Shown: piece by piece, positions 1 to 64,000 of the stretch
Layout of the letters: each line of letters starts with the position of its first letter
Numbering within the stretch: position 1 is the first letter of the stretch
Assembly: GCA_007376805.1 (NCBI GenBank)
Contig: VMGX01000002.1
Coordinates: 47,116 to 111,115 of the forward strand
Length of the DNA: 64,000 bases
Direction: 5' to 3'
Source: Parcubacteria group bacterium Athens0714_16
Lineage (GTDB): Bacteria > Patescibacteriota > Minisyncoccia > Phycocordibacterales > 21-14-all-36-13
Notes under the pieces: model-generated
What the model was told of the DNA's origin: nothing
Seen by the model: the letters and a program-made list of their open reading frames with translations, nothing else
The model's database searches: none
Position numbers and translations under genes: made by a program

Positions 1-244
1 TTGTCCGAATCTATTTCGCTGACGGTGTTTTGGGTTGTTGTTTTTGTTTCCGTAGAAACAGGCGTATTCTTTTTTCTGGTAAAAACCAAAATAGCTGTTA
101 TCACTAACAGAACGATAACCAGTAAAATTATGAATTTTTTACTTGGTAAGAATTTCAAGTTTTTAGTATTATTTGTTGAAATAAAAATTTTTACGTTTCA
201 ACACCCAAATTATATCAAAAAAAATATAAAAGTGCTTTAAAATA

Positions 245-1048
245 CTATTCTTTTGTGGACAACTCAAAACATAGTTGCTCCCAATCTTTTAAGGACAGAT
301 TCTCGGCTCTGATTTTTTCTGAAAGCTTGATTTTTTTAAAAATATTTTCTATTTTTTCTCTTGTTCCAAGTCCCCCACTGATCAGGTTTCCCAAAAGCAA
401 TTTTCTTTTATGTAGAAATCCTATTTTCACAATTTCAAAAAATCTTTTTTCATTAATTTTTTTAAAAAAGTCGTTGGATATGTTCTCAATTAGTAGTATT
501 GCTGAATCAACCTTTGGTTGTGGTTTAAAATATTTTTTTGATACGTTTTTTACTACCCTTGGCTTCCCGTATGCTTTTACAGAAATCGACAAAATACTCT
601 CTTTTTTGTCTCTTGCCACAATCCTCTGGGCCACTTCTTTTTGTATCATTAATACCATCAGCTCTGGTTTATATTTTGCTCCCAGAAATTTTCTAAGTAT
701 GGCACCCGTTATGTAATATGGTATGTTCGCTACCACCTTATAGTCAAAATCCTTATAAAAAGAAAGGATATTTGGGTCAAAGTTCAAAATATCTTCCTCG
801 AGTATCTCAAGACGGTTGTGTTTTATTGCTTCAGAGAATTTTTCCTTTAAACCACCAATTAGTGTCCTGTCTTTTTCAACGGCAACCACTTTCCCAGCAA
901 AAATTGTTAAAATTTCTGTAAGAGAACCTTTTCCAGGTCCAATTTCTAAAATAATGTCTTCAGGACAAACATCGGAAGCATCGCGGATTATGTTTAATAT
1001 ACTTTTTGAGTTTAAAAAATGTTGCCCAAGGGATTTTTTGTATTTCAT
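245..1048 (-). CDS. rsmA: 16S rRNA adenine dimethyltransferase RsmA/KsgA
   Basis: 267-aa ORF. N-terminal KSLGQHFL and SAM-binding EIGPGKGSLTE motifs are typical of the KsgA/Erm family. Confidence 0.9.
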   Translation of the reverse strand: MKYKKSLGQHFLNSKSILNIIRDASDVCPEDIILEIGPGKGSLTEILTIFAGKVVAVEKDRTLIGGLKEKFSEAIKHNRLEILEEDILNFDPNILSFYKDFDYKVVANIPYYITGAILRKFLGAKYKPELMVLMIQKEVAQRIVARDKKESILSISVKAYGKPRVVKNVSKKYFKPQPKVDSAILLIENISNDFFKKINEKRFFEIVKIGFLHKRKLLLGNLISGGLGTREKIENIFKKIKLSEKIRAENLSLKDWEQLCFELSTKE

Positions 1049-1180
1049 CTAATAACAATAAAACAAAAAAGCACCAAAAACAAATAAAAACACATTCAAA
1101 ATATTCCAAATTGTTAAGCAATGTATCAATTGAGCAATTGAACAATGAAATTTGTTATCCACAGGTGGGTTTTTTCTAGA

Positions 1181-1209
1181 TTGACTTTTTTGCCCCCAAG
1201 GACTATATT
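1181..1209 (+). promoter_or_regulatory. sigma70-like promoter upstream of the LysM/M23 gene
   Basis: TTGACT (1181-1186), 17-nt spacer, TATATT (1204-1209). This leaves a hairpin-containing leader of about 200 nt before the start at 1413. Confidence 0.5.
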
Positions 1210-1412
1210 CTATCTTGTGACGGCTGATTTATGGGTGATTTGGTAAGAAATGGCTTAGCAGAGCCATATACTGAAAGAAAGAACGATTACACACTAAAAA
1301 AAGGCTTATTTTATCTAAAAATCTAAAACCTGATTCCGCAGGCGGTGTAGCAAGAAACAGGAATCAGGCCCAAAAAGGCGTTATTTTTAGGCTTTTCATT
1401 GAAAAGTCCCTT

Positions 1413-2402
1413 TTGCTTGTAATAACAACACTATTTGTTTACTTCCCCTTGACCGCAAACGCAGGGGTCTTTTCATTTATATATGCAATGTTTAATGGTG
1501 AGCCGGTTCAATCAGAGGTTGTAGAAAGTGGAAATCTACAAAATATGACCCTTTTACAAGCGGCTCTAAACAATGATCCAAATCCAGCAAAAGGAGGTGG
1601 AGATATAACTATAGTTAATGGCGTTGCGCTTCTTTCCGAAGCAGGACCTTCTGGTTCAGTTCTCGAAAGTGTGACTGACAACCCATCAGACCAGATAAGC
1701 GTTTATGTTGTTAGAAAAGGAGACACCCTTTCTCAGATAGCAACAATGTTTGGTGTTTCTATTAATACAATCATTTGGGCAAATGATATAAATAAAGGAA
1801 CACAAATTTCTCCTGGCGACACACTTGTAATATTGCCTATGTCAGGAATTAAATATGAAGTTAAAACAGGAGACACATTAAAAAGTATTGTTGAAAAATA
1901 TAATGGTGATTTGGGCGAAGTAATGAAATATAACGGGTTTGATGAAAATACAACATTGGCAATTGGTGATGTTGTGATGATTCCAGATGGAGAAATAGCA
2001 CAACCTCGTGCAACGACGTCTACGTCGCCTATTAAATCTTCTGGTGGACCTGTATACAAAGGTTATTATATAAATCCACTCCTCGGATCAATAAAAACAC
2101 AAGGAATTCATGGTTATAACGGAGTTGATCTGGCCGCACCAACAGGGACACCAATTGTTGCTTCTGCTGGAGGTCAGGTTGTTATAAGTAAAGATTACGG
2201 ATGGAATGGTGGTTATGGAAATTACATAGTTATAAAACACAGCAATGGAACGCAGACACTTTATAGTCACATGAGTAAAAATATTGTTTTTGCAGGACAG
2301 TGGGTTGTCCAAGGACAAGTAATCGGGTATGTTGGTTCAACAGGAAAATCAACCGGTCCACACCTACACTTTGAAATTCGTGGTGCGACAAATCCTTTTT
2401 AA
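1413..2402 (+). CDS. secreted LysM-repeat / M23 family metallopeptidase (cell-wall hydrolase)
   Basis: Hydrophobic signal-like N-terminus. Two LysM-like repeats (YVVRKGDTLSQIA, YEVKTGDTLKSIV). C-terminal M23 motifs GVDLAAPTGTPI and HLHFEIR. TTG start is uncertain. Confidence 0.85.
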   Translation: MLVITTLFVYFPLTANAGVFSFIYAMFNGEPVQSEVVESGNLQNMTLLQAALNNDPNPAKGGGDITIVNGVALLSEAGPSGSVLESVTDNPSDQISVYVVRKGDTLSQIATMFGVSINTIIWANDINKGTQISPGDTLVILPMSGIKYEVKTGDTLKSIVEKYNGDLGEVMKYNGFDENTTLAIGDVVMIPDGEIAQPRATTSTSPIKSSGGPVYKGYYINPLLGSIKTQGIHGYNGVDLAAPTGTPIVASAGGQVVISKDYGWNGGYGNYIVIKHSNGTQTLYSHMSKNIVFAGQWVVQGQVIGYVGSTGKSTGPHLHFEIRGATNPF

Positions 2403-2533
2403 TTTAAAACCTCTGGGAGAGGTTTTAAATCCATCCCAGTTAAATATACTTCGTATTTAACGGGACGAGTAATATTTTTTATTTTTAACCGGCTTATTTA
2501 AAGCCGTTTTTTTGTTTTTATGATTTAGTGGTT

Positions 2534-4066
2534 TTATGAATACGTTTTCGGTCTATATTGCAACGCCTCAAATATATGAGGTGTTTTTATTTGTTCATCT
2601 CCATTCAAATCTGCAATCGTGCGCGCAAGTTTTATTACTCTATGATATGAGCGAGCAGACATCCCTAATTTTTCAGCAGAATTATTTAATGCCATGCGAG
2701 TTTGTAAATCTAAATCAACTGTGTTTGTAATATCTTTCGCGGACATATCAGAATTTATTTTTACACCTTTAAGTTTTTCTTTTTCAAATCTTTCTTTTTG
2801 AATTTTTCTAGCCTCTTCAACCCGCGAGCGAACCCTTTTTGATTCCCCGCCATTCCCACGCATTGCTAATTTTTCATAATCAATCTTTGAGACCTCAACC
2901 CACATATCAATTCTATCGATTATAGGTCCTGAAATTTTTTTTCTATATCTATCAAGTTCAAGCGGAGAGCAGGTACATTCTTTTTCTGTTCCAAAATTTC
3001 CACACTTGCACGGATTCATCGCAGCAACGAGAATAAAGTTTGCAGGAAACGTGGCAGATCCACGCGAACGAGAAATATTTATAATTCTATCTTCGAGAGG
3101 TTGTCTCATTGCCTCAACAACTCGCCTATCAAATTCTGGAAATTCGTCCATAAATAAAACCCCTTTGTGTGCAAGAGTAATTTCTCCTGGTTTTGGTATT
3201 GTTCCACCGCCAACCATAGAAACATATGACGAAGTGTGATGTGGAGAGCGAAACGGAGGATTTGTTATTAAATCTTCATTTAAAATTCCGGCAACAGAAT
3301 GAATACTTGTGACTTCTAAAATTTCATCAAAATCCAAACGAGGTAAAATACCACAAAAAGCTTTAGCCAACATTGTTTTTCCAGTTCCCGGTGGCCCATA
3401 CATGGCAATATTGTGTCCGCCTGACGCTGCGATTTCCAAACCTCTCTTTGCAGTTTCCTGACCTTTTATATCTGAAAAATCCAAAAGTGAATCCAGCTCT
3501 TTATAAAAAATTTCTGTTTGTTCTTGCGGGTTGATTTCTGTTTTTATTTCCTTGTTCAAGTGGTCAATAACTTCTTTTAAAGAATTCGCACCGAATATTT
3601 TTATTCCATCAATAAGTCCCGCTTCAACGGCGTTGTCTCTTGGAATATAAATTTCTTCAAATCCAAGTTCTTTTGCTTTTAAAACAAGTGGAAGCACACC
3701 ACCTATTTTTCTCAAATCACCATTTAAAGATAATTCACCAAGGAACATTTTCTTTTCAGTATCAAAATTAATTTGTTTTACCGCGAGCAAATACGCAAGA
3801 GCAATTCCTAAATCAAAAATAGGCCCCTCTTTTTTTAATTGAGCCGGCGCGAGCGCGATTACAACTTTTTGATTCTTCTTTTTTGGTGACGGGAAGCCAG
3901 AATTTTTTATTGCAGCGGAAACTCTGTCGCGTGATTCTTCAACTGCCTTGTCAGGAAGACCAACGACTGAAAAAGAATGAAGACCTTTTATTAAATCAAC
4001 CTCGATGTCAATTAAGTGTGCTTTAAGTAGAGATGTTTGTGCAGAATAAACTTTTGAGAAGGACAT
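2534..4066 (-). CDS. comM: YifB/ComM family Mg-chelatase-like AAA+ ATPase
   Basis: Walker A GPPGTGKT and ComM/YifB-like N- and C-terminal regions. Start placed at MSFSKVY; the ORF is open to 4087. Confidence 0.85.
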   Translation of the reverse strand: MSFSKVYSAQTSLLKAHLIDIEVDLIKGLHSFSVVGLPDKAVEESRDRVSAAIKNSGFPSPKKKNQKVVIALAPAQLKKEGPIFDLGIALAYLLAVKQINFDTEKKMFLGELSLNGDLRKIGGVLPLVLKAKELGFEEIYIPRDNAVEAGLIDGIKIFGANSLKEVIDHLNKEIKTEINPQEQTEIFYKELDSLLDFSDIKGQETAKRGLEIAASGGHNIAMYGPPGTGKTMLAKAFCGILPRLDFDEILEVTSIHSVAGILNEDLITNPPFRSPHHTSSYVSMVGGGTIPKPGEITLAHKGVLFMDEFPEFDRRVVEAMRQPLEDRIINISRSRGSATFPANFILVAAMNPCKCGNFGTEKECTCSPLELDRYRKKISGPIIDRIDMWVEVSKIDYEKLAMRGNGGESKRVRSRVEEARKIQKERFEKEKLKGVKINSDMSAKDITNTVDLDLQTRMALNNSAEKLGMSARSYHRVIKLARTIADLNGDEQIKTPHIFEALQYRPKTYS

Positions 4067-4318
4067 GATGTATATACAATAAATCAAGAAAACAAAAAAG
4101 CAAAGAAATAATGTTGAAAAAACCTAACAAAAAATAAATTATTTCAAAAATAGATTTAAAACTACAATGTTTTTAATTTGATATTAAAAAGTTTTTTTTC
4201 ATTCACAATTGTTTCATTGTTTCATTGTTCCATTGTTAAAAACTAAAAATTAAGAACCTAGAAACTAGCCACTAGAACCTAGGCAGTGGCCTTGTTGAGC
4301 CATATTATATTAAAATAC

Positions 4319-4347
4319 TTGACAAGAAAACTCAATTATGCTATCAT
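4319..4347 (+). promoter_or_regulatory. near-consensus sigma70 promoter driving a noncoding locus
   Basis: TTGACA (4319-4324), 17-nt spacer, TATCAT (4342-4347). No ORF of 60 aa or more lies downstream until 5195. Confidence 0.6.
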
Positions 4348-4353
4348 ATAGGA

Positions 4354-4668
4354 AGATAATTAAGAGGTTTGAAATGAGCTTTCTAGGAGAACAGTGGAGA
4401 GACCACAAAATTAATAATAACCAGTGTCTCTCCAGCGTTCTCCCAGAAAGGTTAATATAGAGAGTTTCAGATAACCGAAAATGGTTATCACCAGCTAATT
4501 GGGTTGGTGTGACGCTCTCTGGGAGTCGAATTGATTGTGATTAGTCCAAGAAAAGATTAATCACAGAAACACATCTCAAAAGGAAGTGTACGACAAATAT
4601 CTGCACAAGATATGAAAGAATAAATAATGACGAACATTCCATTCTTTCATGTCGGCACTTCCTTTTTT
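4354..4668 (+). ncRNA. structured RNA of unknown class (series of long hairpins ending in a U-run)
   Basis: Hairpins read directly. 4379-4392 pairs with 4437-4450, with an inner 9-bp helix. Small hairpins lie at about 4470-4560. Nested 10-bp helices: 4579-4588 with 4656-4665, and ATGAAAGAAT with ATTCTTTCAT. These are followed by TTTTTT. I saw no RNase P, tmRNA or SRP core motifs. A 28-codon ORF (4374-4460, AAGAGG RBS) coincides with the first hairpin. Confidence 0.4.
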
Positions 4669-4816
4669 GAAGAGTTCTTTAAATAATAATTCGTAACTTC
4701 ATTCTTAATTAATTTCTCCACGAGAGAATTTGGCACGCACGACTTGTGTTTCGTCCTTACTGATGTTTTTTACACCAGATCAAGACGCAGAACACTAACA
4801 GTATGCCAATTCTCTC

Positions 4817-4872
4817 ATTCTGTCTTGAGATGCGTATCTCAACTGATGAGTCCAAAAGGACGAAACAAAAAA
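4817..4872 (+). ncRNA. hammerhead ribozyme, type III topology
   Basis: GUC(4822-4824) | stem I hairpin UUGAGAU-GCGU-AUCUCAA (4825-4842) | CUGAUGA (4843-4849) | stem II GUCC-AAAA-GGAC (4850-4861) | GAA (4862-4864) | ACA... pairing with UGU (4821-4823). All invariant core positions are present. Confidence 0.8.
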
Positions 4873-4927
4873 GTTTGTCAAACACCCGATGTTTGACAAC
4901 AGAAAAAATAAAAGTTCTTTAAAAAAT

Positions 4928-4979
4928 TTAGTTAGTTCTCTAAAATTACAAACGATTATAATTTTAGAGAACTAACTAA
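4928..4979 (+). other. perfect 20-bp inverted repeat (hairpin) immediately upstream of a small ORF
   Basis: TTAGTTAGTTCTCTAAAATT (4928-4947) and AATTTTAGAGAACTAACTAA (4960-4979), with a 12-nt loop. Confidence 0.7.
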
Positions 4980-4993
4980 TAAAGAGAGTTAAA

Positions 4994-5104
4994 ATGGAAA
5001 ACACAACAAAAAATCAAAAATGCAAAATGCTTGGGAAGGTTTATTTCACAATGCTCATCGTAGCTGTTGTTGCGTGGGCGACAGTTGTTATTTATAGTTT
5101 GTGA
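4994..5104 (+). CDS. 36-aa hydrophobic peptide (MENTTKNQKCKMLGKVYFTMLIVAVVAWATVVIYSL)
   Basis: ATG preceded by a GAGAG Shine-Dalgarno-like sequence. Single predicted TM helix. Followed by hairpin CATCGC-TTAT-GCGGTG plus a T-run. Below the ORF-track size cutoff. Confidence 0.4.
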   Translation: MENTTKNQKCKMLGKVYFTMLIVAVVAWATVVIYSL

Positions 5105-5194
5105 ATATTTTTGTTTTATTTTTAAAAAAACATCGCTTATGCGGTGTTTTTCTTTTTAATTATGGATTTAAAAGCTCTAAACGAGCTTTTAAAT

Positions 5195-5557
5195 TTATTT
5201 TACGTGTTCCAAACAAGTTGTTGCTGATGGGTTTGCGTCTAATCGCGCTTCTGGAATTTCTTTTCCACACACATCACAAATTCCGTATGTTCCATTTTTC
5301 ATTTTTTCTAGCGCCTTTTTTGTTTCGTTATATTTAATTTCAAGCTCTTTTAGTATTGCTGCATTTCCTTCAAATTCTTCAATTTCATCAGCATAATCAG
5401 TTGAATCAGCGGACGGCAAAGCTTCCTCGTCTGGTTCTGCTTCCCAGTCCTTTAGGTTGTCTGGGTTCTTTCTCCCAACACTATTAAGCTCGTTTTCCAA
5501 GAGTTTTAGTTCACTTTCAAGTAAATTTTTATATTTTTCTAATTTATTTTTTTCCAT
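5195..5557 (-). CDS. DksA/TraR family C4-type zinc-finger protein
   Basis: Coiled-coil N-terminus. C-terminal CDVCGKEIPEARLDANPSATTCLEH four-Cys motif. Confidence 0.8.
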   Translation of the reverse strand: MEKNKLEKYKNLLESELKLLENELNSVGRKNPDNLKDWEAEPDEEALPSADSTDYADEIEEFEGNAAILKELEIKYNETKKALEKMKNGTYGICDVCGKEIPEARLDANPSATTCLEHVK

Positions 5558-5745
5558 GTTTTTATAATTATTAAAGTATATTATCTCAAAAATTGCCTAT
5601 GTGCAAACTTGCCCCGTTAAATAATTTGTCCATGACAAATTCCTGCACGAGCAGGATTTAACAGGGCCAAATTTTAAACAACAAAACAATGAAATAATGA
5701 AGCAAAAATATTATGGATTCAAATGCTCATTTAGAGCATTTGAAT

Positions 5746-6705
5746 TTATTGTCCAAATTTTACACGAATGAGACGATCAAGGATTTCTGCGACAGTGTAT
5801 TGATTTGTTGTGATGAGAATCGTTTCTCTGTCTGGGAATAAATACATCAACTTTGAATTTCCTTTTGCATCATTCAATACGCGTGTGTCTTTATTTCTTA
5901 TAACAATATCTTCAAATGTTTTTTTGATATTTACAAACGATTCGCTCGTTGTTGTTCCGCTATCTGCAATTATTTCAGTACTGTTTTTGTTTGTTGTTTT
6001 AGAAGGACCGTCTATAAATATTGGACCAAGATCGTTTTCCATAGTTTTTTCCCACTCCAACATGCCCGTAAATGCATTTTCAAACGAAGATGTTTTAAGA
6101 ATTATAAATGGCTCAATATTTCTGACCGAGTGAATTCCAAACATAAATTCATCACTCAAATATTTAGACAAAGAAACCGGCAATTTTATTTCGAGTAAAT
6201 TTAAAAACTCACTAGGGGTTAATATTTTTATTATCTCAACATCTTCTGTTGTGGCCAATATTTTTGTTATTGACCCCAATTGAGATTTGTTTGTTTTTCT
6301 TTCCTCTAAAACTTTTGATACAAAAGTTTTTTTGTCCACCCCCGTTACGTCGATGTTTTTTGTTTCGTTGCTAAAAATTATTTCTATCTGTGTCGGCAAT
6401 ATTTTTACATCAGCTGTGTTTTCTGTCCCAGTCAAAGATAAAATAATTATTATAATTGCAATAACAAAAAGCAAAATTGAACCACCCGTAATAAGTGTTT
6501 TTTTGTCCAAAAATTTTTGGGAAAAGCTTTCTTTTTTGTTGTCGATAAAATATTCTCCCTCCCCATCCCTTCTTTTTTGTTCGGCAACAGCAATACCAGC
6601 AACGGATGCTTTTTTAAATTTTACGACATCAGAGATGTCGCCTTCATAGGTTCTTATTACACCGTCCCTCTGTTTTTTTTCTTGTTGTGGAGTTTCTTCT
6701 GGCAT
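5746..6705 (-). CDS. hypothetical single-pass membrane protein
   Basis: 319-aa ORF with one strongly hydrophobic helix (ILLFVIAIIIIILSL). No recognisable motifs. Confidence 0.5.
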   Translation of the reverse strand: MPEETPQQEKKQRDGVIRTYEGDISDVVKFKKASVAGIAVAEQKRRDGEGEYFIDNKKESFSQKFLDKKTLITGGSILLFVIAIIIIILSLTGTENTADVKILPTQIEIIFSNETKNIDVTGVDKKTFVSKVLEERKTNKSQLGSITKILATTEDVEIIKILTPSEFLNLLEIKLPVSLSKYLSDEFMFGIHSVRNIEPFIILKTSSFENAFTGMLEWEKTMENDLGPIFIDGPSKTTNKNSTEIIADSGTTTSESFVNIKKTFEDIVIRNKDTRVLNDAKGNSKLMYLFPDRETILITTNQYTVAEILDRLIRVKFGQ

Positions 6706-6715
6706 AAAAGTTTTT

Positions 6716-8863
6716 TTAGAGTCCTTTTTTCTTTGCGAAATTTGGGTTTGCTTGCTTTATAGACAAACTTATTCTATCTTTCTCATCAATCTCTTTTATG
6801 ACAACAGGAACCACATCCCCCTCTTTTATATAATCAGAAACATTTTCTACTCTAAATGGTGCAATTTCAGAAATGTGAACAAGGCCTTCCGCGCTGTATC
6901 CTATTTTAACAAATGCTCCGAAATCCATCACCTTTATTACTGTTCCTTCAAATTTTTCCCCCGCTTTATATTCTCTTGTCATATCACTGATAATTTTTAT
7001 TGCTTTTTCTGCACTGTCTCCAACTCCTGTTACATAAACTAAACCGCTATCTTCTATTGTTATCTCAGCTCCGGTCAAATCTCTTATTTCATTTATTGTT
7101 TTACCACCAGAACCGATAACCATTCCAATTTGGTCGGGTTTTATTTGGACTGTAAGAATTTTTGGTGCATATTTTGAAATTTCTTTTTTTGGAGCAGAAA
7201 TTTCTTTTGTAATAACTTCCAAAATTTTTATTCTTGCTTGTTTTGCTCTTTCGAGTGCTTCTTCGAGGATGGATACTGGAATACCATCAACTTTTATGTC
7301 CATTTGAACTGCGGTTACACCGTCTTTTGTTCCAGCAACTTTGAAGTCCATGTCACCGTGATGGTCTTCTGGTCCTTGTATATCTGTTAATACTTTATAG
7401 TCCAATTTTCCAGTAGAATTTTTTCTGCTCATAAGTCCCATTGCAATTCCTGCAACTGGATTTTTTATTGGAACACCTCCGTCCATAAGCGCGATTGTGC
7501 TTCCACAAACAGACGCCATTGATGTTGAACCATTTGAAGCAAGTGCTTCGGAAACCAATCTAATTGTATAAGGGAAGGTTTCTACCGGTGGGATTACTGC
7601 AGACAAAGCTTTTTCTGCCAACGCACCATGTCCTATCATTCTTCTGTTTGTTCCACCCATTCTTCCTGTTTCACCAACTGAAAATGGTGGAAAATTGTAG
7701 TGATGCATAAATCTTTTCTTTTCGTTTACTTCAATACCATCAAGTAGTTGAGAATCATCAGGGCCGCCGAGTGTGAGAACAGACAAAACGTGTGTTCCTC
7801 CTCTATAAAAAATTCCAGTTCCGTGAAGTGTCTCTGAAACACCACCGGCTTGTGCAAAGAGTGGTCTCAAATCATCCATTCCTCTTCCGTCAGCTCTTTT
7901 ATTTTTTTCTATTGCTCCACCATGAACCATCTCGTTCACTTTTTCATCATAGAAAGCCACTGCGAGAATATAATTTTCTTCAGGTAATTGTGTTTTTACT
8001 AGGTCAGACCATTTTTCTGCACTTTTATGAATTGTTTCTTTTCCGGGAATTCCTGAAAAAATTGCACTTTCTAATTCCGGTTCGATTTCTTTTTTAAATA
8101 GGGCGATTGTTTCTGGTTTTACTTCTTTGATTGTAATTTTTCTTTTTTCTTTCCCAATTTCTTTTACAATCATTTTTTGCCATTCCTGCATTTTTTCAAT
8201 TTCAGCACTTGCTGATTTTAAACCATCAACTACAAGGTTTTCAGGAATTTCCTTTGAGCCAACTTCTATCATATTGATGTTTCCGTCTTTTCCGCATGCC
8301 AACAAATCCATTTCAAATATTCCATTTTTTCTGTGAACATATGTTGGGTTTATTATGATATTTTTATCATCTTTATTTTTTCCTATTCGAACAGCACTAA
8401 CGGGTCCATTCCAAGGAATGTTTGATGTTGCTACAGCAAGAGAAGCTGCGTTTACAGCTAAAACATCTGGGTCGTCTTCGCCGATTGATAAAACAGTTGC
8501 AACAACTTGAACTTCGTTTCTAATTCTTCCATCAAAAAGTGGTCTGATTGTTCTGTCTACAACTCTTCCGCTTAAAGTTGCTTCATCGCTCGGTCTTCCT
8601 TCCCTTCTCATAAATCTACTTCCAAGAATTTTTCCTGCAGCGTAAAATTTTTCTTCGTATTCAACTGTTAGAGGAAAATAATCGCCGTCTTTTTCGTTGT
8701 CTGACATTACAGCGGTTGCTAGAACAGCTGTGTTGCCACTTCTCAAAATAACAGAACCATGTGCTTGGTCTGCCAAATTATTGAATTCAGCCGTTATTGT
8801 TTTTCCGCCGAATTCAAGTGAATATTCTTTTTTCTTCATCCCATTAGAAACTTCTTCTTTCAT
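6716..8863 (-). CDS. pnp: polyribonucleotide nucleotidyltransferase (PNPase)
   Basis: 715 aa. Two RNase PH-like domains, then KH (GSGGKTINEI) and S1 (GTVIKVMDFGAFVKI) domains. The start may be the internal MKKKEY. Confidence 0.95.
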   Translation of the reverse strand: MKEEVSNGMKKKEYSLEFGGKTITAEFNNLADQAHGSVILRSGNTAVLATAVMSDNEKDGDYFPLTVEYEEKFYAAGKILGSRFMRREGRPSDEATLSGRVVDRTIRPLFDGRIRNEVQVVATVLSIGEDDPDVLAVNAASLAVATSNIPWNGPVSAVRIGKNKDDKNIIINPTYVHRKNGIFEMDLLACGKDGNINMIEVGSKEIPENLVVDGLKSASAEIEKMQEWQKMIVKEIGKEKRKITIKEVKPETIALFKKEIEPELESAIFSGIPGKETIHKSAEKWSDLVKTQLPEENYILAVAFYDEKVNEMVHGGAIEKNKRADGRGMDDLRPLFAQAGGVSETLHGTGIFYRGGTHVLSVLTLGGPDDSQLLDGIEVNEKKRFMHHYNFPPFSVGETGRMGGTNRRMIGHGALAEKALSAVIPPVETFPYTIRLVSEALASNGSTSMASVCGSTIALMDGGVPIKNPVAGIAMGLMSRKNSTGKLDYKVLTDIQGPEDHHGDMDFKVAGTKDGVTAVQMDIKVDGIPVSILEEALERAKQARIKILEVITKEISAPKKEISKYAPKILTVQIKPDQIGMVIGSGGKTINEIRDLTGAEITIEDSGLVYVTGVGDSAEKAIKIISDMTREYKAGEKFEGTVIKVMDFGAFVKIGYSAEGLVHISEIAPFRVENVSDYIKEGDVVPVVIKEIDEKDRISLSIKQANPNFAKKKGL

Positions 8864-8966
8864 GTCTTTAATTTAATACAAGCCCCATCAATTTTATTGT
8901 TTTAATTTCTAACGGGACAGGTACTATTTAGACCTGATTTCCAAATGTTAGGACTTGAGCTTTGTT

Positions 8967-9007
8967 ATCTGCGTCTATCTGCGGTTTTTTATCCGCGTAT
9001 ATCTGCG
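8967..9007 (-). repeat. composite CGCAGAT heptad module (four copies, 10/14/10 spacing)
   Basis: ATCTGCG at 8967, 8977 and 9001; variant ATCCGCG at 8991. The reverse complement reads CGCAGAT-ATA-CGCGGAT-AAAAAAC-CGCAGAT-AGA-CGCAGAT. Confidence 0.7.
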
Positions 9008-9178
9008 ATACGTCAAAACCTATGCATTTGAAAACCAAATCGATTAACTAATATGTTGATATTCTAACATATTTTGAGAGAAAATGAAGTTCAAATAAGG
9101 TGGGCGTGCTTTTCTTGACTTGCGTATCGTTTTGTGTTAGTTTTCATTTAGACAAATTAAAAAATAAGGAGGTTATAA

Positions 9179-9517
9179 GTGGCAAATTTTAAACCAAAAG
9201 AAGCAATAAAAGTTTTGCTTAAATCGGTTGGTTATCAAAAAGAACAAGATGTAACATCTTCCAATCTTTGGGATATTGTTGAGGAGAGATCAGTGGGAGA
9301 ATATTCGACAGAAGAAAAACTCAGGGTGTTAGTTTCTAATGTTTTTGGTAGCAACGACGAAGTAACACGCCTTGCTCAGGAGGCCTACGGGCTTGCGATT
9401 TGGGATGAGTCAGGCACAAAATGGAAATTAGTTGCTTCAAAAATTAATCTAAAAGCAATTTCGGCAGTTGAGATATTGTCGGGTTTAAATATCGAGACAG
9501 TTCCTTTAAAAAGGTAA
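9179..9517 (+). CDS. hypothetical protein
   Basis: 112-aa ORF. GTG start 7 nt after AGGAGG. Upstream TTGACT...TAGTTT promoter-like sequence. Followed by a hairpin terminator. Confidence 0.55.
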   Translation: MANFKPKEAIKVLLKSVGYQKEQDVTSSNLWDIVEERSVGEYSTEEKLRVLVSNVFGSNDEVTRLAQEAYGLAIWDESGTKWKLVASKINLKAISAVEILSGLNIETVPLKR

Positions 9518-9640
9518 TTAAAATTTGAAATATTTTTTTAAAACAAAAGGCACGATGCTAATCGTGCCTTTTTTATTTTTCTAAAAACTACTTGTCTGCC
9601 TCAGGCAGAGAACCTAGCCCCTAGAAACTAGAACCTAATC

Positions 9641-10180
9641 CTACTTCCTTCTTATCAACCCAGCAATTTTTCCATGGCCGATTAAATATTTTGAAGGCTC
9701 TTCATCCAAATCAGCAAAGTCGTCAACCGATTCTTTTAATTTTGCAGAAGTTGATTTCCCAAATGAAATTGCTTCAACCTGACATCCAACATGAATTTTT
9801 AAATATTGAACTAATGGAACGAAATCGCCATCGCCAGTTACTAATACAACCGCATCCAATCTTGGTGCATGTGCTAATGCATCAATCGCCATACCAACAT
9901 CCCAATCAGCTTTTTTTGCACCACCCGCGAAGATTTGTAAGTCCTTAACTTTTGTTTCAATCCCAATTTTCTCAAGTGCCTCAAAAAATCCTTTTTCTTC
10001 ACCCGACTCTGTTTTTATTACATATGCAATTGCCCTAATCAAAACTCTCCCAGCAACTGCTTTTTTCAAGACCTCAGCAAAATTAACCTTTGATTGATAA
10101 AGATTTTTTGCACTGTGGTAAATGTTTTGTGTATCTATGTAAACTCCAACTCTTTGCTCTTTGTGTTTTATAACTGACAT
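9641..10180 (-). CDS. NYN/LabA-like (PIN-fold) domain protein
   Basis: GVYIDTQNIYHSA and VLVTGDGDFVPLV motifs are typical of the LabA/DUF88 NYN domain. Confidence 0.75.
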   Translation of the reverse strand: MSVIKHKEQRVGVYIDTQNIYHSAKNLYQSKVNFAEVLKKAVAGRVLIRAIAYVIKTESGEEKGFFEALEKIGIETKVKDLQIFAGGAKKADWDVGMAIDALAHAPRLDAVVLVTGDGDFVPLVQYLKIHVGCQVEAISFGKSTSAKLKESVDDFADLDEEPSKYLIGHGKIAGLIRRK

Positions 10181-10450
10181 GATATAAAAATTTAAAATGC
10201 AAATCTCAAAATGAAAAATGACAATTTAAAATGTTAAAATTATTAAAAAACTTCTTTTAAAAAATTTACAAAAAAATAGTTTATTTGCAAATAGTGAATT
10301 CCACAACTTTAAAATCTCTCGATGAGATTTTAAAGAACCGTGCCAGCTTTTCAGTCAATAACTTTGCACTTTGACTTTTAAACTTTGCACTTCGCTTACA
10401 TATTAACACTAAAGAATTAAAACAAAAATCATCCGGTTGGATGATTTTTG

Positions 10451-10720
10451 TTATTTTATTTTCAGTCCTATTTTTTTAGCTACAGAATTGTATTTTTTGA
10501 GATCTTTTTCTTGCAAGTATTTAACATGCTTTCTTCTGTCGGCAACCATTTGAAGCAATCCTCTTCTTGAGCTATTGTCTTTCTGATGTTTTTTTAGATG
10601 ACCAGCAAGTTCGTCAATTCTTTTTGTGAGCAATGAAATCTGTACTTCTGGAGAACCTGAATCTTTTTCATTTCTCCCCATTTCCTTTATTATTTTTTGC
10701 TTTTTTCTTTTTGTTAACAT
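10451..10720 (-). CDS. rpsO: 30S ribosomal protein S15
   Basis: 89 aa. [14 protein letters not shown]...[19 protein letters not shown] matches the S15 signature. Located near pnp, as is common. Confidence 0.95.
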
Positions 10721-10809
10721 TACCCCAAAAGAATAGCATAAAACGTGAATTTTGCAAATTCTTTCCGATATTGCTATATTTTCATTAGAACAATTGAATA
10801 GGAGGATAG

Positions 10810-10998
10810 GTGTTCAAAAACATATCTAAATTTCGTGGGCCTTTATTTTTTTTGGCCCTTATTACTTTCTTGGCGAGTATTGCTGTAGAAAAGATGAATT
10901 TCAAAGATAATTTTCTATATCAAGTGCTTTGTGTTCTTGCTTTTGTTTTGTTTTTTAGTGCCGTATACATTTGGATAAGATACCAAACCAAAAACTAG
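10810..10998 (+). CDS. hypothetical small membrane protein
   Basis: 62-aa ORF with two hydrophobic helices. GTG start after AGGAGG. Confidence 0.4.
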
Positions 10999-11101
10999 TT
11001 CCGGAAAAGCTCCATGTGGGGCTTTTTTTATACAACAAAATGTTGCAATACCAGTGTCGCAAAATCTTTGAAAGGATAATTTTTTAGTTTATAATATTCA
11101 T

Positions 11102-12034
11102 ATGTCGGAAAATGAATTGTTAAAACTAAAAAGAGAATTTCTCGAATATTTAGAAATTGAAAAAGGAAGAAATATAAAGACAATAAACAACTACGAGAGA
11201 TATTTGTCTCGTTTTCTTGAGTTTGCGAATATACAATCACCAAAAGAAATAACAGACGATATTTTGAGAACATATCGCCTTTGGTTAAATCGACAATTTT
11301 CTGGGACAAGTGTTGGGGGAATAAAAGAAACATTAAAAAAGAAGACGCAAAACTATTATTTAATTGCACTTCGTGGATTTTTAAAATATTTAGCAAGAAG
11401 AGAAATTAGGTCATTGCCCCCAGAAAGAATTGAACTTGCAAAAGTAGCTGAAAGAACAATAGACGTAATTACATACGAAGAACTTGAACGACTCCTTTCT
11501 GCTCCGGACGGAAGTGATATAAAAAGTTTGAGAGACGGCGCTATTTTAGAATTATTATTTTCGACAGGACTTCGTGTTTCAGAACTTTGTTCTCTTCAGA
11601 GAGATATAGATTTAAGTAAAGGAGAACTTTCTGTTAGAGGAAAGGGTGATAAAGTGCGAGTTGTTTTTATTTCTGAAAAAGCAAAGATGACAATAAAAAC
11701 GTATTTAGACAAAAGAAAAGATATGGATGATTCACTTTTTGTTCAATTATCTCCGTCGGGCAAAGACGCAGATAGAGAATCAAATCGACTCACACCTCGT
11801 TCAATTGAAAGAATTATAAAAAAGTATGCAATTAAGGCGGGTATATCAAAAAAGGTTACTCCACACGTTATTCGTCATAGTTTTGCTACGGATTTGCTTG
11901 AAAATGGCGCTGATTTGCGTTCAGTTCAGATTTTACTCGGTCATTCAAATATTTCTACCACACAGATTTATACACACGTAACAGACAAACACCTTCGCGA
12001 GATTCATAAAAATTTCCATGACAAAAGAAGGTAG
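11102..12034 (+). CDS. tyrosine recombinase XerC/XerD family
   Basis: Catalytic region HVIRHSFATDLLENGADLRSVQILLGHSNISTTQIYTHV, with upstream R and K residues of the integrase fold. Confidence 0.9.
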   Translation: MSENELLKLKREFLEYLEIEKGRNIKTINNYERYLSRFLEFANIQSPKEITDDILRTYRLWLNRQFSGTSVGGIKETLKKKTQNYYLIALRGFLKYLARREIRSLPPERIELAKVAERTIDVITYEELERLLSAPDGSDIKSLRDGAILELLFSTGLRVSELCSLQRDIDLSKGELSVRGKGDKVRVVFISEKAKMTIKTYLDKRKDMDDSLFVQLSPSGKDADRESNRLTPRSIERIIKKYAIKAGISKKVTPHVIRHSFATDLLENGADLRSVQILLGHSNISTTQIYTHVTDKHLREIHKNFHDKRR

Positions 12035-12064
12035 TGTTGTAGAACCAAATAGTAAATTACAAAA

Positions 12065-12853
12065 ATGAATGGCACAAAAAATATAAAAATAATTTCTTGG
12101 AACATAAACGGAATCCGTTCTGCACACAAGAATAATAATGTAAACGATATATTAAATTTATCACCTGATATTTTGTGTTTGCAGGAAGTAAAAGCGGACC
12201 CACATCAAATACCAGAAGAAATTCGTGAGCCGAAAGGATATTTTTCCTACTTCTTCCCTTCCGTGGTTAGAAAGGGGTATAGCGGTGTTGCTGTTTATAC
12301 AAAAATAAAACCAGAAAAAGTTGAAAATGGAATTGGTGTAGAGAAATTTGATGAGCAAGGGAGAATGCAAACATTATTTTTTGAGAATTTTGTTTTGGTG
12401 AATGTTTATATACCTAACGGTGGAAGCAAAACAGCAAATCTTGATTTTAAATTTGAATTTTATGATTTATTTTTGAAAAGAATTGATGAATTAAAAAAGA
12501 AATATAAAAATATAATTTTTTGTGGAGATATAAATGTTGCGCATAGAGAAATTGACATTGCGAGACCAAAAGAAAATCAGAATCATATCGGATTTTTACC
12601 AGAAGAAAGAGCTTGGGTTGATAAGGTTTTGGAACATGGATATGTAGACACTTTTAGACATTTTAACCCAAATCAGTTCAACGCTTATACATACTGGGAC
12701 TTAATAACTTATGCAAGAGATAGAAATGTTGGGTGGCGACTTGATTATTTTTTTGTAAATAAAGAGTTTATAAAAAATATAAAAACATCAGAAATTTTAG
12801 GTGATGTTTATGGTTCAGACCACTGCCCGATCCTTCTCGAGATATCCGGTTAG
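12065..12853 (+). CDS. xth: exodeoxyribonuclease III
   Basis: 262 aa. WNINGIR, LCLQEVK and C-terminal GSDHCP motifs of the ExoIII/AP endonuclease family. Confidence 0.9.
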   Translation: MNGTKNIKIISWNINGIRSAHKNNNVNDILNLSPDILCLQEVKADPHQIPEEIREPKGYFSYFFPSVVRKGYSGVAVYTKIKPEKVENGIGVEKFDEQGRMQTLFFENFVLVNVYIPNGGSKTANLDFKFEFYDLFLKRIDELKKKYKNIIFCGDINVAHREIDIARPKENQNHIGFLPEERAWVDKVLEHGYVDTFRHFNPNQFNAYTYWDLITYARDRNVGWRLDYFFVNKEFIKNIKTSEILGDVYGSDHCPILLEISG

Positions 12854-13210
12854 TTTAAAGGACAATTTAGGTATTTTTAAAGGACAAGTTATCCACACTT
12901 TGTCCTTGACACCTTTTTTATTGAGAATAAACTTATTGATAGAGAAGTTTTTTTAATGTCTTCCAGACAGTAAATAACTTTGAGTTGTTCTTTAAAGATG
13001 AGCTCATCTTCTACTAATAGCAATCTCTTCTGGCAAAGTGTGTTTGTAAACAATTACACGAAATCCCAAACATTTAAATTTTTTATTTCGGTTTCTTGTG
13101 TAACAATAATGACACATTTAATGCGCAAAGTTTGCTGGTGGAAGATTTTAATATAGCCACTTGGTAATAAAGAAATTCAATCATTCTACTCATTACCAAG
13201 TGGCTTTTCT

Positions 13211-13362
13211 TTTCCCAAAAAATAAAGAACGAAGTGACTATATTTTTTGAGGACCCAGCCCCACTTTTCTAAAAAGACAGGAAGTATCATAAAACTGAAA
13301 AAGGGTTCCAAAATTTGGGATAATATTTATGGTTTGTTATAAAAAAGTGGGGCTGTGGTGCC
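13211..13362 (+). repeat. dispersed intergenic element with internal inverted repeat CAGCCCCACTTTT / AAAAGTGGGGCTG (copy A)
   Basis: Inverted-repeat arms at 13256-13268 and 13343-13355. Alignable over about 150 nt with the reverse complement of 55966-56117. Confidence 0.75.
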
Positions 13363-13462
13363 AAAACTAAGAGAGTTAAGCGGGTTTGTTTCTTGTGAAA
13401 CATTGCAAAATGAGCATTTTACAGTAGATATTTGTTTTATAATAAAAATGTTATTCGTGAAA

Positions 13463-13497
13463 CACCCCAGAAAACAATGTTTTCTGGGGTGTTTTTG
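13463..13497 (+). terminator. rho-independent terminator
   Basis: CACCCCAGAAAACA-ATG-TTTTCTGGGGTG followed by TTTTT. Confidence 0.7.
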
Positions 13498-13593
13498 ATT
13501 TTTGTGTTATATACACTTCGTAAATAAGATGTTTCACAAATAACCAAATAAAAAATAAAATTAAACAAAATAGGACGTTTCTTGTGAAACGTC

Positions 13594-15075
13594 CTATTTT
13601 ACACCATATTTACCTCTTAATATCTTCTTTTCTTTTTCTTCTTCTGCCCCCATTTTTTCTTTTCCCTTTTCTCCAAGCTCGCGAAGCGTTTGGTTATCAA
13701 ACTTTGATAGCTCCACAGTTCTTTTTTCAAGGTAATCCTTGGTATTTTTTTTGGGATCGCCCAAAACTTCTTCAAGAAGCGCGCTTAATATGTATCCTAT
13801 TTTAGGCCCCGGTGTTTCTTGTGTAACGTTCATTATTCCCGACCCGTCTATTTTAAGCATTTTTACTGAAATTGGGTCTCTTATCACTTCCTCGATCATT
13901 GATTTGTATTTTCTTAATCTATAAGGGTCTTCTTTTGGTCTACCCGTTCCTACGCGATCTGCGATCCTTATGTTCATTAGATCCCAAATGTTTTCTGGTC
14001 CCACATTACTTAACATTCTTCTAACCGCTGACAATGTTATTTGATCTGTGTCTGAAAAAAACATATGCCATCTTGTTAATAAAACAACTTTTTCTATTGT
14101 TTTTGTTGGGAATTTTAGGTTTTTTAGTATTTTTTCTGTAATTTGTGAACCAACAACCTCGTGTCCATGAAACGTCCAGTCCTGTTTTTCTTCAGACCAT
14201 CTTCTTGTTCTTGGTTTCCCTATATCATGAAAAAGTGCGGATAATCTTATTTCGAGGGACCATTTTTTGTTTGAAGTAACCTGAACTGCCCTTAAAGAGT
14301 GTTCCCAGACGTCGTATGAATGTGCCTGGTTTTGTTTTGTTCCCAAACCTTCCTCCAGTTCAGGAATTATATATTCTAAGATATTTAATCTGTTCATCAT
14401 TTCTATTCCGAACATTGGTCTATCTGACATGATAATTTTGATAAATTCATCACGAATTCTTTCTTTTGCTATCAAATCTATCTTTTGTGGCATCTTTTTT
14501 ATTGATTTCTCTGTTTCTGTGTTTATTATAAAACCAAGTTCTGAGGATAACCTTATTGCTCTTAGTATTCTTAAACCATCTTCATTAAATCTCTCATCTG
14601 CTTTCCCAACAGTTTTTATTATGCCATTGTTCAAATCTTTTATTCCCCCAAACAAATCTATCACTGTTTCATATAGAACATTGGTTGTTTCACGTGAAAC
14701 CTTTAATGCAAGTGCATTTATAGTAAAATCACGTCTTTTTAGATCATCTTCCAGTTTTTCACTAAAAACAACACTGTCCGGTCTTCTGCTATCGGAATAG
14801 TTTGCGTCTAGTCTGTATGTTGTGACTTCTACAACTTTTAGTTTCTCATTTTCTGTTTCGTCGTTAACAACACGAACCGTTCCAAAGTCGTTGTCATAAT
14901 GTGAATGTTCAAAAAGGGAAGTGATTTGGTCTGGTCTGGCGCTTGTTGTTATGTCCCAATCTTTCGGCTCTCTGTTCATAAAAATGTCCCTTACACAGCC
15001 ACCAACAAGATACGCCTCAAAACCAGCGCTTTCTAATTTTCCAGTTATTTGGGATATTTCTTTTGGTATTTGCAT
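13594..15075 (-). CDS. cca: CCA-adding enzyme / poly(A) polymerase family nucleotidyltransferase with HD domain
   Basis: N-terminal GGCVRD nucleotidyltransferase motif, central RLSALFHDIGKP HD motif, and a long C-terminal extension. Confidence 0.85.
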   Translation of the reverse strand: MQIPKEISQITGKLESAGFEAYLVGGCVRDIFMNREPKDWDITTSARPDQITSLFEHSHYDNDFGTVRVVNDETENEKLKVVEVTTYRLDANYSDSRRPDSVVFSEKLEDDLKRRDFTINALALKVSRETTNVLYETVIDLFGGIKDLNNGIIKTVGKADERFNEDGLRILRAIRLSSELGFIINTETEKSIKKMPQKIDLIAKERIRDEFIKIIMSDRPMFGIEMMNRLNILEYIIPELEEGLGTKQNQAHSYDVWEHSLRAVQVTSNKKWSLEIRLSALFHDIGKPRTRRWSEEKQDWTFHGHEVVGSQITEKILKNLKFPTKTIEKVVLLTRWHMFFSDTDQITLSAVRRMLSNVGPENIWDLMNIRIADRVGTGRPKEDPYRLRKYKSMIEEVIRDPISVKMLKIDGSGIMNVTQETPGPKIGYILSALLEEVLGDPKKNTKDYLEKRTVELSKFDNQTLRELGEKGKEKMGAEEEKEKKILRGKYGVK

Positions 15076-15097
15076 GATAGATTTTTAATGAGTGAAG

Positions 15098-15360
15098 CGA
15101 ATATAAAAATCATCATCCAGCTCCACTTTTACATAACAATTATCTCATCCAGCACCACTTTTGTAACAGATTTTTGTTTTATCACTAAACTTTAGAAAAT
15201 TTTCTTAGGTTTATAATGTCTTTAAAATCAAAAACAAAAGTGGTGCTGGATATTTTCAATACTCATAAAAATATATAAAATCACTTTGTAAAGAATTGTT
15301 CCGTAAAAGTGGGGCTGGATTCTCAAAAAATATACTCATCCTTTTCGTTATTTTTTGGAA
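15098..15360. repeat. nested copies of the CAGCYCCACTTTT inverted-repeat element (copy C)
   Basis: Outer arms at 15118-15130 and 15305-15317. Inner arms at 15150-15162 and 15236-15248. The right flank matches the conserved flank of copies A and B. Confidence 0.7.
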
Positions 15361-15394
15361 AATAAATTTGTTTCCTTCGCCCGCACATTATATG

Positions 15395-15466
15395 TGCTCC
15401 CGCCAGGACTCGAACCCGGAACAACGGTTCCGAAGACCGTTGTGATATCCATTTCACCACAGGAGC
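15395..15466 (-). tRNA. tRNA-Arg (anticodon UCG)
   Basis: Hand-folded cloverleaf. Acceptor GCTCCTG/CGGGAGC, anticodon loop CTTCGGA, T-loop TTCGAGT. 72 nt, no encoded CCA. Confidence 0.85.
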
Positions 15467-15665
15467 ATGGCTATATTATCCATTAAAATTGGCTAAAAGT
15501 AAAGAAAATATTATTGAGCGTTTTATTTTCTTAATATTTTAGCAGAAATTATTCTGTCATTATTATTACAATATCACAATTACAGATCGCCCGGGATTAC
15601 TTTCTTGTAGTTCGGATTTGTGTTAGCATGTATATTATAATACCTTAGGGGTACGGCACTGATAT

Positions 15666-16352
15666 GTGATAGAAAATAGATTTAACTTAAACATGAAAGA
15701 TAAAAAAGACAGAGCATTTGAATTAAGAAAAAATGGCCATACGTATGCTTATATTAGTGAAATATTGGGCGTGCCAAAAAGTACGCTTTCAGATTGGTTT
15801 GCACACCACCCATGGTCTGAAGAAATTAGGAAAAAAAATTCTATAGTATCTGCAAAAAGAAACATTCAAAATCTTAATGAAAAAACAAAAAATAAATTAA
15901 AAGAAAAATATAAAAAAGCTGAAAAAGAGGCGGAAATGGAATTTAAAAAACATAAAAATAACCCACTTTTTGTTGCGGGTTTAATGTTATATATAGGAGA
16001 AGGAGACAAAAATATTGTTGACGGGATGATAAGAATAAGTAATTTTGACCCAAATGTACTTAAAATTTTTATGTTATTTTTGGACAAGTTTTTCTTTGTT
16101 AAAAAAGAAAAAGTTAAGTTTTGGATATTATTGTATCCAGATTTGAACGAAAAAACATGTAAAGTTTGGTGGAAAAACAAGTTACAAATAGGGGACAGAG
16201 ATTTTTATAAAAACCAGATTATAAAAGGAAAACATAAGAAAAAAAGGTTGCAATATGGCGTCGGAAATATTATTCTTAGTAATAAGTTTTTGAAGAAAAA
16301 GTTGTTAAGGTGGATTGATCTTATTTCAGAACATATTGCGGGTATGGTTTAG
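15666..16352 (+). CDS. HTH + LAGLIDADG-like homing-endonuclease-like protein
   Basis: 228 aa. N-terminal HTH-like segment (ISEILGVPKSTLSDW). Single LAGLIDADG-like motif LFVAGLMLYIGEGDK. Paralog of 22859-23545. The stop codon lies inside tRNA-Gly. The start may be ATG 15693. Confidence 0.55.
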   Translation: MIENRFNLNMKDKKDRAFELRKNGHTYAYISEILGVPKSTLSDWFAHHPWSEEIRKKNSIVSAKRNIQNLNEKTKNKLKEKYKKAEKEAEMEFKKHKNNPLFVAGLMLYIGEGDKNIVDGMIRISNFDPNVLKIFMLFLDKFFFVKKEKVKFWILLYPDLNEKTCKVWWKNKLQIGDRDFYKNQIIKGKHKKKRLQYGVGNIILSNKFLKKKLLRWIDLISEHIAGMV

Positions 16353-16408
16353 TGGTAGAACACGTGCTTGCCAAGCACGAGTCGGGAGTTCGATTCTCCC
16401 TACCCGCA
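16338..16408 (+). tRNA. tRNA-Gly (anticodon GCC)
   Basis: Acceptor GCGGGTA/TACCCGC, anticodon loop TTGCCAA, T-loop TTCGATT. 71 nt. Confidence 0.9.
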
Positions 16409-16544
16409 CAAAACAACGAAGTAATTTTGTGCATGGTAGAAAAAGCAAATTTATTTGCTTTTGTGGAGAATCGAAGGATTTTCTATGTTGAGCTCGAGTA
16501 TTACGAGAACGAAACAAGAAAATCACCAAGCTTTATGTAATAAG

Positions 16545-16567
16545 CGATTCTCCCTACCCGCACAAAA
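16545..16567 (+). repeat. direct duplicate of the tRNA-Gly(GCC) 3' end (att-like)
   Basis: The 23-nt CGATTCTCCCTACCCGCACAAAA is identical to 16391-16413. An inverted 11-nt T-arm fragment lies at 16465-16475. Confidence 0.75.
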
Positions 16568-16799
16568 TAGTAATTTCGTGTGTGGAGAAAAATAATTTTT
16601 TGAACACAATAATTTTAAAAATTGTCTATAAGGACATCGAAAAATTATCCCCAACGTCCTTTTTTAAAGGGCTAGAAACTGTGGATAACTATGTGTGTAT
16701 GTGTATAAAAGACAATTTTAAAAAATGTCTTTAAAAATTGATTTTTTATAAAATATGGCTTTGTGTAGGCATATTTTGTTGAAAAAGCACGCATAATTT

Positions 16800-17192
16800 A
16801 TGAATAGGACACACAAGAGATATATTGGTGATATAGGAGAAAATGTTGCCTGTAATTTTTTAAAAAAGAAGGGGTTTTCTGTTGTGGGCAGGAACTATAA
16901 TAAGAAGTGGGGGGAGATAGATATCATTACAAAAAAGAAAAAAGACATTCACTTTGTTGAAGTCAAAACAATTTCGCGGAATTTGAATGTCTCTAATAGG
17001 GGAGACGATGAATATAGAGCAGAGGAAAACGTGCATCCATGGAAATTAAAACGACTCAACCGTGCGATTGAATCATACCTAGAAGAGAATAATATTTCTG
17101 ACGATGTTGAGTGGGCGCTTGATTTGGTTGTGGTTTATTTAGATTTAGAAAACAAAAAAGCGAAAGTGGAGTATTTGGATAACATATTTTGA
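16800..17192 (+). CDS. YraN family (UPF0102) endonuclease-like protein
   Basis: 130 aa. GEIDIITKKKKDIHFVEVKT is typical of YraN. Confidence 0.8.
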   Translation: MNRTHKRYIGDIGENVACNFLKKKGFSVVGRNYNKKWGEIDIITKKKKDIHFVEVKTISRNLNVSNRGDDEYRAEENVHPWKLKRLNRAIESYLEENNISDDVEWALDLVVVYLDLENKKAKVEYLDNIF

Positions 17193-17206
17193 CTTATTTT
17201 TTAATG

Positions 17207-17245
17207 TCGGGGCGCCGAGACTGTTTGCCAAAGCAAACCCCGGGG
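17207..17245 (-). pseudogene. T-arm-less tRNA-Pro remnant
   Basis: TCGGGGCGCCGAGACTG...CCAAAGCA parallels the 3' acceptor and anticodon region of the adjacent tRNA-Pro but lacks the T-arm. Confidence 0.5.
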
Positions 17246-17335
17246 ATTTTATATTTTGTTTCACAAAATAAATAAAATCCCTTCAAATCCCGACGCGAGC
17301 AAATAAATTTGCTCACTGCTTCCTCCAAAAAATTG

Positions 17336-17406
17336 TCGGGGCGCCGGGATTTGAACCCGGACTGTGTGCTCCCAAAGCACATATGCTACCGTTACACTAC
17401 GCCCCG
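17336..17406 (-). tRNA. tRNA-Pro (anticodon UGG)
   Basis: Acceptor CGGGGCG/CGCCCCG, anticodon loop TTTGGGA, T-loop TTCAAAT. 71 nt. Confidence 0.85.
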
Positions 17407-17544
17407 TTTTTCAACTAAAAGATAATAACATAGACACTACATTTTAAAAAGTTTTATTTAGTTTTTAAATTTTTAAGTTCAAAAAAAGAAGCTTTCCCTG
17501 ACAAATTTATTTGTTGCATTATTTGTTGCATTATGCTAAATTGA

Positions 17545-18609
17545 TTGCAACAAATGATTAAATTAACCGATAGACAAAAAAGAATACTTTCCTTTATATC
17601 AAAAGAAATAGAAGTTGGGGTATCTGATATATTAGATTTCTTAAATAAAAATGAAATAAAAATCAGCCGTTTTTCCATCGTGCGTGATTTAAATGTGCTT
17701 ATTCAGAATAGTTTTATAAATAAAGTTGGTGGGGGAAGGTCTATAAAATATAGAGAAGTACAGAACAGTCCCATACACAAATATGTGGATATTGATGAAT
17801 ATTTTGAAATGCCCCAAGACGACAGAAAACTCGCGTCTCGATATTTTGAATTTGAAATTTTTAAAAAATTAGAAAATATTTTTTCTAAAGAAAATTTAAT
17901 AAAAATAGACAATCTAAATAAAAAATTCAGAAAGAATTTTAGGACAATTTCTAAAACAATCAAAAAATTAGAAATGGAGAGATTTACAATAGAACTCTCA
18001 TGGAAATCTTCTCAAATAGAAGGGAACGCTTATAGTTTGCTTGATACGGAAGATTTAATTAAAAATAAAGTTGAAGCGAGTGGTCACAAAAAAGAAGAAG
18101 CAATAATGATACTCAATCATAAACAAGCACTTGATTTTATGAACAAAAATAGTAGCTACTTTAAAATAATCTCAATAAAGAAGCTGGAAGAACTTCACAA
18201 ATTAATAATGAAGGATTTGGATATTAATTATAATCTTAGAAAATCTCCGGTGGGAATAGTTGGGACGAATTACAAACCACTTGATAATGAATATCAAATA
18301 AAAGAAGCAATACAAAAAATGATAGATTTAATTAACGATACGGAACACCCCATCATAAAAGCTTTTTTTGCTTTGTCTTTGATTTCATATATCCAACCAT
18401 TTGAAGACGGGAATAAAAGAACAGCGCGCTTGCTAGCGAATGCGATTCTCCTAACTTACAATTATTGTCCGTTATCATATAGAAGTGTCAAAGAAAGCGA
18501 ATACAAGAAAGCAATTCTTGTGTTTTATGAATCTCACAATCTTGATCCGCTAAAGAGAATGTTTATAGAGCAATTTGAATTTGCAGTAAATAACTATTTC
18601 AAATCTTAA
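17545..18609 (+). CDS. Fic/DOC family protein with N-terminal winged-helix domain
   Basis: Fic motif variant QPFEDGNKRTARLLANAILL, with an upstream HTH-like region. Confidence 0.8.
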   Translation: MQQMIKLTDRQKRILSFISKEIEVGVSDILDFLNKNEIKISRFSIVRDLNVLIQNSFINKVGGGRSIKYREVQNSPIHKYVDIDEYFEMPQDDRKLASRYFEFEIFKKLENIFSKENLIKIDNLNKKFRKNFRTISKTIKKLEMERFTIELSWKSSQIEGNAYSLLDTEDLIKNKVEASGHKKEEAIMILNHKQALDFMNKNSSYFKIISIKKLEELHKLIMKDLDINYNLRKSPVGIVGTNYKPLDNEYQIKEAIQKMIDLINDTEHPIIKAFFALSLISYIQPFEDGNKRTARLLANAILLTYNYCPLSYRSVKESEYKKAILVFYESHNLDPLKRMFIEQFEFAVNNYFKS

Positions 18610-18815
18610 ACACAATCAAAAATTTTTTTACACTAAAATGTCCTATCGGACATTTTAGTGTAAAAATAAAGAGTAGAAAAATTAAAAAACAAAAATAAAA
18701 AATCCCGAAAAGCGAATGCTTTTCGGGATGAACTTTTGACATAACGAGATAATGTCTTTCCCCGTGCTTTTGTTTCAGTTTCAAGATGAGCAATCACCTT
18801 AACCAGAGGCATCGC

Positions 18816-19505
18816 TTACGCTATGCTTTGTTTGGATTTTTCCGTTAGTTGTTGGAATAGTCGTTCCCATGCGGACTTCCACGAATTCAATTTTTCTTTT
18901 GACATACCGTCTTCCAAATGCTCTCGCTCGCAAAATTGATTAATTGCGCACCTCAAATCTTGACGATGTTTGGTATCATAATCATCAGTTTTAGAGTTGA
19001 GGATCTTTTTACAAGATTCTTTTTCAATAAACGGTATGGTTATAAAAAAATTGGAGTCACCATGATTTGAAAACATTAAACATGGAATTCCTTTTGCCAC
19101 CGCCTGAGCCAGTAAATCATAACCGTTCGCTTCTAACACATATCCATAATCTTCTGAGGGGCAGTTACGATAACTATTGATCGTATCTTCTCTTTGAAAA
19201 GGAAGTGATCGGTCGGTAAGTAATGCATCCACTTCATGTATCAGGCTTTCCGCTTCTTTCCTATTTATGGCGAATAAAAAATCAAAACCATCTACCTGAG
19301 AGAAGAAGTCTTTGGCTGCGGCTATGTTTTCTGGGGTATCTTCAACAACCAGAACTTTTTTATTTATTTTTTTTCCTTTTGATTGTGAAGAGGTGCTTTT
19401 TGTTGCCTGTTGTGCGATGTTTAATAAAACACACACAACTGTTGCTACCACAAGAATAGCAACAAATTTGGTTGTAAACATAACTACCAGTGCTAATGTA
19501 AACAT
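18816..19505 (-). CDS. hypothetical membrane-anchored protein with receiver-like segment
   Basis: N-terminal TM helix. KKVLVVEDTPENI...DALLTD loosely resembles a CheY-like receiver. Private TTGACA/TATACT promoter at about 19545-19575 (minus strand). Confidence 0.4.
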   Translation of the reverse strand: MFTLALVVMFTTKFVAILVVATVVCVLLNIAQQATKSTSSQSKGKKINKKVLVVEDTPENIAAAKDFFSQVDGFDFLFAINRKEAESLIHEVDALLTDRSLPFQREDTINSYRNCPSEDYGYVLEANGYDLLAQAVAKGIPCLMFSNHGDSNFFITIPFIEKESCKKILNSKTDDYDTKHRQDLRCAINQFCEREHLEDGMSKEKLNSWKSAWERLFQQLTEKSKQSIA

Positions 19506-19693
19506 TTAGTACTCCTATAAATTTATTTTTAAATTTTAATGTTCTAACTTTCTATATACAGTATAACAAATTGTATATTGTTTGTCAAGTATTAAAATAA
19601 CTGCACGCGTTTTAGATACATTATATGGCTTAAACTAATAATATTTTAAACCCTACTTTCAAGTGAAGACTTTTGTAGTATGATGGAATTACT

Positions 19694-20953
19694 ATGTCAG
19701 ATCTATTTGATGAAAAATTAAACGAGGAATTAAGTAGAAACGCTCCTTTGGCGGATAGAATGAGACCAAAAAATCTTAATGACTTTGTTGGACAAGAACA
19801 TATTGTTGGGCCAACATCACTTTTAAAAAGGGCAATTCAAAATGATGAAATTCCCTCAATAATTTTTTGGGGTCCTCCCGGAAGTGGAAAAACTACACTT
19901 GCAAAAATAATTGCAGAAATGACTAACTCTTATTTTATTGAAATGTCGGCGGTGACTTCTGGTGTCGCAGATTTGCGATTGATAATAAAAGACGCACAAG
20001 AAAAAAGAAAATTTAATAATAAAAAAACAATTCTTTTTGTTGATGAAATTCACAGATGGAATAAGGCACAACAGGATTCACTTTTGCCACATATTGAAAA
20101 GGGAATAGTTACGCTTATTGGAGCGACAACAGAGAATCCATCGTTTGAGGTTATTTCACCACTGCTTTCTCGTTCACGTGTTTATGTTTTGAAACCACTT
20201 TCGCAAGACGATTTGAAAAAAATTATTGATAGGTCTCTTAAAGATAAAGATTTTGGTTTTGGAAATGAAAAAATTGAAATAGAAAAATCTGCAGAAGAAT
20301 TTTTAATTAAATCAGCGAACGGAGATGCGAGAATAATTTTGAACGCACTTGAAGTTGCGATAAAAAATTTTGGTTATAGTGGGAAGAAAAAAAATATTGT
20401 CACTAAAAATTTAATTGAAGACGCGCTTCAGCACAGGGCACTTCAGTATGATAAAAATGGGGAAGAGCACCATAATGTAATTTCTGCATTTATAAAATCA
20501 CTGCGAGGTTCAAATGTTGACGGTGCTCTCTACTGGCTTGCAAGAATGGTTAAGGCAGGGGAGGATCCAAAATTTATTGCAAGGAGAATGGTTGTGCTTG
20601 CGTCCGAAGATATTGGAAATGCGGATACGAATGCGCTTGTGGTTGCGAATGCGGTTTTCGATGCTGTTGAAAGAATTGGTTTGCCGGAGTGTAGAATTAA
20701 TTTAGCGCAAGGGGCTGTCTATTTAGCGAGTGCAAAAAAATCAAATAAATCTTATGATGCACTTTGCAAAGCAGAGGAGGTTGTTGAAGAAACAATGAAC
20801 CTGCCCGTGCCATTACATTTACGAAATGCACAAACCGGTTTGATGAAAGGTTTGGGTTACGGAAAAAATTATAAATATACTCACACAGAAGATGATTCTA
20901 AACAAACTTATCTACCTGAAGAAATAAAAGATAAAAAATTTTATTCTGAATAA
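19694..20953 (+). CDS. rarA: replication-associated recombination protein A (MgsA/RarA AAA+ ATPase)
   Basis: Walker A GPPGSGKTT, Walker B FVDEIHR, C-terminal MgsA-type helical domain (HYNVISAFIKSLRGS, EDIGNAD). Confidence 0.9.
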   Translation: MSDLFDEKLNEELSRNAPLADRMRPKNLNDFVGQEHIVGPTSLLKRAIQNDEIPSIIFWGPPGSGKTTLAKIIAEMTNSYFIEMSAVTSGVADLRLIIKDAQEKRKFNNKKTILFVDEIHRWNKAQQDSLLPHIEKGIVTLIGATTENPSFEVISPLLSRSRVYVLKPLSQDDLKKIIDRSLKDKDFGFGNEKIEIEKSAEEFLIKSANGDARIILNALEVAIKNFGYSGKKKNIVTKNLIEDALQHRALQYDKNGEEHHNVISAFIKSLRGSNVDGALYWLARMVKAGEDPKFIARRMVVLASEDIGNADTNALVVANAVFDAVERIGLPECRINLAQGAVYLASAKKSNKSYDALCKAEEVVEETMNLPVPLHLRNAQTGLMKGLGYGKNYKYTHTEDDSKQTYLPEEIKDKKFYSE

Positions 20954-21081
20954 ATAAAAAATCATTAACTTGGACACTCGGTGTCCAAGTTAAATATTGT
21001 GGACATTTTTCATTTCTCTAGTGCAGTTATAAGTAAGTTTTTTAAATGAAAAAGCTCTGGGAGAGCTTTTTCATCCCTTTT

Positions 21082-22272
21082 TTATTTCTCCAAAGCTGTT
21101 ATCAACAGATTTTTTAATACAGGAGCTTTTATTTCGTCAAACGATTTTGACGTTGCTAATAAATTGAATGATAAAAAATTTTTGATATCCAAACCGATTT
21201 CTTTTTCTAAATTTCTATTTATATGCGCGAGCGTTATTGCCCTTAGGTCCCGTTCCTGTGTTAATTTTGATTCCGTAGTAGTTACGATGAGTCCTATCAA
21301 TTTGTTTTGGTTATTCACCACCGCTCCACCAGAAGAACCTTTTTGTGCAAGCACGGAACCACCGAGAGAAATTAAATCAAGTGTTTTTTCTGAAAATGTA
21401 TAAAGTTTTTTTATTTGTTCTATTGTTGTTGCGATATTCAAATCTTTTTGTATAGTTATTCCACCTAAAAATCCGGCGGGATATCCTGCAAGTAAAACAT
21501 TTTCTCCAACTCCAACGGTGTTTTCTTCCGTGTCATAATCAACCCACGGAAACTCGTTAGGAAGTTTGTTTTCATTGTTTGTGGTTTCTGTAATCAAAAG
21601 GAACGCATAATCGCTTTCGCCATTTTCTGAATAATCTTTTTGTGTAATGTTTTGATAATTTTTTGTTATCCATTCTCCAGAAATATATAACGGCTCTGCT
21701 TTGTAAATTGATTGAGATGGACTGCCCATGCGAATTGAACACGTGACGAAGTCTTTTTTAATATAATCTCTCAAAAGAAAATATTGTGCTATGTGCGCAT
21801 TGGTTAAAATTACACCCTCTTTATTAATTATTATTCCACTTCCAGATATTGGGTTAAAAGATCCAGAACTTTCTGTTGTGCATAAAATATTTACGATTGC
21901 TCCACGTGTGGATTTATTTATTATGTCAAAGGAAACAGTTTCTTTGGTGGTGGGTTGTTGGTTGATTGGGGGAGTTATTTTTTCTGTCTGCTCTGTGGGT
22001 GTAGACACGGCGGGTAGGTCTGTAGGTGTCGGTGCGGTGGTTGATTCTTGTGTTGGCGTTTCTTTTATTATTTTTGGTTCGCTTGGTTTTAAATCCGTGA
22101 TTTTATTGATGGGAGTATTTTCCTGCGATTTCGCGATTTTTTTAAATGGTGTGTTTTCGTTCGGGTATGTTTGTGTTTCATTTTTTACGTCAGAAATAAT
22201 AATCATAAAAAGAAATATGATTAATAGTAGTGCGTAAATTTTGATAACATTTTCTATCTTTTCTTTGTTCAT
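21082..22272 (-). CDS. membrane-anchored trypsin-like (S1C) serine protease
   Basis: N-terminal TM, Pro/Thr-rich linker, TNAHI (His) and GSSGGAVV (Ser) catalytic motifs. No PDZ domain seen. Confidence 0.75.
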   Translation of the reverse strand: MNKEKIENVIKIYALLLIIFLFMIIISDVKNETQTYPNENTPFKKIAKSQENTPINKITDLKPSEPKIIKETPTQESTTAPTPTDLPAVSTPTEQTEKITPPINQQPTTKETVSFDIINKSTRGAIVNILCTTESSGSFNPISGSGIIINKEGVILTNAHIAQYFLLRDYIKKDFVTCSIRMGSPSQSIYKAEPLYISGEWITKNYQNITQKDYSENGESDYAFLLITETTNNENKLPNEFPWVDYDTEENTVGVGENVLLAGYPAGFLGGITIQKDLNIATTIEQIKKLYTFSEKTLDLISLGGSVLAQKGSSGGAVVNNQNKLIGLIVTTTESKLTQERDLRAITLAHINRNLEKEIGLDIKNFLSFNLLATSKSFDEIKAPVLKNLLITALEK

Positions 22273-22449
22273 ATTTTTATTATATCAAAATTTGTCCAAT
22301 TAATATTTACAAAGTATAAAAATATTGGAGCTTGACAAAAATATCTGTTTGTGATAATATATATGTCAAAAGTTATATTTTAATATAACAAGAAATTCAT
22401 TATAAGCGCGATCTAAAAAAGATCATTTTTATTTATCAAAATAAAAAAT

Positions 22450-22602
22450 ATGAAGAAAAAATTAAATAACGAAGAAGGTGTTCCGTTGGAGGAAAATTCA
22501 GAAGAAACGATTCTTGATCCAGACGCAGAAATAGAAGAAGATGTGGAAGAAATTTCTGACGAGGACGAAGATGATGGTGATAGCATGGATTCAGATTTTT
22601 AA
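22450..22602 (+). CDS. 50-aa highly acidic peptide
   Basis: ATG ORF MKKKLNNEEGVPLEENSEE...DEDDGDSMDSDF. Upstream CTTGACA...TGATAATAT promoter. Downstream hairpin CTCCCACAA-TTT-GTGGGAG plus T-run. Confidence 0.4.
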   Translation: MKKKLNNEEGVPLEENSEETILDPDAEIEEDVEEISDEDEDDGDSMDSDF

Positions 22603-22858
22603 TAGATTATAAAAAATAAAACTCCCACAATTTGTGGGAGTTTTATTTTGTGGGAATATTGTTTAAATTATCGAATCAAACTTTTTTGAAAGAATGAGTT
22701 GTGTTGAGTCGTGTTGATTTTATTTTTTTGCTTTGTTAAAATTTATTAGACCCACGAATACAGTTGCTGGGCTGGTATACTGGTGGAAAAAAATTTGTTG
22801 TGGGCGTGAACGGGTTGATGTCGGTGTTTTTGGGGGGACGTGAAAGTGTGTGTAAAAA

Positions 22859-23545
22859 ATGAAAAATTTAAGTGTAAAAAATCATGCAATAAAATTAAGA
22901 AAAAAAGGATTTTCTTACAGTTTTATAATTAACGAAACCGATGTATCTAAAAGCACATTAAGCTGTTGGTTATCTAAAATTCCATTCAAACCAAACAAAG
23001 AAACAGTAGAAAGAATTGGTAGAGGAAAATTAAAAACAGCAATGATAAAAACATCTCAAAAAATGCAGATGATTGAAAAAACAAAGAAAATTGCAAAAGA
23101 AGATATCACAAATATAAGCGAAAGAGATTTGTTTATGCTGGGTTTAGGATTATATATAGGGGAAGGTTCAAAAAGTGCAAATATTGTTAGGGTTATTAAT
23201 TCAGATCCTGATATAATAAAACTTGCGATAAAATGGTTTGAAAAAACTTGTGGGATAGACAAAAATAATTTTTCCATTACTATACATTTGTACCCAGATA
23301 ACGATATTGAAAAATGTCTAAATTATTGGTCTGGGGTCACGGGGATTAGGAGAAGTAACTTTAACAAAACATACATAGACACAAGGAAAGATAAGAAAGT
23401 ATTCAAGAAGGGTAAATTACCACACGGTACGGCACATCTTACGGTTATAAGTAATGGTAAAAAAGAGCTCGGTGTTTTTTTGTTTAGAAAGATAAACGCA
23501 TGGACGAATGAGGCCTTTAAAAAAATAAATAATAAGCGGGATTAG
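22859..23545 (+). CDS. HTH + LAGLIDADG-like homing-endonuclease-like protein (paralog)
   Basis: 228 aa. HTH-like NETDVSKSTLSCW. LAGLIDADG-like LFMLGLGLYIGEGSK. The stop codon TAG is within tRNA-Gly(UCC). Confidence 0.55.
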   Translation: MKNLSVKNHAIKLRKKGFSYSFIINETDVSKSTLSCWLSKIPFKPNKETVERIGRGKLKTAMIKTSQKMQMIEKTKKIAKEDITNISERDLFMLGLGLYIGEGSKSANIVRVINSDPDIIKLAIKWFEKTCGIDKNNFSITIHLYPDNDIEKCLNYWSGVTGIRRSNFNKTYIDTRKDKKVFKKGKLPHGTAHLTVISNGKKELGVFLFRKINAWTNEAFKKINNKRD

Positions 23546-23606
23546 TTTAGTGGTAAAACGTCTGCCTTCCAAGTAGAGGTCACCGGTTCGATTCCGGTAT
23601 CCCGCA
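23536..23606 (+). tRNA. tRNA-Gly (anticodon UCC)
   Basis: Acceptor GCGGGAT/ATCCCGC, anticodon loop CTTCCAA, T-loop TTCGATT. 71 nt. Confidence 0.9.
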
Positions 23607-23793
23607 CAAATTTTACTCACAATAAAAGAACTGCCACAGCAATTCTTTTATTGTGATTGTAAAACTTAGTGTCCAGCTCAAAATTTTTTTTGTTATTTTT
23701 GTCTGGAGTTTATTCATACTTTATTTATTATTCTTTGGTTAATTTAAATATCAACAAATTTGGGGCTGTGGCACCAAGAGTAAACTTTTCTAT

Positions 23794-23816
23794 AAAAAAA
23801 GCCGCACTTGTGCGGC
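23794..23816 (-). terminator. rho-independent terminator of the 67-aa ORF
   Basis: GCCGCAC-TTG-TGCGGC hairpin, with a U-run on the minus strand. Confidence 0.65.
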
Positions 23817-23824
23817 TGTAGAAA

Positions 23825-24028
23825 TTAATCATACCGAGAAATGGGAAACCCAGAACCGTTGAACATTAAATCAAACCAGACCATTTTTATAATATCTTTT
23901 GTTTGATTTTCTTTTGATTCGGATTCATTTTTTTTAGAATCTTTTAGCGGTGGCCCGCACGGGTCTTTTATCTCTTTTCCGGGAAAAATATCAACGATTT
24001 TTTTGTTTTCTATTTTTGTTAAAGACAT
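23825..24028 (-). CDS. hypothetical protein
   Basis: 67-aa ORF with AAGGAAAGG upstream and its own terminator. Confidence 0.45.
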   Translation of the reverse strand: MSLTKIENKKIVDIFPGKEIKDPCGPPLKDSKKNESESKENQTKDIIKMVWFDLMFNGSGFPISRYD

Positions 24029-24314
24029 ATAATACCTTTCCTTTTGTTTATGGAACTTGATTTATGGAGAGTATATAACAAGAAAGCAAAAAAGCAAGAA
24101 AGCAACAAAACAATAAAATAACAAAACAAGAAATCAAAAAAACAACAAAGCAATAAAATCTCTCGACAAAGCTTGGGGCAAGTAAGAAAGAAGTTTACCC
24201 GTAACCAAATCGAAGGCTTGTGGTACTAGGGCAAAGAAACAAAAAAGTTTTTTATAAAAACAAAACGACCGAGCTTATTTAAATAAGCTCGGTCGTTTTT
24301 GAGTTTGACATTTA

Positions 24315-24587
24315 TTACTTAACAGCGTCTTTCAAAGCCTTAGCAGCTCTGAATTTTGGAACTTTCATTGCGGCAACTTGTATAGATTCTCCTGTTCTAG
24401 GATTTCTTGCTGTTCTAGCAGCTCTTGCTTTAACAGAAAAGATTCCAAGACCAGCTATAGAAACTTCACCACCTTTCTTAAGTGTATCTACAATACTATC
24501 AAGGATTGTATCAACAACTTTTTCTGATTGAACCTTTGTTCCTCCTAAAATTTCGTGTACTTTGTCGACAATAGCTTGTTTGTTCAT
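24315..24587 (-). CDS. hup: HU family DNA-binding protein
   Basis: 90 aa. GFGIF-like GLGIFSVKARAARTARNPRTGE arm motif. TTGCAC/TATAAT promoter on the minus strand at about 24689-24717. Confidence 0.95.
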   Translation of the reverse strand: MNKQAIVDKVHEILGGTKVQSEKVVDTILDSIVDTLKKGGEVSIAGLGIFSVKARAARTARNPRTGESIQVAAMKVPKFRAAKALKDAVK

Positions 24588-25216
24588 ATTCGTAAAAAAT
24601 TATTCTTAAAAATTATGTAACTATGTGTTCGACCTTATTTTGACCCCTGACGATATTTCGCCCATGGAGTCCTTTTGAATTACCAGCATATTATATAGTT
24701 AAGCCATATTTTGTGCAACATAAAGACAAAAAAGCAAAAAAACAAAGAAACAAAAAAATAAAATACAATAAAACAAAATACACAGAGAGCATACACAAAA
24801 TTATTTTGAAAAACAAAAACATGGCTTTAAATAAGGATATTTTTATGAAGTCACAAAAAACATAGAAAACAGGCGGGGGCGTAGATAATTGAACAACATA
24901 ATTTAAATTAGACAAATTCTATAAATTGTTATACTATTAATACATTAAAGGATTAAGCGAGATTTCACTTTTTAGTTTTTTGTTCCGATGTTCTGAATTT
25001 CTAAAATCAAGAATGAATTGAATTGAAAAAATCTATAAATTTAAAACAAGCAACAAAAATTTCTCAAAAATAAAAATTATGTTTCTGTCTTTCGAAGAAA
25101 AAATAAACAGATATTTCCAATTTTTAAAACTCTTTCGAGAGCTTTAAATTTGTAATTAATTTTTTTGAAACTTTTTGTCTAATTGTAAAATCTAAAAATT
25201 GAAGTCATAAAAAATT

Positions 25217-26746
25217 ATGTCATTAAAAATAGTTATGCTTCTGGCGGGCCTTACGGGGCTCATTGGAATTGCATTGGGGTATGTTTTACGATGGATTCTT
25301 ACCATTGGTAAAAGAGGTTCGATGGAGTTGGAAATAAAAAAGATGATGTTAGAGGCAAAGGAGGAGGCGAAAAAGATAACATCTGAAGCAGAAAAAAAAT
25401 CAGTTAAAATGTTGGAAGATTCCAAAAGAGAGGTTTTTGAAAAAGAAAAGGAATTAAAAAAGACAGAAGAGCGTTTTATAAAAAAAGAAGAACTTCTAGA
25501 TAATAGACAAACGGATATCGACAGAGAAGTTGAAGAAATAAAAGGAAAAATAGTTGAGATAAAAAATACAAAAGATAAAATAGAAAAAATAGTTGCTGAA
25601 AAAGAAAAAGAACTTGAAAAAGTTGCTGGGCTATCAAAGGAAGTTGCGAAAGAAGAATTATTTAAAGTAGTAGAAAAACAATACGAAGAAGATCTCAGTA
25701 TAAGAATTCAAAAAGTTGAGATGTCTAATAATGAAAAACTTGAAAGAAAGGCCAAGGATATTCTTGTTAGTACAATACATAGATTGGGAAATTCTGTCGC
25801 TTCAGATGTTATGGCAACAACCGTTTCAATTCCTTCAGATGATTTGAAGGGTAAAATAATAGGCAAGGAAGGAAGAAATATAAAGGCATTTGAAAAAGTT
25901 GCCGGTGTTGAAGTGATAATTGATGACACGCCGGGGACCGTAATAATTTCCTCATTTGATCCTGTTAGAAGACAGATTGCTCGTGTTGCTCTTGAAAATT
26001 TAATCTTAGATGGAAGAATACAGCCTGCAAGAATTGAAGAAATGGTTGAAAATGCAAAAGAAGAAATAAATAAAATTATAAAAGAGAAAGGGGAACAGGC
26101 GGCGTATGAATGTGGTGTTTATAATCTTGATACAAGAATAGTTTCTATTTTAGGTCGTTTATATTTTAGAACAAGTTATGGACAAAATGTTTTGCAACAC
26201 TCTATAGAGATGTCTCACATCGCAGGAATGTTGGCAGAAGAATTGGGCGCGAATGTACAGGTGGCAAGAGCCGGTGCTCTTTTGCATGACATAGGAAAGG
26301 CAGTTGACCATGAAATTCAGGGAACACACGTAGAAATAGGTATAAGAATTTTACAGAAGTTTGGTGCAGACAAAGCTGTTATTGATGCAATGAAGTCGCA
26401 CCACGAAGAACATCCATATGAAACAGTAGAATCAATTATTGTACAGGTTGCCGATGCGATTTCCGGAAGTAGACCAGGTGCAAGAAGAGATTCTGTAGAG
26501 AATTATTTAAAAAGATTGGCGGACCTCGAAGCTATCGCAAATGAAGCATCGGGGGTTGAAAAATCTTATGCTATTCAGGCTGGTAGGGAAATAAGAATTT
26601 TTGTTAAACCAGATAAAGTATCTGATGTTGAAGCAAAAAAAATGGCTCGTGATATTGCATTAAAAATAGAAAAAGAATTGAAATATCCTGGGGAAATAAA
26701 AGTTAATGTGATTCGTGAAACAAGGGTTATAGAGTATGCCCGCTAG
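25217..26746 (+). CDS. rny: ribonuclease Y
   Basis: N-terminal TM, long coiled coil, KH domain (GKIIGKEGRNIKAFE), HD domain (LLHDIGKA). Confidence 0.95.
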   Translation: MSLKIVMLLAGLTGLIGIALGYVLRWILTIGKRGSMELEIKKMMLEAKEEAKKITSEAEKKSVKMLEDSKREVFEKEKELKKTEERFIKKEELLDNRQTDIDREVEEIKGKIVEIKNTKDKIEKIVAEKEKELEKVAGLSKEVAKEELFKVVEKQYEEDLSIRIQKVEMSNNEKLERKAKDILVSTIHRLGNSVASDVMATTVSIPSDDLKGKIIGKEGRNIKAFEKVAGVEVIIDDTPGTVIISSFDPVRRQIARVALENLILDGRIQPARIEEMVENAKEEINKIIKEKGEQAAYECGVYNLDTRIVSILGRLYFRTSYGQNVLQHSIEMSHIAGMLAEELGANVQVARAGALLHDIGKAVDHEIQGTHVEIGIRILQKFGADKAVIDAMKSHHEEHPYETVESIIVQVADAISGSRPGARRDSVENYLKRLADLEAIANEASGVEKSYAIQAGREIRIFVKPDKVSDVEAKKMARDIALKIEKELKYPGEIKVNVIRETRVIEYAR

Positions 26747-26750
26747 GCAT

Positions 26751-26907
26751 CGCAGATTCACCCCGTTAAATAATTTTAAATTGAAAGAAAAATAATATAG
26801 GTATGTTTTTTAAAAACGGAGGAAAACAAAATTTATACTAGTAATGAAAAAATTTAAAATTAAAATTTGAGAGAACTCAAATTTTATTTAATAGGGTAAA
26901 CGCAGAT
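26751..26907 (+). mobile_element. 157-nt MITE-like element (copy 1)
   Basis: CGCAGAT-TCACCCCGTTAAATAA...TTATTTAATAGGGTAAA-CGCAGAT. Near-identical to 42029-42186. Begins 4 nt after the rny stop. Confidence 0.65.
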
Positions 26908-27193
26908 AAAAAACCGCAGATTTTTGCAGATAGAAAAAACAAGAAAACAAAAAACTACCAAGGGTAACTCTTGGTGGTTTTTATTTACTCACACACAATT
27001 TTCATAAATAATCCTTTTGTCGTGCCTTTAAATAACCCCGCCAGTTGGCGGATTTTTGTTAGAAGTAGGATTTAACGCGGTAAATTTTTTGTTATCTGAT
27101 ATAATGTAAATGTTTAGAAAGAGTTATTAATTTAATCTACACAAGGAATGATGTTTTTTTTGGAAAAGCTTTATTTCTTAGAATAAAATAAAA

Positions 27194-27970
27194 ATGAACA
27201 AAAATTATTTAAAAATATTTGGTCCGTGTTTAATATTTAGTATTACGTTTGTCGTATTTTTTGGAATAACATCTAAAAAAGTTTTGGCTGAAGAATCCAC
27301 GATCGTTAATACAACGGTAAGCACAACGACAGCGAGCACACAAAAACCATCACCCTATTCTCTTATAAAAGAAAGAATTCAAGAACTTCAACAAAAAATG
27401 AAAATTACTAATGAACAAAAGAAAGAAAACATTTCAACATCGACAAAAGACAAAGAAGAAAAAAATGGAGAAATAAATTCAAGAAAACAACCACTTGTGA
27501 ATGTTATAAAAAATAATATTTCAACTTCAACAAAAGAAAAAGATGAGAATAAAATCGAAAAACAACAAAAATTAACAGAAAATTCTATAAAAAAAGTACA
27601 GGCTTATTCTAAGAGAATAACAGATAGATTCAACGCTGTTCTTGAAAGATTTATTGTTCTTTCTGACAGAGCAGAGGCAAGAATTAAAAAAATTGAAAAT
27701 GGTGGAATATTGTTAGGTGATTCAAAAACATTACTCCAAAAAACGAGAGACGAAATATCTTTAGCAAAAGTGAAGATTGGAGAAATGTCATTAAAAATAG
27801 AAGAAATAATAGCAAGCGAAAATCCAAAAGAAATGTTTAAGAGTTCAAAAGAAGTATTTAATGCCACAAACGAATCAATAAAAACAGTTCATAAATCATT
27901 GGTCGAATTAATCAAATCTATTAAAAATACAGTTGAAAAAACTGGTGATGAAACAAAACTTGAAGATTAA
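27194..27970 (+). CDS. hypothetical secreted coiled-coil protein
   Basis: Signal-like N-terminus. Lys/Glu-rich repeats (ISTSTKDKEEKN / ISTSTKEKDENK). Confidence 0.5.
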   Translation: MNKNYLKIFGPCLIFSITFVVFFGITSKKVLAEESTIVNTTVSTTTASTQKPSPYSLIKERIQELQQKMKITNEQKKENISTSTKDKEEKNGEINSRKQPLVNVIKNNISTSTKEKDENKIEKQQKLTENSIKKVQAYSKRITDRFNAVLERFIVLSDRAEARIKKIENGGILLGDSKTLLQKTRDEISLAKVKIGEMSLKIEEIIASENPKEMFKSSKEVFNATNESIKTVHKSLVELIKSIKNTVEKTGDETKLED

Positions 27971-27999
27971 TTATTTAATTTTCACTGTAAAATAAAAAT

Positions 28000-28374
28000 A
28001 TGGAAAACGAACAAAATAAAAACAAAATAACAGAAATTTTCATCCCCAGAGAAACCACCACTACAAACGGACCACTACCAGAAATAGAGGCACCACAGAC
28101 TAAATCGACGGGTGCAATTATTGGGTCAATAATTATCATTATAGTATTGATAATTGGTGGTTTATATTTGTGGGGTAAACAAATTATTCAAACAGAAACA
28201 CAGATTTCTCTTACACCAGAACAAATTCTTTCTGAAACGGATCCCGCGCTGGACTCTTTAAATACACAGGGGACATCAACAAAAATTACTAACATAGAAG
28301 CAGATTTAAATACTACCGACTTAAACAATTTGGACAAGGAATTAAAAAACATTGATACGGAATTAGGTTTGTAA
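28000..28374 (+). CDS. hypothetical single-pass membrane protein
   Basis: 124-aa ORF with a central TM helix (GAIIGSIIIIIVLIIGGLYLW). Confidence 0.5.
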   Translation: MENEQNKNKITEIFIPRETTTTNGPLPEIEAPQTKSTGAIIGSIIIIIVLIIGGLYLWGKQIIQTETQISLTPEQILSETDPALDSLNTQGTSTKITNIEADLNTTDLNNLDKELKNIDTELGL

Positions 28375-28451
28375 AACTTTCATAATCAAAAACACCTCGT
28401 ATAACGGGGTGTTTTTTGATTTTTATTCTATTTATAGTAATATTCTCCGAT

Positions 28452-29570
28452 ATGGCAAATGAAAAATACAATATAAAAACAAAGGATTTGGAAAAATCTC
28501 AAATGGAAATCGAGGTAGAGATACCGTGGAAGGAGGTTGATAAATATAGAAAACCTGTAATTTCTGAATTTTCTGAAAAAATTACTGTTCCTGGATTTAG
28601 AAAAGGACGTGTTCCAGAAGATATTATCGTTAAAAAAATTGGGCATGTAGAATTGTTAAATGAAATGGTGGAAAGGGCCATACAAGAAATATATCCTGAA
28701 ATAATTTTGAACGGCAATATTAATGCGATTGGCAGACCATCTATCTCAATAACAAAATTGGCAGAAAATAATGCACTTTGTTTTAAAGCAATAACATCGG
28801 TTGTTCCTAAAATAGAATTGCCTGACTATAAAGAAAAAGCAAAAAAGGTGATGGCAAAAAAGGAAGAAGAGCCGGTTGTAACTGACAAAGAGTTTGACGA
28901 AGCAATTTTAGGAATTAGAAAGCAATGGGCACTTTATGATAGTTTTGAAAAAGATCATGCGGGTGGTTCACACGAACATAAAAAAGGAGAGAAGACTAAA
29001 TCCAGCGAAGCTGGATCGCCCGACGTTTCTAAAGAAACGTTTAGGGAAGATTTGCCTGAATTTAATGATGAGTTTGTTAAAAAACTTGGTAAATTTGAAA
29101 ACGTTGAGGACTTCAGTAAAAAATTAAGAGAAAATATTTTATATGAAAAACAATTAAAAAATAAAGATAAAAAGAGGGGAGAAATAATAGAAGGCATACT
29201 AAAAGAAACAAAAGCAGAAATTCCAGAAATACTAACCGAATCAGAATTAGAAAAAATGCTTTCACAACTAAAAACCGATGTTGAAAATGCAAGAATAGAT
29301 TTTAAAACATATCTCATAAAGCTAGGAAAAACAGAAGAAGAATTACGCAAAGAATGGAAACCGCAGGCAGAGAAAAAAGCAAAAACACAATTAATATTAA
29401 ATGAGGTGGCACTGAAAGAAAATCTTTTCCCAGACAAAGAGGAGTTACAAAAAGAGACAGACCATTTATTGGAGCATTACAAAAGCGCTGACCCAGAAAG
29501 AGTTAGAATATATGTGGAGACTGTTTTGGCGAATGAAAAGGTGATGACATTTTTAGAAAATGCAAAATGA
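28452..29570 (+). CDS. tig: trigger factor
   Basis: N-terminal ribosome-binding signature VPGFRKGRVP. Located upstream of clpP, as in many bacteria. Start set at MANEKYN; the ORF is open from 28416. Confidence 0.85.
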   Translation: MANEKYNIKTKDLEKSQMEIEVEIPWKEVDKYRKPVISEFSEKITVPGFRKGRVPEDIIVKKIGHVELLNEMVERAIQEIYPEIILNGNINAIGRPSISITKLAENNALCFKAITSVVPKIELPDYKEKAKKVMAKKEEEPVVTDKEFDEAILGIRKQWALYDSFEKDHAGGSHEHKKGEKTKSSEAGSPDVSKETFREDLPEFNDEFVKKLGKFENVEDFSKKLRENILYEKQLKNKDKKRGEIIEGILKETKAEIPEILTESELEKMLSQLKTDVENARIDFKTYLIKLGKTEEELRKEWKPQAEKKAKTQLILNEVALKENLFPDKEELQKETDHLLEHYKSADPERVRIYVETVLANEKVMTFLENAK

Positions 29571-29748
29571 AAATCTCAAAGTGAAAAATGACAGTTCAAA
29601 ATATAAAAATGTTTCATTTTATAACTTTACATTGTCATTTTTAATTTTGATTTTTAAATTTTAAACTAGAATTATAAAATATTAATTACCCTTGAAAAAG
29701 GAACCGGAAACTGGTAATGTTTATTTGTAATAAATTAAACAAAATACT

Positions 29749-30327
29749 ATGTTAATTCCAACAGTGATTGAAAAAAGCCAATTTGGCGAAAGAGCATATG
29801 ATATATATTCTCGTCTGTTAAAAGATCGAATAGTATTTCTTGGTGGTGCCATTGATGAACATCTTGCAAATATTGTTATTGCGCAATTGTTGTTTCTTGA
29901 ATCAGAAGATCCAAAAAAAGATATAAAACTTTATGTTAATTCTCCCGGAGGCGACGTTGCAGCAACGCTGGCGATGGTTGATACGATGAATCATATCAAA
30001 CCAGATGTTTCCACTGTTTGTGTTGGGATGGCGGCTTCGGGTGCGGCGATAATACTTTCTGCTGGAGCAAAAGGAAAAAGATTTTGTCTTCCAAATTCAG
30101 AAATTATGATTCATCAACCTTGGGGTGGTGCGCAGGGGCAGGCAACGGATATAGAAATAACAGCAAAGCATATAATAAAATTGAGAGAGAGATTAAATAA
30201 AATTTTATCAAAAAATACTGGCCAGCCGATGGATAAGGTTGAGAAAGATGTTGAACGTGATTTCTTTATGGACTCAGATGAAGCTAAAAAGTATGGAATA
30301 ATTGATGATGTTTTGAAGAAAAAATAA
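29749..30327 (+). CDS. clpP: ATP-dependent Clp protease proteolytic subunit
   Basis: 192 aa. Catalytic Ser (GMAASGAA) and His (IMIHQP) motifs. Confidence 0.95.
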
Positions 30328-30412
30328 ATGAAAAATGTCTTAACGACATTTTTCGTCCATAATAAAAAACCCGCTTTAATTTTTGTTAAAGCGGGTTTTT
30401 CTTTTCGTGTTT

Positions 30413-31546
30413 TTATTTTTCAATGGTTTCTTTTTCTTCCGTTTTTTCTTTTTCAACCGCCGTCGACTGTATATCAATTTTCCACCCAGTAAGTTTTGCG
30501 GCCAACCTAGCATTTTGTCCACCTTTCCCGATTGCCAACGATTGTTGATCTGGTGAAACGTTAACAATTGCTTTATGTTCTTTTTCGTCTATTTTTACAT
30601 TTAAGATTTGGGCAGGAGATAATGCATCTTCAATAAATTCTTCCGGATTTTCAGACCATTCTATTATGTCTATTTTTTCACCACCCAATTCACTCATAAC
30701 CGTGGAAACGCGAACTCCTCTTTGTCCAACACATGAACCAACGGGATCAATATATTCGTCGTGAGACAATACAGCAATTTTTGAACGAGCTCCGGGCTCT
30801 CTTGCGATTACTTTTATTTCGACAACACCACTCGCTATTTCGGGTGCTTCTATTTCAAAAAGTTTTTTCAAAAATTCAGGTCTTGATCTTGATAGGCGCA
30901 AAAATATACCTTTTGGAGTTTCTTCAACTGAATATAAATAAGCCCTAATTCTTTCTCCCTGTTTAAATCTTTCACCGACAATTTGTTCTTCATACGGAAG
31001 TATTCCTGTTATTCTTCCTAAATCAACAAATATATTTCCTCTTTCCACTCTTTGAACGGTTCCGTTTATTATACTTCCTTCTTTTTCTTCAAATTCTCCA
31101 TAAACAGAAACCTTTTCCGCTTCGCGGATTTTTTGAATTATTGTTTGCTTTGCTGTTTGGGCAGAAATACGGCCATATTCGCTCTTGTTTTCTAATGGAA
31201 ATATTATTTCTTCGTCGAGTTTTGCATTGCCTTTAATTTTTTTTGCATCGTTTAAAAGAATATGATGTTCTGGATTAAAACGAATTCTTTTATCTTCGTC
31301 GTCATCTTTTTCTTCTTCGTCCATTCTCACAACACTTTCATCAACAACTATTTTTATTTGGTTGAATTCCGTTTCACCTGTCACTGGATCAAATTTTGCT
31401 TTTACAATTTGACCTCTCTTCCCGTATTCTTTTTTATAGGCAGTAGCCAAGGCATCTTCTATTGCTTCTATAACTTTTTGTTTTGGTATTCCTCTTTCTT
31501 GTTCGAGTTGTTCAAGAATTGAATTTATAACTTTTAGATCAAACAT
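30413..31546 (-). CDS. nusA: transcription termination/antitermination factor NusA
   Basis: N-terminal domain, S1 domain and two KH domains (GVRVSTVMSELGGEKIDI, GKGGQNARLAAKLTGWKIDI). Confidence 0.95.
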   Translation of the reverse strand: MFDLKVINSILEQLEQERGIPKQKVIEAIEDALATAYKKEYGKRGQIVKAKFDPVTGETEFNQIKIVVDESVVRMDEEEKDDDEDKRIRFNPEHHILLNDAKKIKGNAKLDEEIIFPLENKSEYGRISAQTAKQTIIQKIREAEKVSVYGEFEEKEGSIINGTVQRVERGNIFVDLGRITGILPYEEQIVGERFKQGERIRAYLYSVEETPKGIFLRLSRSRPEFLKKLFEIEAPEIASGVVEIKVIAREPGARSKIAVLSHDEYIDPVGSCVGQRGVRVSTVMSELGGEKIDIIEWSENPEEFIEDALSPAQILNVKIDEKEHKAIVNVSPDQQSLAIGKGGQNARLAAKLTGWKIDIQSTAVEKEKTEEKETIEK

Positions 31547-31554
31547 ATTTTAAA

Positions 31555-31592
31555 CGCAGATTTGCGCAGATTGTACGCAGATAAACGCAGAT
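31555..31592 (+). repeat. four phased CGCAGAT heptads immediately upstream of the nusA start
   Basis: CGCAGAT at 31555, 31565, 31576 and 31586 (10/11/10 spacing). Confidence 0.7.
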
Positions 31593-31782
31593 TAAAATCT
31601 AATAAAAAAGTCCGTTTTGTGAACGGACAGACATCTAAACTATTCAGATTTACAAGATAAGTATATAGGAATTAAAAATAAATGTCAACCGAGCTCCGTT
31701 TTTTGTTTTTAAAACAGAAGATACAACCCGGTTATCAACACATTCTTTTGCATAACTAAGTATATGGAATATAATTTAGATA

Positions 31783-32109
31783 ATGGATTATAAAGGCCCA
31801 ATACCAAACAACTCTCAAACAAGTGGAGAAACAAAATCAAAAAACACAAACGTGATTTTTTTGGTTGTGCTTTTGGTTGTGATAATTGTTTCTTTATTTT
31901 TAGGAACCTCTTATAAAAAACAGGGGACATCTCTTAGTGAAAAAGAAAAGATGACAATACTTGATGAGTTGATAAAAAATAGTGACGCAAATAAGTATAC
32001 ATATGAAGAAAAATTAGATATTTTAAAAAAACTATCTGAAACAGGAAAAACTGATAAAGAAATAACGGAAGAAAAAAAACTAGAGATATTAAATTCAATA
32101 ACAAAATAA
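31783..32109 (+). CDS. hypothetical single-pass membrane protein
   Basis: 108-aa ORF with a TM helix (VIFLVVLLVVIIVSLFL), at the head of the pilus-type cluster. Confidence 0.45.
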   Translation: MDYKGPIPNNSQTSGETKSKNTNVIFLVVLLVVIIVSLFLGTSYKKQGTSLSEKEKMTILDELIKNSDANKYTYEEKLDILKKLSETGKTDKEITEEKKLEILNSITK

Positions 32110-32124
32110 TTTATTTTTATAAAA

Positions 32125-33297
32125 ATGTTTGAATCAATTAAAAAATTTTATATCCCAACGATACTGATAGTGTTTTTGGTTGTGTTTGGGTTTTTTTATT
32201 CTGGTCCAAAAGAAGGCAGTGGTACTGTGAATGCAGCATCCGAAGGTTTTAATCTAGCTGGTTGGGCTTGGTCAGATAATATTGGGTGGATAAGTTTTAG
32301 TTGTTCAAATACAAATTCTTGCAACAGCGTTAATTATCGTGTCGTGGTTGCTGATAATGGAGACATTTCTGGTTATGCGTGGAGTGATAATATTGGATGG
32401 ATAAGTTTTAATCAGGGAGATTTAAGTAGTTGTCCATCTGGGGCTTGTAAGGCAAAATTGAGTGGAAATAATTTAAATGGTTGGGCAAAGGCTATTTCTG
32501 CTGACTATTTTGGTTGGGATGGTTTTATAGACCTCGGACAAAACGGCTCTACTTATGGCGTTTCTTATAACTCGGGGACCAAAAGTTTTTCAGGATATGC
32601 GTGGGGGTCTGATGTTGTTGGTTGGGTAAAATTTTCTGGATTTAGTGGAACAGACGGAGTTGGTGTAGACGAAAACAATCAAAATGGAAATTCAATTACT
32701 GTTGCCCTGGACGCATTTCCAACAGCAGTTACTCTTGGCGGAACAACAAAATTATTTTGGACAAACGAAAACATAAGCACATGTAATGCATCGAGTGGTT
32801 TGTGGACTGGTTCATGGACAGGAAATGAAGCTCTAAACGGTTTCAAAGAAAATGTTGGTCCAATACTAACCGACACAACATATACAATTAAGTGTTCAAA
32901 TGTTTTGGGTGAAGAAAAAGAAGACAGTGTTTTGGTAACAGTAATACCCCCAGATTTTAGTCTACAAAAATCTGGTAATGTTGAAATAGGTGGAGTAAGA
33001 GGAACGTCTACTCCAACAACATTGTCCATACTCCCACAAAATAGTTTCTCATCGGCTGTTAATTTGTCAGTATCTTATTTACCACCACAATTATCTGGAG
33101 CGAAGATTGTTTTGTCTAAGAGCTCACTTTCAAGTTCAGTGTTTGGTTCTGGTTCAGAATTTAGAATTATTGCGAACAATCCTATTGCAACTGGTAGTTA
33201 TTTAATAACGATACAAGGCCAAAGCGGTGGTTTAACTCGCACCATAAATGTAGTTTTAAATGTTGATAATAAAAAAATAAAAGTAGAGGAGTTTTAG
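32125..33297 (+). CDS. secreted protein with four GW-rich repeats (G[WY]AWSDNIGWISF)
   Basis: Signal/TM N-terminus. Repeats AGWAWSDNIGWISFS, SGYAWSDNIGWISFN, NGWAKAIS...FGWDGFIDL, SGYAWGSDVVGWVKFS. C-terminal beta-rich region. Confidence 0.6.
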   Translation: MFESIKKFYIPTILIVFLVVFGFFYSGPKEGSGTVNAASEGFNLAGWAWSDNIGWISFSCSNTNSCNSVNYRVVVADNGDISGYAWSDNIGWISFNQGDLSSCPSGACKAKLSGNNLNGWAKAISADYFGWDGFIDLGQNGSTYGVSYNSGTKSFSGYAWGSDVVGWVKFSGFSGTDGVGVDENNQNGNSITVALDAFPTAVTLGGTTKLFWTNENISTCNASSGLWTGSWTGNEALNGFKENVGPILTDTTYTIKCSNVLGEEKEDSVLVTVIPPDFSLQKSGNVEIGGVRGTSTPTTLSILPQNSFSSAVNLSVSYLPPQLSGAKIVLSKSSLSSSVFGSGSEFRIIANNPIATGSYLITIQGQSGGLTRTINVVLNVDNKKIKVEEF

Positions 33298-33334
33298 TCG
33301 AGTTTATTATAATAATGTTTAAATAATTAAAATT

Positions 33335-33637
33335 ATGTTCACAAAAAAACAAATCACAAATGCAATAAAAATAACTGTTCTGTCAGCAATACTTATTGTT
33401 GGTTTAAATTATGCTAATGCAGCATGGAGTGGACCAACAGGAACAGCTCCAGACGGAAATACACCAGCACCAGTAAACATCGGAACAGCAAGCCAGATAA
33501 AAAACGGAGGATTGGGTGTAAACGCACTTTCTGTTTTTGGTAACGGACTTTTTACAGGTAAGGCAACGGCAGACAGACTTTGTTTGGGTGGGTGCTGTAT
33601 ATCATCGTGGTCTGATAAAACATGTAGGACACAGTAA
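33335..33637 (+). CDS. small secreted protein, short paralog of 33739-34902
   Basis: 100 aa. Signal sequence ...NYANA|AWSGPT. Conserved QIKNGxLGVNALSVFG and CLxGCCISSWSDKTC motifs are shared with the next gene. Confidence 0.6.
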   Translation: MFTKKQITNAIKITVLSAILIVGLNYANAAWSGPTGTAPDGNTPAPVNIGTASQIKNGGLGVNALSVFGNGLFTGKATADRLCLGGCCISSWSDKTCRTQ

Positions 33638-33738
33638 TCACCCCCGGCTTCAATTTAGGAATTGATAAAAGTTAATTCATCCCAGTGAAATAGTTTTCAA
33701 ATTCCACAGGACAGGTAATATTTTTTAAATTCAAAAAC

Positions 33739-34902
33739 ATGTTTACAAAAAATCAAATAATAAGCGCGATTAAAATAACGACCATGTCGGCAATTCTGAT
33801 TGTCGGTTTGAATTATGCTAACGCGGCATGGAGCGGACCTACTGCAAGCGCGCCGAGCGGTGGTATTCCCACTCCAGTTAACTTAAGTTCAATAAATCAA
33901 ATTAAGAATGGTAGCTTAGGAGTAAATGCACTTTCTGTTTTTGGTGACGGATTATTTAATAGAGATATGACGGCAGAACAATTTTGTTTAAATGGGTGCT
34001 GTATATCATCATGGTCTGATAAAACATGCGGAACCCCGGTATTCACACCGCCTTCTACTCCAGTAGTTTCTCTTTCAGCGTCACCAACAAGTGTTGCATA
34101 TAACGATTCATCTGTTCTTACATGGACTTCAACGAACACAACAAGTTGTTCGGCAAACTGGACGTCTTCTACAGCAACAAGTGGAAGTACAACAAAGTCA
34201 AATCTAACATCTACAACGGCATACGCTATTACATGTACGGGAACTGGTGGTTCACAAAGTGCTAGTGTGACGGTGGACGTTGATGAAGCACCAGTAGTTT
34301 CACCCGTGCCAGTTGCACTAACATTGATTATGACCGCAACGGGCGGAGGAAGTACCATATCAACAAATGCTTGGGACTATCCGACTTTATATATAGATTA
34401 CTGGGATTCAGCAGATATTTCTTGGAGCTCTACGGGTGCCAGTGAATGTAGTAAAGGTGGAAGTTTGATAGACAAAAATGGAAATACGACACTTAAAGGC
34501 ACAGACATACTTGAAAAAGAATTATTTACTATTTTATGTAGGAATTCTTCTGGAAAAAGTGTATCAAAAAATATATGGATTTATATAAAAGGACCTGGCA
34601 TTAGTTTCGATGTTCAACCACATTTGGTTAATATTGGTGATACGGTTACTTTCACCTGGAGTTCTGGTAGTACCGCGACATATTGTGGAGGAAATGAAGC
34701 GTGGTCTAATGCTAAAACAACATGGTGGTTTGGTCCATATAATGGGGATACCAGTGGAAGTAAAAGTGCAGAAATAACACAAGCTGTGGTTGATGCAAAT
34801 AAACTTTATGGTAGTAACCCGTGGTATCTTGCGGTTGGTTTAAAGTGTTGTAATAATTATGGTGGTTGTAGCTTTGATTCTACGTGGATAAGACCCAAAT
34901 AA
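33739..34902 (+). CDS. secreted protein, long paralog with C-terminal Ser/Thr-rich beta domains
   Basis: The first ~100 aa are highly similar to 33335-33637. Followed by repeats resembling SASPTSV..LTWTSTNTTSC. Confidence 0.6.
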   Translation: MFTKNQIISAIKITTMSAILIVGLNYANAAWSGPTASAPSGGIPTPVNLSSINQIKNGSLGVNALSVFGDGLFNRDMTAEQFCLNGCCISSWSDKTCGTPVFTPPSTPVVSLSASPTSVAYNDSSVLTWTSTNTTSCSANWTSSTATSGSTTKSNLTSTTAYAITCTGTGGSQSASVTVDVDEAPVVSPVPVALTLIMTATGGGSTISTNAWDYPTLYIDYWDSADISWSSTGASECSKGGSLIDKNGNTTLKGTDILEKELFTILCRNSSGKSVSKNIWIYIKGPGISFDVQPHLVNIGDTVTFTWSSGSTATYCGGNEAWSNAKTTWWFGPYNGDTSGSKSAEITQAVVDANKLYGSNPWYLAVGLKCCNNYGGCSFDSTWIRPK

Positions 34903-35224
34903 ATGAAAAAGCCCTAACTTTAAAATCTCTAACTTTAAAAGCTCTAAATGAGCTTTTAAAGAATTGTGTCAGTTTTTTATTATTCTCCGAGATTTTAAAG
35001 AGTCGTGTTAGATTTTAATCCTATTTTGGGCTTTTTCATCCACCCCAGTGAAATAGTTTTTAAATTTCACGGGGCAAGTAATATTTTTGTTTTTTTTAAA
35101 ATCCACCCTGACCATATATCGGGGTGGTTTTTTATTCACTGCTTTACAGAAAATAAAAAATAAATTTGATATAATTTACATTATAAAATAAAAACATTTA
35201 TGTTTTTTGTAATTTTATAAATCT

Positions 35225-36979
35225 ATGAAAATAGAAGAAGAAAAATTAAAAGAATTTATTTTAGACTCTGGATTAATTTCTAAAAAAGATCTTGTAGAGG
35301 CTCAGACCGAGGGGGCTAAAAGAAGTATCAGTACAGGCGAAATACTTGTAAACAAGGGTCTTTTAAACGAGGATGATTTAAGGAGAATACATGCTCATAT
35401 TCTTGGAATACCATTTGTGAGTTTAAAAAATAAAAAAATTGATTTTGGAATACTTTCTATGATTCCTGAACCAATCGCCAGAAATCATAACATTGTTGCT
35501 TTCGGCAAGGACGCAAAAAATTTGGAAGTTGCCATGCTTGACGTGGATGATCTTGCAGCGGTTGATTTTGTTGGGAAAAAAGTTGGATTAAAAATTTTAT
35601 CTAGATTAACGGACAGCGAATCAATCAAAAGTGTCTTACTTCAATATCAAAAAACATTAAAAGCGGAATTCGGAGATATTATTAAAAAAGAAGGAGCAGC
35701 AATAAGAAATATAAAAGAAGGGAAAGAAGAAGAAATTTCAGAAAAAGATTTGAAAAAAATGGCAGAGGACTTACCCGTTATAAGAATTGTTGATACGCTT
35801 TTGAAACATGCGGTTTTGCAAAGTGCTTCCGATATTCACATTGAGCCAATGGAAAGAGATCTTTTGGTTAGGTATAGAATAGACGGAATATTGAGAGACG
35901 CAATGATATTACCAAAAAATGCAGCACCGAGTATTTCCGCAAGAATAAAAGTTTTATCTAATTTAAAACTTGATGAAAAAAGATTACCACAGGACGGTAG
36001 ATTTAAAATTGAGATGGAAGGACAAAAGGTTTCTTTGAGAGTTTCGATTTTGCCAATATACTATGGAGAAAAAGTTGTTATGAGGTTATTGAGGGAAGGG
36101 GCTTCTGGTTTTACTCTTGAAGGATTAGGTTTTCACGGAGAAGCTCTTGAGAGAATACATAACGCAACAAAACAAACAACCGGAATGATTTTGACCACAG
36201 GACCAACCGGCTGTGGTAAAACAACAACACTTTATACAATTTTAGATATTTTAAATACTCCGGAAGTTAATATATCAACAATTGAAGATCCCATTGAATA
36301 TCAAATGCCAAGAGTAAATCAAACGCAAGTAAAAGCAGATATTGGGTTTACATTCGGCAACGGACTTCGTTCTCTTGTCAGACAAGACCCGGATATAATA
36401 ATGGTTGGTGAAATAAGAGACACGGAGACAGCATCTCTTGCTGTGAATGCATCCCTAACCGGACACTTAGTTCTATCAACTCTACACACGAACTCTGCCG
36501 CTGGGGCAATGCCGAGATTAATTGATATGAAAATAGAGCCGTTTCTAATTGTTTCAACAATAAAAGTTATTGTTGGACAAAGATTGGTAAGAAAATTAGA
36601 TGCTCAAAAGGAAAAATATCTTTTAACTCCCGCAGAAATGAAATCACTTGGGAAATCGGTTGACTTGGATAGAATATTTAAAATTTTGAAAGAAGAAAAC
36701 ATTATAGATTCTAAAATTTCTAGCTTTGAGGAGATTCCATTTTATCGTCCAAAATCATCAACGGAAAATCCAGAAGGATATAAGAGCAGAATTGGAATTC
36801 ACGAAGTTCTCAAGATGTCTCCCGCTATAAAAGATTTAATAATTGAAAATGCCGACAGTGCAAAAATTGAAGAACAGGCAAAAAAAGAAGGCATGATGAC
36901 CATGATTGAAGATGGAATTTTTAAAGCAGTTCAGGGTACTACCAGTATAGAAGAAATTTTGAGGGTTATTTCGGAGTAG
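35225..36979 (+). CDS. pilB: type II/IV secretion system ATPase (GspE/PilB family)
   Basis: 584 aa. Walker A GPTGCGKTTT, Asp box, Walker B IIMVGEIRD, His box LVLSTLHTN. Confidence 0.9.
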   Translation: MKIEEEKLKEFILDSGLISKKDLVEAQTEGAKRSISTGEILVNKGLLNEDDLRRIHAHILGIPFVSLKNKKIDFGILSMIPEPIARNHNIVAFGKDAKNLEVAMLDVDDLAAVDFVGKKVGLKILSRLTDSESIKSVLLQYQKTLKAEFGDIIKKEGAAIRNIKEGKEEEISEKDLKKMAEDLPVIRIVDTLLKHAVLQSASDIHIEPMERDLLVRYRIDGILRDAMILPKNAAPSISARIKVLSNLKLDEKRLPQDGRFKIEMEGQKVSLRVSILPIYYGEKVVMRLLREGASGFTLEGLGFHGEALERIHNATKQTTGMILTTGPTGCGKTTTLYTILDILNTPEVNISTIEDPIEYQMPRVNQTQVKADIGFTFGNGLRSLVRQDPDIIMVGEIRDTETASLAVNASLTGHLVLSTLHTNSAAGAMPRLIDMKIEPFLIVSTIKVIVGQRLVRKLDAQKEKYLLTPAEMKSLGKSVDLDRIFKILKEENIIDSKISSFEEIPFYRPKSSTENPEGYKSRIGIHEVLKMSPAIKDLIIENADSAKIEEQAKKEGMMTMIEDGIFKAVQGTTSIEEILRVISE

Positions 36980-37095
36980 GGGTATAAAAAAGTTTACCGA
37001 GTGGTTTTTATGGAATTAAAAAGTAATATTAATAAAATTGTTCAATTGTCACATTGTTTCATTGTTAATTTTTTAATTTTTAACTTACTAACGGG

Positions 37096-38310
37096 ATGAA
37101 ATTTAAATTTAAAGCAATAAAAAAAGACGGAGAAATCTTTGAAGATACAACAGAGACAAAAGATAAGTCTTCTTTGTTTTCTTATCTTAGGGATGAAGAA
37201 CTGACATTAATTTCTAGCGAAGAAGTTAAAGAAGGTAGTTCGTTTTTTAATAAAAAAAATCTTAATTTTTTTGGAAAAATAAAAATAGAGGAAAAAATAA
37301 TGTTTGCAAGAAATCTCGGAGCGATGATAAAGGCCGGACTTTCTTTAACAAGAGCAATTTCGGTTATAGGAAGACAAACAAAAAATGTAAAAATGAAGAA
37401 TATTCTTCGAAGCATTGAAAGTGATTTGGGTGGGGGTAATACTCTTGGAAGCGCTCTGTCAAAATTTCCGGAAGTATTCTCACCGCTCTTTGTATCAATG
37501 GTTGGTGCTGGAGAAGAAAGCGGGGATTTGTCTGGTTCTTTGAGAAATATATCCGAACAAATGGAGAGATCAAACAATCTTAGAAAAAAAATAAAAGGAG
37601 CTATGATATACCCATCTATTATTACTGTGGCGATGATAATAATAGGTATTTTGATGTTAATTTTTGTTGTGCCAACGTTAACCTCAACGTTTAAAGAGCT
37701 TGGTGCAGAATTACCGTTCAGTACGCAACTTATCATTACGATAAGTGAACTTTTCAAACAAAATACACTCGTGATGATTTTTGTATTGATTTTAATTTCT
37801 TTTTCTAGTTATAGTTTATCTAGAACTAAAAAAGGAAAACGTTTTTTTGATTTCATTATTCTAAAAATGCCACTAATTAATGGTTTAATAAAAGAAGTAA
37901 ATTCTGCCAGAACGGCCAGTACTCTTTCTACCCTACTTTCTTCTGGGGTTGATGTTGTTAGGTCTTTAGAAATAACAAAAAACGTGGTTCAGAATTCATT
38001 TTATAAAGAAATTATAGATAAGGCCCAAAAATCTATTCAAAAAGGTGCACCCATCTCACAAACTTTTAGGGATAATGAAAATTTTTACCCAGCATTTGTT
38101 GGAGAAATGATTTCTGTTGGTGAAGAAACAGGGCAATTACCAGATTTATTGATGCAAGTGGCAAATTTTTATGAGGATGAAGTGGAAAGAAAAACAAAAA
38201 ATATGTCTACAATAATTGAACCGCTATTGATGGTTTTTGTTGGTGCGGCGTTAGGTTTTTTTGCAATCTCAATGATAACCCCAATGTATTCTTTAACAAA
38301 TAGTATATAA
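37096..38310 (+). CDS. pilC: type IV pilus / T2SS platform protein (PilC/GspF family)
   Basis: 404 aa. Duplicated GspF-type domains and three TM segments. Adjacent to the ATPase. Confidence 0.85.
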   Translation: MKFKFKAIKKDGEIFEDTTETKDKSSLFSYLRDEELTLISSEEVKEGSSFFNKKNLNFFGKIKIEEKIMFARNLGAMIKAGLSLTRAISVIGRQTKNVKMKNILRSIESDLGGGNTLGSALSKFPEVFSPLFVSMVGAGEESGDLSGSLRNISEQMERSNNLRKKIKGAMIYPSIITVAMIIIGILMLIFVVPTLTSTFKELGAELPFSTQLIITISELFKQNTLVMIFVLILISFSSYSLSRTKKGKRFFDFIILKMPLINGLIKEVNSARTASTLSTLLSSGVDVVRSLEITKNVVQNSFYKEIIDKAQKSIQKGAPISQTFRDNENFYPAFVGEMISVGEETGQLPDLLMQVANFYEDEVERKTKNMSTIIEPLLMVFVGAALGFFAISMITPMYSLTNSI

Positions 38311-38452
38311 AATATTTTTTATGCATCCCGTAGTAGAAAATGGCATAAATATAAAATATTAAAAATGAGAAAATCAAAAAATAAAAATTTTATCAATATT
38401 AAAAACAAAAATGACCACGCTCTTTTAGAGCGATGCCATTTTTCACTACAGG

Positions 38453-38914
38453 ATGCAAACTAAAAAAGGATTCTCATTGTTTGAAATGCTTTTATCAATT
38501 GCAATTATTGTTGCGGTTTTGTTTGTTGTTATAAGTTTGTTTTCAAATTATAACAAAAAACAAGTTTTAGATAATTCCTCAGAAAAAATATCTTCATTAT
38601 TAAAAGAGGCTAGAAGTTTGACCATTTCTTCTAAGGGAGATAGTTCATATGGTGTTCATTTTGAACAAGGAGTAGCTGTTCTTTTTAAGGGAACGACATA
38701 TGTTTCTGGAGATTCAAATAATAAAATAAATCAAATAGACCAAAAAGCCTTAATATCATCCATAAATTTAAATGGTAATGGAAACAACGTTGTTTTTCAG
38801 AGACTAACCGGGAAAACAGATCATTACGGAACGATAAAAATATCTTTAGTTTCGAATCCTCTAAATTTTAAAATCGTATCAATTTATCAAACCGGCGTTG
38901 TAGAAAAGAATTAA
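38453..38914 (+). CDS. prepilin-type N-terminal cleavage/methylation domain protein
   Basis: MQTKKG|FSLFEMLLSIAIIVAVLFVV is a classic short leader with G-1 and E+5. Confidence 0.8.
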   Translation: MQTKKGFSLFEMLLSIAIIVAVLFVVISLFSNYNKKQVLDNSSEKISSLLKEARSLTISSKGDSSYGVHFEQGVAVLFKGTTYVSGDSNNKINQIDQKALISSINLNGNGNNVVFQRLTGKTDHYGTIKISLVSNPLNFKIVSIYQTGVVEKN

Positions 38915-39006
38915 CCCTGTTAAATAATTCTAAAGTTTTATAAAAAACTTTAGAATTAAAAATTGTAAATAAAGGATAAAATAAAATTAGTAAGATATAA
39001 AAAGTT

Positions 39007-39528
39007 ATGATGAAAAAATACCCATTTAATAAAAGCCCACAATTTTTATTTAACAGGGCAAGTAAAAAAGGAATTGGACTAGTTGAGATGATAGTTGGGC
39101 TCTCTGTTTTTGTTCTTATTGTTTTGAGTTTTATTATTTCTCTAAATTATTTCATAAAAAACTCTATTTTGGGCACAAAAACAGTTCAGTCATATTTTTT
39201 GGCAGAAGAAGGCATTGAAGCAATAAAATCTATGAGAAATAATAGTTGGACGACAAATATTAATCAACTTATTTCAGGACAAGAATATTATTTTTATTTC
39301 AACGAAAGTAAGTGGGAAAGTACCACTACTCCAAGTAAGATTGATAATTTTTTTACAAGAAAATTCAGTTTGGAAAATATATACAGAGATACAAATGGAG
39401 ATATTTCTTTGGCTGGTGTTTTTGACCCGGGTTCTAAAAAGGTCAACGTGTCAATTTCTTATTCCTTAAAAGAAAATATTGTGACAAAAAATCTTTCTAT
39501 GATTATAACGAATATCTTTGGTAATTAA
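39007..39528 (+). CDS. prepilin-like protein with long leader
   Basis: ...NRASKKG|IGLVEMIVGLSVFVLIV. The leader (22 aa from ATG 39007) is encoded inside a repeat-family inverted repeat. Confidence 0.7.
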   Translation: MMKKYPFNKSPQFLFNRASKKGIGLVEMIVGLSVFVLIVLSFIISLNYFIKNSILGTKTVQSYFLAEEGIEAIKSMRNNSWTTNINQLISGQEYYFYFNESKWESTTTPSKIDNFFTRKFSLENIYRDTNGDISLAGVFDPGSKKVNVSISYSLKENIVTKNLSMIITNIFGN

Positions 39529-39654
39529 CTTTAAAAGCTCTAAATGAGCTTTTAAAGAACCATGTTAATTTTTTATTTTGAAAGATCATTTTAATCCACC
39601 CCATTAGAGATGAAATTATTAACAAAATTTGCAATAAATATTTAATATAAATTT

Positions 39655-40212
39655 ATGAAAGTGAATAAAATATTACCAATTTATCTACGGAAATGTTTAA
39701 AAACATTTCCTATCTCTAACGGGGCGAGTAAAGGAATTTCACTAATAGAAACATTGATATATATGGCTATAACCACGATGGTGTTAATTTTTGTTGTTAA
39801 CATGATGATGTTTACATCCAAAACATTTAATAATTTTAAAACCTCAAGAGATATAAAAAATTCAGCGACCATATCGATGGACAGAATGATAAATGAAATC
39901 AGAAAGGCAAAAAATGCAGACCAGACATTAAGTTTGTTTAATAACCCAAACGGAAAGTTGGCCCTTAATATGGCGAACGGCGACAAAACGACTTTTTTTC
40001 TTGATTCGGGGATTTTAAAAATAGAAAACAATGGGGTAATAGAAGGTAGTTTAAGTTTGTCTAATACTTTTATAGGCAATTTGGTATTTAGAATGATTAA
40101 TAACCAAAAAGGACAAGCCATAAAAATAGAGATGAATATAAAAGACAAAGAGAGTGGTTTTACAAAGTCAGAAAATTTTTATATGACGACGGTTCTTAGT
40201 GGGTCATACTAA
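39655..40212 (+). CDS. prepilin-like protein with long leader
   Basis: ...SNGASKG|ISLIETLIYMAITTMVLIFVV. The 28-aa leader overlaps repeat-family sequence. Confidence 0.7.
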   Translation: MKVNKILPIYLRKCLKTFPISNGASKGISLIETLIYMAITTMVLIFVVNMMMFTSKTFNNFKTSRDIKNSATISMDRMINEIRKAKNADQTLSLFNNPNGKLALNMANGDKTTFFLDSGILKIENNGVIEGSLSLSNTFIGNLVFRMINNQKGQAIKIEMNIKDKESGFTKSENFYMTTVLSGSY

Positions 40213-40255
40213 CTAAAAATCTGAGAGATTTTTAAGAAACATAAATGAACAAAAA

Positions 40256-42028
40256 ATGAAACAAATGAATTATAAAAAAGGACAAGTGATGTTGGGTATA
40301 GTTATTATGTTTGTTGTTATTTCACTATCAGTTGTTTCTGGTGTTGCTTGGAATGTCCAAAAAGAAGTTGCGACAGAATCGAATTTATCTTCCTCTGCCA
40401 AAAGTTATTATTCTGCTGAATCAATTACCGAGGATGTTGTTTATAGAATCAAAAATGGGATTCAGGTATCTCCAACAGAAACAATAAATATTAATGATGC
40501 AATAGGAACGGCAGTTGTTTCAGATAGTTCCGGTATAAAAACAATAAGTAGTTCGGGAGATTCAAGAGGGGCAATAAGGAAAGTTTCTGTTTCTTTGACA
40601 GAAGGAAGCGGAGTGGCTTTTAATTATGGTATCCAAACCGGAGTTGGTGGGTTTGTAATGTCTGGAGGTGCACGAATAAATGGCAACGTGTATTCAAACG
40701 GGGATATTATTGCAACAAATGGAGTTGTAATTACCGGTTCAGCTGTTGCGGCAAATAGTTCGGCAATATCTGCAGACCAAATAAATGATACTCCTTCTAC
40801 TCCACCAAGTTCAATAACATTTGCGAACGTCAGTGCTACACAGGACACAGCACAAAGTTTCCAAGTTTCTTCCACTGGTCAAATTAATAATGTTCAGTTT
40901 TATTTAAAAAGAGTTGGAACATCTCTTCCTGCAAATATTACTGTAAAAATTGTCACTGATAATGCAGGTTCTCCAAGCACAAACATATTGGACACTGCAA
41001 CAATTACTGCTGGGATGGTCACAACAAGTTACGGATGGATTACTGCTACATTTACAGAAAACAGGGAACTCGTTTCTGGTGTTACATACTGGGTAGTTCT
41101 TGATGGTGGGACGAGTAGCAATAAATATTATATTCTTGGTGCGAACAATACATACGTAAATGGTGTGGCTAAAATATATAATGGTTCAAGTTGGGTTGCT
41201 ACCAGTCCATCTGGTTTGGATAGTTATTTTAAATTATACATGGGAGGTCTTAATTCAATTTTGGGTGGCGGGACATATGTTGGGAGTGTTTATATTGGTT
41301 CTGCGGGGGTTGGTGATGCGTGGGCACACACCGTGACTGGTGCGAGTGTTGCCGGGAATCTATATTGTCAGGTTGGTGATGATAATAACAAGGTGTGTAA
41401 TACATCTAAAGGCGATCCTTCACCACAAGGATTTCCTATTTCTGACGCAAACATAGATGTGTGGAAAGAAGAAGCAGAAGCGGGCGGTGTTATAAATGGT
41501 AATTATTCTGTTGGTTGGCAGGGAGCCACTTTGGGGCCTAAAAAAATAACAGGAAACTTAACGGTAACTGGCGGAGGTATATTTACAGTCTCTGGTACAT
41601 TGTGGGTTCAAGGAACAATAAGTCTTTCTGGGGGTGGTTCAATTAAACTGGCGGCATCTTACGGAGCAAAAAGCGGTGTTCTTATTTCGGACAATAGAAT
41701 TACACTTGCTGGTGGTGGGGACGTATCCGGTTCAGGAACAAGTGGAAGTTATATTCTTATTCTAACAACAAGTGATTGTCCAACAAGTTTATCCTGTGGT
41801 GGGAGTAATGCCATTGAGGTTGGTGGCGGAGCTGGAGCAATGATACTTAATGCACAGAAAGGAACAATACATCTTGGTGGTGGAGTTTCACTCAAAGAAG
41901 CTACCGCATATAAAATTACAGCCGACGGAGGTGCTGTTATTACCTATGAATCAGGTCTGGCTAATCCAAATTTTTCGAGTGGCCCGGGAGGAGGTTATAA
42001 CATAAGCGGTTGGGCTGAAGTAGAATGA
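40256..42028 (+). CDS. large pilus-associated / PilX-like protein with Gly-rich beta-helix-like C-terminus
   Basis: 590 aa. N-terminal hydrophobic helix KKGQVMLGIVIMFVVISLSV without E+5. Gly/Ser/Thr-rich repeats. Last gene of the cluster. Confidence 0.5.
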   Translation: MKQMNYKKGQVMLGIVIMFVVISLSVVSGVAWNVQKEVATESNLSSSAKSYYSAESITEDVVYRIKNGIQVSPTETININDAIGTAVVSDSSGIKTISSSGDSRGAIRKVSVSLTEGSGVAFNYGIQTGVGGFVMSGGARINGNVYSNGDIIATNGVVITGSAVAANSSAISADQINDTPSTPPSSITFANVSATQDTAQSFQVSSTGQINNVQFYLKRVGTSLPANITVKIVTDNAGSPSTNILDTATITAGMVTTSYGWITATFTENRELVSGVTYWVVLDGGTSSNKYYILGANNTYVNGVAKIYNGSSWVATSPSGLDSYFKLYMGGLNSILGGGTYVGSVYIGSAGVGDAWAHTVTGASVAGNLYCQVGDDNNKVCNTSKGDPSPQGFPISDANIDVWKEEAEAGGVINGNYSVGWQGATLGPKKITGNLTVTGGGIFTVSGTLWVQGTISLSGGGSIKLAASYGAKSGVLISDNRITLAGGGDVSGSGTSGSYILILTTSDCPTSLSCGGSNAIEVGGGAGAMILNAQKGTIHLGGGVSLKEATAYKITADGGAVITYESGLANPNFSSGPGGGYNISGWAEVE

Positions 42029-42186
42029 CGCAGATTCACCCCGTTAAATAATTTTAAATCGAAAGAAAAATAATATAGGTATGTTTTTAAAAAAAAGAGG
42101 AAAACAAAATCCTATATTAGTAATGAAAAAATTTAAAATTAAAATTTGAGTTCTCTCAAATTTTATTTAACAGGGTAAACGCAGAT
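42029..42186 (+). mobile_element. 158-nt MITE-like element (copy 2)
   Basis: Starts at the base after the stop codon. Same CGCAGAT flanks and CCCCGTTAAATAA / TTATTTAACAGGG terminal inverted repeats as 26751-26907. Confidence 0.65.
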
Positions 42187-42366
42187 GAATGAATGAAAAA
42201 ACAATCTAAATTGCTTTTTCATTCACAATATTTTTCATCCATCCCAGTTAAATATGCTTTGCATTTAACGGGACAGGTAATATCTTTTTAAATCTCCCCA
42301 AAAAGCTTATTTATAGCCATATTTTAAAAAATATAAGAATACTATGCTATAATTAAGATGTAAAAT

Positions 42367-43149
42367 ATGGCTAAAGATTCACAAAATAAAAAAATAGTAG
42401 TTGCAAATTGGAAAATGTCTCCAGAAACAATTGACGAGGCATTTGAAATTTTGAAAAAAGTAAAAGAAACTGCAAAAACTCTCAAAAATACAAAACTTGT
42501 AATTTGCCCCCCATCTTTATACGCAAATGAACTGAAAGAAAGTTTAGGAAAGAGCAAGAAAATTTTATTTGGGGCCCAAAATGTTTTTTATGAAGAAAAA
42601 GGTGCCCATACAGGAGAGATTTCAATAGATATGATAAAAAATTTGGGTATGGGATATGTGATAGTCGGTCATTCGGAAAGACGAATACTTGGGGAAGATG
42701 ATAATATTGTTTCAAAAAAAATAAATTTGGTTTTAAATTCAAAATTGAATGCAATTTTATGTATTGGGGAAAAAGAAAGAAGTGAAGAAGGAGATTTTCT
42801 TTTGTTTATTTCAGAACAAATAAAAAATTCTTTACATGGTGTCGAAAAAAAATATTTAAAAAATTTAATAATCGCATACGAACCAATTTGGGCGATAGGA
42901 AAAACAGCCGAAGACGCCATGGACTCTCGCGGTGTTCATCAAATGCATTTATTTATAAAAAAAGTTTTGAAAGATTTATTTGATGAAAAATCATCTGAAA
43001 AAGTTGCGATAATTTATGGTGGCTCTGTTGAATTAGAAAACACTGAGGAATTGATAGAAAATGGGAACATAAATGGTTTTCTTATTGGTCATGAATCACT
43101 GAACGCTGATAAGTTTTGTAAAATTTTAAAAATTGTTGATAAAAGTTAG
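42367..43149 (+). CDS. tpiA: triosephosphate isomerase
   Basis: VANWKM, VGHSERR and AYEPIWAIG motifs. Confidence 0.95.
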   Translation: MAKDSQNKKIVVANWKMSPETIDEAFEILKKVKETAKTLKNTKLVICPPSLYANELKESLGKSKKILFGAQNVFYEEKGAHTGEISIDMIKNLGMGYVIVGHSERRILGEDDNIVSKKINLVLNSKLNAILCIGEKERSEEGDFLLFISEQIKNSLHGVEKKYLKNLIIAYEPIWAIGKTAEDAMDSRGVHQMHLFIKKVLKDLFDEKSSEKVAIIYGGSVELENTEELIENGNINGFLIGHESLNADKFCKILKIVDKS

Positions 43150-43226
43150 TAAAATCACTAAATCATAAAACAGAAACACTACGGAGGTGTTGCCTCCGTA
43201 GTGTTTTTAAATATAAGTTTCATCTT

Positions 43227-43679
43227 TTATAATTCTTTCTTTATTTTTTCTGCAACCTTGTTTAATTCTTCTGTTGATTTTTGAGGTCCTAATTGTGTTG
43301 AAATGTATCCGATATATTTATCAAAGTAAATTTTATCTTCTGCCCACATTTCTTTAAATTTCTCATCCAATCCGTGGATTGGATATAATTTTATATGGAC
43401 ATGATTGACTCCAAGACCCTCCATAACAATTGCAACTCTTTTTACCACAAGTTTTTTTTCAAGTAGTTTTGCGACTTTTTTTGTAGCAACCATTAGATTC
43501 TTATAGGGATTGTCAGGCATATCTGTTGCATCGCTATCATAATGATCTTTTGTTAGTATCAAGGTCATTCCCTCTGTGTTCGGATTTATATCCAATATCG
43601 CAAGATGTTTCTTGTCTTCCCAAATTTTAACACAAGGAATATCACCTTTTATTATTTTACAAAATATACAATCTTTCAT
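43227..43679 (-). CDS. HIT family protein
   Basis: N-terminal CIFCKII and C-terminal GVNHVHIKLYP histidine-triad-like motif. Confidence 0.7.
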   Translation of the reverse strand: MKDCIFCKIIKGDIPCVKIWEDKKHLAILDINPNTEGMTLILTKDHYDSDATDMPDNPYKNLMVATKKVAKLLEKKLVVKRVAIVMEGLGVNHVHIKLYPIHGLDEKFKEMWAEDKIYFDKYIGYISTQLGPQKSTEELNKVAEKIKKEL

Positions 43680-43760
43680 TGTAGAATATTATATCAATTT
43701 TCTATTTAACAATGAAACAATTGAGCAATTGGACAATGAAACTGTGTTATAATCACGAAT

Positions 43761-45491
43761 ATGAAATATAAAATTTCTGAAAAGTTGGACGAAAAGACAG
43801 AAAAAGAGTTACAAAGTTACCCAGAATTAACTCGCATACTTTTATCGAATAGGGGAATAAAAACCGCGATTGACGCGGAAAGTTTTTTGAATTTAAATTA
43901 TGAAAATAATATACATGATCCATTTTTGATGAAAGATATGAGCAAGGCGGTTAAGAGAATTTTTTTTGCGATTAAAAATAAAGAAAAAATTGTGATTTTT
44001 AGTGATTATGATATGGACGGAATTCCCGGAGCGGTTGCATTACATGATTTTTTCAAAAAAATAGAATACAAAAATTTTATAAATTATATTCCACACAGAA
44101 ACAAAGAGGGGTATGGTTTAAACAAAGACGCAATAAAACAATTTGCAGAAGAAAAGACAAAATTACTTATAACCATTGATTGTGGGATAACAAATGTAAA
44201 AGAAGTTGATTCGGCCAATGAACTCGGTATTGATGTAATAGTTACAGACCACCACTTGCCAAACGGGCATGTTTTAAATGCATGTGCGGTTTTAAATCCA
44301 AAACAAAAAGATGACAAATATCCTTTTGAAAATCTTTGTGGTGCCGGTGTTATTTTTAAAATGATTCAGGCGCTAATAAAAAAGGGGAACGAAGAAAAAT
44401 TATTTGAAATCAAAGAAGGTTGGGAGAAATGGCTTCTCGATATGGTTGGCATGGCTACAATCGCGGATATGGTTCCTCTAATGGGTGAAAACCGGGCACT
44501 CGCTTATTATGGCTTGAAAGTATTGAGAAAATCTCCCAAGGCTGGCCTGGTGAAACTTCTTAAAAAAATTAAAGTTGACCAAGATAAATTAACAGAAGAT
44601 GACATTGGTTTTATGATAGGCCCGAGAATAAATGCAGCATCAAGAATGGATGTTCCCATGGAGGCATTTAAACTTTTAACAACAGATAATGAAGTGGAGG
44701 CGGATTTATTATCGACACACTTAGACAAAATAAATAATGAAAGAAAGGGTGTAGTTGCTTCAATAATTAAAGAGATAAAGAAAACTTATAAGCATCGAGA
44801 AGATAAACCAATAATTGTTATAGGTGACCCAAGGTGGAATCCCGGACTCGTTGGGCTTGCTTGCAATAGTTTGGTTGATGATTACAAAAAGCCCGTATTT
44901 TTGTGGGGCAGGGATGAAAATTCGGTTATAAAGGGCTCTTGCAGATCTGACGGAACGATTGATCTTGTTGAATTAATGTCGGAAATGAAAAATGAAGTTT
45001 TTATTGAATATGGCGGACATTCTTTGTCTGGTGGTTTTTCTGTTCATAATGAAAAAATACATTTTCTCGAAGAGGAATTAATAAAGGCGATTGAAACATT
45101 GAAGCTGAAAAATAATTTGTCTACCATGGCTGTGTCGGCAGGAGAAATTTTTTTGGATGGAGAATTATCTATTGATGATATAAATTTAAATACTTATTCG
45201 CAAATAGAAAAAATGTCTCCATTTGGAGAGGGGAATTCAAAACCACTTTTTATTTTTAACAAAATAAAAATAGACGAAGTTTTAGCTTTTGGAAAAAACA
45301 AAGAACATTTGAAATTAGAATTTAGAAATTCAAAAGGGAATAGAATAGAAGCCATTAGTTTTTTTTCATCAATGGAGGATTATGAGACAAACATAAAAAA
45401 AGATGAAAAAATAAATTTGGTTGCGAATATAGAAAAATCTGACTTTAGAAATTTTCCACAGCTGAGATTGAGAATTGTTGACATTTTTTAG
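43761..45491 (+). CDS. recJ: single-stranded-DNA-specific exonuclease RecJ
   Basis: DHH motifs (FSDYDMDGI, VTDHH) and the DHHA1 region. Confidence 0.9.
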   Translation: MKYKISEKLDEKTEKELQSYPELTRILLSNRGIKTAIDAESFLNLNYENNIHDPFLMKDMSKAVKRIFFAIKNKEKIVIFSDYDMDGIPGAVALHDFFKKIEYKNFINYIPHRNKEGYGLNKDAIKQFAEEKTKLLITIDCGITNVKEVDSANELGIDVIVTDHHLPNGHVLNACAVLNPKQKDDKYPFENLCGAGVIFKMIQALIKKGNEEKLFEIKEGWEKWLLDMVGMATIADMVPLMGENRALAYYGLKVLRKSPKAGLVKLLKKIKVDQDKLTEDDIGFMIGPRINAASRMDVPMEAFKLLTTDNEVEADLLSTHLDKINNERKGVVASIIKEIKKTYKHREDKPIIVIGDPRWNPGLVGLACNSLVDDYKKPVFLWGRDENSVIKGSCRSDGTIDLVELMSEMKNEVFIEYGGHSLSGGFSVHNEKIHFLEEELIKAIETLKLKNNLSTMAVSAGEIFLDGELSIDDINLNTYSQIEKMSPFGEGNSKPLFIFNKIKIDEVLAFGKNKEHLKLEFRNSKGNRIEAISFFSSMEDYETNIKKDEKINLVANIEKSDFRNFPQLRLRIVDIF

Positions 45492-45554
45492 TGTTGGTGG
45501 TATTATTAATTCGAAAATATGTTCATTTTATTCATTTTTTTTGCAGGAGGTTTT

Positions 45555-45815
45555 GTGAAGAAGTTTAAAAAAAGGATTTGTGGGGTTTGTGGAAATACTG
45601 TTTTATCTCATAATGATGGAACGGCGATTACGCACTCAAGAATCGATGGTGCGGGAGTTGTTTATCACGACGACACAACATGTGCAGGGGGTGGCAAGAA
45701 AACTCATCTACGCATGGCAAAATGGGTTTTTATTGCAACATCCATCATCGGCTCGGCTCTGATTGTTGGTGTGAAATACAACCACGACAAAGCAAAAGTT
45801 TTAAAAATAAGCTAA
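45555..45815 (+). CDS. hypothetical Cys-rich membrane-anchored protein
   Basis: GTG start 4 nt after AGGAGG, in frame with ORF 45519-45815. CGVCGN...TCAGGG motif and a C-terminal TM helix. Confidence 0.45.
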   Translation: MKKFKKRICGVCGNTVLSHNDGTAITHSRIDGAGVVYHDDTTCAGGGKKTHLRMAKWVFIATSIIGSALIVGVKYNHDKAKVLKIS

Positions 45816-45877
45816 GAACCTTGGAAGCGGATTAACATCCGCTTTTTATTTTGTTTGTGTAATGTTAAAATTTTCAA

Positions 45878-46573
45878 ATGCATAATAATATAATTATTTT
45901 TACAGATGGTTCAGCACTTGGAAACCCGGGTAAAGCAGGGTGGGGGGCGGTTATTATTTCAAACAAAAAAGAAATTTTGGAAATGGGGGGCTTTGAAAAG
46001 AAATCTACAAATAACAGAATGGAAATGACTGCAGTAATAGAGTCTATTAAACGTGTAAACGAAGAATTTCCCGATTCTCATATTACAATTTATACAGATT
46101 CAAGTTATGTTGTAAATGGAATAACAAAATGGATTCATGGCTGGATTTTAAAGGGATGGGTTGGAGTTAACAAACAACCTATTTTAAACAAGGATTTGTG
46201 GGAAGAACTTAAAGAAGTCAGTGGTTCTAATATTAAGTGGAGTTTATTGCCGGGGCACAGCGGAATATTTGGAAATGAGAAAGCCGATGAAATAGCGACA
46301 ACATTTGCGAGTGAAAATAGACCTATTTTATACAAAGGAACAATTGATAAATATAATAAAAATATTCTTGATCTCAGCACAAATGGTATAAGTAAGAGTA
46401 GTAAAAAAAATGTAATAGCATATTCATATTTAAGTATGGTTAATGGGAAAATAGAAAAACACAAAACATGGAAGGAATGTGAAAGCGTGGTGAAGGGGAA
46501 AAAAGATGTAAAGTTTAAAAAATCAATTAGTAGGGAGGATGAAGAAAAAATTATAGATGAGTGGACAAGTTAA
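45878..46573 (+). CDS. rnhA: ribonuclease HI with C-terminal extension
   Basis: IFTDGSALGNPGKAGWGAVI, NNRMEMTAVIESI and IYTDSSYVVNGI catalytic DEDD motifs. About 80 additional C-terminal residues. Confidence 0.85.
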   Translation: MHNNIIIFTDGSALGNPGKAGWGAVIISNKKEILEMGGFEKKSTNNRMEMTAVIESIKRVNEEFPDSHITIYTDSSYVVNGITKWIHGWILKGWVGVNKQPILNKDLWEELKEVSGSNIKWSLLPGHSGIFGNEKADEIATTFASENRPILYKGTIDKYNKNILDLSTNGISKSSKKNVIAYSYLSMVNGKIEKHKTWKECESVVKGKKDVKFKKSISREDEEKIIDEWTS

Positions 46574-46653
46574 ATTCAAAACCGATGAATGAGGTTTTGA
46601 ATCCACAATTTCATCTTTTTGTTCTTAAAATTTTTGAAACTGATTAGTATTTA

Positions 46654-48177
46654 ATGATTTATACTCAATTGAAAATTCATTCGGTTTTCTATGTTTTAAT
46701 AATAAGCTTTGTTTTAGGAGTGTTTTTCCGCTCCTTTTTTAATTTTGGTTTATTTTTTTTGTTGTTTTTAATTTTAATGTCCATTTTGGTTTCTTTGTTC
46801 TATATTTTGTTTTGCAAACAAAATATTAATATTCTTTTTGTTGCAATATTTATCTTGTTTTTTGGTTTTGGTGTATTTAGGTTTAGTTTATATGATGAAT
46901 ATAAGGGTAGTGAAATTACGGACTCATTAGTTGAGCAAAAAATTACAGCCGAAGGAATAATCACTGATGAACCAATAGAAAAAGAAAAAAGTATAAAATT
47001 TATAGTTAAATTAGACAAAGTTATTTCATTTGATGGAGAAACAAAAGTAAAAGACAGGGTTTTAATAATTACAGATCTTCCGTCTCTATTTAAATATGGT
47101 GACGAAGTTGTTTTAAGAGGCATTCTCATTAAACCAAAAAATTTTTCAAGTAACGATAGAGAATTTGATTATGTTTCCTATCTTTCTAAAGATAAAATAT
47201 TTTATCAAATGTTTCGTCCGGAAATAAAACTAAAATCAGAAGGTGGGGGTAATTATATAAAAGAAGTTTTATTTAGTGTAAAAAATTCTTTTTTAAAAAG
47301 TATTAAAAAAATAATTCCTGAACCACACGCATCTTTACTCGGTGGTTTGACAGTTGGTGCTCAGGAATCTTTGGGAGAGGAATTACAAAATAATTTTAGA
47401 AAAACAGGGATTGCGCACATAGTTGTTTTGTCTGGTTATAACGTGACAATTGTTTCCGAAGCCATAATGCGTGTTTTCGGTTTTCTCCCGATGGTTTTTA
47501 AATTTTCTTTAGGTGCCTTAGCAATAATATTTTTTGTTTTGATGACCGGAGCTTCTGCAACGGCCGTTAGAGCTGGGATAATGGCCGTTCTGGTTATTAT
47601 TGCTCGTGTTACGGGAAGAGAATACGATGCGCTTCGCGCACTTTTAATCGCTGGTGTTGTTATGATAATACAAAATCCTAAGATTTTGGCATTTGATTCT
47701 TCTTTCCAACTTTCTTTTATGGCGACCCTAGGACTATTGTATGTTTCACCACGAATTTACAAATATTTTAAATTTATAACTACAAAATTTCAATTTCGTG
47801 AGCTTGTTGTTTCGGCGATAGCGACACAGCTTTTTGTTTTGCCCCTGATTTTATATAAAATGGGGAACCTTTCCATTTTGGCTCTACCTGTAAATTTACT
47901 TATTCTCCCATTTATTCCGATAACGATGTTTTTCGGTTTTGTTTCTGGGGTTATTGGCTTTTTGGGTTCAGCAATAGCTTTTCCATTTTCTTTTATAACA
48001 TTTCTATTTTTAGATTATGAGTTAAAGATAGTGAATTTTTTTGCAAACATACCTTTTTCTTCGATCCAAATAAACAATTTTCCGGTAGTTTTTATGGTTT
48101 TAATATATATAATTTATGGAGTGATTTTATTTTTAATTAATAAAAATAAGAAAAATGTTCCAAAAATAAATTTATGA
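46654..48177 (+). CDS. comEC: ComEC/Rec2 competence channel protein (N-terminal and Competence-domain part only)
   Basis: 507 aa, polytopic. OB-like region followed by the ComEC-type TM core (GIAHIVVLSGYNVTIV). No metallo-beta-lactamase domain in this ORF. Confidence 0.8.
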   Translation: MIYTQLKIHSVFYVLIISFVLGVFFRSFFNFGLFFLLFLILMSILVSLFYILFCKQNINILFVAIFILFFGFGVFRFSLYDEYKGSEITDSLVEQKITAEGIITDEPIEKEKSIKFIVKLDKVISFDGETKVKDRVLIITDLPSLFKYGDEVVLRGILIKPKNFSSNDREFDYVSYLSKDKIFYQMFRPEIKLKSEGGGNYIKEVLFSVKNSFLKSIKKIIPEPHASLLGGLTVGAQESLGEELQNNFRKTGIAHIVVLSGYNVTIVSEAIMRVFGFLPMVFKFSLGALAIIFFVLMTGASATAVRAGIMAVLVIIARVTGREYDALRALLIAGVVMIIQNPKILAFDSSFQLSFMATLGLLYVSPRIYKYFKFITTKFQFRELVVSAIATQLFVLPLILYKMGNLSILALPVNLLILPFIPITMFFGFVSGVIGFLGSAIAFPFSFITFLFLDYELKIVNFFANIPFSSIQINNFPVVFMVLIYIIYGVILFLINKNKKNVPKINL

Positions 48178-48223
48178 TTGGTATCGACCTTTTTATGGAA
48201 TAATAATTTAATCACCAGCTACT

Positions 48224-48261
48224 AAACCATTCCAATATTCCTAGGAATATTGGAATGGTTT
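48224..48261. promoter_or_regulatory. perfect 38-bp palindrome, candidate operator / bidirectional terminator
   Basis: AAACCATTCCAATATTCCT|AGGAATATTGGAATGGTTT, 40 nt upstream of the HTH gene. A partial copy (GGTATTCCTAGGAACATTGGAATAGGTTT) lies at about 48555-48584, before the MBL gene. Confidence 0.6.
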
Positions 48262-48300
48262 ATGGTATAATTCATAATTATATTATTTTTAAAATTATTT

Positions 48301-48579
48301 ATGAAAAAAAGAAAAAACTATAAAGAATTAGAAAAAATTGTTAAGGGTTTTTCTAATCACAGAAGAATTGAAATAATGGAAATTCTGCATAAAAAACCTG
48401 GACTGTCGTTGTTTGAAATCGCAGAATATTTGGATGTAAATTTTAGAACGATTTCTGAACACACAAGGAGATTGGTTGTGGCTGGGTTGATTTTCAAAAG
48501 AGCAGATATAAATTTTGTGAGACACGAATTAACTAGGCGCGGGAAAGCCGTTCTGGTATTCCTAGGAACATTGGAATAG
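48301..48579 (+). CDS. ArsR/SmtB-like winged-helix transcriptional regulator
   Basis: 92 aa. HRRIEIMEILHKKPGLSLFEIAEYLDVNFRTISEHTRRL is an ArsR-type wHTH. Confidence 0.7.
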   Translation: MKKRKNYKELEKIVKGFSNHRRIEIMEILHKKPGLSLFEIAEYLDVNFRTISEHTRRLVVAGLIFKRADINFVRHELTRRGKAVLVFLGTLE

Positions 48580-48585
48580 GTTTCG

Positions 48586-49503
48586 ATGGTTTTTTATTTG
48601 TTTTTTGTTTTTCTCTTTTTTTTATTTTGTTTTATGAAAACATTAAAATCTATTCAAAAATATTTAAAATTTATTATTTTACTTTTTCTGACCCTCACCG
48701 TTCTCTTTATTTGGTCTGGGGTTTTTGCTCAGCAACAAGGCGATATTTTGAAGATTGCGTTTTTGGACGTTGGACAGGGTGATGCAATATTTATAGAAAC
48801 ACCAAGTGGCAACCAAGTTCTTATTGATGGTGGTCCCGACAAAAAAGTTTTGAGAGAATTATCAAAAATTATGCCTTTTTTTGATAGGACAATTGATGTT
48901 GTTATTGAAACACACCCAGATCAAGATCATATAGGTGGATTACCTGCGATCTTTGAAGGATATGAAATTTCTAAATTTATTGAATCGGGGGTGGTTTCTG
49001 ATACGGACACATATAATTTTTTAAGAGATTTAGTTAAAGAAGAAAAATCCGAACAAATTTTAGCGAGAAGAGGAATGATTTTAAATTTAGATAATGGTAT
49101 TTATTTAAAAATTTTATTTCCAGACAGAGATGTGTCTGGAATAGATACAAATGATGCGTCGGTTGTTGCTCAACTTGTTTATGGAAACACAAAATTTTTA
49201 TTTACAGGCGATTCGCCTCAAAAAATTGAAAATTATATAACCTCACTTAATAGCAAGGAATTAAAAAGTGATGTTTTAAAGGTTGGCCACCATGGTTCAA
49301 AAACCTCCTCGTCAAAATCTTTTTTGGGATTTATTTCTCCCGAATACGCGGTTATATCTGTTGGGGCAGATAATAAATATGGGCATCCAAACCAAGAGGT
49401 AATTGATTTGTTAAATGAATTCGATGTTGGAATTTTAAAAACTTCTGAAAACGGAACAATAATTTTTGAAACAGACGGAGAGGTTTTAAATTTAATCCAA
49501 TAA
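48586..49503 (+). CDS. membrane-anchored metallo-beta-lactamase fold hydrolase (ComEC C-terminal-domain-like)
   Basis: N-terminal TM. FLDVGQGDAIFIE, ETHPDQDHIGG and VGHHGS motifs match the ComEC lactamase_B domain. Confidence 0.8.
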   Translation: MVFYLFFVFLFFLFCFMKTLKSIQKYLKFIILLFLTLTVLFIWSGVFAQQQGDILKIAFLDVGQGDAIFIETPSGNQVLIDGGPDKKVLRELSKIMPFFDRTIDVVIETHPDQDHIGGLPAIFEGYEISKFIESGVVSDTDTYNFLRDLVKEEKSEQILARRGMILNLDNGIYLKILFPDRDVSGIDTNDASVVAQLVYGNTKFLFTGDSPQKIENYITSLNSKELKSDVLKVGHHGSKTSSSKSFLGFISPEYAVISVGADNKYGHPNQEVIDLLNEFDVGILKTSENGTIIFETDGEVLNLIQ

Positions 49504-49674
49504 CTTCTAAATTTATTTGTTATGTCAAAAATTATAATCTATTCTCTTATTCTTACGAATAAGAGAATAGATTATAGGTTTTTACAAAAATAAAAGCCGG
49601 ATTAAATCCGACTTTTATTTTTATAAAACACAAAAAACATTATAAATTAAAAAGCTCATTAAGAGCTTTTTAAT

Positions 49675-49917
49675 TTATATAACCCCAGCTTTCTTAAGAA
49701 CGGCGTAGGCGCCATGTTTTTGTATAGTTTTGATTGCCTTTGTTGAAAGTATTACATTTACTGTCTTATTTATTTCAGGAACAAAAACCCTTTTGTTTTT
49801 AAGGTTTGCTTTTCTTCTTTTTACTCCCACAGGATTAAACTGTGTAGCACGAGTTCTGTTGCTGTATCCACCAGCCATTTTTGAACTCTTACCATTTACT
49901 GCGCATTTTCTTGCCAT
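49675..49917 (-). CDS. rpmB: 50S ribosomal protein L28
   Basis: 80 aa. MARKCAVNGK...SNRTRATQ...RRKANL pattern is L28-like. Confidence 0.8.
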   Translation of the reverse strand: MARKCAVNGKSSKMAGGYSNRTRATQFNPVGVKRRKANLKNKRVFVPEINKTVNVILSTKAIKTIQKHGAYAVLKKAGVI

Positions 49918-50067
49918 ATTTTTCTTATTAAGTGTGATTATGTTATCATAATATCAAATTTATTCAAGTATTATGTCCCAGTAGCAAAATATTTTTCAAT
50001 ATTATAAGTTGCATTCAAAACACAGCGGATGAATTAAAATTTCTTTTAAATATTTTAAATTCTGATT

Positions 50068-50697
50068 TTGCTACGGGATAAACAAGGAATGGAAACAATT
50101 TTTTCAATAATAATATTAATTTTTTCTGTTGTCATACACGAGTTTTCTCATGGATATGCCGCAGATAAATTAGGCGACCCAACTGCTCGGTTGGCTGGTC
50201 GTCTGACCTTAAACCCATTTGCACACCTTTCTTTATTTGGTTCTTTCATTTTTCCTCTAATAACATATTCGCTCGGTGGTTTTATTTTTGGTTGGGCAAA
50301 ACCAGTTCCCTATAATCCATACAACATAAGACATAAATATGGAGATGCAATTGTTGCGGTCGCTGGCCCGGGCTCAAATTTTTTACTTGCAGTAATTTTT
50401 GGTGTTTTGATTCGTCTCAATGTCGCATATGGTCTTTTCCCGTCGCCATTTATTGATGTTTTTGCTCTGATTGTTGTTATAAATATAATTTTAGGAATTT
50501 TTAATCTGATCCCGATTCCACCATTGGATGGTTCAAAAATTCTTTTTAACTTTTTGCCGGTCAGATATTTATTTATAAAAGATTTTCTTGAAAAATATTG
50601 GCCAGTTTTCGCATTTATACTCGTTTTCTTTTTGTGGAAATTTATACTACCACTCGTTCATTTAATTTTTTCTCTCATAACAGGAATAGCCGTTTAA
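50068..50697 (+). CDS. M50 family (site-2 protease-like) zinc metalloprotease
   Basis: HEFSHGYAA (HExxH) and [14 protein letters not shown] (NxxPxxxLDG) motifs, polytopic. The start may be METIFS at 50089. Confidence 0.8.
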
Positions 50698-50791
50698 TAG
50701 GGAATTTTTCCAAAACCCTTGCTTTTTATTGTTAAAAATATTACATTATATGTCGTTCGGTGTATTAACCGAACGGTGTTTTTTATTAAAA

Positions 50792-51208
50792 ATGTCCACA
50801 ATAAATCAATTAATTAAGAGCGGAAGAAAAAAACAGGTTAAAAAGCCAAGGGCTGTGGCTCTTTTGCGTGGTTTTAATACTAAGAAAAATGCACCAGTAT
50901 TTTATCCGTCTCCCTTTAAAAGAGGTGTTTGTATAAAAGTAACGACAAAAACTCCTAAAAAACCAAACTCTGCTATAAGAAAGATTGCTAGGGTAAGATT
51001 AACAAACGGATTGGAAGTAACAGCATATATTCCGGGGATAGGACACACAATTCAGGAACACTCAGTCGTTTTGTTAAGATCTGGGAAAGTAAAAGATATC
51101 GGTGTTAGATACACGATTGTAAGAGGAAAATTAGACGCTTCCGGAGTTGATAAAAGAGAAAACGCAAGAAGTCGTTACGGAGTTAAAAAACCTAAGGTTA
51201 AAAAGTAG
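50792..51208 (+). CDS. rpsL: 30S ribosomal protein S12
   Basis: [14 protein letters not shown]...[18 protein letters not shown]. Start set at the conserved MSTINQL; the ORF is open from 50729. Confidence 0.95.
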
Positions 51209-51309
51209 AAAGCAACAAAACAACAAAACAACAAAACAACAAAGCAACAAAGCAACAAAGCAAGAAAACAAGAAAACAAAGCACAAAAAATATTTTATAA
51301 TTTATTAAT

Positions 51310-51780
51310 ATGAGAAGAGCAATTAAAAGAAGAGACCCTGTCTCACCAGACCGAATATATAATTCAACAAAAGTTGAGAAGTTTCTTGGTTATATAATGG
51401 AGAGTGGTAAAAAAGAAATAGCAATGAAAATTGTTTATGATGCTTTTGATTATATAAAGGAAAAAGAAAAAGGAGCAAATCCTCTTGATGTTTTTGAAAA
51501 TGCTATAAAAAATTCATCTCCACTTATGGAAGTTCGTTCAAGAAGAATTGGTGGTGCAAACTATCAGGTTCCTCGTGAAGTTAGACCAGAAAGAAGATTA
51601 TCTTTGTCTATGAGATGGATAATTGATGCAGCAAAATCAAAGAAAGGAGCTAAAATGTTTAAAAAATTAGGAGATGAAATAATTCTCGCAAGTAAGGGAG
51701 AGGGTGAGGCAGTAAAGAAAAGAGAAAATACCCACAAGATGGCGGAATCAAACAAGGCGTTCGCTCATTTTTCGTGGTAA
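51310..51780 (+). CDS. rpsG: 30S ribosomal protein S7
   Basis: 156 aa. EVRSRRIGGANYQVPREV and KAFAHFSW are S7 signatures. Confidence 0.95.
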   Translation: MRRAIKRRDPVSPDRIYNSTKVEKFLGYIMESGKKEIAMKIVYDAFDYIKEKEKGANPLDVFENAIKNSSPLMEVRSRRIGGANYQVPREVRPERRLSLSMRWIIDAAKSKKGAKMFKKLGDEIILASKGEGEAVKKRENTHKMAESNKAFAHFSW

Positions 51781-51858
51781 TTTATTGGTTTTATTTTATA
51801 AATTTATACTTTTAAGTTGTAGTTTTGACTTTTGAGTTTTAAGTTTTGAGTTAATTTT

Positions 51859-52755
51859 ATGCGTGATTACCCATTAGAAAAAGTTAGAAACATAGGAATT
51901 ATTGCACACATAGACGCGGGGAAAACAACAGTTTCCGAGCGCGTTCTTTTTTATACAGGAGTTTCTCACAAAATAGGTGAAGTCCACGAAGGAAAGGCGG
52001 TTATGGATTGGATGGAACAGGAAAGAGAAAGAGGAATTACCATTACATCCGCTGCAACGACTTGTTTTTGGACTCCAACATATCAAACAATGCAGATAAA
52101 CGCAGATAAAAAATCGCAGATTGACGCAGATGAAACAAAAAAAGAATTTGAACACAGAATAAATATTATAGATACACCAGGACACGTGGACTTTACAGTT
52201 GAGGTTGAGAGATCTCTGAAGGTTCTTGACGGTGGTGTTGTTGTTTTTGACGGAGTCGCAGGAGTTGAACCACAGTCAGAAACAGTTTGGAGACAGGCAG
52301 ATAAATATCATGTTCCAAGAATTTGTTTTATAAACAAACTCGATAGAACAGGAGGAAATTTTGAAAGGTCATACAAAACAATTTTAGATAGATTAACAAA
52401 AAATGCAGTTAGAATGCAGATACCGATCGGTGAAGAAGAAAAACACATGGGAGTTGTTGATCTTTTGAAAATGAAAGCATTTTATTTTGAAGGAGATTTA
52501 GGGAGCACAATAAGAGAAGCTGAAATCCCAGACGAATTAAAGGCTGATGCACAGAAATACAGAAATGAACTTGTAGAAAAAATTGTTGAGAACGACGAAG
52601 AAATGATGACCAAATATCTTGGCGGTGAAGAGATTGGAGTTGATATTTTGAAAAAACTTTTAAGAAAATCAGTAATTGCTGGGTTGGTTGTTCCTGTTTT
52701 TACTGGTTCCGCATTAAAAAATAAAGGAGTTCAACTTGGATGTTCCGCCAATTAA
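51859..52755 (+). CDS. fusA: elongation factor G, N-terminal (G domain) ORF
   Basis: [14 protein letters not shown] and NKLD GTPase motifs. Ends ...[14 protein letters not shown] after a frame break. Contains a 27-aa insertion before [11 protein letters not shown]. Confidence 0.85.
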
Positions 52756-54007
52756 AGGAATAGACCCAAACACTGACGGAGAAATAGAAAGAAAATCAGA
52801 TGATAACGAGCCGTTTGCTGCGCTTGCTTTTAAATTACAAACGGACCCATTCGTTGGTCAGTTAACATATTTTAGAGTTTATTCAGGAACACTTGAATCT
52901 GGTTCTTATGTGTACAATTCTACAACAGGAGAAAAAGAAAGAATCGGAAGAATTTTAAGAATGCATGCAAACCTAAGAGAAGATGTAAAAAAAGTTTATG
53001 CAGGAGAAATTGCAGCAGCTGTTGGTCTTAAAAACACAAGAACATCAGATACTCTTTGTGACGAAGTCCATCCAATAATTCTTGAAAGAATTGTGTTCCC
53101 AGAACCGGTTGTATCTTTGAGAATTGAACCAAAAACAAAAGCAGACCAAGAAAAAATGGGTATTGCACTTAAAAAACTTTCTGACGAAGATCCAACATTC
53201 AGAATTAAATCAGATCAAGAAACACTGGAGACAATTATTTCTGGTATGGGAGAATTACACCTCGATATTATTGTGGACAGAATGAAAAGAGAATTTAATG
53301 TTGAAGCAAATATAGGCAAACCACAGGTTGCATACAGAGAAACAATAACAGGCGAGGCAGAAGCAGAATATAAATACATAAGACAAACAGGTGGTCGCGG
53401 ACAATACGGTCACGTAAAAATTAGAGTCAAACCAATGCCGTTAGAAGAAGAAAAAAATAAAAAACTTGCAAGAAATATAAAGAGGTCTGAGGGACTTGAA
53501 TTTATAAATAATATTAAAGGGGGCGTTATTCCACAAGAATATATTCCAGCAGTTGAAAAAGGGGTTCGTGAAGCGATGGACAGAGGTATTCAGGCTGGTT
53601 ATAAAATTGTAAATGTGTCAGTGGATTTGTTTGACGGTTCATTCCACGACGTTGACTCTTCTGAAATTGCATTCAAAATTGCAGCATCACAAGCATTTCA
53701 AGATGCAACAAAAAGAGCAAAACCAGTTATTCTTGAGCCTGTTATGAAATTAGAAGTTGTTACACCAGATAAATTTATGGGAGACATAACAGGAAATCTT
53801 GCTTCAAAGAGAGGACAAATTGAAGGCTCTGAAGAAAGAATTGGTTTGAAAGTAATTCATGCGAAAGTTCCTCTTTCAGAAATGTTTGGATATACGACAT
53901 CATTACGTTCAATGACAGAAGGCCGTGCATCTTCAACAATGGAATTTGATCATTATGCGATTGTACCGGAGAATGTTGCTAAAGAAATTATAGAAGCGAG
54001 AAAGTAG
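52736..54007 (+). CDS. fusA: elongation factor G, domains II-V ORF
   Basis: (L)DVPPIKG...PFAALAFK...ISGMGELHL...[11 protein letters not shown]. In the +1 frame relative to the upstream ORF. TTG at 52736 lies 6 nt after AAGGAG. Confidence 0.85.
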
Positions 54008-54151
54008 AATCACTAAATCACCAAATCACCAAATCACCAAATCACTAAATCATAAAACCAAAAAAAATCAAAAAAACAAAAATAATAAGCTCGTTTGAAT
54101 AAAATTCAAACGAGCTTATTTTTTAATTCCCTTCCAAGCAGATTTTTATAA

Positions 54152-54406
54152 TCATTGGTTTTTAAGAAGTTCTCTCCTTTCCAGCGTCATTTCCAACAAT
54201 TCTTTTGTGTCAAACATTTTCGACATCTCGTCGGATAAAGGTTTCCCACCTACAAAAGAAACAATTTGTTCATTCGGATTTTCGGGGGCAATAATAAGTA
54301 AAGAACTCATCCCGCCGCTTTCCATTTCCAATCTCTCTAGCTCCTTAATTAGATTAATAATTGCTTCATTACATTTTTCATCGATATGAAATTTTGGCGA
54401 TGGCAT
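54152..54406 (-). CDS. hypothetical protein
   Basis: 84-aa ORF. AGGAGG RBS, private TTGACA promoter and a terminator. Confidence 0.5.
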   Translation of the reverse strand: MPSPKFHIDEKCNEAIINLIKELERLEMESGGMSSLLIIAPENPNEQIVSFVGGKPLSDEMSKMFDTKELLEMTLERRELLKNQ

Positions 54407-54532
54407 CTCTGCTCCTCCTATTTGTTATTGAAATATACTACTTATCTAAATTCAAATTACTCTTATAAAAAACTTTGTCAACGTAAAATAAAAAAATCGT
54501 TTGCCCTTATTACGGGGACAAACGATTTTTTG

Positions 54533-54982
54533 TTAATCTTCTAACTTGAAAATTTTTTCCACTTCATCTGTAAGTTTTGGTTTTAATTCTAGTATCCAAC
54601 TGATTCTTTCTGGGAAAGCTTTTATAACTTCCAAAGTTATGTGATCGGGGAGTTTTGGTATGATGAAATTAAAATGAATTCTTAGCGCAGTTTCATTAAT
54701 TACACCACTTTTTTCTACCAAAGTTTTTATAATTTCAACTGTTTCCCCCGGGAACTTTGTAACAAAAAAATATGAAGAATCAGGTTCTGCTTTCACAACT
54801 TCTAGAATCTTTTCAAGAGGTATAACTTTCAAAACACTAGGACGTTCTCCTGGACGGCAAAATTTTAATATTTTTATTATTAAATTAGGATGTTGTTCTG
54901 CCACTTTTGCGGCCCATCCGTCATATTGGTTAATCTTCATTACGATTTCAATGTTGTCTTCATTTACTTCTGAAATTTTCAT
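54533..54982 (-). CDS. hypothetical protein
   Basis: 149-aa ORF with a private promoter/5'UTR module homologous to that of 54152-54406. Confidence 0.5.
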   Translation of the reverse strand: MKISEVNEDNIEIVMKINQYDGWAAKVAEQHPNLIIKILKFCRPGERPSVLKVIPLEKILEVVKAEPDSSYFFVTKFPGETVEIIKTLVEKSGVINETALRIHFNFIIPKLPDHITLEVIKAFPERISWILELKPKLTDEVEKIFKLED

Positions 54983-55125
54983 TTAAAACCTCACTTCGTT
55001 TGTTATTTAAATGTACTACTTTCCTAAATTCAAAATACTCCCATTCAAAATTTTTGTCAATATAAAATAAAAACCACGTTCAAACGTTAAATTTGAGCGT
55101 GGTTGCTTAAATAAAGAAAAGATTT

Positions 55126-55833
55126 TTAAATTTTTTTTCTTAATAAAATATAATGATTTTCATCAAAATATTCCGGCATTATTGTTATAGAAGAACATTT
55201 GTTTATGACGTCACAAGATATCATAACGTTTTCGCAAGGAGACAAGGAGTATAATTCGTTCGCATTTTCTAGCTCTATCAAAATAGGAGACCTAAGCGGG
55301 TCAACACAAATTATTTTCCCCCAGATTCCACGAGATTTTAATGCCAAAGGATTAATTTGATTGATAAAACAATAAAAATATTCTGCACTTGCAAAAGAAT
55401 ATCCGTAAAACCTTACTTTATTCTTGAGAAATCCAAATTGGTTTTTTCCTTTTACATTCATCAAAAATAATTCAGATTCCTGTCTCTTTTGGAATTTTTT
55501 TCCAATTGTTTCAAGAAGTTTTTCTAATGGTTCAATATATTCTCCGTGCCACGATGATAGTGGAAAAGATGTTTCTGCCATTCTACGAATTGTCTTTATA
55601 TTTAAATCTTGTCCGTTGTATTTTGACAACGTTCCAATTTTAAAAATTTTAACATCCGTAAAATTTCTGATCATTTTGTTAAAAGATTCACCAAACTCTG
55701 TCTTTTTTTGAGAAATGTAGAGTATGTCTTGTGGTGTTATTCCATTCCATTTAATTTGGGAAACCATGGTTTGGATTAATTCGCCAACCGTGTCGGGTTG
55801 TATGGGGACTGTCTCATTTTTTAGATTTTCCAT
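55126..55833 (-). CDS. hypothetical protein
   Basis: 235-aa ORF. AGGAGG RBS. Private promoter TTGACAAAAATTTTGTTAGGAGTATTTTGA. Confidence 0.5.
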   Translation of the reverse strand: MENLKNETVPIQPDTVGELIQTMVSQIKWNGITPQDILYISQKKTEFGESFNKMIRNFTDVKIFKIGTLSKYNGQDLNIKTIRRMAETSFPLSSWHGEYIEPLEKLLETIGKKFQKRQESELFLMNVKGKNQFGFLKNKVRFYGYSFASAEYFYCFINQINPLALKSRGIWGKIICVDPLRSPILIELENANELYSLSPCENVMISCDVINKCSSITIMPEYFDENHYILLRKKI

Positions 55834-55965
55834 GAGCTGTTCCTCCTTTATTTTTTAAATAACGATGACACTTATTGTGTCTCTGGTTCTCAAAATACTC
55901 CTAACAAAATTTTTGTCAAATGAAAAAGCAATTTAGATTGTTTTTTCATCCATAATTTTTTAATT

Positions 55966-56117
55966 CACCACAGCCCCACTTTTTTATAACAAACCATAAA
56001 TATTATTTTTTAATTTCATAACTCTTTTTTAGTTTTGTAATACTTTATTTTTTCTAGCAAAGTGGAGCTGGATCCTCAAAAAATATAGTCGCTTCGCTCC
56101 TTATTTTTTGGGAAATG
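55966..56117 (-). repeat. CAGCCCCACTTTT inverted-repeat element (copy B)
   Basis: The reverse complement aligns along its full length with 13211-13362. Inverted-repeat arms at 55971-55983 and about 56058-56071. Confidence 0.75.
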
Positions 56118-56459
56118 AAAAACCCCCTAATTCAAAAGACAATCCGTTAAGCTTGGCGAATTTCCCGTCTATAGGGAATTCTTGATTGTCTTTGAATTAA
56201 GGGTCAAACCATACTCATGCGCAGAATATGATTTAATTGATTATGCTATAACACAATGGATCTGTTTCAGAAATTGTCTTCTGAACATAAAAACGATTGT
56301 GGGGTTCCTAGGTTCCACATCGTTCCCGCGCCGATGCCTTTTTCGCAGATCGATGTAACAACTACATCTATTTGTCATTATAAACACAGTAAGAAAAAAC
56401 ACAAGTTTAATGGCCTTTTTCTATCCACAGAATGTCCACTTTTTGGATATGTGAATTAT

Positions 56460-56487
56460 TTGACATTAAATTTGTTTCCTATATACT
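56460..56487 (+). promoter_or_regulatory. candidate 23S rRNA promoter
   Basis: TTGACA (56460-56465), 16-nt spacer, TATACT (56482-56487). The leader contains hairpins, including CCGCTT-ATTA-AAGCGG plus T7. Confidence 0.4.
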
Positions 56488-57296
56488 CTAACCTTGTGTT
56501 AAGAAATATGAACGAATACAAAAAATCACTAAAAAAGCGGAGGTAATAATCTTGTTTTTGAAGGATTATCGCCCGCTTATTAAAGCGGTTTTTTTATTAA
56601 AGAAATTGGCGGAATGACTGGACGAATGAACATTGAAAAATGAATATTAGTTAAGTTTAAAAGCAGAATCCAAGTGTCTTTTTCGTGGCACTGGATTTTA
56701 AAGTATTTTTCATCTAGCGGAATAGAAATATTCCATAGAAAATAAGTTTTATTAAGTCCCGCGTGATTTAATAAAAAAATTGTGGTTTATGTAGTTCCTA
56801 ACAGGAAATACATAAGGGCGTATGGTGGATGCCTTGACTCTAAGAGGCGATGAAGGACGTGGCATGGCTGCGATAAACTTCGGGGAGGTGCCTAGCAACC
56901 TTTGATCCGAAGGTTTCCGAATGGGGTAACCCATTGTGACAAACTCACAATACTGAATTTATTCAGTGCATACCTGGGGAAGTAAAACATTTCAGTACCC
57001 AGAGGAAAATAGAACAATAGTTATTCCCTTAGTAGCGGCGAGCGAAAAGGGAAAAGCCCAAACCGAACTCTTTTATTAGGGCTCGGGGTTGTAGGACGTT
57101 AATATCATATTTATATGAAAGAAGTTACAAATGTGTTAGATAGTTGAACAAGCTGGAAAGCTTGGCCCCAGAGGGTGATAGCCCCTTAAACGAAATTTTA
57201 CACACTTCTTTGTTAATGTTCCTGAGTATCTCAAGACACGAATGGCTTGAGAGAATCTGCCGGAACTAACCGGTAAGGCTAAATACTCTTAGAGAT

Positions 57297-57339
<43 letters not shown>

Positions 57340-58679
57340 GGAGAGGGGAGTGAAATAGACCTGAAACCATATGTCTACAAGGAGTCGGAGCAGAACTCTA
57401 CTGAGTTCTTTAAATATGTTTTTTAAAATTTATAATTTATGGATTTTAAAATTAGAGAATTGAGTAGAGTTTCTGCGACGGCGTGCCTATTGAAGAATGA
57501 GCCAACGAGTTTACATGTACTGCTTGACTAAGTCCCGAAAGGACGGAGTCTAAGGGAAACCGAGTGTTAAAAGCGCGTTCCGCTTTATTGCGGGTGTAGT
57601 ATATGTAAGACCCGAAGCCAGGTGAGCTACCCATGATCAGGGTGAACTTTGTCGAAAGACAAAGGGAGGCCCGAACCGTTTAGCCGTGCAAAACTATCGG
57701 ATGAATTGTGGGTAGGAGTGAAAAGCTAATCGAACTTGGTAATAGCTGGTTCTCTCCGAAATAGCTTTAGGGCTAGCGTTTAGTTTATCTTTTGGGGGTA
57801 GAGCACTGGATGGTCTGGATAGGAGGCAACTTCACTAGACCAATCAAACTCCGAATACCAGAAGCCACTACTAAACAGTCAGACTACGGGGGCTAAGCTC
57901 CGTCGGTCAAAAGGGAAACAGCCCAGATCTCAAGTTAAGGTCCCTAAATTTACATTAAGTGCAAATAAGGAGGTGGAATTTCTCCGACAGCGAGGAGGTT
58001 GGCTTAGAAGCAGCCATCCTTTAAAGAAAGCGTAACAGCTCACTCGTTAAGAGATTTTGCGCCACAAATAATCGGGGCTAAATGTGATACCGAAACTGAG
58101 GATGTCATCACTTTATTGTGATGGCGTGGTAGGAGAGCATTCCGTTCTACTGTGAAGCCAAAGGGGTGACCCATGGTGGAGTGTACGGAAGAGATAATGT
58201 TGGCACGAGTAACCACAATTCCACTAAGAAAGTGGAACGCCGAAAGATCAAGGTTTCCTTGGCAATGTAAATCATCCAAGGGTTAGTCGGTCCTAAGGTT
58301 ATGACGAAAGTCGGAGCCGATGGACACACGGTTAATATTCCGTGACTTTCATTTATTTCGATGGGGTGACGAAGTTTAGTATGTTTGGCGCATTATTGGA
58401 TTTGCGTCTACTTTGTGAGGAAGGTGCTTAGGCAAATCCGGGCACCTGACTTTAATGTCAATTCCAAGCGAGGCGGAGAACCTGAGATTCGTCAAAGGGA
58501 ATCAAACAAAGCAAGCTTCCAAGAAAAACCTCTAAGGTTAAATAAATGAAAACCGTACCGAAAACCGACACAGGTGATCAGGTCGAGAAGACTAAGGCGA
58601 ATGAGTGAGTGTTCCCCAAGGAACTCGGCAAAAAAGCAGCCGTAACTTTGGAATAAGGCTTTCCAGCTCCAATTTTGGG

Positions 58680-58950
58680 AGTAAAATTAAATTATGAATT
58701 ATGTTTATCTTATTCAAAATGATTTTGATGGAGAAATATATATTGGACAAACTTCTGATATAAAAAGAAGGTTGGCTGAACATAATAATAAATGTCAAAA
58801 AGTTTACCACTAAAAAACGGTAAGTGGATAATTATTTATCTTGAAATATTCAGAAATAAAAAAGATGCACAAGAAAGAGAAAATAAATTAAAACAACATG
58901 GTGGTGGTAAAAAAGAATTACTTAAGCGACTAAGATATAGTTTGCTTGAG
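58680..58950 (+). other. 271-nt insertion in the terminal loop of a helix-63-equivalent hairpin
   Basis: Closed by the 17-bp helix CCAGCTCCAATTTTGGG (58663-58679) with CCCAAAATTGGAGCTGG (58951-58967). Lacks the AUAUAGUC group I signature. Confidence 0.6.
58694..58935 (+). pseudogene. frameshifted GIY-YIG nuclease gene inside the 23S insertion
   Basis: Frame 1 reads MNYVYLIQNDFDGEIYIGQTSDIKRRLAEHNNK (GIY-YIG N-half, stop at 58813). The C-half KWIIIYLEIFRNKKDAQERENKLKQ continues in another frame from about 58792, with no stop until 59028 in rRNA sequence. The shift lies near an A-run. Confidence 0.65.
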
Positions 58951-59124
58951 CCCAAAATTGGAGCTGGACGCAGCGAAAGTACCCCTGGCGACTGTTTACC
59001 AAAAACACAGCTCCCTGCGAACTCGTAAGAGGATGTATAGGGGGTGACGCCTGACCAATGCCAGAAGGTTAAACATGAGGGGTCCAAGAAGTTTTACTTT
59101 TTGGGCTGGATTATGTAAGCCCTG

Positions 59125-59159
<35 letters not shown>

Positions 59160-59611
59160 TCTCGGTTTAATTTTTAAATTGAATCGAGAAAGACTAGGAC
59201 TGTTATAATAAAAAATTGGTAACAAAAGATTGCTGCCTATTTCACGTAAAGTGAAATGTCTATAAAATTTGACCATATGCTGGGAAACCCGCGATGTATC
59301 CTTAAGTACTCGTTTAATTTTTTAAACAGTAACAAACTTTAAGGTGATGCGGAAAATCAGCAGGAAAGTTTGAATTCTTTTTAATTAAATCTAGAATTCA
59401 AAATCCTCAGAGACTAAAAGTCAGACTAAGTTGTCTACAAAAACAATTTAGAAAATATAGTCCGAACTTTGTGGCGACACAGAGAGTGAGACAGAAATGT
59501 TCTTACCTTGTATCTGCGTTCATCTGCGCCTGCCCCGTAGCTAGAGCATAGCTCTATGGTACTGGGGTATAATTTGCGTAGATCTGCGTTTGTTACAAAG
59601 TAACAAAGTTG
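59160..59611 (+). mobile_element. group I intron (ORF-less) at the E. coli 1917-equivalent position
   Basis: Interrupts CCTAAGGT|...G|AGCGTAATTCC. The 5' exon ends in U and the intron ends in G. Contains AGACTAAAAGTC and GAAAATATAGTCC core-like motifs. Confidence 0.75.
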
Positions 59612-60105
59612 AGCGTAATTCCTTGTGTGGTAAGTTCACACGTGCACGAATGGCGTAACGACTGGGGGACTGTCTCGGGGAACAGCTCGGTGAAAATACA
59701 GTATCGGTGAAGATGCCGATTACCTGCAACGGGACGAAAAGACCCCGGGAGCTTTACTGCAACTTCGTATTGAATATACGTTTCATCTGCGTAGCATAGA
59801 TGGGAGACTTTGAAGTTTGTTTTTCGGAACAGATGGAGTCAACAGTGAAATACCATTCTTATGTGATGTATATTCTAACCTCAACGGCAAAAACGGTGAG
59901 GGACATTGCGTGGTGGGCAGTTTTAGTGGGGCGCTATCCTCCTAAAGAGTAACGGAGGAGTTTATCAAGGTCAGCTAGGCGCGAATGGAAACCGTGCCGA
60001 TAGTGTAATGGCACAAGCTGGCTTAACTGCGAGACGGACATGTCGAGCAGATGCGAAAGCAGAACATAATGAACCGACGATTCGAATTAGACACGGTCGG
60101 AGATT

Positions 60106-60138
<33 letters not shown>

Positions 60139-60181
60139 GGTTCCGCCTAAGCGTTCAGAGCGACGGCGGAGTTCGGCACCT

Positions 60182-60503
60182 TAAAGTAAATTTACAAATT
60201 TAAATCGGGGTGCGACGTGAGAGATTGCGTAGCCTGGAATCAAAAACATATTTGTAGGAGAATATGTTCAGATTAAAAATATTGGCTTATAACGGTGGAC
60301 TCCATCATAAAAATTTTTATTATGGACAATACCGTGGGAAGTCTTCGTTTTCAAAAACGAATGACCCCGTAGAGACTGATGCGAAAGCAGAGAGTATTTC
60401 ATAAACGAAATGCTAATACGCCAACTCCTAACCACAATAAATTAATTGTGGAAGGAAGAAGATATAGTCCGATCCTTCTGGTAACAGAAGAAAAATGACA
60501 TTG
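60182..60503 (+). mobile_element. group I intron (ORF-less) at the E. coli ~2500-equivalent position
   Basis: Interrupts GGCACCT|...G|CGATGTCGG. Contains GAAGATATAGTCC. Shares blocks with the next intron. Confidence 0.75.
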
Positions 60504-60659
60504 CGATGTCGGCTCGACTTATCCTGGGACTGGAGAAGGCCCCAAGGGTTTGGCTGTTCGCCAATTAAAAAGTCACGTGAGCTGGGTTCAGACCGTCGTG
60601 AGACAGGTTGGTCTCCTATCTGTTGCAGGCGTCGATTTTTGAGGAGATTTGCTTCTAGT

Positions 60660-61486
60660 AAGTAATTGCTACTTCTCATAGTAATATGGGATGACAATTT
60701 GGCTAATAACGGTGAAATCTTCATAGGTTATCTGGCAGTGGAAAAACAATTAGCGCGGTCCGTTAATTGTGATAAAATTACTTGAGGACCAGATAATTTT
60801 TAAGACAATACCGTGGGAAGTCGATCTAAAATTAATTTAGCATATATCGCTGGTTTTCTTGATGGAGATGGAAGTTTAATGCTCCAAATAAAGAAAAGAA
60901 GTGATAACAAAAGAGGGATTCGTTTTATGGCGACAATATGTTTCTATCAAGATAGTCGTCACGATGAACCTTTATATTGGATAAGAAAAGAATTAAACAT
61001 AGGGTATGTTTCAAAAAGAAAAGATGGAATTACTGAATTGAGGATCAATGGATTTGAGAGAATTGAAGAAATTCTTAAAAATCTTATTCCTTATATAAAA
61101 TTCAAAAAGATACAAGCAAAAGCATTATATGATTGTTGTAAAATTTTACAAAAACCAATGAATGCTTTAAAAGAAAGTGATTTCAGAAAACTTGTAGATT
61201 TGATTCTTACAATTCAAAAAGAAAACTATGTTTCAAAGAAAAAGAAAGACAAAGAAGAATTGCTAAAACTATTAGATTTGACCCCGTAACGACTTGTTTT
61301 GTTCAATCTAATTTGAACAAACGGACTTGTATAATTTCGGAAGGTTCTGAAATATTTTAGGACAGATTTATACTTGTAATACGCCGACACCCTAATCAAC
61401 ACAAGGTTGGTGGGTGAAGATATAGTCTACACTCCTAGAAATAGGGGATAAATTCTAAATCAATTAAAAAGATTAAGAAATATGTG
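60660..61486 (+). mobile_element. group I intron with LAGLIDADG ORF in the sarcin-ricin loop region
   Basis: Interrupts CTAGT|...G|ACGAGAGGACC. Contains GAAGATATAGTCT. The ORF is inserted between the blocks CAATACCGTGGGAAGTC and TGACCCCGTA. Confidence 0.75.
60813..61289 (+). CDS. single-motif LAGLIDADG homing endonuclease (I-CreI-like)
   Basis: 158 aa. LAYIAGFLDGDGSLMLQIKKR motif and overall I-CreI-like layout. GTG start within a conserved intron block. Confidence 0.85.
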   Translation: MGSRSKINLAYIAGFLDGDGSLMLQIKKRSDNKRGIRFMATICFYQDSRHDEPLYWIRKELNIGYVSKRKDGITELRINGFERIEEILKNLIPYIKFKKIQAKALYDCCKILQKPMNALKESDFRKLVDLILTIQKENYVSKKKKDKEELLKLLDLTP

Positions 61487-61565
61487 ACGAGAGGACCGAA
61501 GTGAACTGACCTCTGGTGTACCTGCTGTCGTGCCAACGGCACCGCAGGGTAGCTATGTCGGGAAA

Positions 61566-61598
<33 letters not shown>

Positions 61599-61874
61599 AA
61601 CTCCAAGATAAGAAATCATTTAAGATTCCTGAGAGATGATCAGGTTGATAGGCCTTAGGTGTAAGCACAGCAATGTGTTCAGCCGAGAGGTACTAATTTA
61701 ATCAAAATTACTTCCTGTTGGGAGCTATGTGAGCTACAATATTTTATTTTTGTGGATTCTTTATTCCGCTAGGTGAAAAATACTTTATCTGTTTTTATAT
61801 ACTTAACTATTATTTTTTTTCTGAACTAAATTTTTTGAATTTAGTGCTTTTTTGTTCTTTTTAAATATTTAATT

Positions 61875-61983
61875 GGCGGTATAGTTTAATCTGCTCTGGG
61901 CAGACTGACCAGTGGTTTTTGGTTAGGGTTAAAACGTCGCCCTTTTAAGGCGAAGAGTATTGGTTCGAGTCCGATTATCGTCA
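61875..61983 (+). tRNA. tRNA-Lys (anticodon UUU) with a 36-nt D-loop insertion
   Basis: Acceptor GGCGGTA/TATCGTC, D-stem GTTT/AAAC, anticodon arm TCGCC-CTTTTAA-GGCGA, T-arm ATTGG-TTCGAGT-CCGAT. The insert at 61891-61926 lies between AAT and GGTTA of the D-loop. Confidence 0.6.
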
Positions 61984-61989
61984 CAAAAG

Positions 61990-62064
61990 GCGGGGGTAGT
62001 TCAGTTGGTTAGAACATTCGTTTCGCAAAACGAAAGGTCGGTGGTTCGAGTCCACCCCTCTGCT
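61990..62064 (+). tRNA. tRNA-Ala-like (G3:U70; CGC-containing 8-nt anticodon loop)
   Basis: Acceptor GCGGGGG/CCTCTGC with G3:U70, D-arm GTTC-AGTTGGTTA-GAAC, anticodon stem TTCGT/ACGAA enclosing TTCGCAAA (8 nt), variable AGGTC, T-arm GGTGG-TTCGAGT-CCACC. Confidence 0.6.
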
Positions 62065-62205
62065 CGAAGTTTTTTTTGAGTTCTTTTATATGGGCCGTTG
62101 AATTAACAGACCGAGGTCTTTAGTGACTGGCGTAACAGCGCGGGCTCAACGGAACGGGAGAGCTTGGTTGGGGTAATCGGTAAATCACCCACGGTCTATC
62201 ATTTT

Positions 62206-62679
62206 TTAGATAAGTTTTTTGTTTGCTCGCACAGTTTGTGCGAGCTTTTTGTTTGTTTTTTCAAAACTCTCGATGTTTCCTTTAATAATTTTAAAAAGTG
62301 GATGTATTTTTATCTTTTCAATCTTTTTTAATTCAGAATATTTTATTTTGTCTCTATTTTTTAGTTTATTTTTTAAATGTTTAAATTCATATTCTAACTG
62401 TCCACTTGTTACATTAATACAAATTTTTTTGTAATTTTTTTCAATTTTATTTTTATCAAATTTATATTTTCTTTCAGATGCTTCTTTTTCGATGTGATGG
62501 AGATATGTATTTATTGAATTCAACGAATTTTTTGTATTTTTAAAACGCAAAAGCTGTGGATGATTTTTATAACCCACAGTTTTTCCTTCAAGAACTTTTT
62601 TTGCAAGAAGGCCTTCTCGCCAAACAGCTAAAAGTCCCATCCGGTCTAAATATTTTGGATGTATACTCCATAAACGCAT
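62206..62679 (-). CDS. pyrimidine dimer DNA glycosylase (T4 endonuclease V / DenV-like family)
   Basis: MRLWSIHPKYLDRMGLLAVWREGLLAKKVLEGKTVGYKNHPQLLRF is the family signature. Start set at MRLW; the ORF is open to 62733. Confidence 0.75.
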   Translation of the reverse strand: MRLWSIHPKYLDRMGLLAVWREGLLAKKVLEGKTVGYKNHPQLLRFKNTKNSLNSINTYLHHIEKEASERKYKFDKNKIEKNYKKICINVTSGQLEYEFKHLKNKLKNRDKIKYSELKKIEKIKIHPLFKIIKGNIESFEKTNKKLAQTVRANKKLI

Positions 62680-62842
62680 ATTAGATAATTGATGAAATTT
62701 GAATTCCGATTTGATGCGGTGTGTATTAAACAAAGTTCGAATGTATTTTGCTGATAATCCTGATGCCGACTAATCGCACGCGCGGAGCGCGTGGTGGCTC
62801 TAAACCTCTCTGTACGCTCGTATCGTTCCGCCACCTGCCTGA

Positions 62843-63442
62843 ATACTTGAAAGTCCTTTTTACTACGGGGTATTTGAAAAACCAATAGGAAGCGGAAATT
62901 GGTATCAAGGAAAACATATACCGTTGATAACGCAGGAATTATTTGAAAAAGTAAAAACACAATTAAAGAGAGATAATATAGTTCGCCAATCAAAAGAATT
63001 TACTTTCACAAAACTAATGACCTGTGGACTTTGTGGTTCAGGGATATCTGCCGAAGAAAAATATAAGCAACTCAAAGACGGGACAACAGCTACATATAGA
63101 TATTATGGATGTAGTAGAGCAAAGGATAGATATTGTAAAAACCAATACCTACAAGAGAAAGATTTAACCGATCAGTTTATTAAATTAATAGATTCTGTAG
63201 ATTTAAATGAAGCGGGAGTAAAAATAAAATTTGAAGAGGAGTTAAGGAGATATAATAAATTTAATCTTGGAGTTTTGGGAGTTCAAAAGAAAAAAACAAA
63301 ACATGAAGATATTGATTTAAAAACATATGTGAAATATATTCTCCGAGATGGTACAAGTCAGGAGAAAAGAGAATTGATGGGATGTTTTAAATCAAAGATT
63401 AAAATTACGAAGAAAGTAGTGACGATCTCAGAATGTCGGTAA
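62843..63442 (+). pseudogene. 5'-truncated large serine recombinase (recombinase and zinc-ribbon domains only)
   Basis: Open frame ...FYYGVFEKPIGSGNWYQGKHIPLITQELFEKV then CGLCGSGISAEEKY...YRYYGCS zinc-ribbon and coiled coil. The N-terminal resolvase catalytic domain is absent, and an upstream in-frame TGA lies at 62840. Confidence 0.65.
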
Positions 63443-63937
63443 ACACTCAAAGTTAAGGGTTTTACTTAAATCAATACGATCATCTTGGTTATCTAAAGTT
63501 GCTTTTAGATTACTCATTCTGGCACGACATAAAACATTAAAATTAACAGTATCTATAAATTCCCCTTTGTTGTTATAAATTCCTATTTTGTAAGGAATTG
63601 TGATTCCGTAGGTATCAGCTATATTTATTTGAGCTGTTTCTATTTTTTTACCTTTATCATTATAAAATTCAATATCTTGTTTTTCTCCAGAAGAAACTAA
63701 CGACATTGGATGTATTCTTGTAAATGGGGTTATATTTATAGCAAAGATAAAACCTGAATCGCCATTAGCGGGAATTGAATATTTTTTACTAAAAAAATCT
63801 CCATCTTCCTTTACTACAAAAGGTATTTGAAAAATTTCATCATAGTTTTCAATTTTTGAAAATAACTGAAAATCACTAGAATTTCTAAGTTTTATGCTTA
63901 CAAACATTTTATCGATATTTCTATTATCTGCTTCCAA
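63428..63937 (-). CDS. hypothetical protein
   Basis: 169-aa ORF (TTG start uncertain, close to the window edge). No recognisable motifs. Confidence 0.4.
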   Translation of the reverse strand: MEADNRNIDKMFVSIKLRNSSDFQLFSKIENYDEIFQIPFVVKEDGDFFSKKYSIPANGDSGFIFAINITPFTRIHPMSLVSSGEKQDIEFYNDKGKKIETAQINIADTYGITIPYKIGIYNNKGEFIDTVNFNVLCRARMSNLKATLDNQDDRIDLSKTLNFECLPTF

Positions 63938-64000
63938 AATTAAGTTATCTTGCCAACTTTTTCTATGAATTATAGATTCGTTTTCATCTTGAAGTTCATA

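Follow-up and report, generated by a model that had tools for sequence, protein, structure and literature searches.

Hammerhead ribozymes flank single genes of non-constant identity in prophages, where a role in the processing of long transcripts has been proposed (PMC3088659). These hammerhead-flanked variable genes (Perreault et al. 2011, PMC3088659) offer the closest precedent for a locus of Parcubacteria group bacterium Athens0714_16 (GCA_007376805.1, contig VMGX01000002.1, positions 47,116-111,115 of the forward strand; this stretch of 64,000 nt is referred to below as the window). The ribozyme of the locus has in common with the phage and prophage form of RF00008 the CUGAUGA and GAAA cores, the GUC triplet, a 7-bp stem I with a short G/U-rich loop, a short, putatively open stem III, and a 4-bp stem II closed by AAAA, which is identical in 34 phage contigs. 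The design around it is shared as well, with a stable hairpin directly upstream and a start codon shortly downstream of the ribozyme: among the phage copies with an identical stem II, the hairpin ends 0-4 nt before the cleavage region in 32 of 35, and a start codon follows 9-46 nt downstream in 31 (one contig ends too early to tell). As in the prophage arrays, the hammerhead lies between short co-oriented genes of changing identity in the related arrays L119, L128, L129, L131, L138, L141, and L272; in the window and in L140, its upstream partner is the leader RNA described below, not a gene.

Unlike the prophage form, the ribozyme resides in a Patescibacteria chromosome without phage genes nearby, occurs singly in an array instead of in flanking pairs, and follows a helix of conserved sequence (GAGAGAAUUUGG/CCAAUUCUCUC) that accepts varied inserts; the window copy, in addition, has a mismatch in stem III and is accompanied by a decayed twin in inverted orientation. 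All hammerhead copies of this lineage score below the Rfam gathering threshold. Neither a prophage nor an integrase neighbourhood was found at the locus. A phage origin by sequence was rejected, as blastn returned no match in 50,697 phage genomes; in viral contigs, scans for the helix and 5'UTR-hairpin motifs yielded chance matches only, and the leader pattern gave none. No discussion of hammerhead ribozymes in Patescibacteria was found in the searchable literature.

Several other systems share part of this organization. Processed polycistronic operons likewise have a promoter-proximal structured RNA followed by cistrons split by a hairpin, an AU-rich single strand, and another hairpin, with 5'UTR stem-loops directly upstream of ribosome-binding sites; here, however, the leader is of no described family, the cistrons are interchangeable accessory genes, and their separation is predicted to depend at least partly on a self-cleaving ribozyme rather than a protein RNase. 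Integron arrays resemble the locus in their fixed promoter platform, followed by short promoterless cassettes that have a repeated site and imperfect inverted repeats as their borders and vary in content between close relatives. Unlike integrons, the present arrays have no integrase and are very short (1-5 cassettes), and their inverted repeats lie upstream of the ORFs, with G.U pairs that suggest an RNA role on the coding strand. Large or ornate bacterial ncRNAs and housekeeping RNAs such as ROOL, GOLLD, HEARO/omega RNA, OLE, raiA, 6S, SRP, tmRNA, and RNase P are also promoter-driven, structured, non-coding, and intergenic, whereas the locus gave no covariance-model match to any of them at E <= 10, its conserved part is much shorter (~180 nt), it is confined to one narrow lineage, and no TnpB, IscB, or reverse-transcriptase gene is associated with it.

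Judged from its sequence, the interval 4319-4915 is a composite of separate parts, not one RNA class. It forms the leading part of a small inserted unit comprising a promoter, a leader RNA, a hammerhead module, and a tiny putative membrane-protein gene (Table 1), and would cover the 5' two-thirds of an accessory transcription unit (~4100-5110) inserted between dksA and comM, on the opposite strand, in one narrow Parcubacteria lineage. The locus as a whole is probably best explained by such a unit, in which promoter and leader feed variable small genes accompanied by a helix and hammerhead module. No paralogues of the locus were found within the 64-kb window.

Table 1. Sequence features of the inserted unit in the window
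Feature	Position	Strand	Remarks
Sigma-70 promoter, TTGACA-17-(TG)cTATCAT	4319-4347	+	11/12 consensus match; extended -10
Structured leader RNA, ~180 nt	4357-4534	+	alignment A1, consensus fold, pair counts
Leader helix H1	4380-4402/4427-4449	+	consensus fold
Leader helix P_a	4459-4464/4515-4520	+	consensus fold
Leader helix P_b	4470-4477/4482-4489	+	consensus fold
Leader helix P_c	4490-4496/4502-4508	+	consensus fold
Leader closing hairpin	4536-4565	+	hairpin kept, sequence variable among relatives
Branched hairpin, outer stem 4578-4588/4656-4666, U6 end	4578-4668	+	inverted repeats I6, I22; fold
Boundary motif copy 1, AAGAGTTCTTTAAATAAT	4670-4687	+	direct repeat D9
Helix GAGAGAAUUUGGCA/UGCCAAUUCUCUC	4722-4735/4804-4816	+	directly 5' of hammerhead
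Type III hammerhead ribozyme	4817-4871	+	Rfam RF00008, 41.3 bits, E = 2.7e-7 (local search)
Hammerhead stem III	4818-4823/4865-4870	+	C4820.A4868 mismatch
Hammerhead cleavage triplet GUC	4822-4824	+	predicted cut between C4824 and U4825
Hammerhead stem I	4825-4831/4836-4842	+	
Hammerhead core CUGAUGA, GAAA	4843-4849, 4862-4865	+	core intact
Hammerhead stem II	4850-4853/4858-4861	+	
10-bp hairpin UUUGUCAAACA/UGUUUGACAA	4875-4899	+	follows hammerhead, likewise in L128, L140, L141
Boundary motif copy 2, AAAAGTTCTTTAAAAAAT	4910-4927	+	start of ORF cassette
24-bp 5'UTR hairpin UUAGUUAGUUCUCUAA.../...UUAGAGAACUAACUAA	4928-4979	+	inverted repeat I1
36-aa ORF MENTTKNQKCKMLGKVYFTMLIVAVVAWATVVIYSL	4994-5104	+	sole cassette gene of the window
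Bidirectional terminator common to dksA	5126-5151		kept in all relatives, including insertion-free L276

The promoter is the best-scoring site of the region, and transcription would start near 4354. Among 10 homologues, the -35 and extended -10 boxes show no change while the spacer between them varies. A preliminary description of the region, which reported a near-consensus promoter (TTGACA-17-TATCAT) firing into non-coding sequence with no + strand ORF of at least 60 aa, is borne out in these respects: the promoter is present, its sequence supports a promoter-driven interval, and the longest + strand ORFs within 4319-4915 encode 40, 50, and 39 aa. A coding leader (28/40-aa ORF, 4338/4374-4460, with a plausible ribosome-binding site) was rejected because L001 has a frameshift in it and L138 a stop after only 4 codons.

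Promoter and leader are conserved in ~12 close relatives from groundwater and sediment metagenomes, and conservation is confined to 4312-4532. Among the related loci, L119, L128, L138, and L272 come from Hainich groundwater. The 10 aligned sequences are identical along the 27-nt 3' arm of H1, and 9 of them also share the 17-nt tail of the leader (GGGAGUCGAAUU) without change, L118 carrying one substitution there (GGGAGCCGAAUU). In this alignment, 95.8% of the leader pairs are paired and 4 are altered on both sides; covariation is thin, as would be expected from sequences so closely related (effective sequence number 1.14). Helix P_a requires a one-base register shift in four sequences, and an alternative small 3' hairpin (GAC.CUC/GGG.GUC) could also form. 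The leader RNA is assigned to the + strand because of U.G pairs present there in 7/10 and 9/10 sequences in H1 and in 5/10 in P_c. A minus-strand RNA was rejected even though the minus strand of 4354-4915 folds equally well (z = -10.3), as wobble pairs, promoter, hammerhead, and ORFs all point to the + strand.

The covariance model of the leader (R1) scores 195 bits in the window and 189-206 bits in L264, L274, and L275; it matches this lineage only, and found no diverged leaders near comM/dksA in other genera (69 + 15 sources). Comparison with Rfam 15 (RNase P, tmRNA, SRP, 6S, riboswitches, ROOL, GOLLD, HEARO, OLE, and others) gave no family match for the leader: nothing reached gathering scores in a scan of the entire window, and a search of 4050-5200 at E <= 10 added only miRNA-type hairpins on H1; these scans detected no family besides the hammerhead, and ARAGORN detected no tmRNA. 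The leader is a ~180-nt structured RNA of no described family. The preliminary description had likewise seen no RNase P, tmRNA, SRP, 6S, or riboswitch motifs, and had placed the entire interval in an unknown class; this holds for the first 180 nt, while the rest is not part of the same RNA class.

At the position of the leader closing hairpin, four different stems occur (cacttgggtg.., cacttggaag.., gtgattgacc.., and cactgagagg..), none followed by a U-run in the window or in the relatives, which in the relatives favours read-through. The branched hairpin that comes next has a counterpart in no relative. Its 11-bp outer stem (17 pairs including the next helix) is directly followed by U6 (4663-4668), as the earlier account of nested helices and a U-run had stated, and its "loop" is branched and 67 nt long; a consensus scan made no terminator call. 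In the predicted fold it looks like a terminator, although a non-canonical one, and may stop most window transcripts ahead of the hammerhead.

The module at 4688-4909 has no ORF; a stable helix comes first and a type III hammerhead next. Ten modules of relatives retain the helix, whose loop holds one of four different inserts. When reverse-complemented, the window insert (4736-4803) aligns along the whole hammerhead (score 40 vs 19.3 +/- 3.9 for shuffles; 0/500 as high), and by this similarity the insert is a decayed inverted hammerhead copy, which accounts for part of the hairpin density of the interval. The complementarity between 4744-4758 and 4856-4870 has the same cause; an "anti-hammerhead" switch made of these segments was rejected, as a fold forced to contain this pairing is 11.5 kcal/mol less favourable than the best one.

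The ribozyme, whose presence in the second half of the interval had been noted before, has the C3-U-G-A-N-G-A9 and G12-A-A14 core and the N-U-H triplet. This core is invariant in 7 related copies, one of which has a GUU triplet. Stems I and II are 100% paired across the 7 copies, with 3 + 3 pairs changed on both sides, whereas register-shifted controls are only 35-54% paired; in the window their pairing probability is 0.68-1.0. On these sequence grounds, 4817-4871 represents a genuine hammerhead with predicted self-cleavage. Its score lies below the RF00008 gathering score of 48.5, which none of the relatives' hammerheads reach; since copies with an intact stem III score only 31-42 bits, this is a property of the subclass, not of the window copy. 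Stem III contains A4865-U4823 and C4866-G4822 and could form 5 of its 6 pairs, relatives having C-G at the mismatch. A displaced perfect complement of its 5' strand, ACAGAA, lies at 4899-4904, and in a nearest-neighbour model its pairing with 4818-4823 (-58.4 kcal/mol) is ahead of the catalytic fold (-53.3) by 5 kcal/mol. Apart from the window, a leader leads directly into a hammerhead only in L140, and there stem III is degenerate too; since stem III is impaired in both copies, ORF-less hammerhead modules may be decaying.

The window contains three copies of the core of the boundary motif, AGTTCTTTAAA, where 0.25 would be expected, and in the related arrays examined, 26 cassettes start with the 16-nt motif. 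The array genes each open with AAGUUCUUUAAAAAAU, usually together with a conserved 5'UTR hairpin. The cassette-junction motif can be written as AAGTTCTTTAAA. At the base, the 5'UTR hairpin is conserved in sequence, and its top and loop vary in relatives with compensating changes and + strand G.U pairs. Such stems precede different ORFs in L001, L123, L126, L128, L129, L131, L138, L140, L141, and L272.

In the relatives, this leader stands in front of shuffled arrays, which comprise 1-5 small genes of no known family and usually one hammerhead. Identical cassettes recur in differing order and combination between genomes, with common punctuation around different genes, several of which are hydrophobic; none of the cassette proteins matched a Pfam family. 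Where the hammerhead module is present in relatives, 218-946 nt with 0-2 small ORFs separate it from the leader; elsewhere it is missing, and this variability marks it as a separable unit. Four arrays (L001, L118, L123, and L126) have no hammerhead and most hold a single one; ribozyme "punctuation" is not general. More distant relatives (63-73% DksA identity) have dksA next to comM with a gap of 12-150 nt, and the two genes are also neighbours in one close relative (80%); the unit as a whole is thus an insertion that some genomes have and others do not. Apart from this, gene order is conserved. The neighbourhood comprises ksgA, a LysM-M23 peptidase gene, comM, dksA, a PNPase gene, an NYN-domain gene, an Xer-like (tyrosine) recombinase gene 6 kb away, and genes for exonuclease III and a CCA-adding enzyme. 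No recombinase ORF was found between comM and dksA in any locus examined.

Transcription of such a unit, read-through, in vivo cleavage, and any role of the leader could be pictured as follows. The conserved sigma-70 promoter would produce the ~180-nt structured leader and, in the relatives, transcription would run on into 1-5 interchangeable small genes, usually one junction per array carrying the "stable helix + type III hammerhead" module. The ribozyme is predicted to cut just 3' of the helix, so that a protective stem bearing a 2',3'-cyclic phosphate would close off the upstream RNA, and the downstream mini-mRNA would have a 5'-OH and a compactly folded region at its start; the two halves would thereby become independent of each other in their fates. 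The window order would be leader, branched terminator-like hairpin, helix and hammerhead, 5'UTR hairpin, and 36-aa membrane ORF, the module directly following the leader region because the first cassette has no ORF. With its core intact and stem III weakened and facing a competitor, the window hammerhead would be of uncertain efficiency.

The combination found here is a phage-style hammerhead inside a chromosomal presence/absence mini-island that swaps tiny genes between close relatives. If confirmed, it would offer a natural test case for the role of intercistronic ribozymes in bacterial mRNA fate, a question standing since 2011, a new ~180-nt structured RNA motif for RNA family collections, and, for episymbiotic bacteria, a means of tracking a small-protein locus of variable content. 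Surface and interaction genes of episymbiotic bacteria are poorly understood. The reach of these findings is limited by the restriction of the element to one narrow lineage.

Other readings of the locus differ in what they take to be the functional molecule. The preliminary description regarded the interval as a single ~560-nt structured non-coding RNA of a new class, hammerhead included. Its observation of dense helices is correct: inverted repeats are numerous (with arms including 25, 21, 15, and 13 nt), and RNA 4354-4915, downstream of one promoter, folds at -185.7 kcal/mol compared with -117.3 +/- 6.4 for dinucleotide-preserving shuffles (z = -10.8; 0/100 as good). Nevertheless, this reading is largely refuted by the relatives and has become barely tenable. 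Conservation there covers only the promoter and first ~180 nt (4312-4532); neither 4533-4669 nor the interior of 4736-4803 has a counterpart in another genome (blastn vs related arrays), and L001, the closest relative, has neither 4533-4669 nor 4688-4909. The hairpin density derives partly from the inverted hammerhead copy, and long-range pairs of the full-length fold join the 5' end of the leader to sequence missing in relatives. The related suggestion that ribozymes adjoin novel RNAs stands weakly, in that leader and hammerhead belong to the same accessory unit. It also seems unlikely that the leader is a stand-alone trans-acting small RNA ending at the closing hairpin or at U6 (4668), with hammerhead and ORF as unrelated or decaying passengers at an insertion hotspot. 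A strong conserved promoter of its own, the invariant H1 arm and tail as possible seed or protein-binding sites, the terminator-like hairpin with U6 in the window, and the weakened hammerheads of the window and L140 would fit a small RNA, but the closing hairpin has no U-run in relatives, where no other promoter for the cassettes is evident, and the leader was never found apart from an array and is missing wherever the island is missing. Moreover, an antisense action of the leader on downstream conserved elements was rejected, as duplex energies were no better than those of shuffled leaders (39/200 and 51/200 shuffles equally good).

A cis-regulatory leader (riboswitch, attenuator, or protein-binding element) that senses a signal and sets polymerase read-through into the array would explain why the leader always lies directly between promoter and array and is followed by a hairpin. 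In addition, CU(G/A)GGAG at 4383-4390 and 4517-4524 can both pair with CUCCCAG at 4441-4447, giving mutually exclusive folds. This reading is nevertheless improbable: the downstream genes vary by genome, which is unusual for a ligand-sensing element, the hairpin loops are variable, no junction resembles a known aptamer, Rfam returned no riboswitch or leader match, and the alternative pairing is without covariation support because its sequence is invariant. Quite improbable is a system acting at the DNA level, with boundary motif and long perfect hairpins as recombination sites similar to attC/attI, through which small-gene cassettes would be taken up and reshuffled, and with RNA structure as incidental. 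The same cassettes do occur at different positions and in different combinations, each beginning with the same 16-nt motif; two copies of the motif flank the hammerhead module in the window compared with a single copy at the equivalent place in L001, and even close relatives differ in whether they have the island. On the other hand, no recombinase is encoded within or beside it (6 kb separate it from the nearest tyrosine recombinase gene, which lies in a conserved housekeeping neighbourhood), + strand G.U pairs in the 5'UTR hairpin and leader argue for selection on RNA, and ordinary homologous recombination between repeated modules explains the shuffling equally well. Leader, boundary motif, and helix with hammerhead might even form an undescribed recombinase-less system for capturing, shuffling, and expressing small-gene cassettes via RNA intermediates generated by ribozyme cleavage and ligation, the leader serving as platform or guide; this idea is highly speculative.

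At its 3' end, the accessory unit carries the 36-aa ORF, which has no Pfam match and no nucleotide-level (blastn) counterpart in the related arrays. By sequence inspection, its product, if translated, is hydrophobic and likely membrane-spanning. The terminator at 5126-5151 is ancestral, since the empty site has it too.

The interval 4319-4915 is best interpreted as part of a small accessory transcription unit, which comprises a promoter, a structured leader RNA, interchangeable small-gene cassettes and, at one junction, a phage-type 'hairpin + hammerhead' (see table). Within this unit we infer transcription, read-through past U6, in vivo cleavage and any activity of the leader. What the preliminary description had observed was confirmed, and its interpretation is partly supported. 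The near-consensus promoter it named is the top sigma-70-like site within 3900-5700; the absence of plus-strand ORFs of 60 aa or more holds (none exceeds 50 aa in 4319-4915), and the nested helices with a U-run correspond to 4578-4588/4656-4666 followed by U6. The RNA 4354-4915 folds with -185.7 kcal/mol, compared with -117.3 ± 6.4 for shuffles (z = -10.8), and the minus strand of the same region folds equally well (z = -10.3). The preliminary description had not found motifs of RNase P, tmRNA, SRP, 6S or riboswitches: Rfam matches the hammerhead alone at the interval, and ARAGORN finds no tmRNA.

Features of the interval and its flanks
Feature	Position	Strand	Remark
comM/yifB	2534-4087	-	one flank of the 1.1-kb gap holding the interval
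Promoter TTGACA-17-TATCAT	4319-4347	+	TG before -10; 11/12 positions match
H1, 22-bp hairpin	4380-4402/4427-4449	+	consensus fold of A1
P_a closing helix (probable)	4459-4464/4515-4520	+	consensus fold of A1
P_b hairpin	4470-4477/4482-4489	+	consensus fold of A1
P_c hairpin	4490-4496/4502-4508	+	consensus fold of A1
Hammerhead	4817-4871	+	RF00008, 41.3 bits, E = 2.7e-7 locally
dksA/traR-type gene	5195-5557	-	other flank of the 1.1-kb gap; protein identical to a DksA of Parcubacteria group bacterium Athens0714_16

The nearest genome of the species collection (locus L001, ComM 90% identical) has only 4312-4532 and 4910-4990 in common with the window, lacking 4533-4669 and 4688-4909. Searching metagenomes with an 18-nt pattern taken from this shared block yielded 27 loci, 14 of them true homologues (12 distinct versions, as two pairs are duplicates) and the remainder chance matches in unrelated G+C-rich DNA. 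All versions but one contain invariant -35 and TG-extended -10 boxes with a variable spacer, the ~180-nt RNA (alignment A1), the motif AAGTTCTTTAAAAAAT, and a closing hairpin with no U-run behind it, whose pairing is kept while its sequence differs. One leader version (L118, L274 and L275) has no sigma-70 promoter and carries the G-rich GGGGGGCTATTCGG...CCAGGGGGG instead, beside a divergent gene. None of the relatives compared has a nucleotide-level counterpart of the branched hairpin 4578-4668 or the 36-aa ORF.

The leader (4357-4534) represents a new RNA motif with a narrow distribution. Its alignment cells hold 95.8% standard pairs, versus 42-54% with the 3' partners shifted. Of the conservation and covariation to be checked in relatives, pairing and pair changes were found, but covariation is thin: only 4 pairs, mostly in P_c, changed on both sides and H1 is nearly invariant, because the sequences are too close (effective number 1.14). 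U.G pairs at two H1 positions (7/10 and 9/10 sequences) and in P_c place the leader RNA on the plus strand. An ORF overlapping H1 was rejected as coding, being not conserved. A covariance model derived from A1 gives 195 bits for the window and 189-206 bits for further members. In another 80 loci of related genera it detects no leader close to comM or dksA, so the leader is a real structured RNA that is confined to this lineage and has no described family.

In the relatives, the leader is followed 3' by 1-5 small same-strand ORFs (32-166 aa), many hydrophobic by inspection of sequence and none with a Pfam match. The boundary motif stands at the start of each cassette (26 starts), and many cassettes possess a 5'UTR hairpin with a conserved base (UUAGUUAGUUCU/AGAACUAACUAA) and a varying top and loop, including compensating changes and plus-strand G.U pairs. 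Identical genes occupy differing positions among genomes: one cassette heads the array in L119 and comes second in L141, and another is common to L119 and L131. In L272 (~1290-1460, array orientation), the 3' end of cassette 1, the downstream hairpins and the boundary motif are duplicated later in the array, which shows intra-array recombination.

The whole unit is an insertion between dksA and comM. In L265, L267/L268 and L269/L270 (DksA 63-73% identical), these two genes lie side by side on one strand with 12-97 nt between them. They are also adjacent, with a gap of ~150 nt, in the close relative L276 (DksA 80% identical), where the terminator shared with dksA is kept. Synteny is maintained around the unit (PNPase, an unnamed 319-aa gene and dksA; comM, LysM-M23 peptidase and ksgA), and neither a phage gene nor a recombinase adjoins it. 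A Xer-like tyrosine recombinase gene (Phage_integrase and N-terminal SAM-like domains, 11102-12034) lies 6 kb off in a housekeeping neighbourhood. Toxin-antitoxin pairs (a ParE-family toxin preceded by a small partner) lie between leader and comM in L001 (3257-3753) and L264 (3090-3583), insertions consistent with a hotspot. Between comM and the promoter, the window contains three copies of an 8-nt tandem repeat (ATTGTTTC/ATTGTTCC, 4208-4237) and an 18-nt direct repeat (AGAACCTAGAAACTAGCC / AGAACCTAGGCAGTGGCC, 4253-4291), neither conserved in the relatives compared.

Eight arrays, including the window, carry at one junction the helix GAGAGAAUUUGG.../...CCAAUUCUCUC, then AUUCUGUC and a hammerhead; the module recurs in the later-found L272 and in the partial contig L263, where it is identical to that of L141. 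The hammerhead reported in the second module of the interval is present, scoring below the RF00008 gathering score (48.5), as do all copies in relatives. Comparison of 7 distinct copies shows an invariant core and 100% pairing of stems I and II, where 6 pairs differ on both sides: stem I is UUGAGAU/AUCUCAA or GUGAAGU/ACUUCAC, and stem II is GUCC/GGAC, GUUG/CAAC or GCUC/GAGC, this third form sometimes carrying a 20-nt insert. Stem III of the relatives has 6 bp (UUCUGU/ACAGAA). The hammerhead appears to be a new and genuine member of the known class. At the end of two arrays, in the last cassette of L129 and of L141/L263 (~1080-1200 and ~1020-1100, respectively, downstream of the leader pattern), the conserved helix and the initial 8 nt of stem I of the hammerhead (GUGAAGUG) are joined to a terminator hairpin (GUGCGG...CCGCAC and a U-run) in place of a ribozyme; this looks like recombination at the cleavage site.

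An identical core and stem II occur in 34 phage contigs (35 copies). As in the window, 0-4 nt separate a stable upstream hairpin from the cleavage region (32/35) and a start codon follows 9-46 nt downstream (31 of the 32; one contig ends too soon). Prophage hammerheads flank single genes of changing identity and were proposed to process long transcripts (Perreault et al. 2011, PMC3088659). The overall arrangement is a variant of the prophage hammerhead-gene array, new in form; the searchable literature has no mention of Patescibacteria hammerheads. The predicted cut C4824/U4825 would leave the upstream RNA with the 4722-4816 helix as its cap, and the downstream mini-mRNA with a 5'-OH start. 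Such RNA ends alter decay by bacterial RNases.

Between its boundary motifs (4670-4687 and 4910-4927), the window copy holds helix and ribozyme only, with no ORF. Stem III is weakened by a C4820.A4868 mismatch, and a perfect ACAGAA is displaced to 4899-4904, behind hairpin 4875-4899; the energy model favours its pairing with the stem III strand (-58.4 kcal/mol) over the catalytic fold (-53.3 kcal/mol). L140, the sole other leader running directly into a hammerhead, also has a degenerate stem III. The reverse complement of helix loop 4736-4803 aligns over the whole ribozyme (score 40 vs 19.3 ± 3.9 for shuffles), and the loop is a decayed inverted hammerhead. This relic accounts for a 15-nt 'anti-hammerhead' complement, rejected as the favoured fold (-46.9 kcal/mol, less stable than others modelled). 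Given the relic and the window-unique segments, the reported hairpin density is real but partly reflects lineage-specific rearrangement rather than conserved structure.

It is conceivable but unlikely that the leader is a stand-alone sRNA and the rest decaying passengers. A cis-regulatory leader is decidedly unlikely, and a cassette system acting at the DNA level very unlikely. The single ~600-nt RNA class first proposed was not borne out and is highly improbable: relatives split the interval into separate parts, and the comparative data largely exclude it. GAGAAC/GUUCUC words (4387-4392, 4437-4442, 4935-4940, 4967-4972) lie in the main helices of leader and 5'UTR hairpin, and the hammerhead helix (4722-4728, 4810-4816) uses the related GAGAGAA/UUCUCUC. 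GAGAAC and GTTCTC occur twice each in the locus (~0.13 expected); common origin and a common binding protein are both possible.

Elsewhere in the window, the 23S rRNA gene (56802-60656; 3855 nt vs a 2925-nt model) carries a group I intron (59214-59484, 62.2 bits) and several large insertions, e.g., near 57396-57470. One insertion includes a 14-nt exact boundary-motif copy (GAGTTCTTTAAATA, 57403-57416), the third window occurrence of AGTTCTTTAAA (0.25 expected in the window), which may be coincidence. ARAGORN reports a tRNA with the odd 4-base anticodon 'cgca' at 61990-62065, directly downstream of a partial Rfam tRNA (61920-61975, model positions 8-63).

Follow-up and report, generated by a model that had tools for sequence, protein, structure and literature searches.

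The DNA analysed here, a stretch of 64,000 nucleotides of a bacterial chromosome of low GC content (~33%) from Parcubacteria group bacterium Athens0714_16 (hereafter the window), carries a single intact hammerhead ribozyme on its plus strand, and this element very probably is genuine and belongs to a conserved family of type III hammerheads. Our main reading, to which we assign a probability of roughly 0.6, is that the hammerheads of this family have an intercistronic mRNA-processing role in an operon of the Paceibacterota, a description that is strict for the relatives and not for the window copy because, unlike the relatives for which enough sequence is available, the latter has no ORF between the leader RNA and the ribozyme. 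The operon is a conserved accessory operon of a narrow clade of these bacteria (Parcubacteria, candidate phyla radiation or CPR). The elements of the ribozyme are the following:

4817-4872, plus strand: complete type III hammerhead ribozyme (direct reading, Rfam alignment and family comparison)
4822-4824, plus strand: GUC triplet (direct reading)
4825-4831 and 4836-4842, plus strand: stem I, 7/7 pairs, loop GCGU
4843-4849, plus strand: core CUGAUGA (direct reading)
4850-4853 (GUCC) and 4858-4861 (GGAC), plus strand: stem II, 4 bp, loop AAAA
4862-4864, plus strand: core GAA (direct reading)
4818-4823 (5' strand) and 4865-4870 (3' strand), plus strand: stem III, open helix

All the core positions of a hammerhead are present (C3 U4 G5 A6 N7 G8 A9, G12 A13 A14, the pair A15.1:U16.1 and a nucleotide other than G at position 17), stem II has the G10.1:C11.1 pair, stems I and II are closed by loops, and the open stem III holds both ends of the RNA, as expected for the type III topology. 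Position 17 corresponds to C4824, and cleavage is predicted between 4824 and 4825. In stem III, the inner pairs are formed by ACA (4865-4867) with UGU (4821-4823), followed by an A4868.C4820 mismatch and then by two A:U pairs. The pattern TGTC-N16-22-CTGATGA-N8-38-GAAAC has one match in the window and none in 100 dinucleotide shuffles; a look-alike with a mutated core is located at 16458-16520. A previous interpretation, made without database searches (the sequence-only reading), had proposed a complete hammerhead with these coordinates and with cleavage after C4824. Both points agree with the direct reading of the sequence, and the proposal is borne out by the core, the helices, the invariant cores of the homologues and the compensatory changes in stems I and II that are described below.

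In a scan of the whole window against Rfam (both strands, 4227 families), the element was matched by the family RF00008 (Hammerhead_3) with E=1.5e-5, and in the local stretch the alignment covered the full length of the model (1-54) with 41.3 bits and E=7e-8. At the gathering threshold of this family (48.5 bits) the window hammerhead is therefore not reported. The RF00008 model is built mostly from viroid, satellite and plant sequences. The window copy resembles it in aligning with the full model, in its complete core, and in having stems I and II closed and stem III open; it differs in its longer stem I (7 bp with a 4-nt loop), its plain AAAA loop II and its mismatched stem III.

Homologues were found in related bacteria. 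Exact-protein look-ups of PNPase and DksA returned the same organism only (L001/L002, 100% identity), and DksA relatives with 73-88% identity pointed to syntenic, dksA-linked contigs. From these, L003/L004 and L005 are homologous to positions 4806-4943 of the window according to BLAST and alignment; L011, L013, L014/L019 (Candidatus Paceibacterota SO_2017_GW3_13), L015 and L017 were added by pattern scans of metagenome contigs and GTDB species genomes. L010, L016 and L020 (Lachnospiraceae contig) were dropped as chance matches to the pattern in which the remaining core is missing. The resulting CPR set includes seven distinct sequences, that is, the window and six homologues from related Paceibacterota contigs (alignment A2, made with plain MAFFT). 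The core nucleotides are invariant in the seven members, and the helices are supported by compensatory substitutions: double changes occur at 7 pairs (three in stem I, three in stem II and one in an extension of stem II), and 98.6% of the cells of the alignment are paired versus 38-53% when the 3' partners are slid. Stem I is present as UUGAGAU/AUCUCAA or GUGAAGU/ACUUCAC, which represents three double changes, and stem II as GUCC/GGAC, GCUC/GAGC, GUUG/CAAC or GUCU/AGAC. The extension of stem II, of 24 nt and with a covarying CCCGCC/GGCGGG hairpin and a conserved internal loop, is present in four of the seven members and missing from the other three. The Rfam scan of the syntenic loci did not report hammerheads at E<=1 though hammerheads are present there; a probable cause is that the model or its filters fail on the 24-nt extension. 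The sequence-only reading had suggested a search for homologous loci in related genomes; such loci exist, all of them keep the core nucleotides, and stems I and II covary.

The relatives also indicate how stem III should be viewed. The helix had been described as short, and this is true of the window copy, although it is not the norm in the family, since the relatives have a perfect stem III of 6 bp (ACAGAA/UUCUGU), with the exception of one A.C mismatch in L011. Among the six distinct relatives, five have the hammerhead fold as the minimum free energy (MFE) structure or within 1-2.7 kcal/mol of the ensemble. L004 and L019 also carry a second copy of the 5' part of the hammerhead together with the hairpin that precedes it (P0), which is truncated.

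The same ribozyme class is abundant in viral contigs. A scan with a looser type III pattern (CTGTC ... CTGATGAG ... CGAAACAG) matched at least 120 viral contigs, with 97 distinct sequences among the matches listed. Among these listed matches, stem I has 6-8 bp and a GNGU-like loop, stem II has mostly 4 bp with AAAA as the commonest loop, several copies have the GUCC-AAAA-GGAC stem II identical to that of the window, and stem III has 4-7 bp; an upstream hairpin ends at most 9 nt before the ribozyme in 80/96 copies, and a ribosome-binding site (RBS) with a start codon is found within 120 nt in 59/97. The viral copies are mostly intercistronic and in the same orientation as the neighbouring genes, at a median of 35 nt past the end of the preceding ORF and 32 nt ahead of the next start. 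The family model R1, built from the seven CPR sequences only, assigns 67 bits to the window hammerhead and recovers 125 copies in viral contigs, with as many as five in one contig. In the combined alignment of CPR and viral sequences (A4, 109 distinct sequences), which was fitted to the model and leans towards structure, 95.2% of the cells are paired versus 35-46% with slid partners, and compensatory changes are present in 18 of the 23 pairs. Loop I of the GNGU type and loop II of the type AAAA or GAAA are recurrent in the family. Fast cleavage by hammerheads at physiological Mg needs a tertiary contact between loops I and II, and the recurrence of these loop sequences suggests that they are under constraint.

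The viral copies bear on the Rfam score as well. When RF00008 was run on 20 viral loci, 17 Hammerhead_3 matches of 39.4-48.3 bits were obtained, all of them below the gathering score of 48.5; hence the 41.3 bits of the window copy do not refute its identity, given that all 17 matches with the same build are also below the threshold, and the cut-off misses this prokaryotic and phage type III class. The gathering cut-off reflects a convention of curation and does not define the ribozyme biologically. A covariance-model score under the threshold had been named with the sequence-only reading as grounds for refutation; the score is below the gathering value, as are those of the 17 viral matches. 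The remark that the element is not next to obvious phage genes is correct for the locus, while the class is nevertheless abundant in viral contigs.

Between comM and a dksA/traR-like gene there is a gap of 1.1 kb, in which the ribozyme is located. Other genes of the neighbourhood are ksgA, a gene for an M23/LysM peptidase, pnp, a gene encoding an NYN domain and xerC/D. The features of this gap and of the genes that delimit it are:

2534-4087, minus strand: comM
4319-4347, plus strand: sigma-70-type promoter, TTGACA-17-TATCAT with a TG extension, 11/12 matches, at the head of the operon
4354-4566, plus strand: structured leader RNA of ~210 nt, fold z-score -11.3
4582-4668, plus strand: terminator-like element, a long and branched hairpin and then U6 (4663-4668)
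4673-4682, plus strand: boundary motif AGTTCTTTAA, first copy
4722-4816, plus strand: P0 hairpin (GAGAGAAUUUGGCA ... UGCCAAUUCUCUC), which ends 1 nt before stem III
4875-4899, unstranded: 10-bp hairpin after the ribozyme, an inserted element
4899-4904, plus strand: second ACAGAA, a duplicated stem III strand, perfect complement of UUCUGU at 4818-4823
4913-4979, plus strand: portable 5'-UTR module, with the second AGTTCTTTAA (4913-4922) and a 24-bp hairpin (4928-4951/4956-4979)
4994-5104, plus strand: small hydrophobic ORF of 36 aa (MENTTKNQKCKMLGKVYFTMLIVAVVAWATVVIYSL), the cistron downstream of the ribozyme (ORF36)
5126-5151, unstranded: bidirectional intrinsic terminator, common to the operon and the convergent dksA-like gene
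5195-5557, minus strand: dksA/traR-like gene, convergent with the operon

The locus had been called an orphan, a description that does not hold because the ribozyme forms part of a conserved operon, in which a promoter, small ORFs and a structured leader RNA are also present. In the relatives with enough sequence, the order of the parts is promoter, leader RNA, one or two small and mostly hydrophobic ORFs, P0 and hammerhead; 3' of the hammerhead there are a AGTTCTTTAAA motif, a long hairpin, an RBS, a small ORF and terminators that are usually convergent with dksA. The promoter at 4319-4347 is kept in L004, L017 and L015. The leader RNA is 83% identical to that of L004, its core (~4427-4535) is near-invariant among the relatives, and the alignments A3 and A5 reveal compensatory changes in L015. 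The leader had no match at E<=0.1 in the Rfam scan of the whole window, and the local scan gave only matches to miRNA precursors, far below the threshold and on the opposite strand; its identification as a tmRNA or another known RNA was discarded from negative results of ARAGORN and Rfam.

Several of these parts vary among the genomes. The gap between comM and dksA is of 97 bp in L007 and of ~2.1 kb in L004, where it includes a ParE toxin pair and small ORFs. The small ORFs differ from one genome to another, and a 47-aa ORF that follows the ribozyme in L004 precedes it in L011; searches of Pfam and PHROG with ten small ORFs that flank the ribozyme gave nothing significant. The hairpin at 4582-4668 exists only in the window genome, and the relatives carry small ORFs (47-121 aa) at that place; given this terminator-like hairpin with its U6 tract upstream, the ribozyme may be poorly transcribed. 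The hairpin at 4875-4899 is missing in L005, L014/L019 and L015, replaced by an unrelated short hairpin in L011 and L017, present with an inverted loop in L004, and longer and partly duplicated in L013. On the minus strand this hairpin is followed by CUUUUUUGU and is terminator-like, and its U-tract is the complement of the 3' strand of stem III. The hairpin of the 5'-UTR module is conserved with compensatory changes, and in L015 the module is placed directly after the leader. ORF36 is preceded by a GAGAG sequence resembling an RBS, 5 nt upstream, and starts 122 nt past the end of the hammerhead motif (4872). A weak promoter-like site at 4918-4946 could drive a separate ORF36 transcript. The AGTTCTTTAAA block itself was considered as a promoter and rejected, as it has only a weak 9/12 match and its -10 region is not conserved among the relatives.

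The identity of the ribozyme, its conservation, its covariation and its gene context being as described, we infer cleavage in vivo and its effect as follows. The operon transcript would fold into the hammerhead, with self-cleavage after C4824. This would leave an upstream product terminated by the P0 stem-loop, 8 nt more and a 2',3'-cyclic phosphate, an end that would shield it from 3' exonucleases. The downstream product would have its 5'-OH right at the stem I hairpin, with the UTR hairpins, the RBS and the small ORF behind it, and cleavage by the hammerhead would thereby uncouple the downstream RNA from the upstream RNA; by analogy with the synthetic insulator RiboJ, the downstream product would probably be stabilised. 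Related roles have been put forward for other hammerheads. Clustered hammerheads flanking genes have been proposed to process long phage transcripts, and some of them cleave in vitro (PMC3088659); a further suggestion is that polycistronic mRNAs are processed into parts of differing stability (PMC6765202). A type III hammerhead and a hairpin placed before the RBS increased the transcript ~2-fold and the protein 2-10-fold in E. coli (PMC6206723).

In bacteria and phages, the types I-III of hammerheads became known in 2010-2011 (PMC3088659, PMC6155905). Genomic examples were reported by Perreault et al. 2011 (PMC3088659) and by de la Pena and Garcia-Robles 2010 (as summarised in PMC6155905); in these papers the emphasis is on type II and on integrase or prophage contexts. 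The function of these genomic hammerheads has been called an open question (PMC6155905, PMC6765202). The window element resembles them in being intergenic and co-oriented with the flanking genes, in its canonical core and in the role proposed for them, which is to divide long transcripts into mRNAs of gene length. It also has the build of the phage class, in which a hairpin precedes the ribozyme and an RBS with a start codon follows: P0 ends 1 nt before stem III and ORF36 follows with its RBS-like sequence, while an upstream ORF is present in the relatives. In contrast, its context is not that of a phage or prophage, since the neighbours are comM, dksA, pnp and ksgA, and the 64 kb of this chromosomal stretch hold a single intact copy. 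The type II hammerheads (RF02276), whose natural examples were first described by Perreault et al. 2011 (PMC3088659), have the same catalytic core and a similar genomic niche, but in them stem II is open, a different circular permutation from the window copy, in which stem III is open. RiboJ, which combines the type III hammerhead of sTRSV with a hairpin before the RBS (PMC6206723), has the same order of hammerhead, hairpin(s), RBS and ORF, and its cleavage also leaves an RNA with a 5'-OH that starts at the hairpin; it is an engineered element with a measured gain in expression, whereas the window element is natural and its effect on expression is an expected one. The window hammerhead is an additional member of an already known ribozyme class that is common in phage genomes. 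In a literature search of incomplete coverage, which is weak evidence of novelty, no paper on hammerheads in Parcubacteria or CPR was found.

Among the explanations that compete with our reading, the family may be real and the window copy a decaying or largely inactive relic, which would have lost its upstream cistron, gained a terminator-like hairpin on the upstream side and had stem III weakened by a G-to-A change, and whose duplicated strand would trap the RNA in a non-catalytic four-way junction; we consider this unlikely, while giving it serious weight. At position 15.4 the window has an A in place of G, which produces A.C at 15.4:16.4, a position that is paired in 107 of the 109 distinct family members (CPR sequences and viral ones among the matches listed), so that the window is one of two exceptions. 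With L011 similarly weakened, the window copy is the weakest or among the two weakest members, and the weakness of its stem III is a derived feature. The predicted MFE structure is a competitor, a four-way junction with a 6-bp helix formed by the distal ACAGAA, 34 nt downstream; the competent folds lie 5.4-8.5 kcal/mol above the ensemble by nearest-neighbour folding, and 6.5-8.9 kcal/mol when the alternatives are made explicit, figures that ignore the tertiary contacts of hammerheads and may be biased either way. A local hairpin after the hammerhead that could compete with the productive fold had been anticipated from the letters alone, and it is present in the MFE structure; the distal ACAGAA is the stronger competitor of the two. 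A branched stem III, with the proximal ACA and the distal GAA joined across the inserted hairpin, was discarded because it brings no gain over the canonical helix (8.9 kcal/mol above the ensemble). The missing ORF between leader and ribozyme, the extra hairpin with U6 and a scrambled fragment antisense to the ribozyme in the P0 loop fit with decay, and the module does decay elsewhere, as indicated by the truncated second copies in L004 and L019 and by the core-mutated sequence at 16458-16520. Nonetheless, the catalytic nucleotides and 11/11 pairs of stems I and II are intact in this copy, and compensatory changes separate its stem II, which is of the form most frequent in viral copies, from that of the relatives; this argues for continued selection. 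Moreover, many family members have a stem III of 4-5 bp, the proximal strand is favoured when the RNA folds during transcription, and one A.C mismatch is tolerated in L011 too. In the hammerheads of avocado sunblotch viroid and of newt satellite (PMC6155905) just 3 contiguous pairs also lie beside the core; these, however, are active as double hammerheads, within RNAs that are tandem or dimeric, whereas the window has no tandem copy and its relatives have a stable 6-bp stem III. Considering the A.C mismatch and the duplicated competitor strand, the activity of the window copy is uncertain; with an intact core and a weakened stem III, it may cleave less efficiently than its relatives.

The processing role that we favour has also been weighed against readings that assign another function to the ribozyme. 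Instead of a constitutive processor, the hammerhead would be a conformational switch with its cleavage gated by alternative pairings: the proximal versus the distal stem III strand, the antisense segment of P0, convergent transcription through the minus-strand terminator or, in the relatives, the binding of a factor to the conserved 24-nt stem II extension. In favour of this, UUCUGU has two mutually exclusive partners, a 15-nt stretch of the P0 loop (4744-4758) is antisense to 4856-4870 with 93% complementarity, the 3' strand of stem III complements the U-tract of the minus-strand hairpin, the extension with its internal loop and covarying hairpin is present in four of seven members, and the hammerheads of phages have been suggested to undergo regulated cleavage (PMC3088659). 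However, neither the competitor strand nor the antisense segment nor the upstream hairpin is conserved, all three being found in the window genome only, the extension is dispensable given the three members without it, and no ligand or protein partner is indicated. We regard such a switch as very improbable. A broader version, improbable as well though somewhat easier to accept, would be a gated hammerhead in an undescribed, RNA-rich accessory operon specific to Paceibacterota. The operon has the near-invariant ~210-nt leader of no known family, modular 5'-UTR hairpin units with the boundary motif AGTTCTTTAAA and shuffled cassettes of small membrane proteins; its gate would be either a factor on the stem II extension in the relatives or, in the window, the competing stem III strands that overlap the minus-strand terminator. 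If true, the element would be a regulated hammerhead of natural origin in a CPR bacterium. We give still less credence to a mobile or phage-derived cassette in which the ribozyme serves the element (for instance, by processing or circularising its RNA) rather than host expression. The abundance of the class in viral contigs with several copies per contig, the variable comM-dksA gap (97 bp, 1.1 kb, 2.1 kb) and the small ORF cassettes that switch sides of the ribozyme, as the 47-aa ORF does between L004 and L011, would be consistent with it; yet the locus has no integrase, phage or transposase gene and no PHROG matches, neither the leader core nor the CPR-type P0-plus-hammerhead arrangement had a match in scans of 2.9 million viral contigs, the single ribozyme per locus leaves no excisable unit bounded by two cleavage sites, and the position adjacent to dksA is stable in most relatives. 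Finally, the motif could be regarded as a chance look-alike, with no ribozyme, arising from hairpins and terminators in AT-rich intergenic DNA. The Rfam score below the threshold and the density of hairpins in the region (9 terminator-like sites versus 1.0 expected) would be in line with this reading, which is effectively refuted by the invariant core and compensatory changes of the homologues, together with the absence of the pattern from 100 shuffles and the E value of 1.5e-5.

The cataloguing of genomic hammerheads from bacteria and phages goes back 15 years; in this regard the present case is incremental and leaves the definition of the hammerhead unchanged. It adds a chromosomal, non-prophage hammerhead in a CPR bacterium, a group with tiny genomes whose RNA biology has been little studied. 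It also indicates that the Hammerhead_3 gathering threshold systematically overlooks a large phage-associated type III class, and reveals beside the ribozyme a strongly conserved structured leader RNA with no family match in Rfam. The family varies naturally in stem II, which may be long or short, and in stem III, which may be intact or mismatched, and in the relatives there are cistrons on both sides of the ribozyme; given the clean, conserved operon context and this variation, the mRNA-processing hypothesis is directly testable. The main value of the finding is a clean natural system in which to ask what hammerheads do in bacteria, together with the adjacent leader RNA.

The small-ORF operon that contains the hammerhead is headed by a structured leader RNA of about 210 nt, which lies downstream of a near-consensus promoter. 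The features recognized in this part of the window are the following:

4208-4237, an 8-nt tandem unit in three to four copies (ATTGTTTC/ATTGTTCC), found as repeats
4319-4566, + strand, promoter and leader RNA (core 4427-4535), recognized by the near-consensus promoter, the fold z-score and conservation
4673-4682 and 4913-4922, the motif AGTTC(T/C)TT(A/G)A, also present in the loci L005, L004 and L015 of relatives

The fold z-score of the leader RNA (-11.3) denotes a strong structure, and its core of 110 nt is near-invariant across relatives with DksA identities of 73-88%. In L015 the leader carries compensatory changes, and its terminal hairpin keeps the shape with a wholly different sequence. 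The leader RNA matched no family in Rfam. We consider it a candidate for a new structured RNA or a riboswitch-like leader of the small-ORF operon. The 8-nt tandem array is located approximately 80 nt 5' of the leader promoter, within the divergent control region of comM and the leader, and may be a regulator-binding array.

The AGTTC(T/C)TT(A/G)A motif is repeated 3' of the leader, 3' of the hammerhead and 5' of every small ORF; it is often preceded by AGAA, which generates the near-palindrome AGAA-G-TTCT. At these sites a long hairpin and an RBS come after the motif, and the three together form a portable unit, a 5'-UTR or the boundary of a cassette; RNase site, operator and recombination boundary are candidate roles for this unit. 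In two relatives, variable gaps in the neighbourhood of the hammerhead operon are occupied by toxin-antitoxin pairs, which identifies this region as an accessory-gene hot spot:

L004 3090-3583, ParE toxin pair
L009 1084-1477, HicA with DUF7387

Parts of the hammerhead and of P0, the hairpin that ends 1 nt before its stem III, are also found in additional copies. In L004 a truncated second copy (1690-1745, minus strand) comprises the P0 hairpin and the 5' part of the hammerhead (AUCCUGUC-GUGAAGUG), and a similar truncated copy is present in L019, approximately 477-560 nt downstream of the hammerhead of that locus. Both abut a terminator hairpin without a gap; since the second copy reads into the terminator hairpin, the P0-hammerhead module was duplicated and later decayed. 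Within the P0 loop of the window, 15 nt (4744-4758) match the reverse complement of the hammerhead 3' half (4856-4870; AAGGACGAAACAAAA) at 93% of positions. This antisense stretch, limited to the source genome among the compared loci, looks like a scrambled inverted hammerhead fragment, and it could act as an anti-ribozyme strand.

Elsewhere in the window, R1, the covariance model built from seven distinct CPR hammerheads, matched a hammerhead-like layout next to a repeated tRNA end:

16458-16520, + strand, hammerhead look-alike (22.3 bits)
16390-16412 and 16546-16568, direct repeats, the 3' end of tRNA-Gly(GCC) and its repeat

The look-alike is catalytically dead, because its cleavage position is occupied by G and the CUGAUGA of the hammerhead core is replaced by UaUGUUGA; it is either a decayed copy or a chance match. 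It lies within the approximately 156 bp that separate the two repeats, a segment that looks like an integration scar.

The rRNA and tRNA features of the window are:

56802-60656, 23S rRNA gene, 3855 nt long
59214-59484, group I intron, above threshold
60242-60491, second group I intron match, 47.9 bits, just below threshold
61270-61448, third group I intron match, weak, 3' of the 23S rRNA gene
61920-61975, partial tRNA-like match, just 5' of the following tRNA
61990-62065, tRNA with a four-base anticodon (cgca), reported by ARAGORN without an identity call

The length of the 23S rRNA gene is due to insertions; insertions and introns in rRNA genes are typical of CPR.

Type III hammerheads are numerous in IMG/VR viral contigs (L021-L140, among the matches listed), with up to five per contig. 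In L089 a RAGATH-14-like match (74.6 bits, under its cut-off) adjoins a hammerhead. All of the 17 Hammerhead_3 matches in the 20 viral loci scanned fell just under the Rfam gathering threshold (39-48 versus 48.5 bits), and this viral class of type III hammerheads would be overlooked by default Rfam annotation.

Follow-up and report, generated by a model that had tools for sequence, protein, structure and literature searches.

Palindromic repeats that lie inside protein-coding genes and keep the reading frame have been described as Rickettsia palindromic elements (RPEs; Ogata et al. 2000, 2002, summarised in PMC10969869). Compared by description, the hairpin elements at the pilin-like genes of the stretch of DNA analysed here (64 kb, from a small-genome bacterium of the Patescibacteria, referred to as the window) resemble RPEs in being palindromes of roughly 100-150 bp that occur in many copies and appear to be translated in frame. 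In contrast to RPEs, they are limited to the cleavable N-terminal leader or start-codon region and are not found in internal surface loops, they supply or move the start codon, and they consist of nested smaller palindromes with very variable loops, in a host of a different phylum and base composition. Correia elements (CREE) of Neisseria and other bacterial MITEs (PMC10969869; PMC3184786) share with the present elements a small size, the lack of an ORF, terminal inverted repeats, a duplication at some copies, sites upstream of genes, variation between strains and transcribed hairpins. However, Correia elements have a TA duplication, defined promoters and IHF and RNase III sites, whereas the duplication observed here is 5 bp long and contains ATG, many copies end in an RCARGT tail without any duplication, and no parent IS is known.

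REP/BIME-RAYT (IS200/IS605-like) systems are also built on short palindromes that are imperfect, with one bulged or mismatched base conserved, and that are extragenic, clustered or nested and biased in orientation. One arm subtype here, GTAGTAG, begins with GTAG, which is confined to this subtype (pilin 1 and L065 and L151; the loci of relatives are coded L001, L003, L148 etc.). Most arm subtypes differ from REP/BIME in lacking GTAG/CTAC, loops can exceed 100 nt, some copies have 5-bp direct repeats, and no RAYT/Y1 transposase was seen in the window. The small dispersed repeats or nested MITEs of cyanobacteria are tiny palindromes that insert into each other and into larger elements; nesting extends hairpins there as it does here, while the sequences and the host differ. 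We know of no described association of these cyanobacterial repeats with start codons or leader peptides. Type IVb pilins carry leaders of 15-30 aa before the Gly and a hydrophobic helix with Glu at +5, and the long leader is an ancestral trait of that family. The pilin-like proteins of this locus have the same layout, but their orthologues in sister genomes have leaders of 6-8 aa, and the extra length corresponds to inserted repeat DNA.

The elements are probably small, non-coding, MITE-like mobile hairpins that landed at pilin starts and are partly translated as leader. The pilin-like genes lie directly downstream of PilB (T2SSE, E = 1e-119) and PilC (T2SSF), and all features described below are on the plus strand unless stated otherwise. 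Their cleavage contexts KKG/IGLVEMIVGLSVF, SKG/ISLIETLIYMAIT and KKG/FSLFEMLLSIAII show Gly at -1, Glu at +5 and a hydrophobic helix, and neither the cleavage Gly nor the Glu varies among the homologues (17 and 11, respectively). Pfam N_methyl (PF07963) scored 19.3 bits for pilin 1 and 17.9 bits for pilin 3, below the gathering cut-off of 21.2, and gave no match in pilin 2. The motif is short, and the weak matches fall on the expected residues. No Peptidase_A24 or other prepilin peptidase gene was found in the 64-kb window.

The pilin-2 element begins directly after the pilin-1 stop codon. Its 5' arm CCCTGTTAAATAA (38915..38927) and its 3' arm TTATTTAACAGGG (39046..39058) are complementary at 13 of 13 positions and lie 118 nt apart around ATG 39007, which agrees with the original prediction of a perfect 13-bp inverted repeat enclosing this codon. 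The interior holds a perfect 15-bp hairpin (38925..38958) and a third stem (38958-38966 / 39039-39047), giving a three-way fold with z = -2.9. The coding part of the leader, MMKKYPFNKSPQFLFNRASKKG (39007..39072, 22 aa), has its ATG in the element loop. Downstream of it, the 3' arm would be translated as L F N R(A), and the family tail GCAAGTAA is fused to AAAAAAGGA, which encodes the KKG cleavage motif (39058..39072). Checked codon by codon, the frame reads ...TTA TTT AAC AGG GCA AGT AAA AAA GGA = LFNRASKKG, then IGLVEM, and the predicted coding of ...FNRASKKG by the right arm and tail up to the cleavage Gly was thus correct. The mature pilin-like protein 2, IGLVEMIVGLSVF... (39073..39528), shows a dN/dS of 0.11-0.28 against relatives. 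The same leader module occurs in L144 with 96 % identity and, in a decayed form, at pilin 3 of L068.

Repeats bracket the start codon of pilin 3 as well, as had been proposed for both genes. A terminator-like palindrome CTTTAAAAGCTCTAAATGAGCTTTTAAAG (39529..39557), of which an identical copy is located at 34933-34961, is followed by the spacer motif ATCCAC (39593-39598), the insertion point. The 5' arm CCCCATTAGAGA (39599..39610) and the 3' arm TCTCTAACGGGG (39713-39724) pair at 11 of 12 positions and have a single A.C mismatch, and the 5' region folds into a long-range stem (z = -3.7 against shuffles). The leader coding part, MKVNKILPIYLRKCLKTFPISNGASKG (39655..39735), comprises the inner hairpin 39689-39710, the 3' arm and the tail 39725-39735 and ends in the frame ...TCT AAC GGG GCG AGT AAA GGA = SNGASKG, then ISLIE, followed by the mature pilin-like protein 3, ISLIETLIYMAIT... 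(39736..40212). The reading of the tail as ...SNGASKG was therefore right, and of the predicted leader lengths of 22 and 28 aa the first stands, whereas the pilin-3 leader has 27 aa. A resemblance between MKVNK, in the ATG-proximal loop of pilin 3, and MKITK at the start of the L148 gene was too A/T-rich to decide anything and was not used.

At the position of the pilin-1 ATG, pilin 2 reads GCA and pilin 3 reads GCG, as originally noted. Since these codons have taken the place of the ancestral ATG behind the 3' arm, the start would have to be an ATG in the hairpin loop, and both genes are predicted to start inside the repeat and to translate arm and tail as a long leader. The only usable start of pilin 2 is ATG 39007/39010 in the loop; from 39010 to the cleavage Gly, no in-frame ATG, GTG, TTG, CTG or ATN codon exists. 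A non-ATG start near the cleavage site, with which the long leader would not be made, thus has no candidate in pilin 2, while pilin 3 offers the near-cognate ATC at 39712. Shine-Dalgarno sequences are absent from most window genes and therefore ATG 39007 and ATG 39655 look like ordinary starts. The mature parts of the pilins are under purifying selection (dN/dS 0.09-0.28) and, as pilin 2 has no other start, its long leader would have to be made. All indels in leaders are multiples of three (+60, -6, -3 and -6 nt). Between the window and L003, the pilin-3 leader differs by four synonymous substitutions and one non-synonymous substitution (dN 0.019, dS 0.33). The 69-codon leaders of L147 and L064 differ by 31 substitutions; frame 0 is open, and every other frame holds 8-10 stops. 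The baseline chance of a stop-free run is about 4 % for 49 codons and about 1-2.5 % for 67 codons, whereas open frames as short as those of the window leaders (22 and 27 codons) have a chance of 15-24 % and are unremarkable taken singly. Hypermutation by a diversity-generating retroelement was considered for these 31 substitutions and rejected, since the changes are not adenine-specific.

An opposite interpretation is that the hairpins are terminators or attenuators between the pilin genes, that the true starts are non-canonical codons near the cleavage site, and that the long leaders are annotation artefacts. The elements do start right after the upstream stop codon, and in-frame candidates exist in the form of ATC 39712 in pilin 3 and of a TTG 11 codons before the Gly in L147/L064, but pilin 2 lacks any such codon. 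Moreover, the sequence 5' of these candidate starts has changed, by substitutions and indels, in the way expected of a coding region: all five pilin-3 substitutions against L003 are located upstream of ATC 39712, and four of the five are synonymous. The stems are followed by GCAAGTAAAAAA and AAAAATTG, with no U-tract after any of them, and terminator prediction for the plus strand of 38250-40300 gave no site, which leaves the terminator or attenuator role suggested at the outset without backing from the sequence. This interpretation is very improbable. Promoter-like matches in 38250-40300 are as frequent as in shuffles (12 compared to 12.1). One of them, TTAACA-18-TAATAT, ends 6 nt 5' of ATG 39655 and could give a leaderless transcript at this ATG, with the -10 matching at four of six positions. 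A survey of -10-to-ATG spacing suggested leaderless mRNAs for about 6-14 of 48 genes and returned nothing decisive for the pilin ATGs.

Pilin 1 (38453..38914) starts with ACAGG ATG CAA ACT AAA AAA GGA = MQTKKG and has the canonical short leader MQTKKG/FSLFEML that had been assigned to it. The earlier description had left out a long inverted repeat at this gene (38323-38346 / 38433-38456), which forms the arms of a palindromic element at the start codon (38326..38452). ATGCA is found on both sides of the element; the upstream copy of this 5-bp direct repeat (38321..38325) duplicates the start codon and opens a frame that ends after 13 codons. The element contains an inner hairpin (38418-38432), its 3' arm pairs with the AUG at 38453, and the RNA fold of the 5' region reaches -41.1 kcal/mol (z = -7.0 against shuffles). 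The element is missing from L003, L147, L064, L069 and L144, and the unoccupied site in L003/L147 reads TAAaatatttttATGCAAATTAAAAAAGGA.

Among the relatives, the same sites occur both with and without an element, and nested insertions are found as well. In most relatives, the pilin-2 and pilin-3 leaders are 6-14 aa long. In the closest relative, L148 (dS 0.45), pilin 2 reads TAAaaacATG with the leader MRLTFKKG, and pilin 3 reads ATCCAC/AATAT...ATGAAAATAACAAAAGGA with the leader MKITKG; no element is present at either gene, and the unoccupied pilin-3 site is ATCCAC/AATATATTTTT. L069 has no element at these genes either. In L003/L149, matching arms with a 32-nt loop lie upstream of a normal ATG and short leader. 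Nesting was seen in L003 and L004: the pilin-3 leader of L003 has 47 aa owing to a nested hairpin of +60 nt, and that of L149 has 25 aa with the inner hairpin replaced (-6 nt), both with the frame kept. Homologous leaders that differ by indels of 3 and 6 nt are present in L068 and L144. Overall, the frame is kept with a repeat inside the ORF in pilin 2 and pilin 3 of the window, in L003, in L149 and in L147/L064 (69 codons), and further in-frame repeats occur in gene 4 of L144 and in L038 (35 codons). The existence of relatives with the same hairpin before a normal ATG, or with no hairpin, upholds the claim that repeat sequence encodes the long leaders. What the whole family shares is limited to arm and tail, the final 8-9 codons; the rest is loop sequence specific to the long-loop variant. 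Pilin-like genes of candidate-phyla-radiation (CPR) bacteria are annotated with leaders of 6-69 aa in near-identical strains.

A plausible course of events is that at pilin 2 and pilin 3 the element ended up behind the preceding stop codon and ahead of the Lys-Gly cleavage motif, and that the ribosome now reads the 3' arm and tail as the last 8-9 residues of the 22-aa and 27-aa leaders. Prepilin peptidase would be expected to cleave these leaders after the Gly, and as the leader is cut off, pilin genes should tolerate such insertions and may have accumulated, nested and exchanged them. Selfish palindromic DNA could thus join a gene harmlessly, with the cleavable type IV pilin leader as a safe landing pad, and even the start codon itself could move into the repeat.

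The inverted repeats belong to a dispersed family with about 11 copies in the window, as was originally suggested. Its outer ends are CCC...GGG, its 3' tail is RCARGT and its loop length varies between 7 nt and over 110 nt; the elements measure 36-150 nt, have no ORF of their own and are dispersed in the window and in relatives. Seven short-loop copies align as CCC-stem-loop-stem-GGG-RCARGT-AATATTTTT with invariant ends, a conserved tail and stem variants that are compensatory between the arms, and a covariance model retrieved 14 copies in 150 kb of close relatives, to which the family motif is essentially restricted. The 17-mer of 3' arm and tail matches eight times with up to three mismatches compared to 0.86 expected, and none of 100 shuffles reached eight. 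The shared sequence extends beyond A/T-rich stretches, with the cores CCCTG/CAGGGCAAG and CCCC/GGGGCGAG, and the similarity is therefore not confined to low-complexity sequence. Hairpins in general are frequent in spacers of this genome, and perfect 13-bp inverted repeats no more than 150 nt apart account for 84 k-mer pairs compared to 1.1 in shuffles.

The non-pilin sites listed originally are family copies, but the list was incomplete. Short-loop copies are located at 2435..2470, in the 3' UTR of an M23/LysM peptidase gene, at 33681..33716, at 35043..35079, upstream of pilB, and at 42243..42278, upstream of tpiA. The copy at 8840..8922 has a 5' arm that abuts the PNPase start on the opposite strand (TTTCTAATGGG/ATG 8839). 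To these are added a minus-strand copy between two minus-strand genes (5607..5666), whose 32-nt loop consists of two mini-hairpins, a long-loop copy between two CGCAGAT repeats downstream of the fourth pilin-like gene (42039..42175), and a copy with GTAGCAAAAT arms (49977..50077) that ends 12 nt upstream of the M50 peptidase ATG 50089. The PilC start (CTAACGGG/ATG 37096) resembles the 3' arm and might be a remnant; no 5' arm was found upstream of it. The terminal arms CCC(A/T)GTTAAAT, CCCCATTAGA(A/G) and CCCGTAGTAG pair with their own complements and are conserved among copies, while six copies of about 110 nt have only termini of about 20 nt in common. An attC-like (integron) reading of GTTAAAT...ATTTAAC was rejected on inspection, since its core sites run in the opposite order to R''/R' and the remaining arm subtypes do not match this scheme. 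Neither the family nor its terminal sequences are described in the literature searched on palindromic repeats of Patescibacteria.

The hairpins may alternatively be functional RNAs of the pilus operon that control initiation, or RNase processing and stability, and set the pilin ratio, with the long leaders merely as a by-product. That the 5' regions of all three pilin genes form the predicted long-range stems more stably than shuffled sequences (z = -7.0, -2.9 and -3.7), that the AUG is paired within the stem at pilin 1, and that no part of the operon is better conserved between the window and L144 than the modules would all agree with such a role, as would the cutting of transcribed MITE arms by RNase III in Correia elements (PMC10969869). 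However, L148, the closest relative, and L069 have no elements at the same genes, the element content is wholly different between near-identical strains, and copies also lie in the 3' UTRs and divergent spacers of unrelated genes. Conservation is limited to the termini, with loop interiors almost devoid of conserved structure (covariation term -0.97 kcal/mol), and one base pair of the inner hairpin is lost through a synonymous change. Consensus folding of the six copies of about 110 nt left only the outer stem and one mini-hairpin in common, which gives no grounds for postulating a structured RNA core. A search of the whole window with Rfam 15 gave gathering-score matches only for rRNA, tRNAs and a group I intron, all elsewhere in the window, and a search of 38250-40300 at E-values up to 5 gave nothing relevant (best E-value 1.5), i.e. 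no Rfam match for the hairpins. A functional RNA is an unlikely explanation. Nevertheless, the compensatory changes in the arms and the co-orientation of all of the roughly 11 window copies with local transcription fit either a functional RNA or a hairpin formed in ssDNA, so a role in expression is conceivable. Hairpins just 5' of an ATG may also be mistaken for regulatory RNAs in annotation.

The perfect 13-bp inverted repeat around a 118-bp segment that holds the only start codon could also delimit an invertible segment, a phase switch that flips the ATG-bearing loop of pilin 2 or pilin 3. Inversion has been reported for Correia elements (PMC10969869), and the window encodes a tyrosine recombinase (11102-12034) and a serine-recombinase fragment (62924-63442), but no recombinase gene adjoins the elements. 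Family copies with loops of 7-9 nt cannot invert, and a single orientation is seen in all independent assemblies that carry the pilin-2 element (window, L001, L002, L144-146) or the pilin-3 element (window, L001, L003, L066, L149, L150). An inversion switch is very improbable.

On the interpretation as MITE-like mobile hairpins, the elements have loops built from nested smaller palindromes, populate the spacers of a Paceibacteria-type lineage and insert at or beside start codons and also into the spacer motif ATCCAY/AATAT. They would presumably move by transposition. At five further loci (L013, L038, L073, L135 and L159), TTCTAACGGG immediately precedes a long ORF that starts with ATG or GTG. 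Perfect 5-bp direct repeats, either ATGAA or ATGAG, flank four of the five copies (L013, L038, L073 and L159), and the repeat of L135 matches at four of five positions, with GTG on the gene side. The pilin-2, pilin-3 and short-loop copies show no recognisable target duplication and have the asymmetric tail RCARGT instead. This tail is not explained by a simple MITE model. A transposase is absent among the 50 window proteins scanned, and no Y1_Tnp match was found in the window. A full-length parent element was not found in 1.2 Mb of loci either: the search for matching termini 0.4-3.5 kb apart that enclose an ORF gave only a spurious pair.

Related copies with ATG-containing 5-bp repeats are present at rplV-, pgk-, pilC- and pilX-like genes of distant Patescibacteria. 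It is possible, though tentative, that a Patescibacteria-wide superfamily of hairpin MITEs exists, with the termini CCCGTTAGAA...TTCTAACGGG and their derivatives, which prefers start codons and for which prepilins are a sink. Its 5-bp target duplication (ATGAA, ATGAG or ATGCA) would regenerate the ATG. Since these genomes are largely Shine-Dalgarno-free and partly leaderless, an insertion would create N-terminal extensions or relocated starts, and prepilins, because they discard their N-terminus, would be a permissive sink in which the elements pile up, nest, supply start codons and are swapped between strains as 'leader cassettes'. The ATG-containing duplications, seen in several distant Patescibacteria, point either to a preference during insertion or to a filter by selection, neither of which has been described for these reduced genomes. 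A scan of IMG/VR for TTCTAACGGGATGAA returned 37 matches, mostly due to chance, and one element, on two contigs, had a matching 5' arm and an ATGAA duplication.

The leader modules have a mosaic or incongruent history. Genomes that have diverged to a dS of about 1 in the flanking genes share 92-96 % identity in the element and leader modules, and near-identical strains share only 72-74 %. For the window, element identity is 96.2 % with L144 and 94.4 % with L003, compared to 74-83 % for the flanks (dS 0.8-1.2). Conversely, pilin 3 is 99.2 % identical between L003 and L149, but the element only 74 %. As modules are alike across diverged genomes and unlike in near-identical strains, they appear to be swapped or replaced rapidly. 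Exchange by recombination is the probable route, although the identity between diverged genomes could partly stem from selection instead. The fast replacement might serve as a recombination marker for strain typing in unculturable organisms. In the superfamily scenario, the exchange of cassettes could proceed via pilus- and ComEC-dependent DNA uptake served by the same genes; both ComEC and a type IV pilus (T4P) machinery are encoded in the window, a combination compatible with natural transformation. Within the window itself, mature pilin 2 is nearer to L148, but the leader and the first three codons of the mature part agree with L144.

The window has a G+C content of 33.5 %; its nearest relatives in the databases carry the label Patescibacteria or Candidatus Paceibacterota and are metagenome-assembled genomes. 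Its type IV pilus operon comprises PilB (35225-36979; T2SSE, E = 1e-119), PilC (37096-38310; T2SSF), three small pilin-like genes (pilin 1, 38453-38914; pilin 2, 39007-39528; pilin 3, 39655-40212) and a PilX-like gene of 590 aa (40256-42028), followed downstream by ComEC and RecJ genes. A prepilin peptidase gene is absent from the window. The original prediction that inverted repeats bracket the pilin start codons, and that repeat sequence encodes the leaders of the later two pilins, was borne out. At pilin 2, CCCTGTTAAATAA (38915-38927) and TTATTTAACAGGG (39046-39058) are perfect complements 118 nt apart with ATG 39007 between them, while at pilin 3, CCCCATTAGAGA (39599-39610) and TCTCTAACGGGG (39713-39724) enclose ATG 39655 and pair at 11 of 12 positions. 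With a slash behind the leader Gly, the 3' arm and tail read as ...LFNRASKKG/IGLVEM in pilin 2 and ...ISNGASKG/ISLIE in pilin 3, and pilin 1 starts as described, with ACAGG-ATG-CAAACTAAAAAAGGA giving the short leader MQTKKG/FSLFEM. Both long leaders start within the repeat, that of pilin 3 having 27 aa instead of the 28 claimed. The 17-nt arm plus tail recurs as stated, with eight copies in the window against 0.86 expected. Pilin 1 also carries a long inverted repeat (38323-38346 and 38433-38456), in which the AUG of the gene is base-paired; as RNA it folds at -41 kcal/mol (z = -7). A role of the hairpins as transcription terminators or attenuators, which had been raised for the stretch between the pilin genes, is not supported, as no terminator was predicted on the plus strand of 38250-40300.

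Translation of the long leaders of pilin 2 and pilin 3 is well supported by sequence comparison, although it is not proven. Between position 39010 and the Gly codon of pilin 2 there is no in-frame ATG, GTG, TTG, CTG or ATN, and mature pilin 2 is under purifying selection (dN/dS 0.11-0.28). Since most window genes lack a Shine-Dalgarno sequence and typically start with A/T-rich-ATG-AAA, ATG 39007 and ATG 39655 look ordinary. Among the loci fetched from relatives or other Patescibacteria (L numbers), the indels separating homologous leaders are all multiples of three: +60 nt in L003, -6 nt in L149, -3 nt in pilin 3 of L068 relative to window pilin 2, and -6 nt in pilin 3 of L144 when counted from its second ATG. 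Four of the five substitutions between the pilin 3 leaders of the window and L003 are synonymous (dN 0.019, dS 0.33), one of these breaking an inner-hairpin pair. In L147 and L064, a leader of 69 codons runs through two nested elements and differs by 31 substitutions and no indels; only one frame is open, the others having 8-10 stops each. As a baseline, stop-free stretches of 49 codons occur at about 4 % and of 67 codons at about 1-2.5 % of positions in the spacers of this genome. Pilin 3 of L068 keeps the leader MIKKYLFERPQFLFSKTNKKG with the 5' arm missing and the 3' arm decayed, which indicates that the peptide-coding module persists independently of the hairpin. Regarding starts elsewhere in the window, a perfect TATAAT ends 6-8 nt before the ATG of six genes (11102, 21082 on the minus strand, 31783, 43227 on the minus strand, 43761 and 51310), accompanied by an upstream TGn at 21082, 43227 and 43761; the sequence suggests that this organism commonly has leaderless mRNAs.

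The repeats belong to a family of palindromic hairpin elements. Alignment of the short-loop copies (2435-2470, 33681-33716, 35043-35079, 42243-42278) with those of relatives gives the form ATCCAY-CCC-A-stem-loop(7-9 nt)-stem-GGG-RCARGT-AATATTTTT. The stem occurs in the compensatory versions GTTAAA/TTTAAC, GTGAAA/TTTCAC, GTAAAA/TTTTAC and GTAGTAGAGC/GCTCACTAC, with a bulged or mismatched A at position 4. The ends are unchanged in copies with larger loops, namely 5607-5666 (minus strand, 32-nt loop of two mini-hairpins), 8840-8922 (55 nt), 49977-50077 (78 nt), 42039-42175 (about 111 nt) and those at pilin 3 (102 nt) and pilin 2 (118 nt). With a covariance model built on the short form, 14 copies were found in the window and its close relatives (150 kb in total), every one of them on the operon strand, and the motif is essentially limited to this clade. 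No Rfam family matches the hairpin elements in the whole window or the pilin region, and no description of the palindromic family was found in the literature searched. Every window copy is co-oriented with the local genes, and L064/L147 have one reverse-oriented copy. The inverted repeats are unlikely to form an invertible switch since the short-loop copies are unable to invert and a single orientation is found in all independent contigs.

Comparison with relatives reveals that the elements insert, nest and turn over. Short leaders prevail among the pilin 2 homologues (MRLTFKKG, MKLILKKG, MKIKHEKG, MKISKIKKVENKKG), and in L148, the closest relative (dS 0.45), only 4 nt separate pilin 1 and pilin 2 (TAAaaacATG). 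Pilin 3 of L148 has the leader MKITKG behind an unbroken ATCCAC-AATATATTTTT, which is the empty form of the filled site in the window; L069 is likewise empty. L003 and L149 carry the same arms (CCCTGTTAAAT...ATTTAACAGGGCAAGTAAAA) with a 32-nt loop upstream of a normal ATG, and the spacer of L004 holds a different subtype (CCCCATTAGAAGT, 91-nt loop). At pilin 1 of the window, a 127-nt element lies between ATGCA copies (38321-38325 and 38453-38457), the empty site TAAaatatttttATGCAAATT is present in L003 and L147, and L148 has another element ending in TTCTAACGGG immediately before its pilin 1 ATG. The pilin 3 leader of L003 equals that of the window plus a 60-nt hairpin element nested directly behind the first 3' arm; in L149, the inner hairpin is replaced and the nested copy missing in front of a mature pilin 3 that is 99.2 % identical to that of L003. 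In L144 (3033-3225), the fourth, PilX-like gene was called with an N-terminal extension of about 50 aa that continues across an entire long-loop element akin to that of window pilin 2 (...QFLFNRARKNNYKKGQIMIGIV). The main rival explanation, that the elements are regulatory RNA, draws on stems that fold significantly better than shuffles and on the sequestration of the pilin 1 AUG by its stem. It is nevertheless improbable, because the elements are missing from sister genomes and the loop interiors lack structural conservation, and it would be compatible with a mobile-element origin.

The sequences indicate that the leader modules have a history different from that of their genes. Between the window and L144, the stretch of 158 nt running from the stop of pilin 1 to the Gly codon of pilin 2 shows 96.2 % identity and no indels, whereas identity in the coding DNA on either side is 74-81 % (dS 0.84-0.98). 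Similarly, the window and L003 share 94.4 % identity in the pilin 3 element and 78-83 % in its flanks. The reverse is seen between L003 and L149, where the element is only 74 % identical beside a pilin 3 of 99.2 % identity, and between L147 and L064, with an element of about 72 % and flanks of 98-99 % identity. Mature pilin 2 of the window is nearest to L148 along its length, while the leader and the initial three codons (GGA ATT GGA) agree with L144/L003. This mosaic pattern implies that replacement or exchange of the modules is far faster than the divergence of the genes. Uptake of DNA followed by homologous recombination would be a plausible route.

Among the loci fetched, distant Patescibacteria and one IMG/VR contig also show start-codon insertions, in which elements with the termini CCCGTTAGAA...TTCTAACGGG directly adjoin the start codons of long ORFs. 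The elements are flanked by 5-bp direct repeats carrying the start codon, which are perfect in four cases: ATGAA at a pgk-like gene (L013, 2617-2747), rplV (L073, 8396-8490) and a gene on the IMG/VR contig (L159, 284-324, minus strand), and ATGAG at a pilX-like gene (L038, 7029-7141), where the element spans 35 codons in the reading frame of the gene. A pilC-like gene (L135, 4138-4268) has ATGAA on the upstream side and GTGAA on its own side, a match at 4/5 positions, and 23 identical nt at the element end are common to L148 and L135. The minus-strand PNPase gene of the window shows this junction as well (TTTCTAATGGG followed by ATG 8839): its annotated first ATG (8863) falls within the loop of an element of the family, and the conserved N-terminus MKKKEYSLEFGGK begins at the second ATG (8839), directly behind the arm. 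Enrichment near pilus genes is biased, since the loci were fetched for containing pilin genes; the start-codon junctions themselves are free of this bias.

Based on conserved termini, variable interiors, presence/absence polymorphism, nesting and some target duplications, we propose that the elements behave as MITE-like insertions. An element inserting on a start codon would duplicate the ATG and leave the gene intact. Later loss of the downstream ATG (GCA/GCG in the window) would make expression rely on an upstream in-frame ATG, and starting there would cause the element to be translated. In class III signal peptides, the prepilin leader is cut off at a conserved Gly, and prepilins would be a natural place of tolerance because of this removal. 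Many copies have no target duplication, and no transposase was found in the window proteins scanned or the fetched loci. The asymmetric RCARGT tail, the compensatory arm variants and the strict co-orientation with transcription are left unaccounted for by this mechanism. The nearest analogues are Correia-type MITEs and, as palindromes translated in frame, the Rickettsia palindromic elements (PMC10969869). Unlike in these, the insertions described here are located in a cleavable leader and make it longer, the hairpin loop holds the start codon, and the ATG is part of the target duplications.

Further repeats were observed in the window. A 29-nt palindrome, CTTTAAAAGCTCTAAATGAGCTTTTAAAG, is identical at 34933-34961 and 39529-39557, each behind a gene and followed by the ATCCAY motif at which the hairpin elements insert; variants occur in L148, L003 and L151. 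Other long perfect inverted repeats (13254-13357, 15147-15251, 4928-4979; arms 13-21 bp, loops 11-80 nt) have no sequence kinship to the family, and one adjoins a tRNA-Arg. CGCAGAT, a heptamer expected 2.7 times, is present in 24 copies, often in runs at about 10-nt spacing (sites at 8967-9007, 26901-26921, 31555-31592, 42029-42035, 42180-42186, 52101-52131 and 59512-59588). The long-loop element at 42039-42175 has one copy on each side, and runs are located within the spacer preceding a nusA-like gene, the 5' ORF of fusA and the insert of the 23S rRNA. Elongation factor G is represented by two overlapping ORFs (51859-52755, GTPase domain; 52736-54007, domains II-V), for which a frameshift, a misassembly or true splitting or recoding of the gene could be responsible. 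The 23S rRNA gene (56802-60656) is split by a group I intron (59214-59484, 62 bits) and, with 3855 nt compared to a 2925-nt model, must contain inserted sequence exceeding the intron alone. Finally, a tRNA-like gene with an abnormal anticodon loop (ARAGORN '???', cgca) adjoins a partial tRNA match (61920-62065) close to a serine-recombinase zinc-ribbon fragment (62924-63442) and a pyrimidine-dimer glycosylase gene, and the tRNA and recombinase region may be a remnant of an integrated element.

Follow-up and report, generated by a model that had tools for sequence, protein, structure and literature searches.

A fusA gene split in two in a deposited Parcubacteria genome is very probably a scaffolding error

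Introduction

The gene for elongation factor G (EF-G), fusA, is deposited as two overlapping open reading frames in Parcubacteria group bacterium Athens0714_16, and this split very probably reflects faulty local assembly (scaffolding) of the MAG rather than a property of the organism, which almost certainly carries one ordinary 728-codon fusA closing the order rpsL-rpsG-fusA. The stretch of DNA analysed, referred to here as the window, spans 64 kb of a 112,003-bp contig, and an earlier reading of its letters alone had favoured a split gene with coupled expression of both parts, naming an assembly collapse among the alternatives. From this original prediction the assembly-collapse alternative stands, supported by an intact contig of the same strain that carries the 38 nt absent from the window and by a sister assembly in which a contig stops at the junction, whereas the leading interpretation of a split and coupled gene is not supported.

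The workflow of the source study, to which the MAG is linked by its name, used idba_ud with default parameters (PMC5581439), and local assembly error correction is nowhere mentioned in the source-study papers (PMC5581439, PMC6730927). The runs numbered SRR88634xx are part of the Ohio groundwater BioProject PRJNA512237 (PMC6730927); since the same strain is present in SRR8863436 and SRR8863440, both runs of that project, the re-assemblies described below probably draw on the source dataset of the MAG. Local errors are prominent in IDBA-UD assemblies, and a single CPR genome of 1.13 Mb was found to contain 13 of them (Chen et al. 2020, Genome Res 30:315, PMC7111523).

Organization of the fusA locus

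In the window, fusA takes its canonical place in the str operon, after rpsL and rpsG. The first gene of the operon, rpsL, encodes ribosomal protein S12 (50729..51208, + strand), and the identical gene in contig L004 carries the Pfam domain Ribosom_S12_S23; its true start probably lies at about 50750, the 152-aa call at 4441-4899 of L004 corresponding to window positions 50750-51208. Directly upstream of fusA lies rpsG, encoding ribosomal protein S7 (51310..51780, + strand), of which an identical 156-aa product with the Pfam domain Ribosomal_S7 is found in L004 and L005.

The 5' fragment of fusA, ORF1 (51859..52755, + strand; 298 aa), covers the G domain as far as SALKNKGVQ, the G5 motif, and then runs through six out-of-frame codons (LGCSAN) to a stop codon. 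The 3' fragment, ORF2 (52736..54007, + strand; 423 aa), lies in the +1 frame, begins (M/L)DVPPIKG and comprises domains II-V. The two ORFs correspond exactly to the database entries TSD03236.1 and TSD03237.1, both annotated 'elongation factor G' in this organism. Pfam places GTP_EFTU on ORF1 and domains II, III, IV and C on ORF2, so that the five-domain architecture of EF-G is present but spread over two proteins, and no single uninterrupted fusA frame exists in the window. The TTG at 52736 that serves as the 'start' of ORF2 is, in the intact gene, the Leu codon preceding DVPPIKG, and the Shine-Dalgarno-like AAGGAG (52724..52729, + strand) consists of the K-G-V codons of EF-G, with the same bases in all six intact alleles examined. 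As the original prediction had described, fusA occupies two ORFs that meet near a domain boundary and overlap by 20 nt, with AAGGAG lying 6 nt ahead of TTG 52736; every coordinate was confirmed in the sequence, as a deterministic fact of the letters rather than a statistical one.

Within ORF1, the variable loop after TPTY (~52084-52155) is longer than in relatives, where it is shorter by 8-16 residues, and it contains an internal near-repeat. This loop appears hypervariable and hard to assemble, with a 100-N gap falling at the same loop in GCA_038058035.1.

The uninterrupted gene in the same strain and its relatives

Contigs of the same strain were retrieved through exact matches to neighbouring proteins, both from MEGAHIT assemblies (ENA ERZ27284374 and ERZ27284377) and from Logan assemblies of SRR8863436 and SRR8863440. 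All of them match the window at 100% identity throughout their overlaps with it. One contig of ERZ27284377, k119_609968 (L007), covers window positions 51786-52736 and 52736-56895 (951 nt and 4160 nt) without any mismatch, and between these two matches it carries 38 extra nucleotides, AGTTTTGGATGGTGTTGTAGATTATTTACCATCTCCAT, which restore an uninterrupted EF-G of 728 aa. In this independent assembly of the population the defect does not recur. The outcome that the original prediction had itself named as speaking against it, a missing ~35-38 nt whose return would give a continuous gene, is thus what the same strain displays, at exactly 38 nt. Two Logan contigs (L008 from SRR8863440 and L009 from SRR8863436) both stop at window position 53275 inside ORF2, where a variant between strains or a branch of the graph is suggested.

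A conceptual fusion of ORF1 and ORF2 was compared with a protein database, and all 120 best homologues proved to be single proteins, 119 of them full-length (711-727 aa) and the remaining one a 633-aa partial sequence cut at an N gap. The named homologues among these 120 belong to Patescibacteria, Paceibacterota or Parcubacteria, and the closest are 89-95% identical. The original prediction had proposed a comparison with orthologs from sister genomes; all close relatives aligned keep the segment. Additionally, scans of GTDB representatives and JGI metagenomes for the flank pattern matched only a 91%-identical Hainich relative, in which the gene is intact, and the intact 728-aa allele aligns over its whole length with solved EF-G structures, at E values of about 1e-264 to 1e-270.

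These comparisons weigh upon the proposal of an evolved split, in which a G-domain fragment and domains II-V would be translated as separate polypeptides, coupled through AAGGAG and TTG within the overlap, and would assemble non-covalently. On paper the arrangement is competent for translation, given the position of AAGGAG ahead of TTG and the overlap with the stop codon of ORF1, and the break does fall near a domain boundary. However, the split is shared neither by any relative nor by the same strain in an independent assembly, and the 13 conserved residues that follow G5 are lost rather than partitioned between the two parts. In each of the six intact alleles AAGGAG and TTGGAT are ancestral K-G-V and L-D codons, merely brought together by the loss of 38 nt, so nothing has evolved for coupling, and zero substitutions relative to the intact allele over ~5 kb leave no time for adaptation. 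An evolved split is accordingly very improbable, and the coupled expression of two polypeptides put forward in the original prediction finds no support. It is just as hard to credit that one sample is dominated by a real deletion of 38 nt, with cells living on a two-polypeptide EF-G whose first part, a G domain, would lack the helix after G5 and whose second part, domains II-V, would be made from TTG 52736 and meet the first on the ribosome. If a two-polypeptide EF-G of this kind were true, it would be the first naturally split translocase; a literature search met with no natural split of EF-G in the 12 best-ranked of 76 papers.

Some bacteria carry two EF-G genes, and the broken gene could be imagined as a decaying paralog, a pseudogene with a functional copy elsewhere in the genome; the window represents only 64 kb, and a second fusA could sit outside it. 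Nevertheless, the broken gene occupies the canonical rpsL-rpsG-fusA position, and the window holds no second EF-G, its 715-aa ORF at 6716-8863 being PNPase. Only one lesion is found in fusA, with no other decay on either half, and apart from it the sequence equals that of the intact allele found at this locus. Synonymous changes far exceed non-synonymous ones on both halves: relative to the 91%-identical L001, the synonymous to non-synonymous codon differences amount to 91:9 in ORF2 and to 28:7 and 19:1 in the two parts of ORF1. With a single lesion and no relaxed selection, the pseudogene alternative of the original prediction lost its footing, and a decaying paralog can be given scarcely any credence.

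Other fragmented fusA genes in the clade

A clade-wide tendency to split fusA was also considered and rejected, as the other fragmented calls come from N gaps or long-read indels and none is biological. In GCA_038058035.1 (L002), fusA is called as proteins of 75 and 633 aa on either side of its 100-N gap. On the 686-kb contig_4896 of ERZ1286166, from a Hainich relative (L016), the gene at 2624-4762 is distributed over three frames and four ORFs; these frame changes are consistent with uncorrected long-read indels, and other genes on that contig are probably affected likewise. In ERZ28564302 (ANAN16-1 scaffold_50275; L017), fusA is called as 311 and 449 aa and is interrupted at 3589-3790, first by 10 Ns and then by an unrelated stretch of ~190 nt. 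This interruption lies between PIKGI and EIERKADD, only ~40 nt downstream of the counterpart of the window junction, and is probably a chimeric scaffold join.

The lost segment

Compared with two relatives of ~91% nucleotide identity, the window is short of exactly 38 nt and is collinear elsewhere. The loss is located at the junction 52736..52737, with a positional ambiguity of 1 nt. As 38 nt amount to 12 2/3 codons, their loss accounts for both the lost residues and the change of frame. The codons removed are those for VLDGVVDYLPSP(L), and 13 conserved codons are affected. The absence of ~12 conserved residues together with a frame change, which the original prediction had noticed, was therefore a sound observation, the closest relatives all retaining the segment. 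The sequence across the deletion junction is AAAGGAGTTCAACTTGGATGTTCCGCC, and the intact gene reads GGAGTTCAACTAGTTTTGGATGGTG across the left junction and CCATCTCCATTGGATGTTCCGCC across the right one (each a 27-30-mer).

The lost residues come directly after the G5 motif, and their conservation extends as far as solved EF-G structures, with the segment reading KNKGVPLMLDAVIDYLPAPS in 6n0i. In the AlphaFold model of the relative P0001 they may form a helix at 276-286, although the mean pLDDT of this model is 53 and falls below 50 in the region of the lost segment.

The frame relationship at the junction also bears on a programmed +1 ribosomal frameshift at CTT-G, which would yield a single EF-G without the 13 residues. 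At the prfB (RF2) +1 frameshift site, the spacing between the Shine-Dalgarno element and CUU is 3 nt. The fusA site bears a superficial likeness to it, with an SD-like element upstream of a CUU codon and a downstream ORF in the +1 frame. Yet the codon after CTT is GGA, neither a slow codon nor a stop, the spacing from AAGGAG is 5 nt against the 3 nt of prfB, and re-pairing from CUU to UUG would be poor. Furthermore, the site is not conserved, relatives being in frame, and the product of such a frameshift would still be without the conserved segment. The frameshift suggested in the original prediction thus finds no foothold in the sequence and is extremely improbable. Even taken together, coupled expression of two polypeptides, a prfB-like +1 frameshift and a decaying paralog remain improbable.

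Two routes by which the 38 nt might have been removed were tried and rejected. Replication slippage could act on TTGGATG, which occurs twice, 33 nt apart, but would produce an in-frame loss of 33 nt and not the observed junction, at which there is only 1 nt of microhomology. Hairpin-mediated skipping would depend on a 6-bp stem whose folding energy, -3.5 to -4.2 kcal/mol, is not significant (z-scores -0.7 to -1.6).

A contig boundary at the junction

The sister assembly ERZ27284374 represents the region as two contigs that end where the window is defective. Contig A (k119_442394; 55,100 bp, reverse-complemented) corresponds to window 1..52736, with 100% identity verified for 1-4048 and 46310-52736; its terminal base is window position 52736, the left edge of the gap (...GTTCAACT), and at its other end it runs 2,364 nt outside the window, beyond the start of the latter. 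Contig B (k119_276408; 12,092 bp) corresponds, minus its first 33-34 nt, to window 52736..64000, with 100% identity verified for 52736-60982. It opens with TTGGATGGTGTTGTAG..., 4 nt further along the intact sequence than the end of contig A, and its first 33 nt are 'missing' sequence, after which it is identical to the window. The window is thus contig A joined to contig B without the first 34 nt of the latter, and the 4 unassembled nucleotides and the 34 dropped ones add up to 38. A contig end falling exactly at the lesion is very unlikely by chance, which argues that the contig end and the lesion are causally linked. The truncated products of contigs A and B gave no exact matches in the contig index, an index that also misses ORF1 and ORF2 themselves.

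Contig ends at a lesion could also arise from a very recent 38-nt deletion allele segregating beside the intact one, with IDBA-UD following the deletion path; such a fusA would be null or defective, and transient or carried on relic DNA. Contig A stops at the last base common to the deletion and intact sequences, which is the de Bruijn branch expected if both were in the reads, and flanks 100% identical to the intact allele are what a very young mutation would leave. However, contig B begins 33 nt upstream of the point at which a simple bubble would reconverge, and a plain two-allele bubble therefore fails to explain both ends. The deletion junction offers no more than its single nucleotide of microhomology, the TTGGATG repeat predicts a different, in-frame loss and the hairpin is not significant. 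The deletion allele is, moreover, on record only in one IDBA-UD entry. Given that EF-G is essential, this lesion is not to be expected in an abundant organism, and no frameshift in an essential gene present once should rise to a frequency that dominates an assembly. A real and recent deletion allele is, on balance, unlikely.

The favoured reading is a scaffolding error. The short-read assembly graph breaks within fusA, leaving one piece that ends ...GTTCAACT and a next piece that opens TTGGATGGTG... 4 nt further on, and both assemblers would break at this spot. The idba_ud scaffolder would then have joined the pieces by paired-end links, presumably with a slightly negative gap estimate. In IDBA path assembly, a negative estimate of the distance d between two contigs causes the second to be entered only after its first |d| bases. 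The join would have been emitted without Ns, losing the 4 unassembled bases and the first 34 of the downstream piece, and an error of 38 nt plausibly lies within insert-size noise. With the codons for VLDGVVDYLPSP(L) gone and the frame shifted, gene callers would report two 'elongation factor G' proteins. We infer that the junction of GTTCAACT with TGGATGTTCC is without read support.

RNA genes downstream of fusA

The 23S rRNA gene further along the window (56802-60656, + strand) measures 3855 nt, compared with 2925 nt for the Rfam model. A group I intron match at 59214-59484 within it covers ~270 nt, which leaves roughly 650 nt of further insertion(s) unexplained. In 54000-64000, neither a 16S nor a 5S rRNA gene was found above Rfam thresholds.

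A tRNA at 61990-62065 (+ strand; Rfam 58.8 bits) has a G3:U70 acceptor pair, which is Ala-like, and an 8-nt anticodon loop, TTCGCAAA, in which ARAGORN places an anticodon of four bases, 'cgca'. Either the tRNA is genuine and unusual, or a further small assembly indel may lie in the AAAA run. Just upstream, at 61920-61975, lies a partial tRNA match of 37.4 bits to model positions 8-63.

Significance and comparison with known systems

The biological significance of the split is little, and its value is that of a data-quality flag. Two truncated EF-G proteins, TSD03236.1 and TSD03237.1, sit in NCBI nr owing to an uncurated scaffold join, and as fusA is a common phylogenetic and completeness marker, fragments of this kind can distort CPR marker counts, trees and pseudogene statistics. 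Broken essential genes in MAGs can be vetted quickly by looking for the same strain in independent re-assemblies and for contigs that end at the lesion.

With canonical str-operon EF-G, the gene shares the five domains, the G1-G5 motifs and the order rpsL-rpsG-fusA. It differs only in that the deposited sequence is interrupted, whereas the 728-aa allele of the same strain is normal apart from a longer loop after TPTY.

In cyanobacteria, rpoC1 and rpoC2 represent a conserved natural split of the RNA polymerase beta' subunit, and the deposited fusA resembles them in that two adjacent ORFs cover one ancestral multidomain protein and break near a domain boundary. Genuine splits such as rpoC1/rpoC2, however, recur throughout a clade, divide the full set of residues among the parts and possess their own translation signals, whereas the fusA split is confined to one assembly, has 13 residues deleted and relies on incidental signals. 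The site differs from prfB in having no in-frame stop or rare codon and the wrong spacing, and its frame change results from a 38-nt loss that is absent in relatives.

There is also a likeness to the scaffold errors described for IDBA-UD (PMC7111523), with which the split shares an uncurated idba_ud scaffold, a small change at a place where independent assemblies break, and a fragmented, incorrect coding gene that is passed on, here into NCBI nr. The error types described there include unsupported consensus, Ns inserted despite an overlap and wrong repeat numbers (PMC7111523); the fusA junction is the reverse of the second type, 38 nt having been swallowed with no Ns left in their place.
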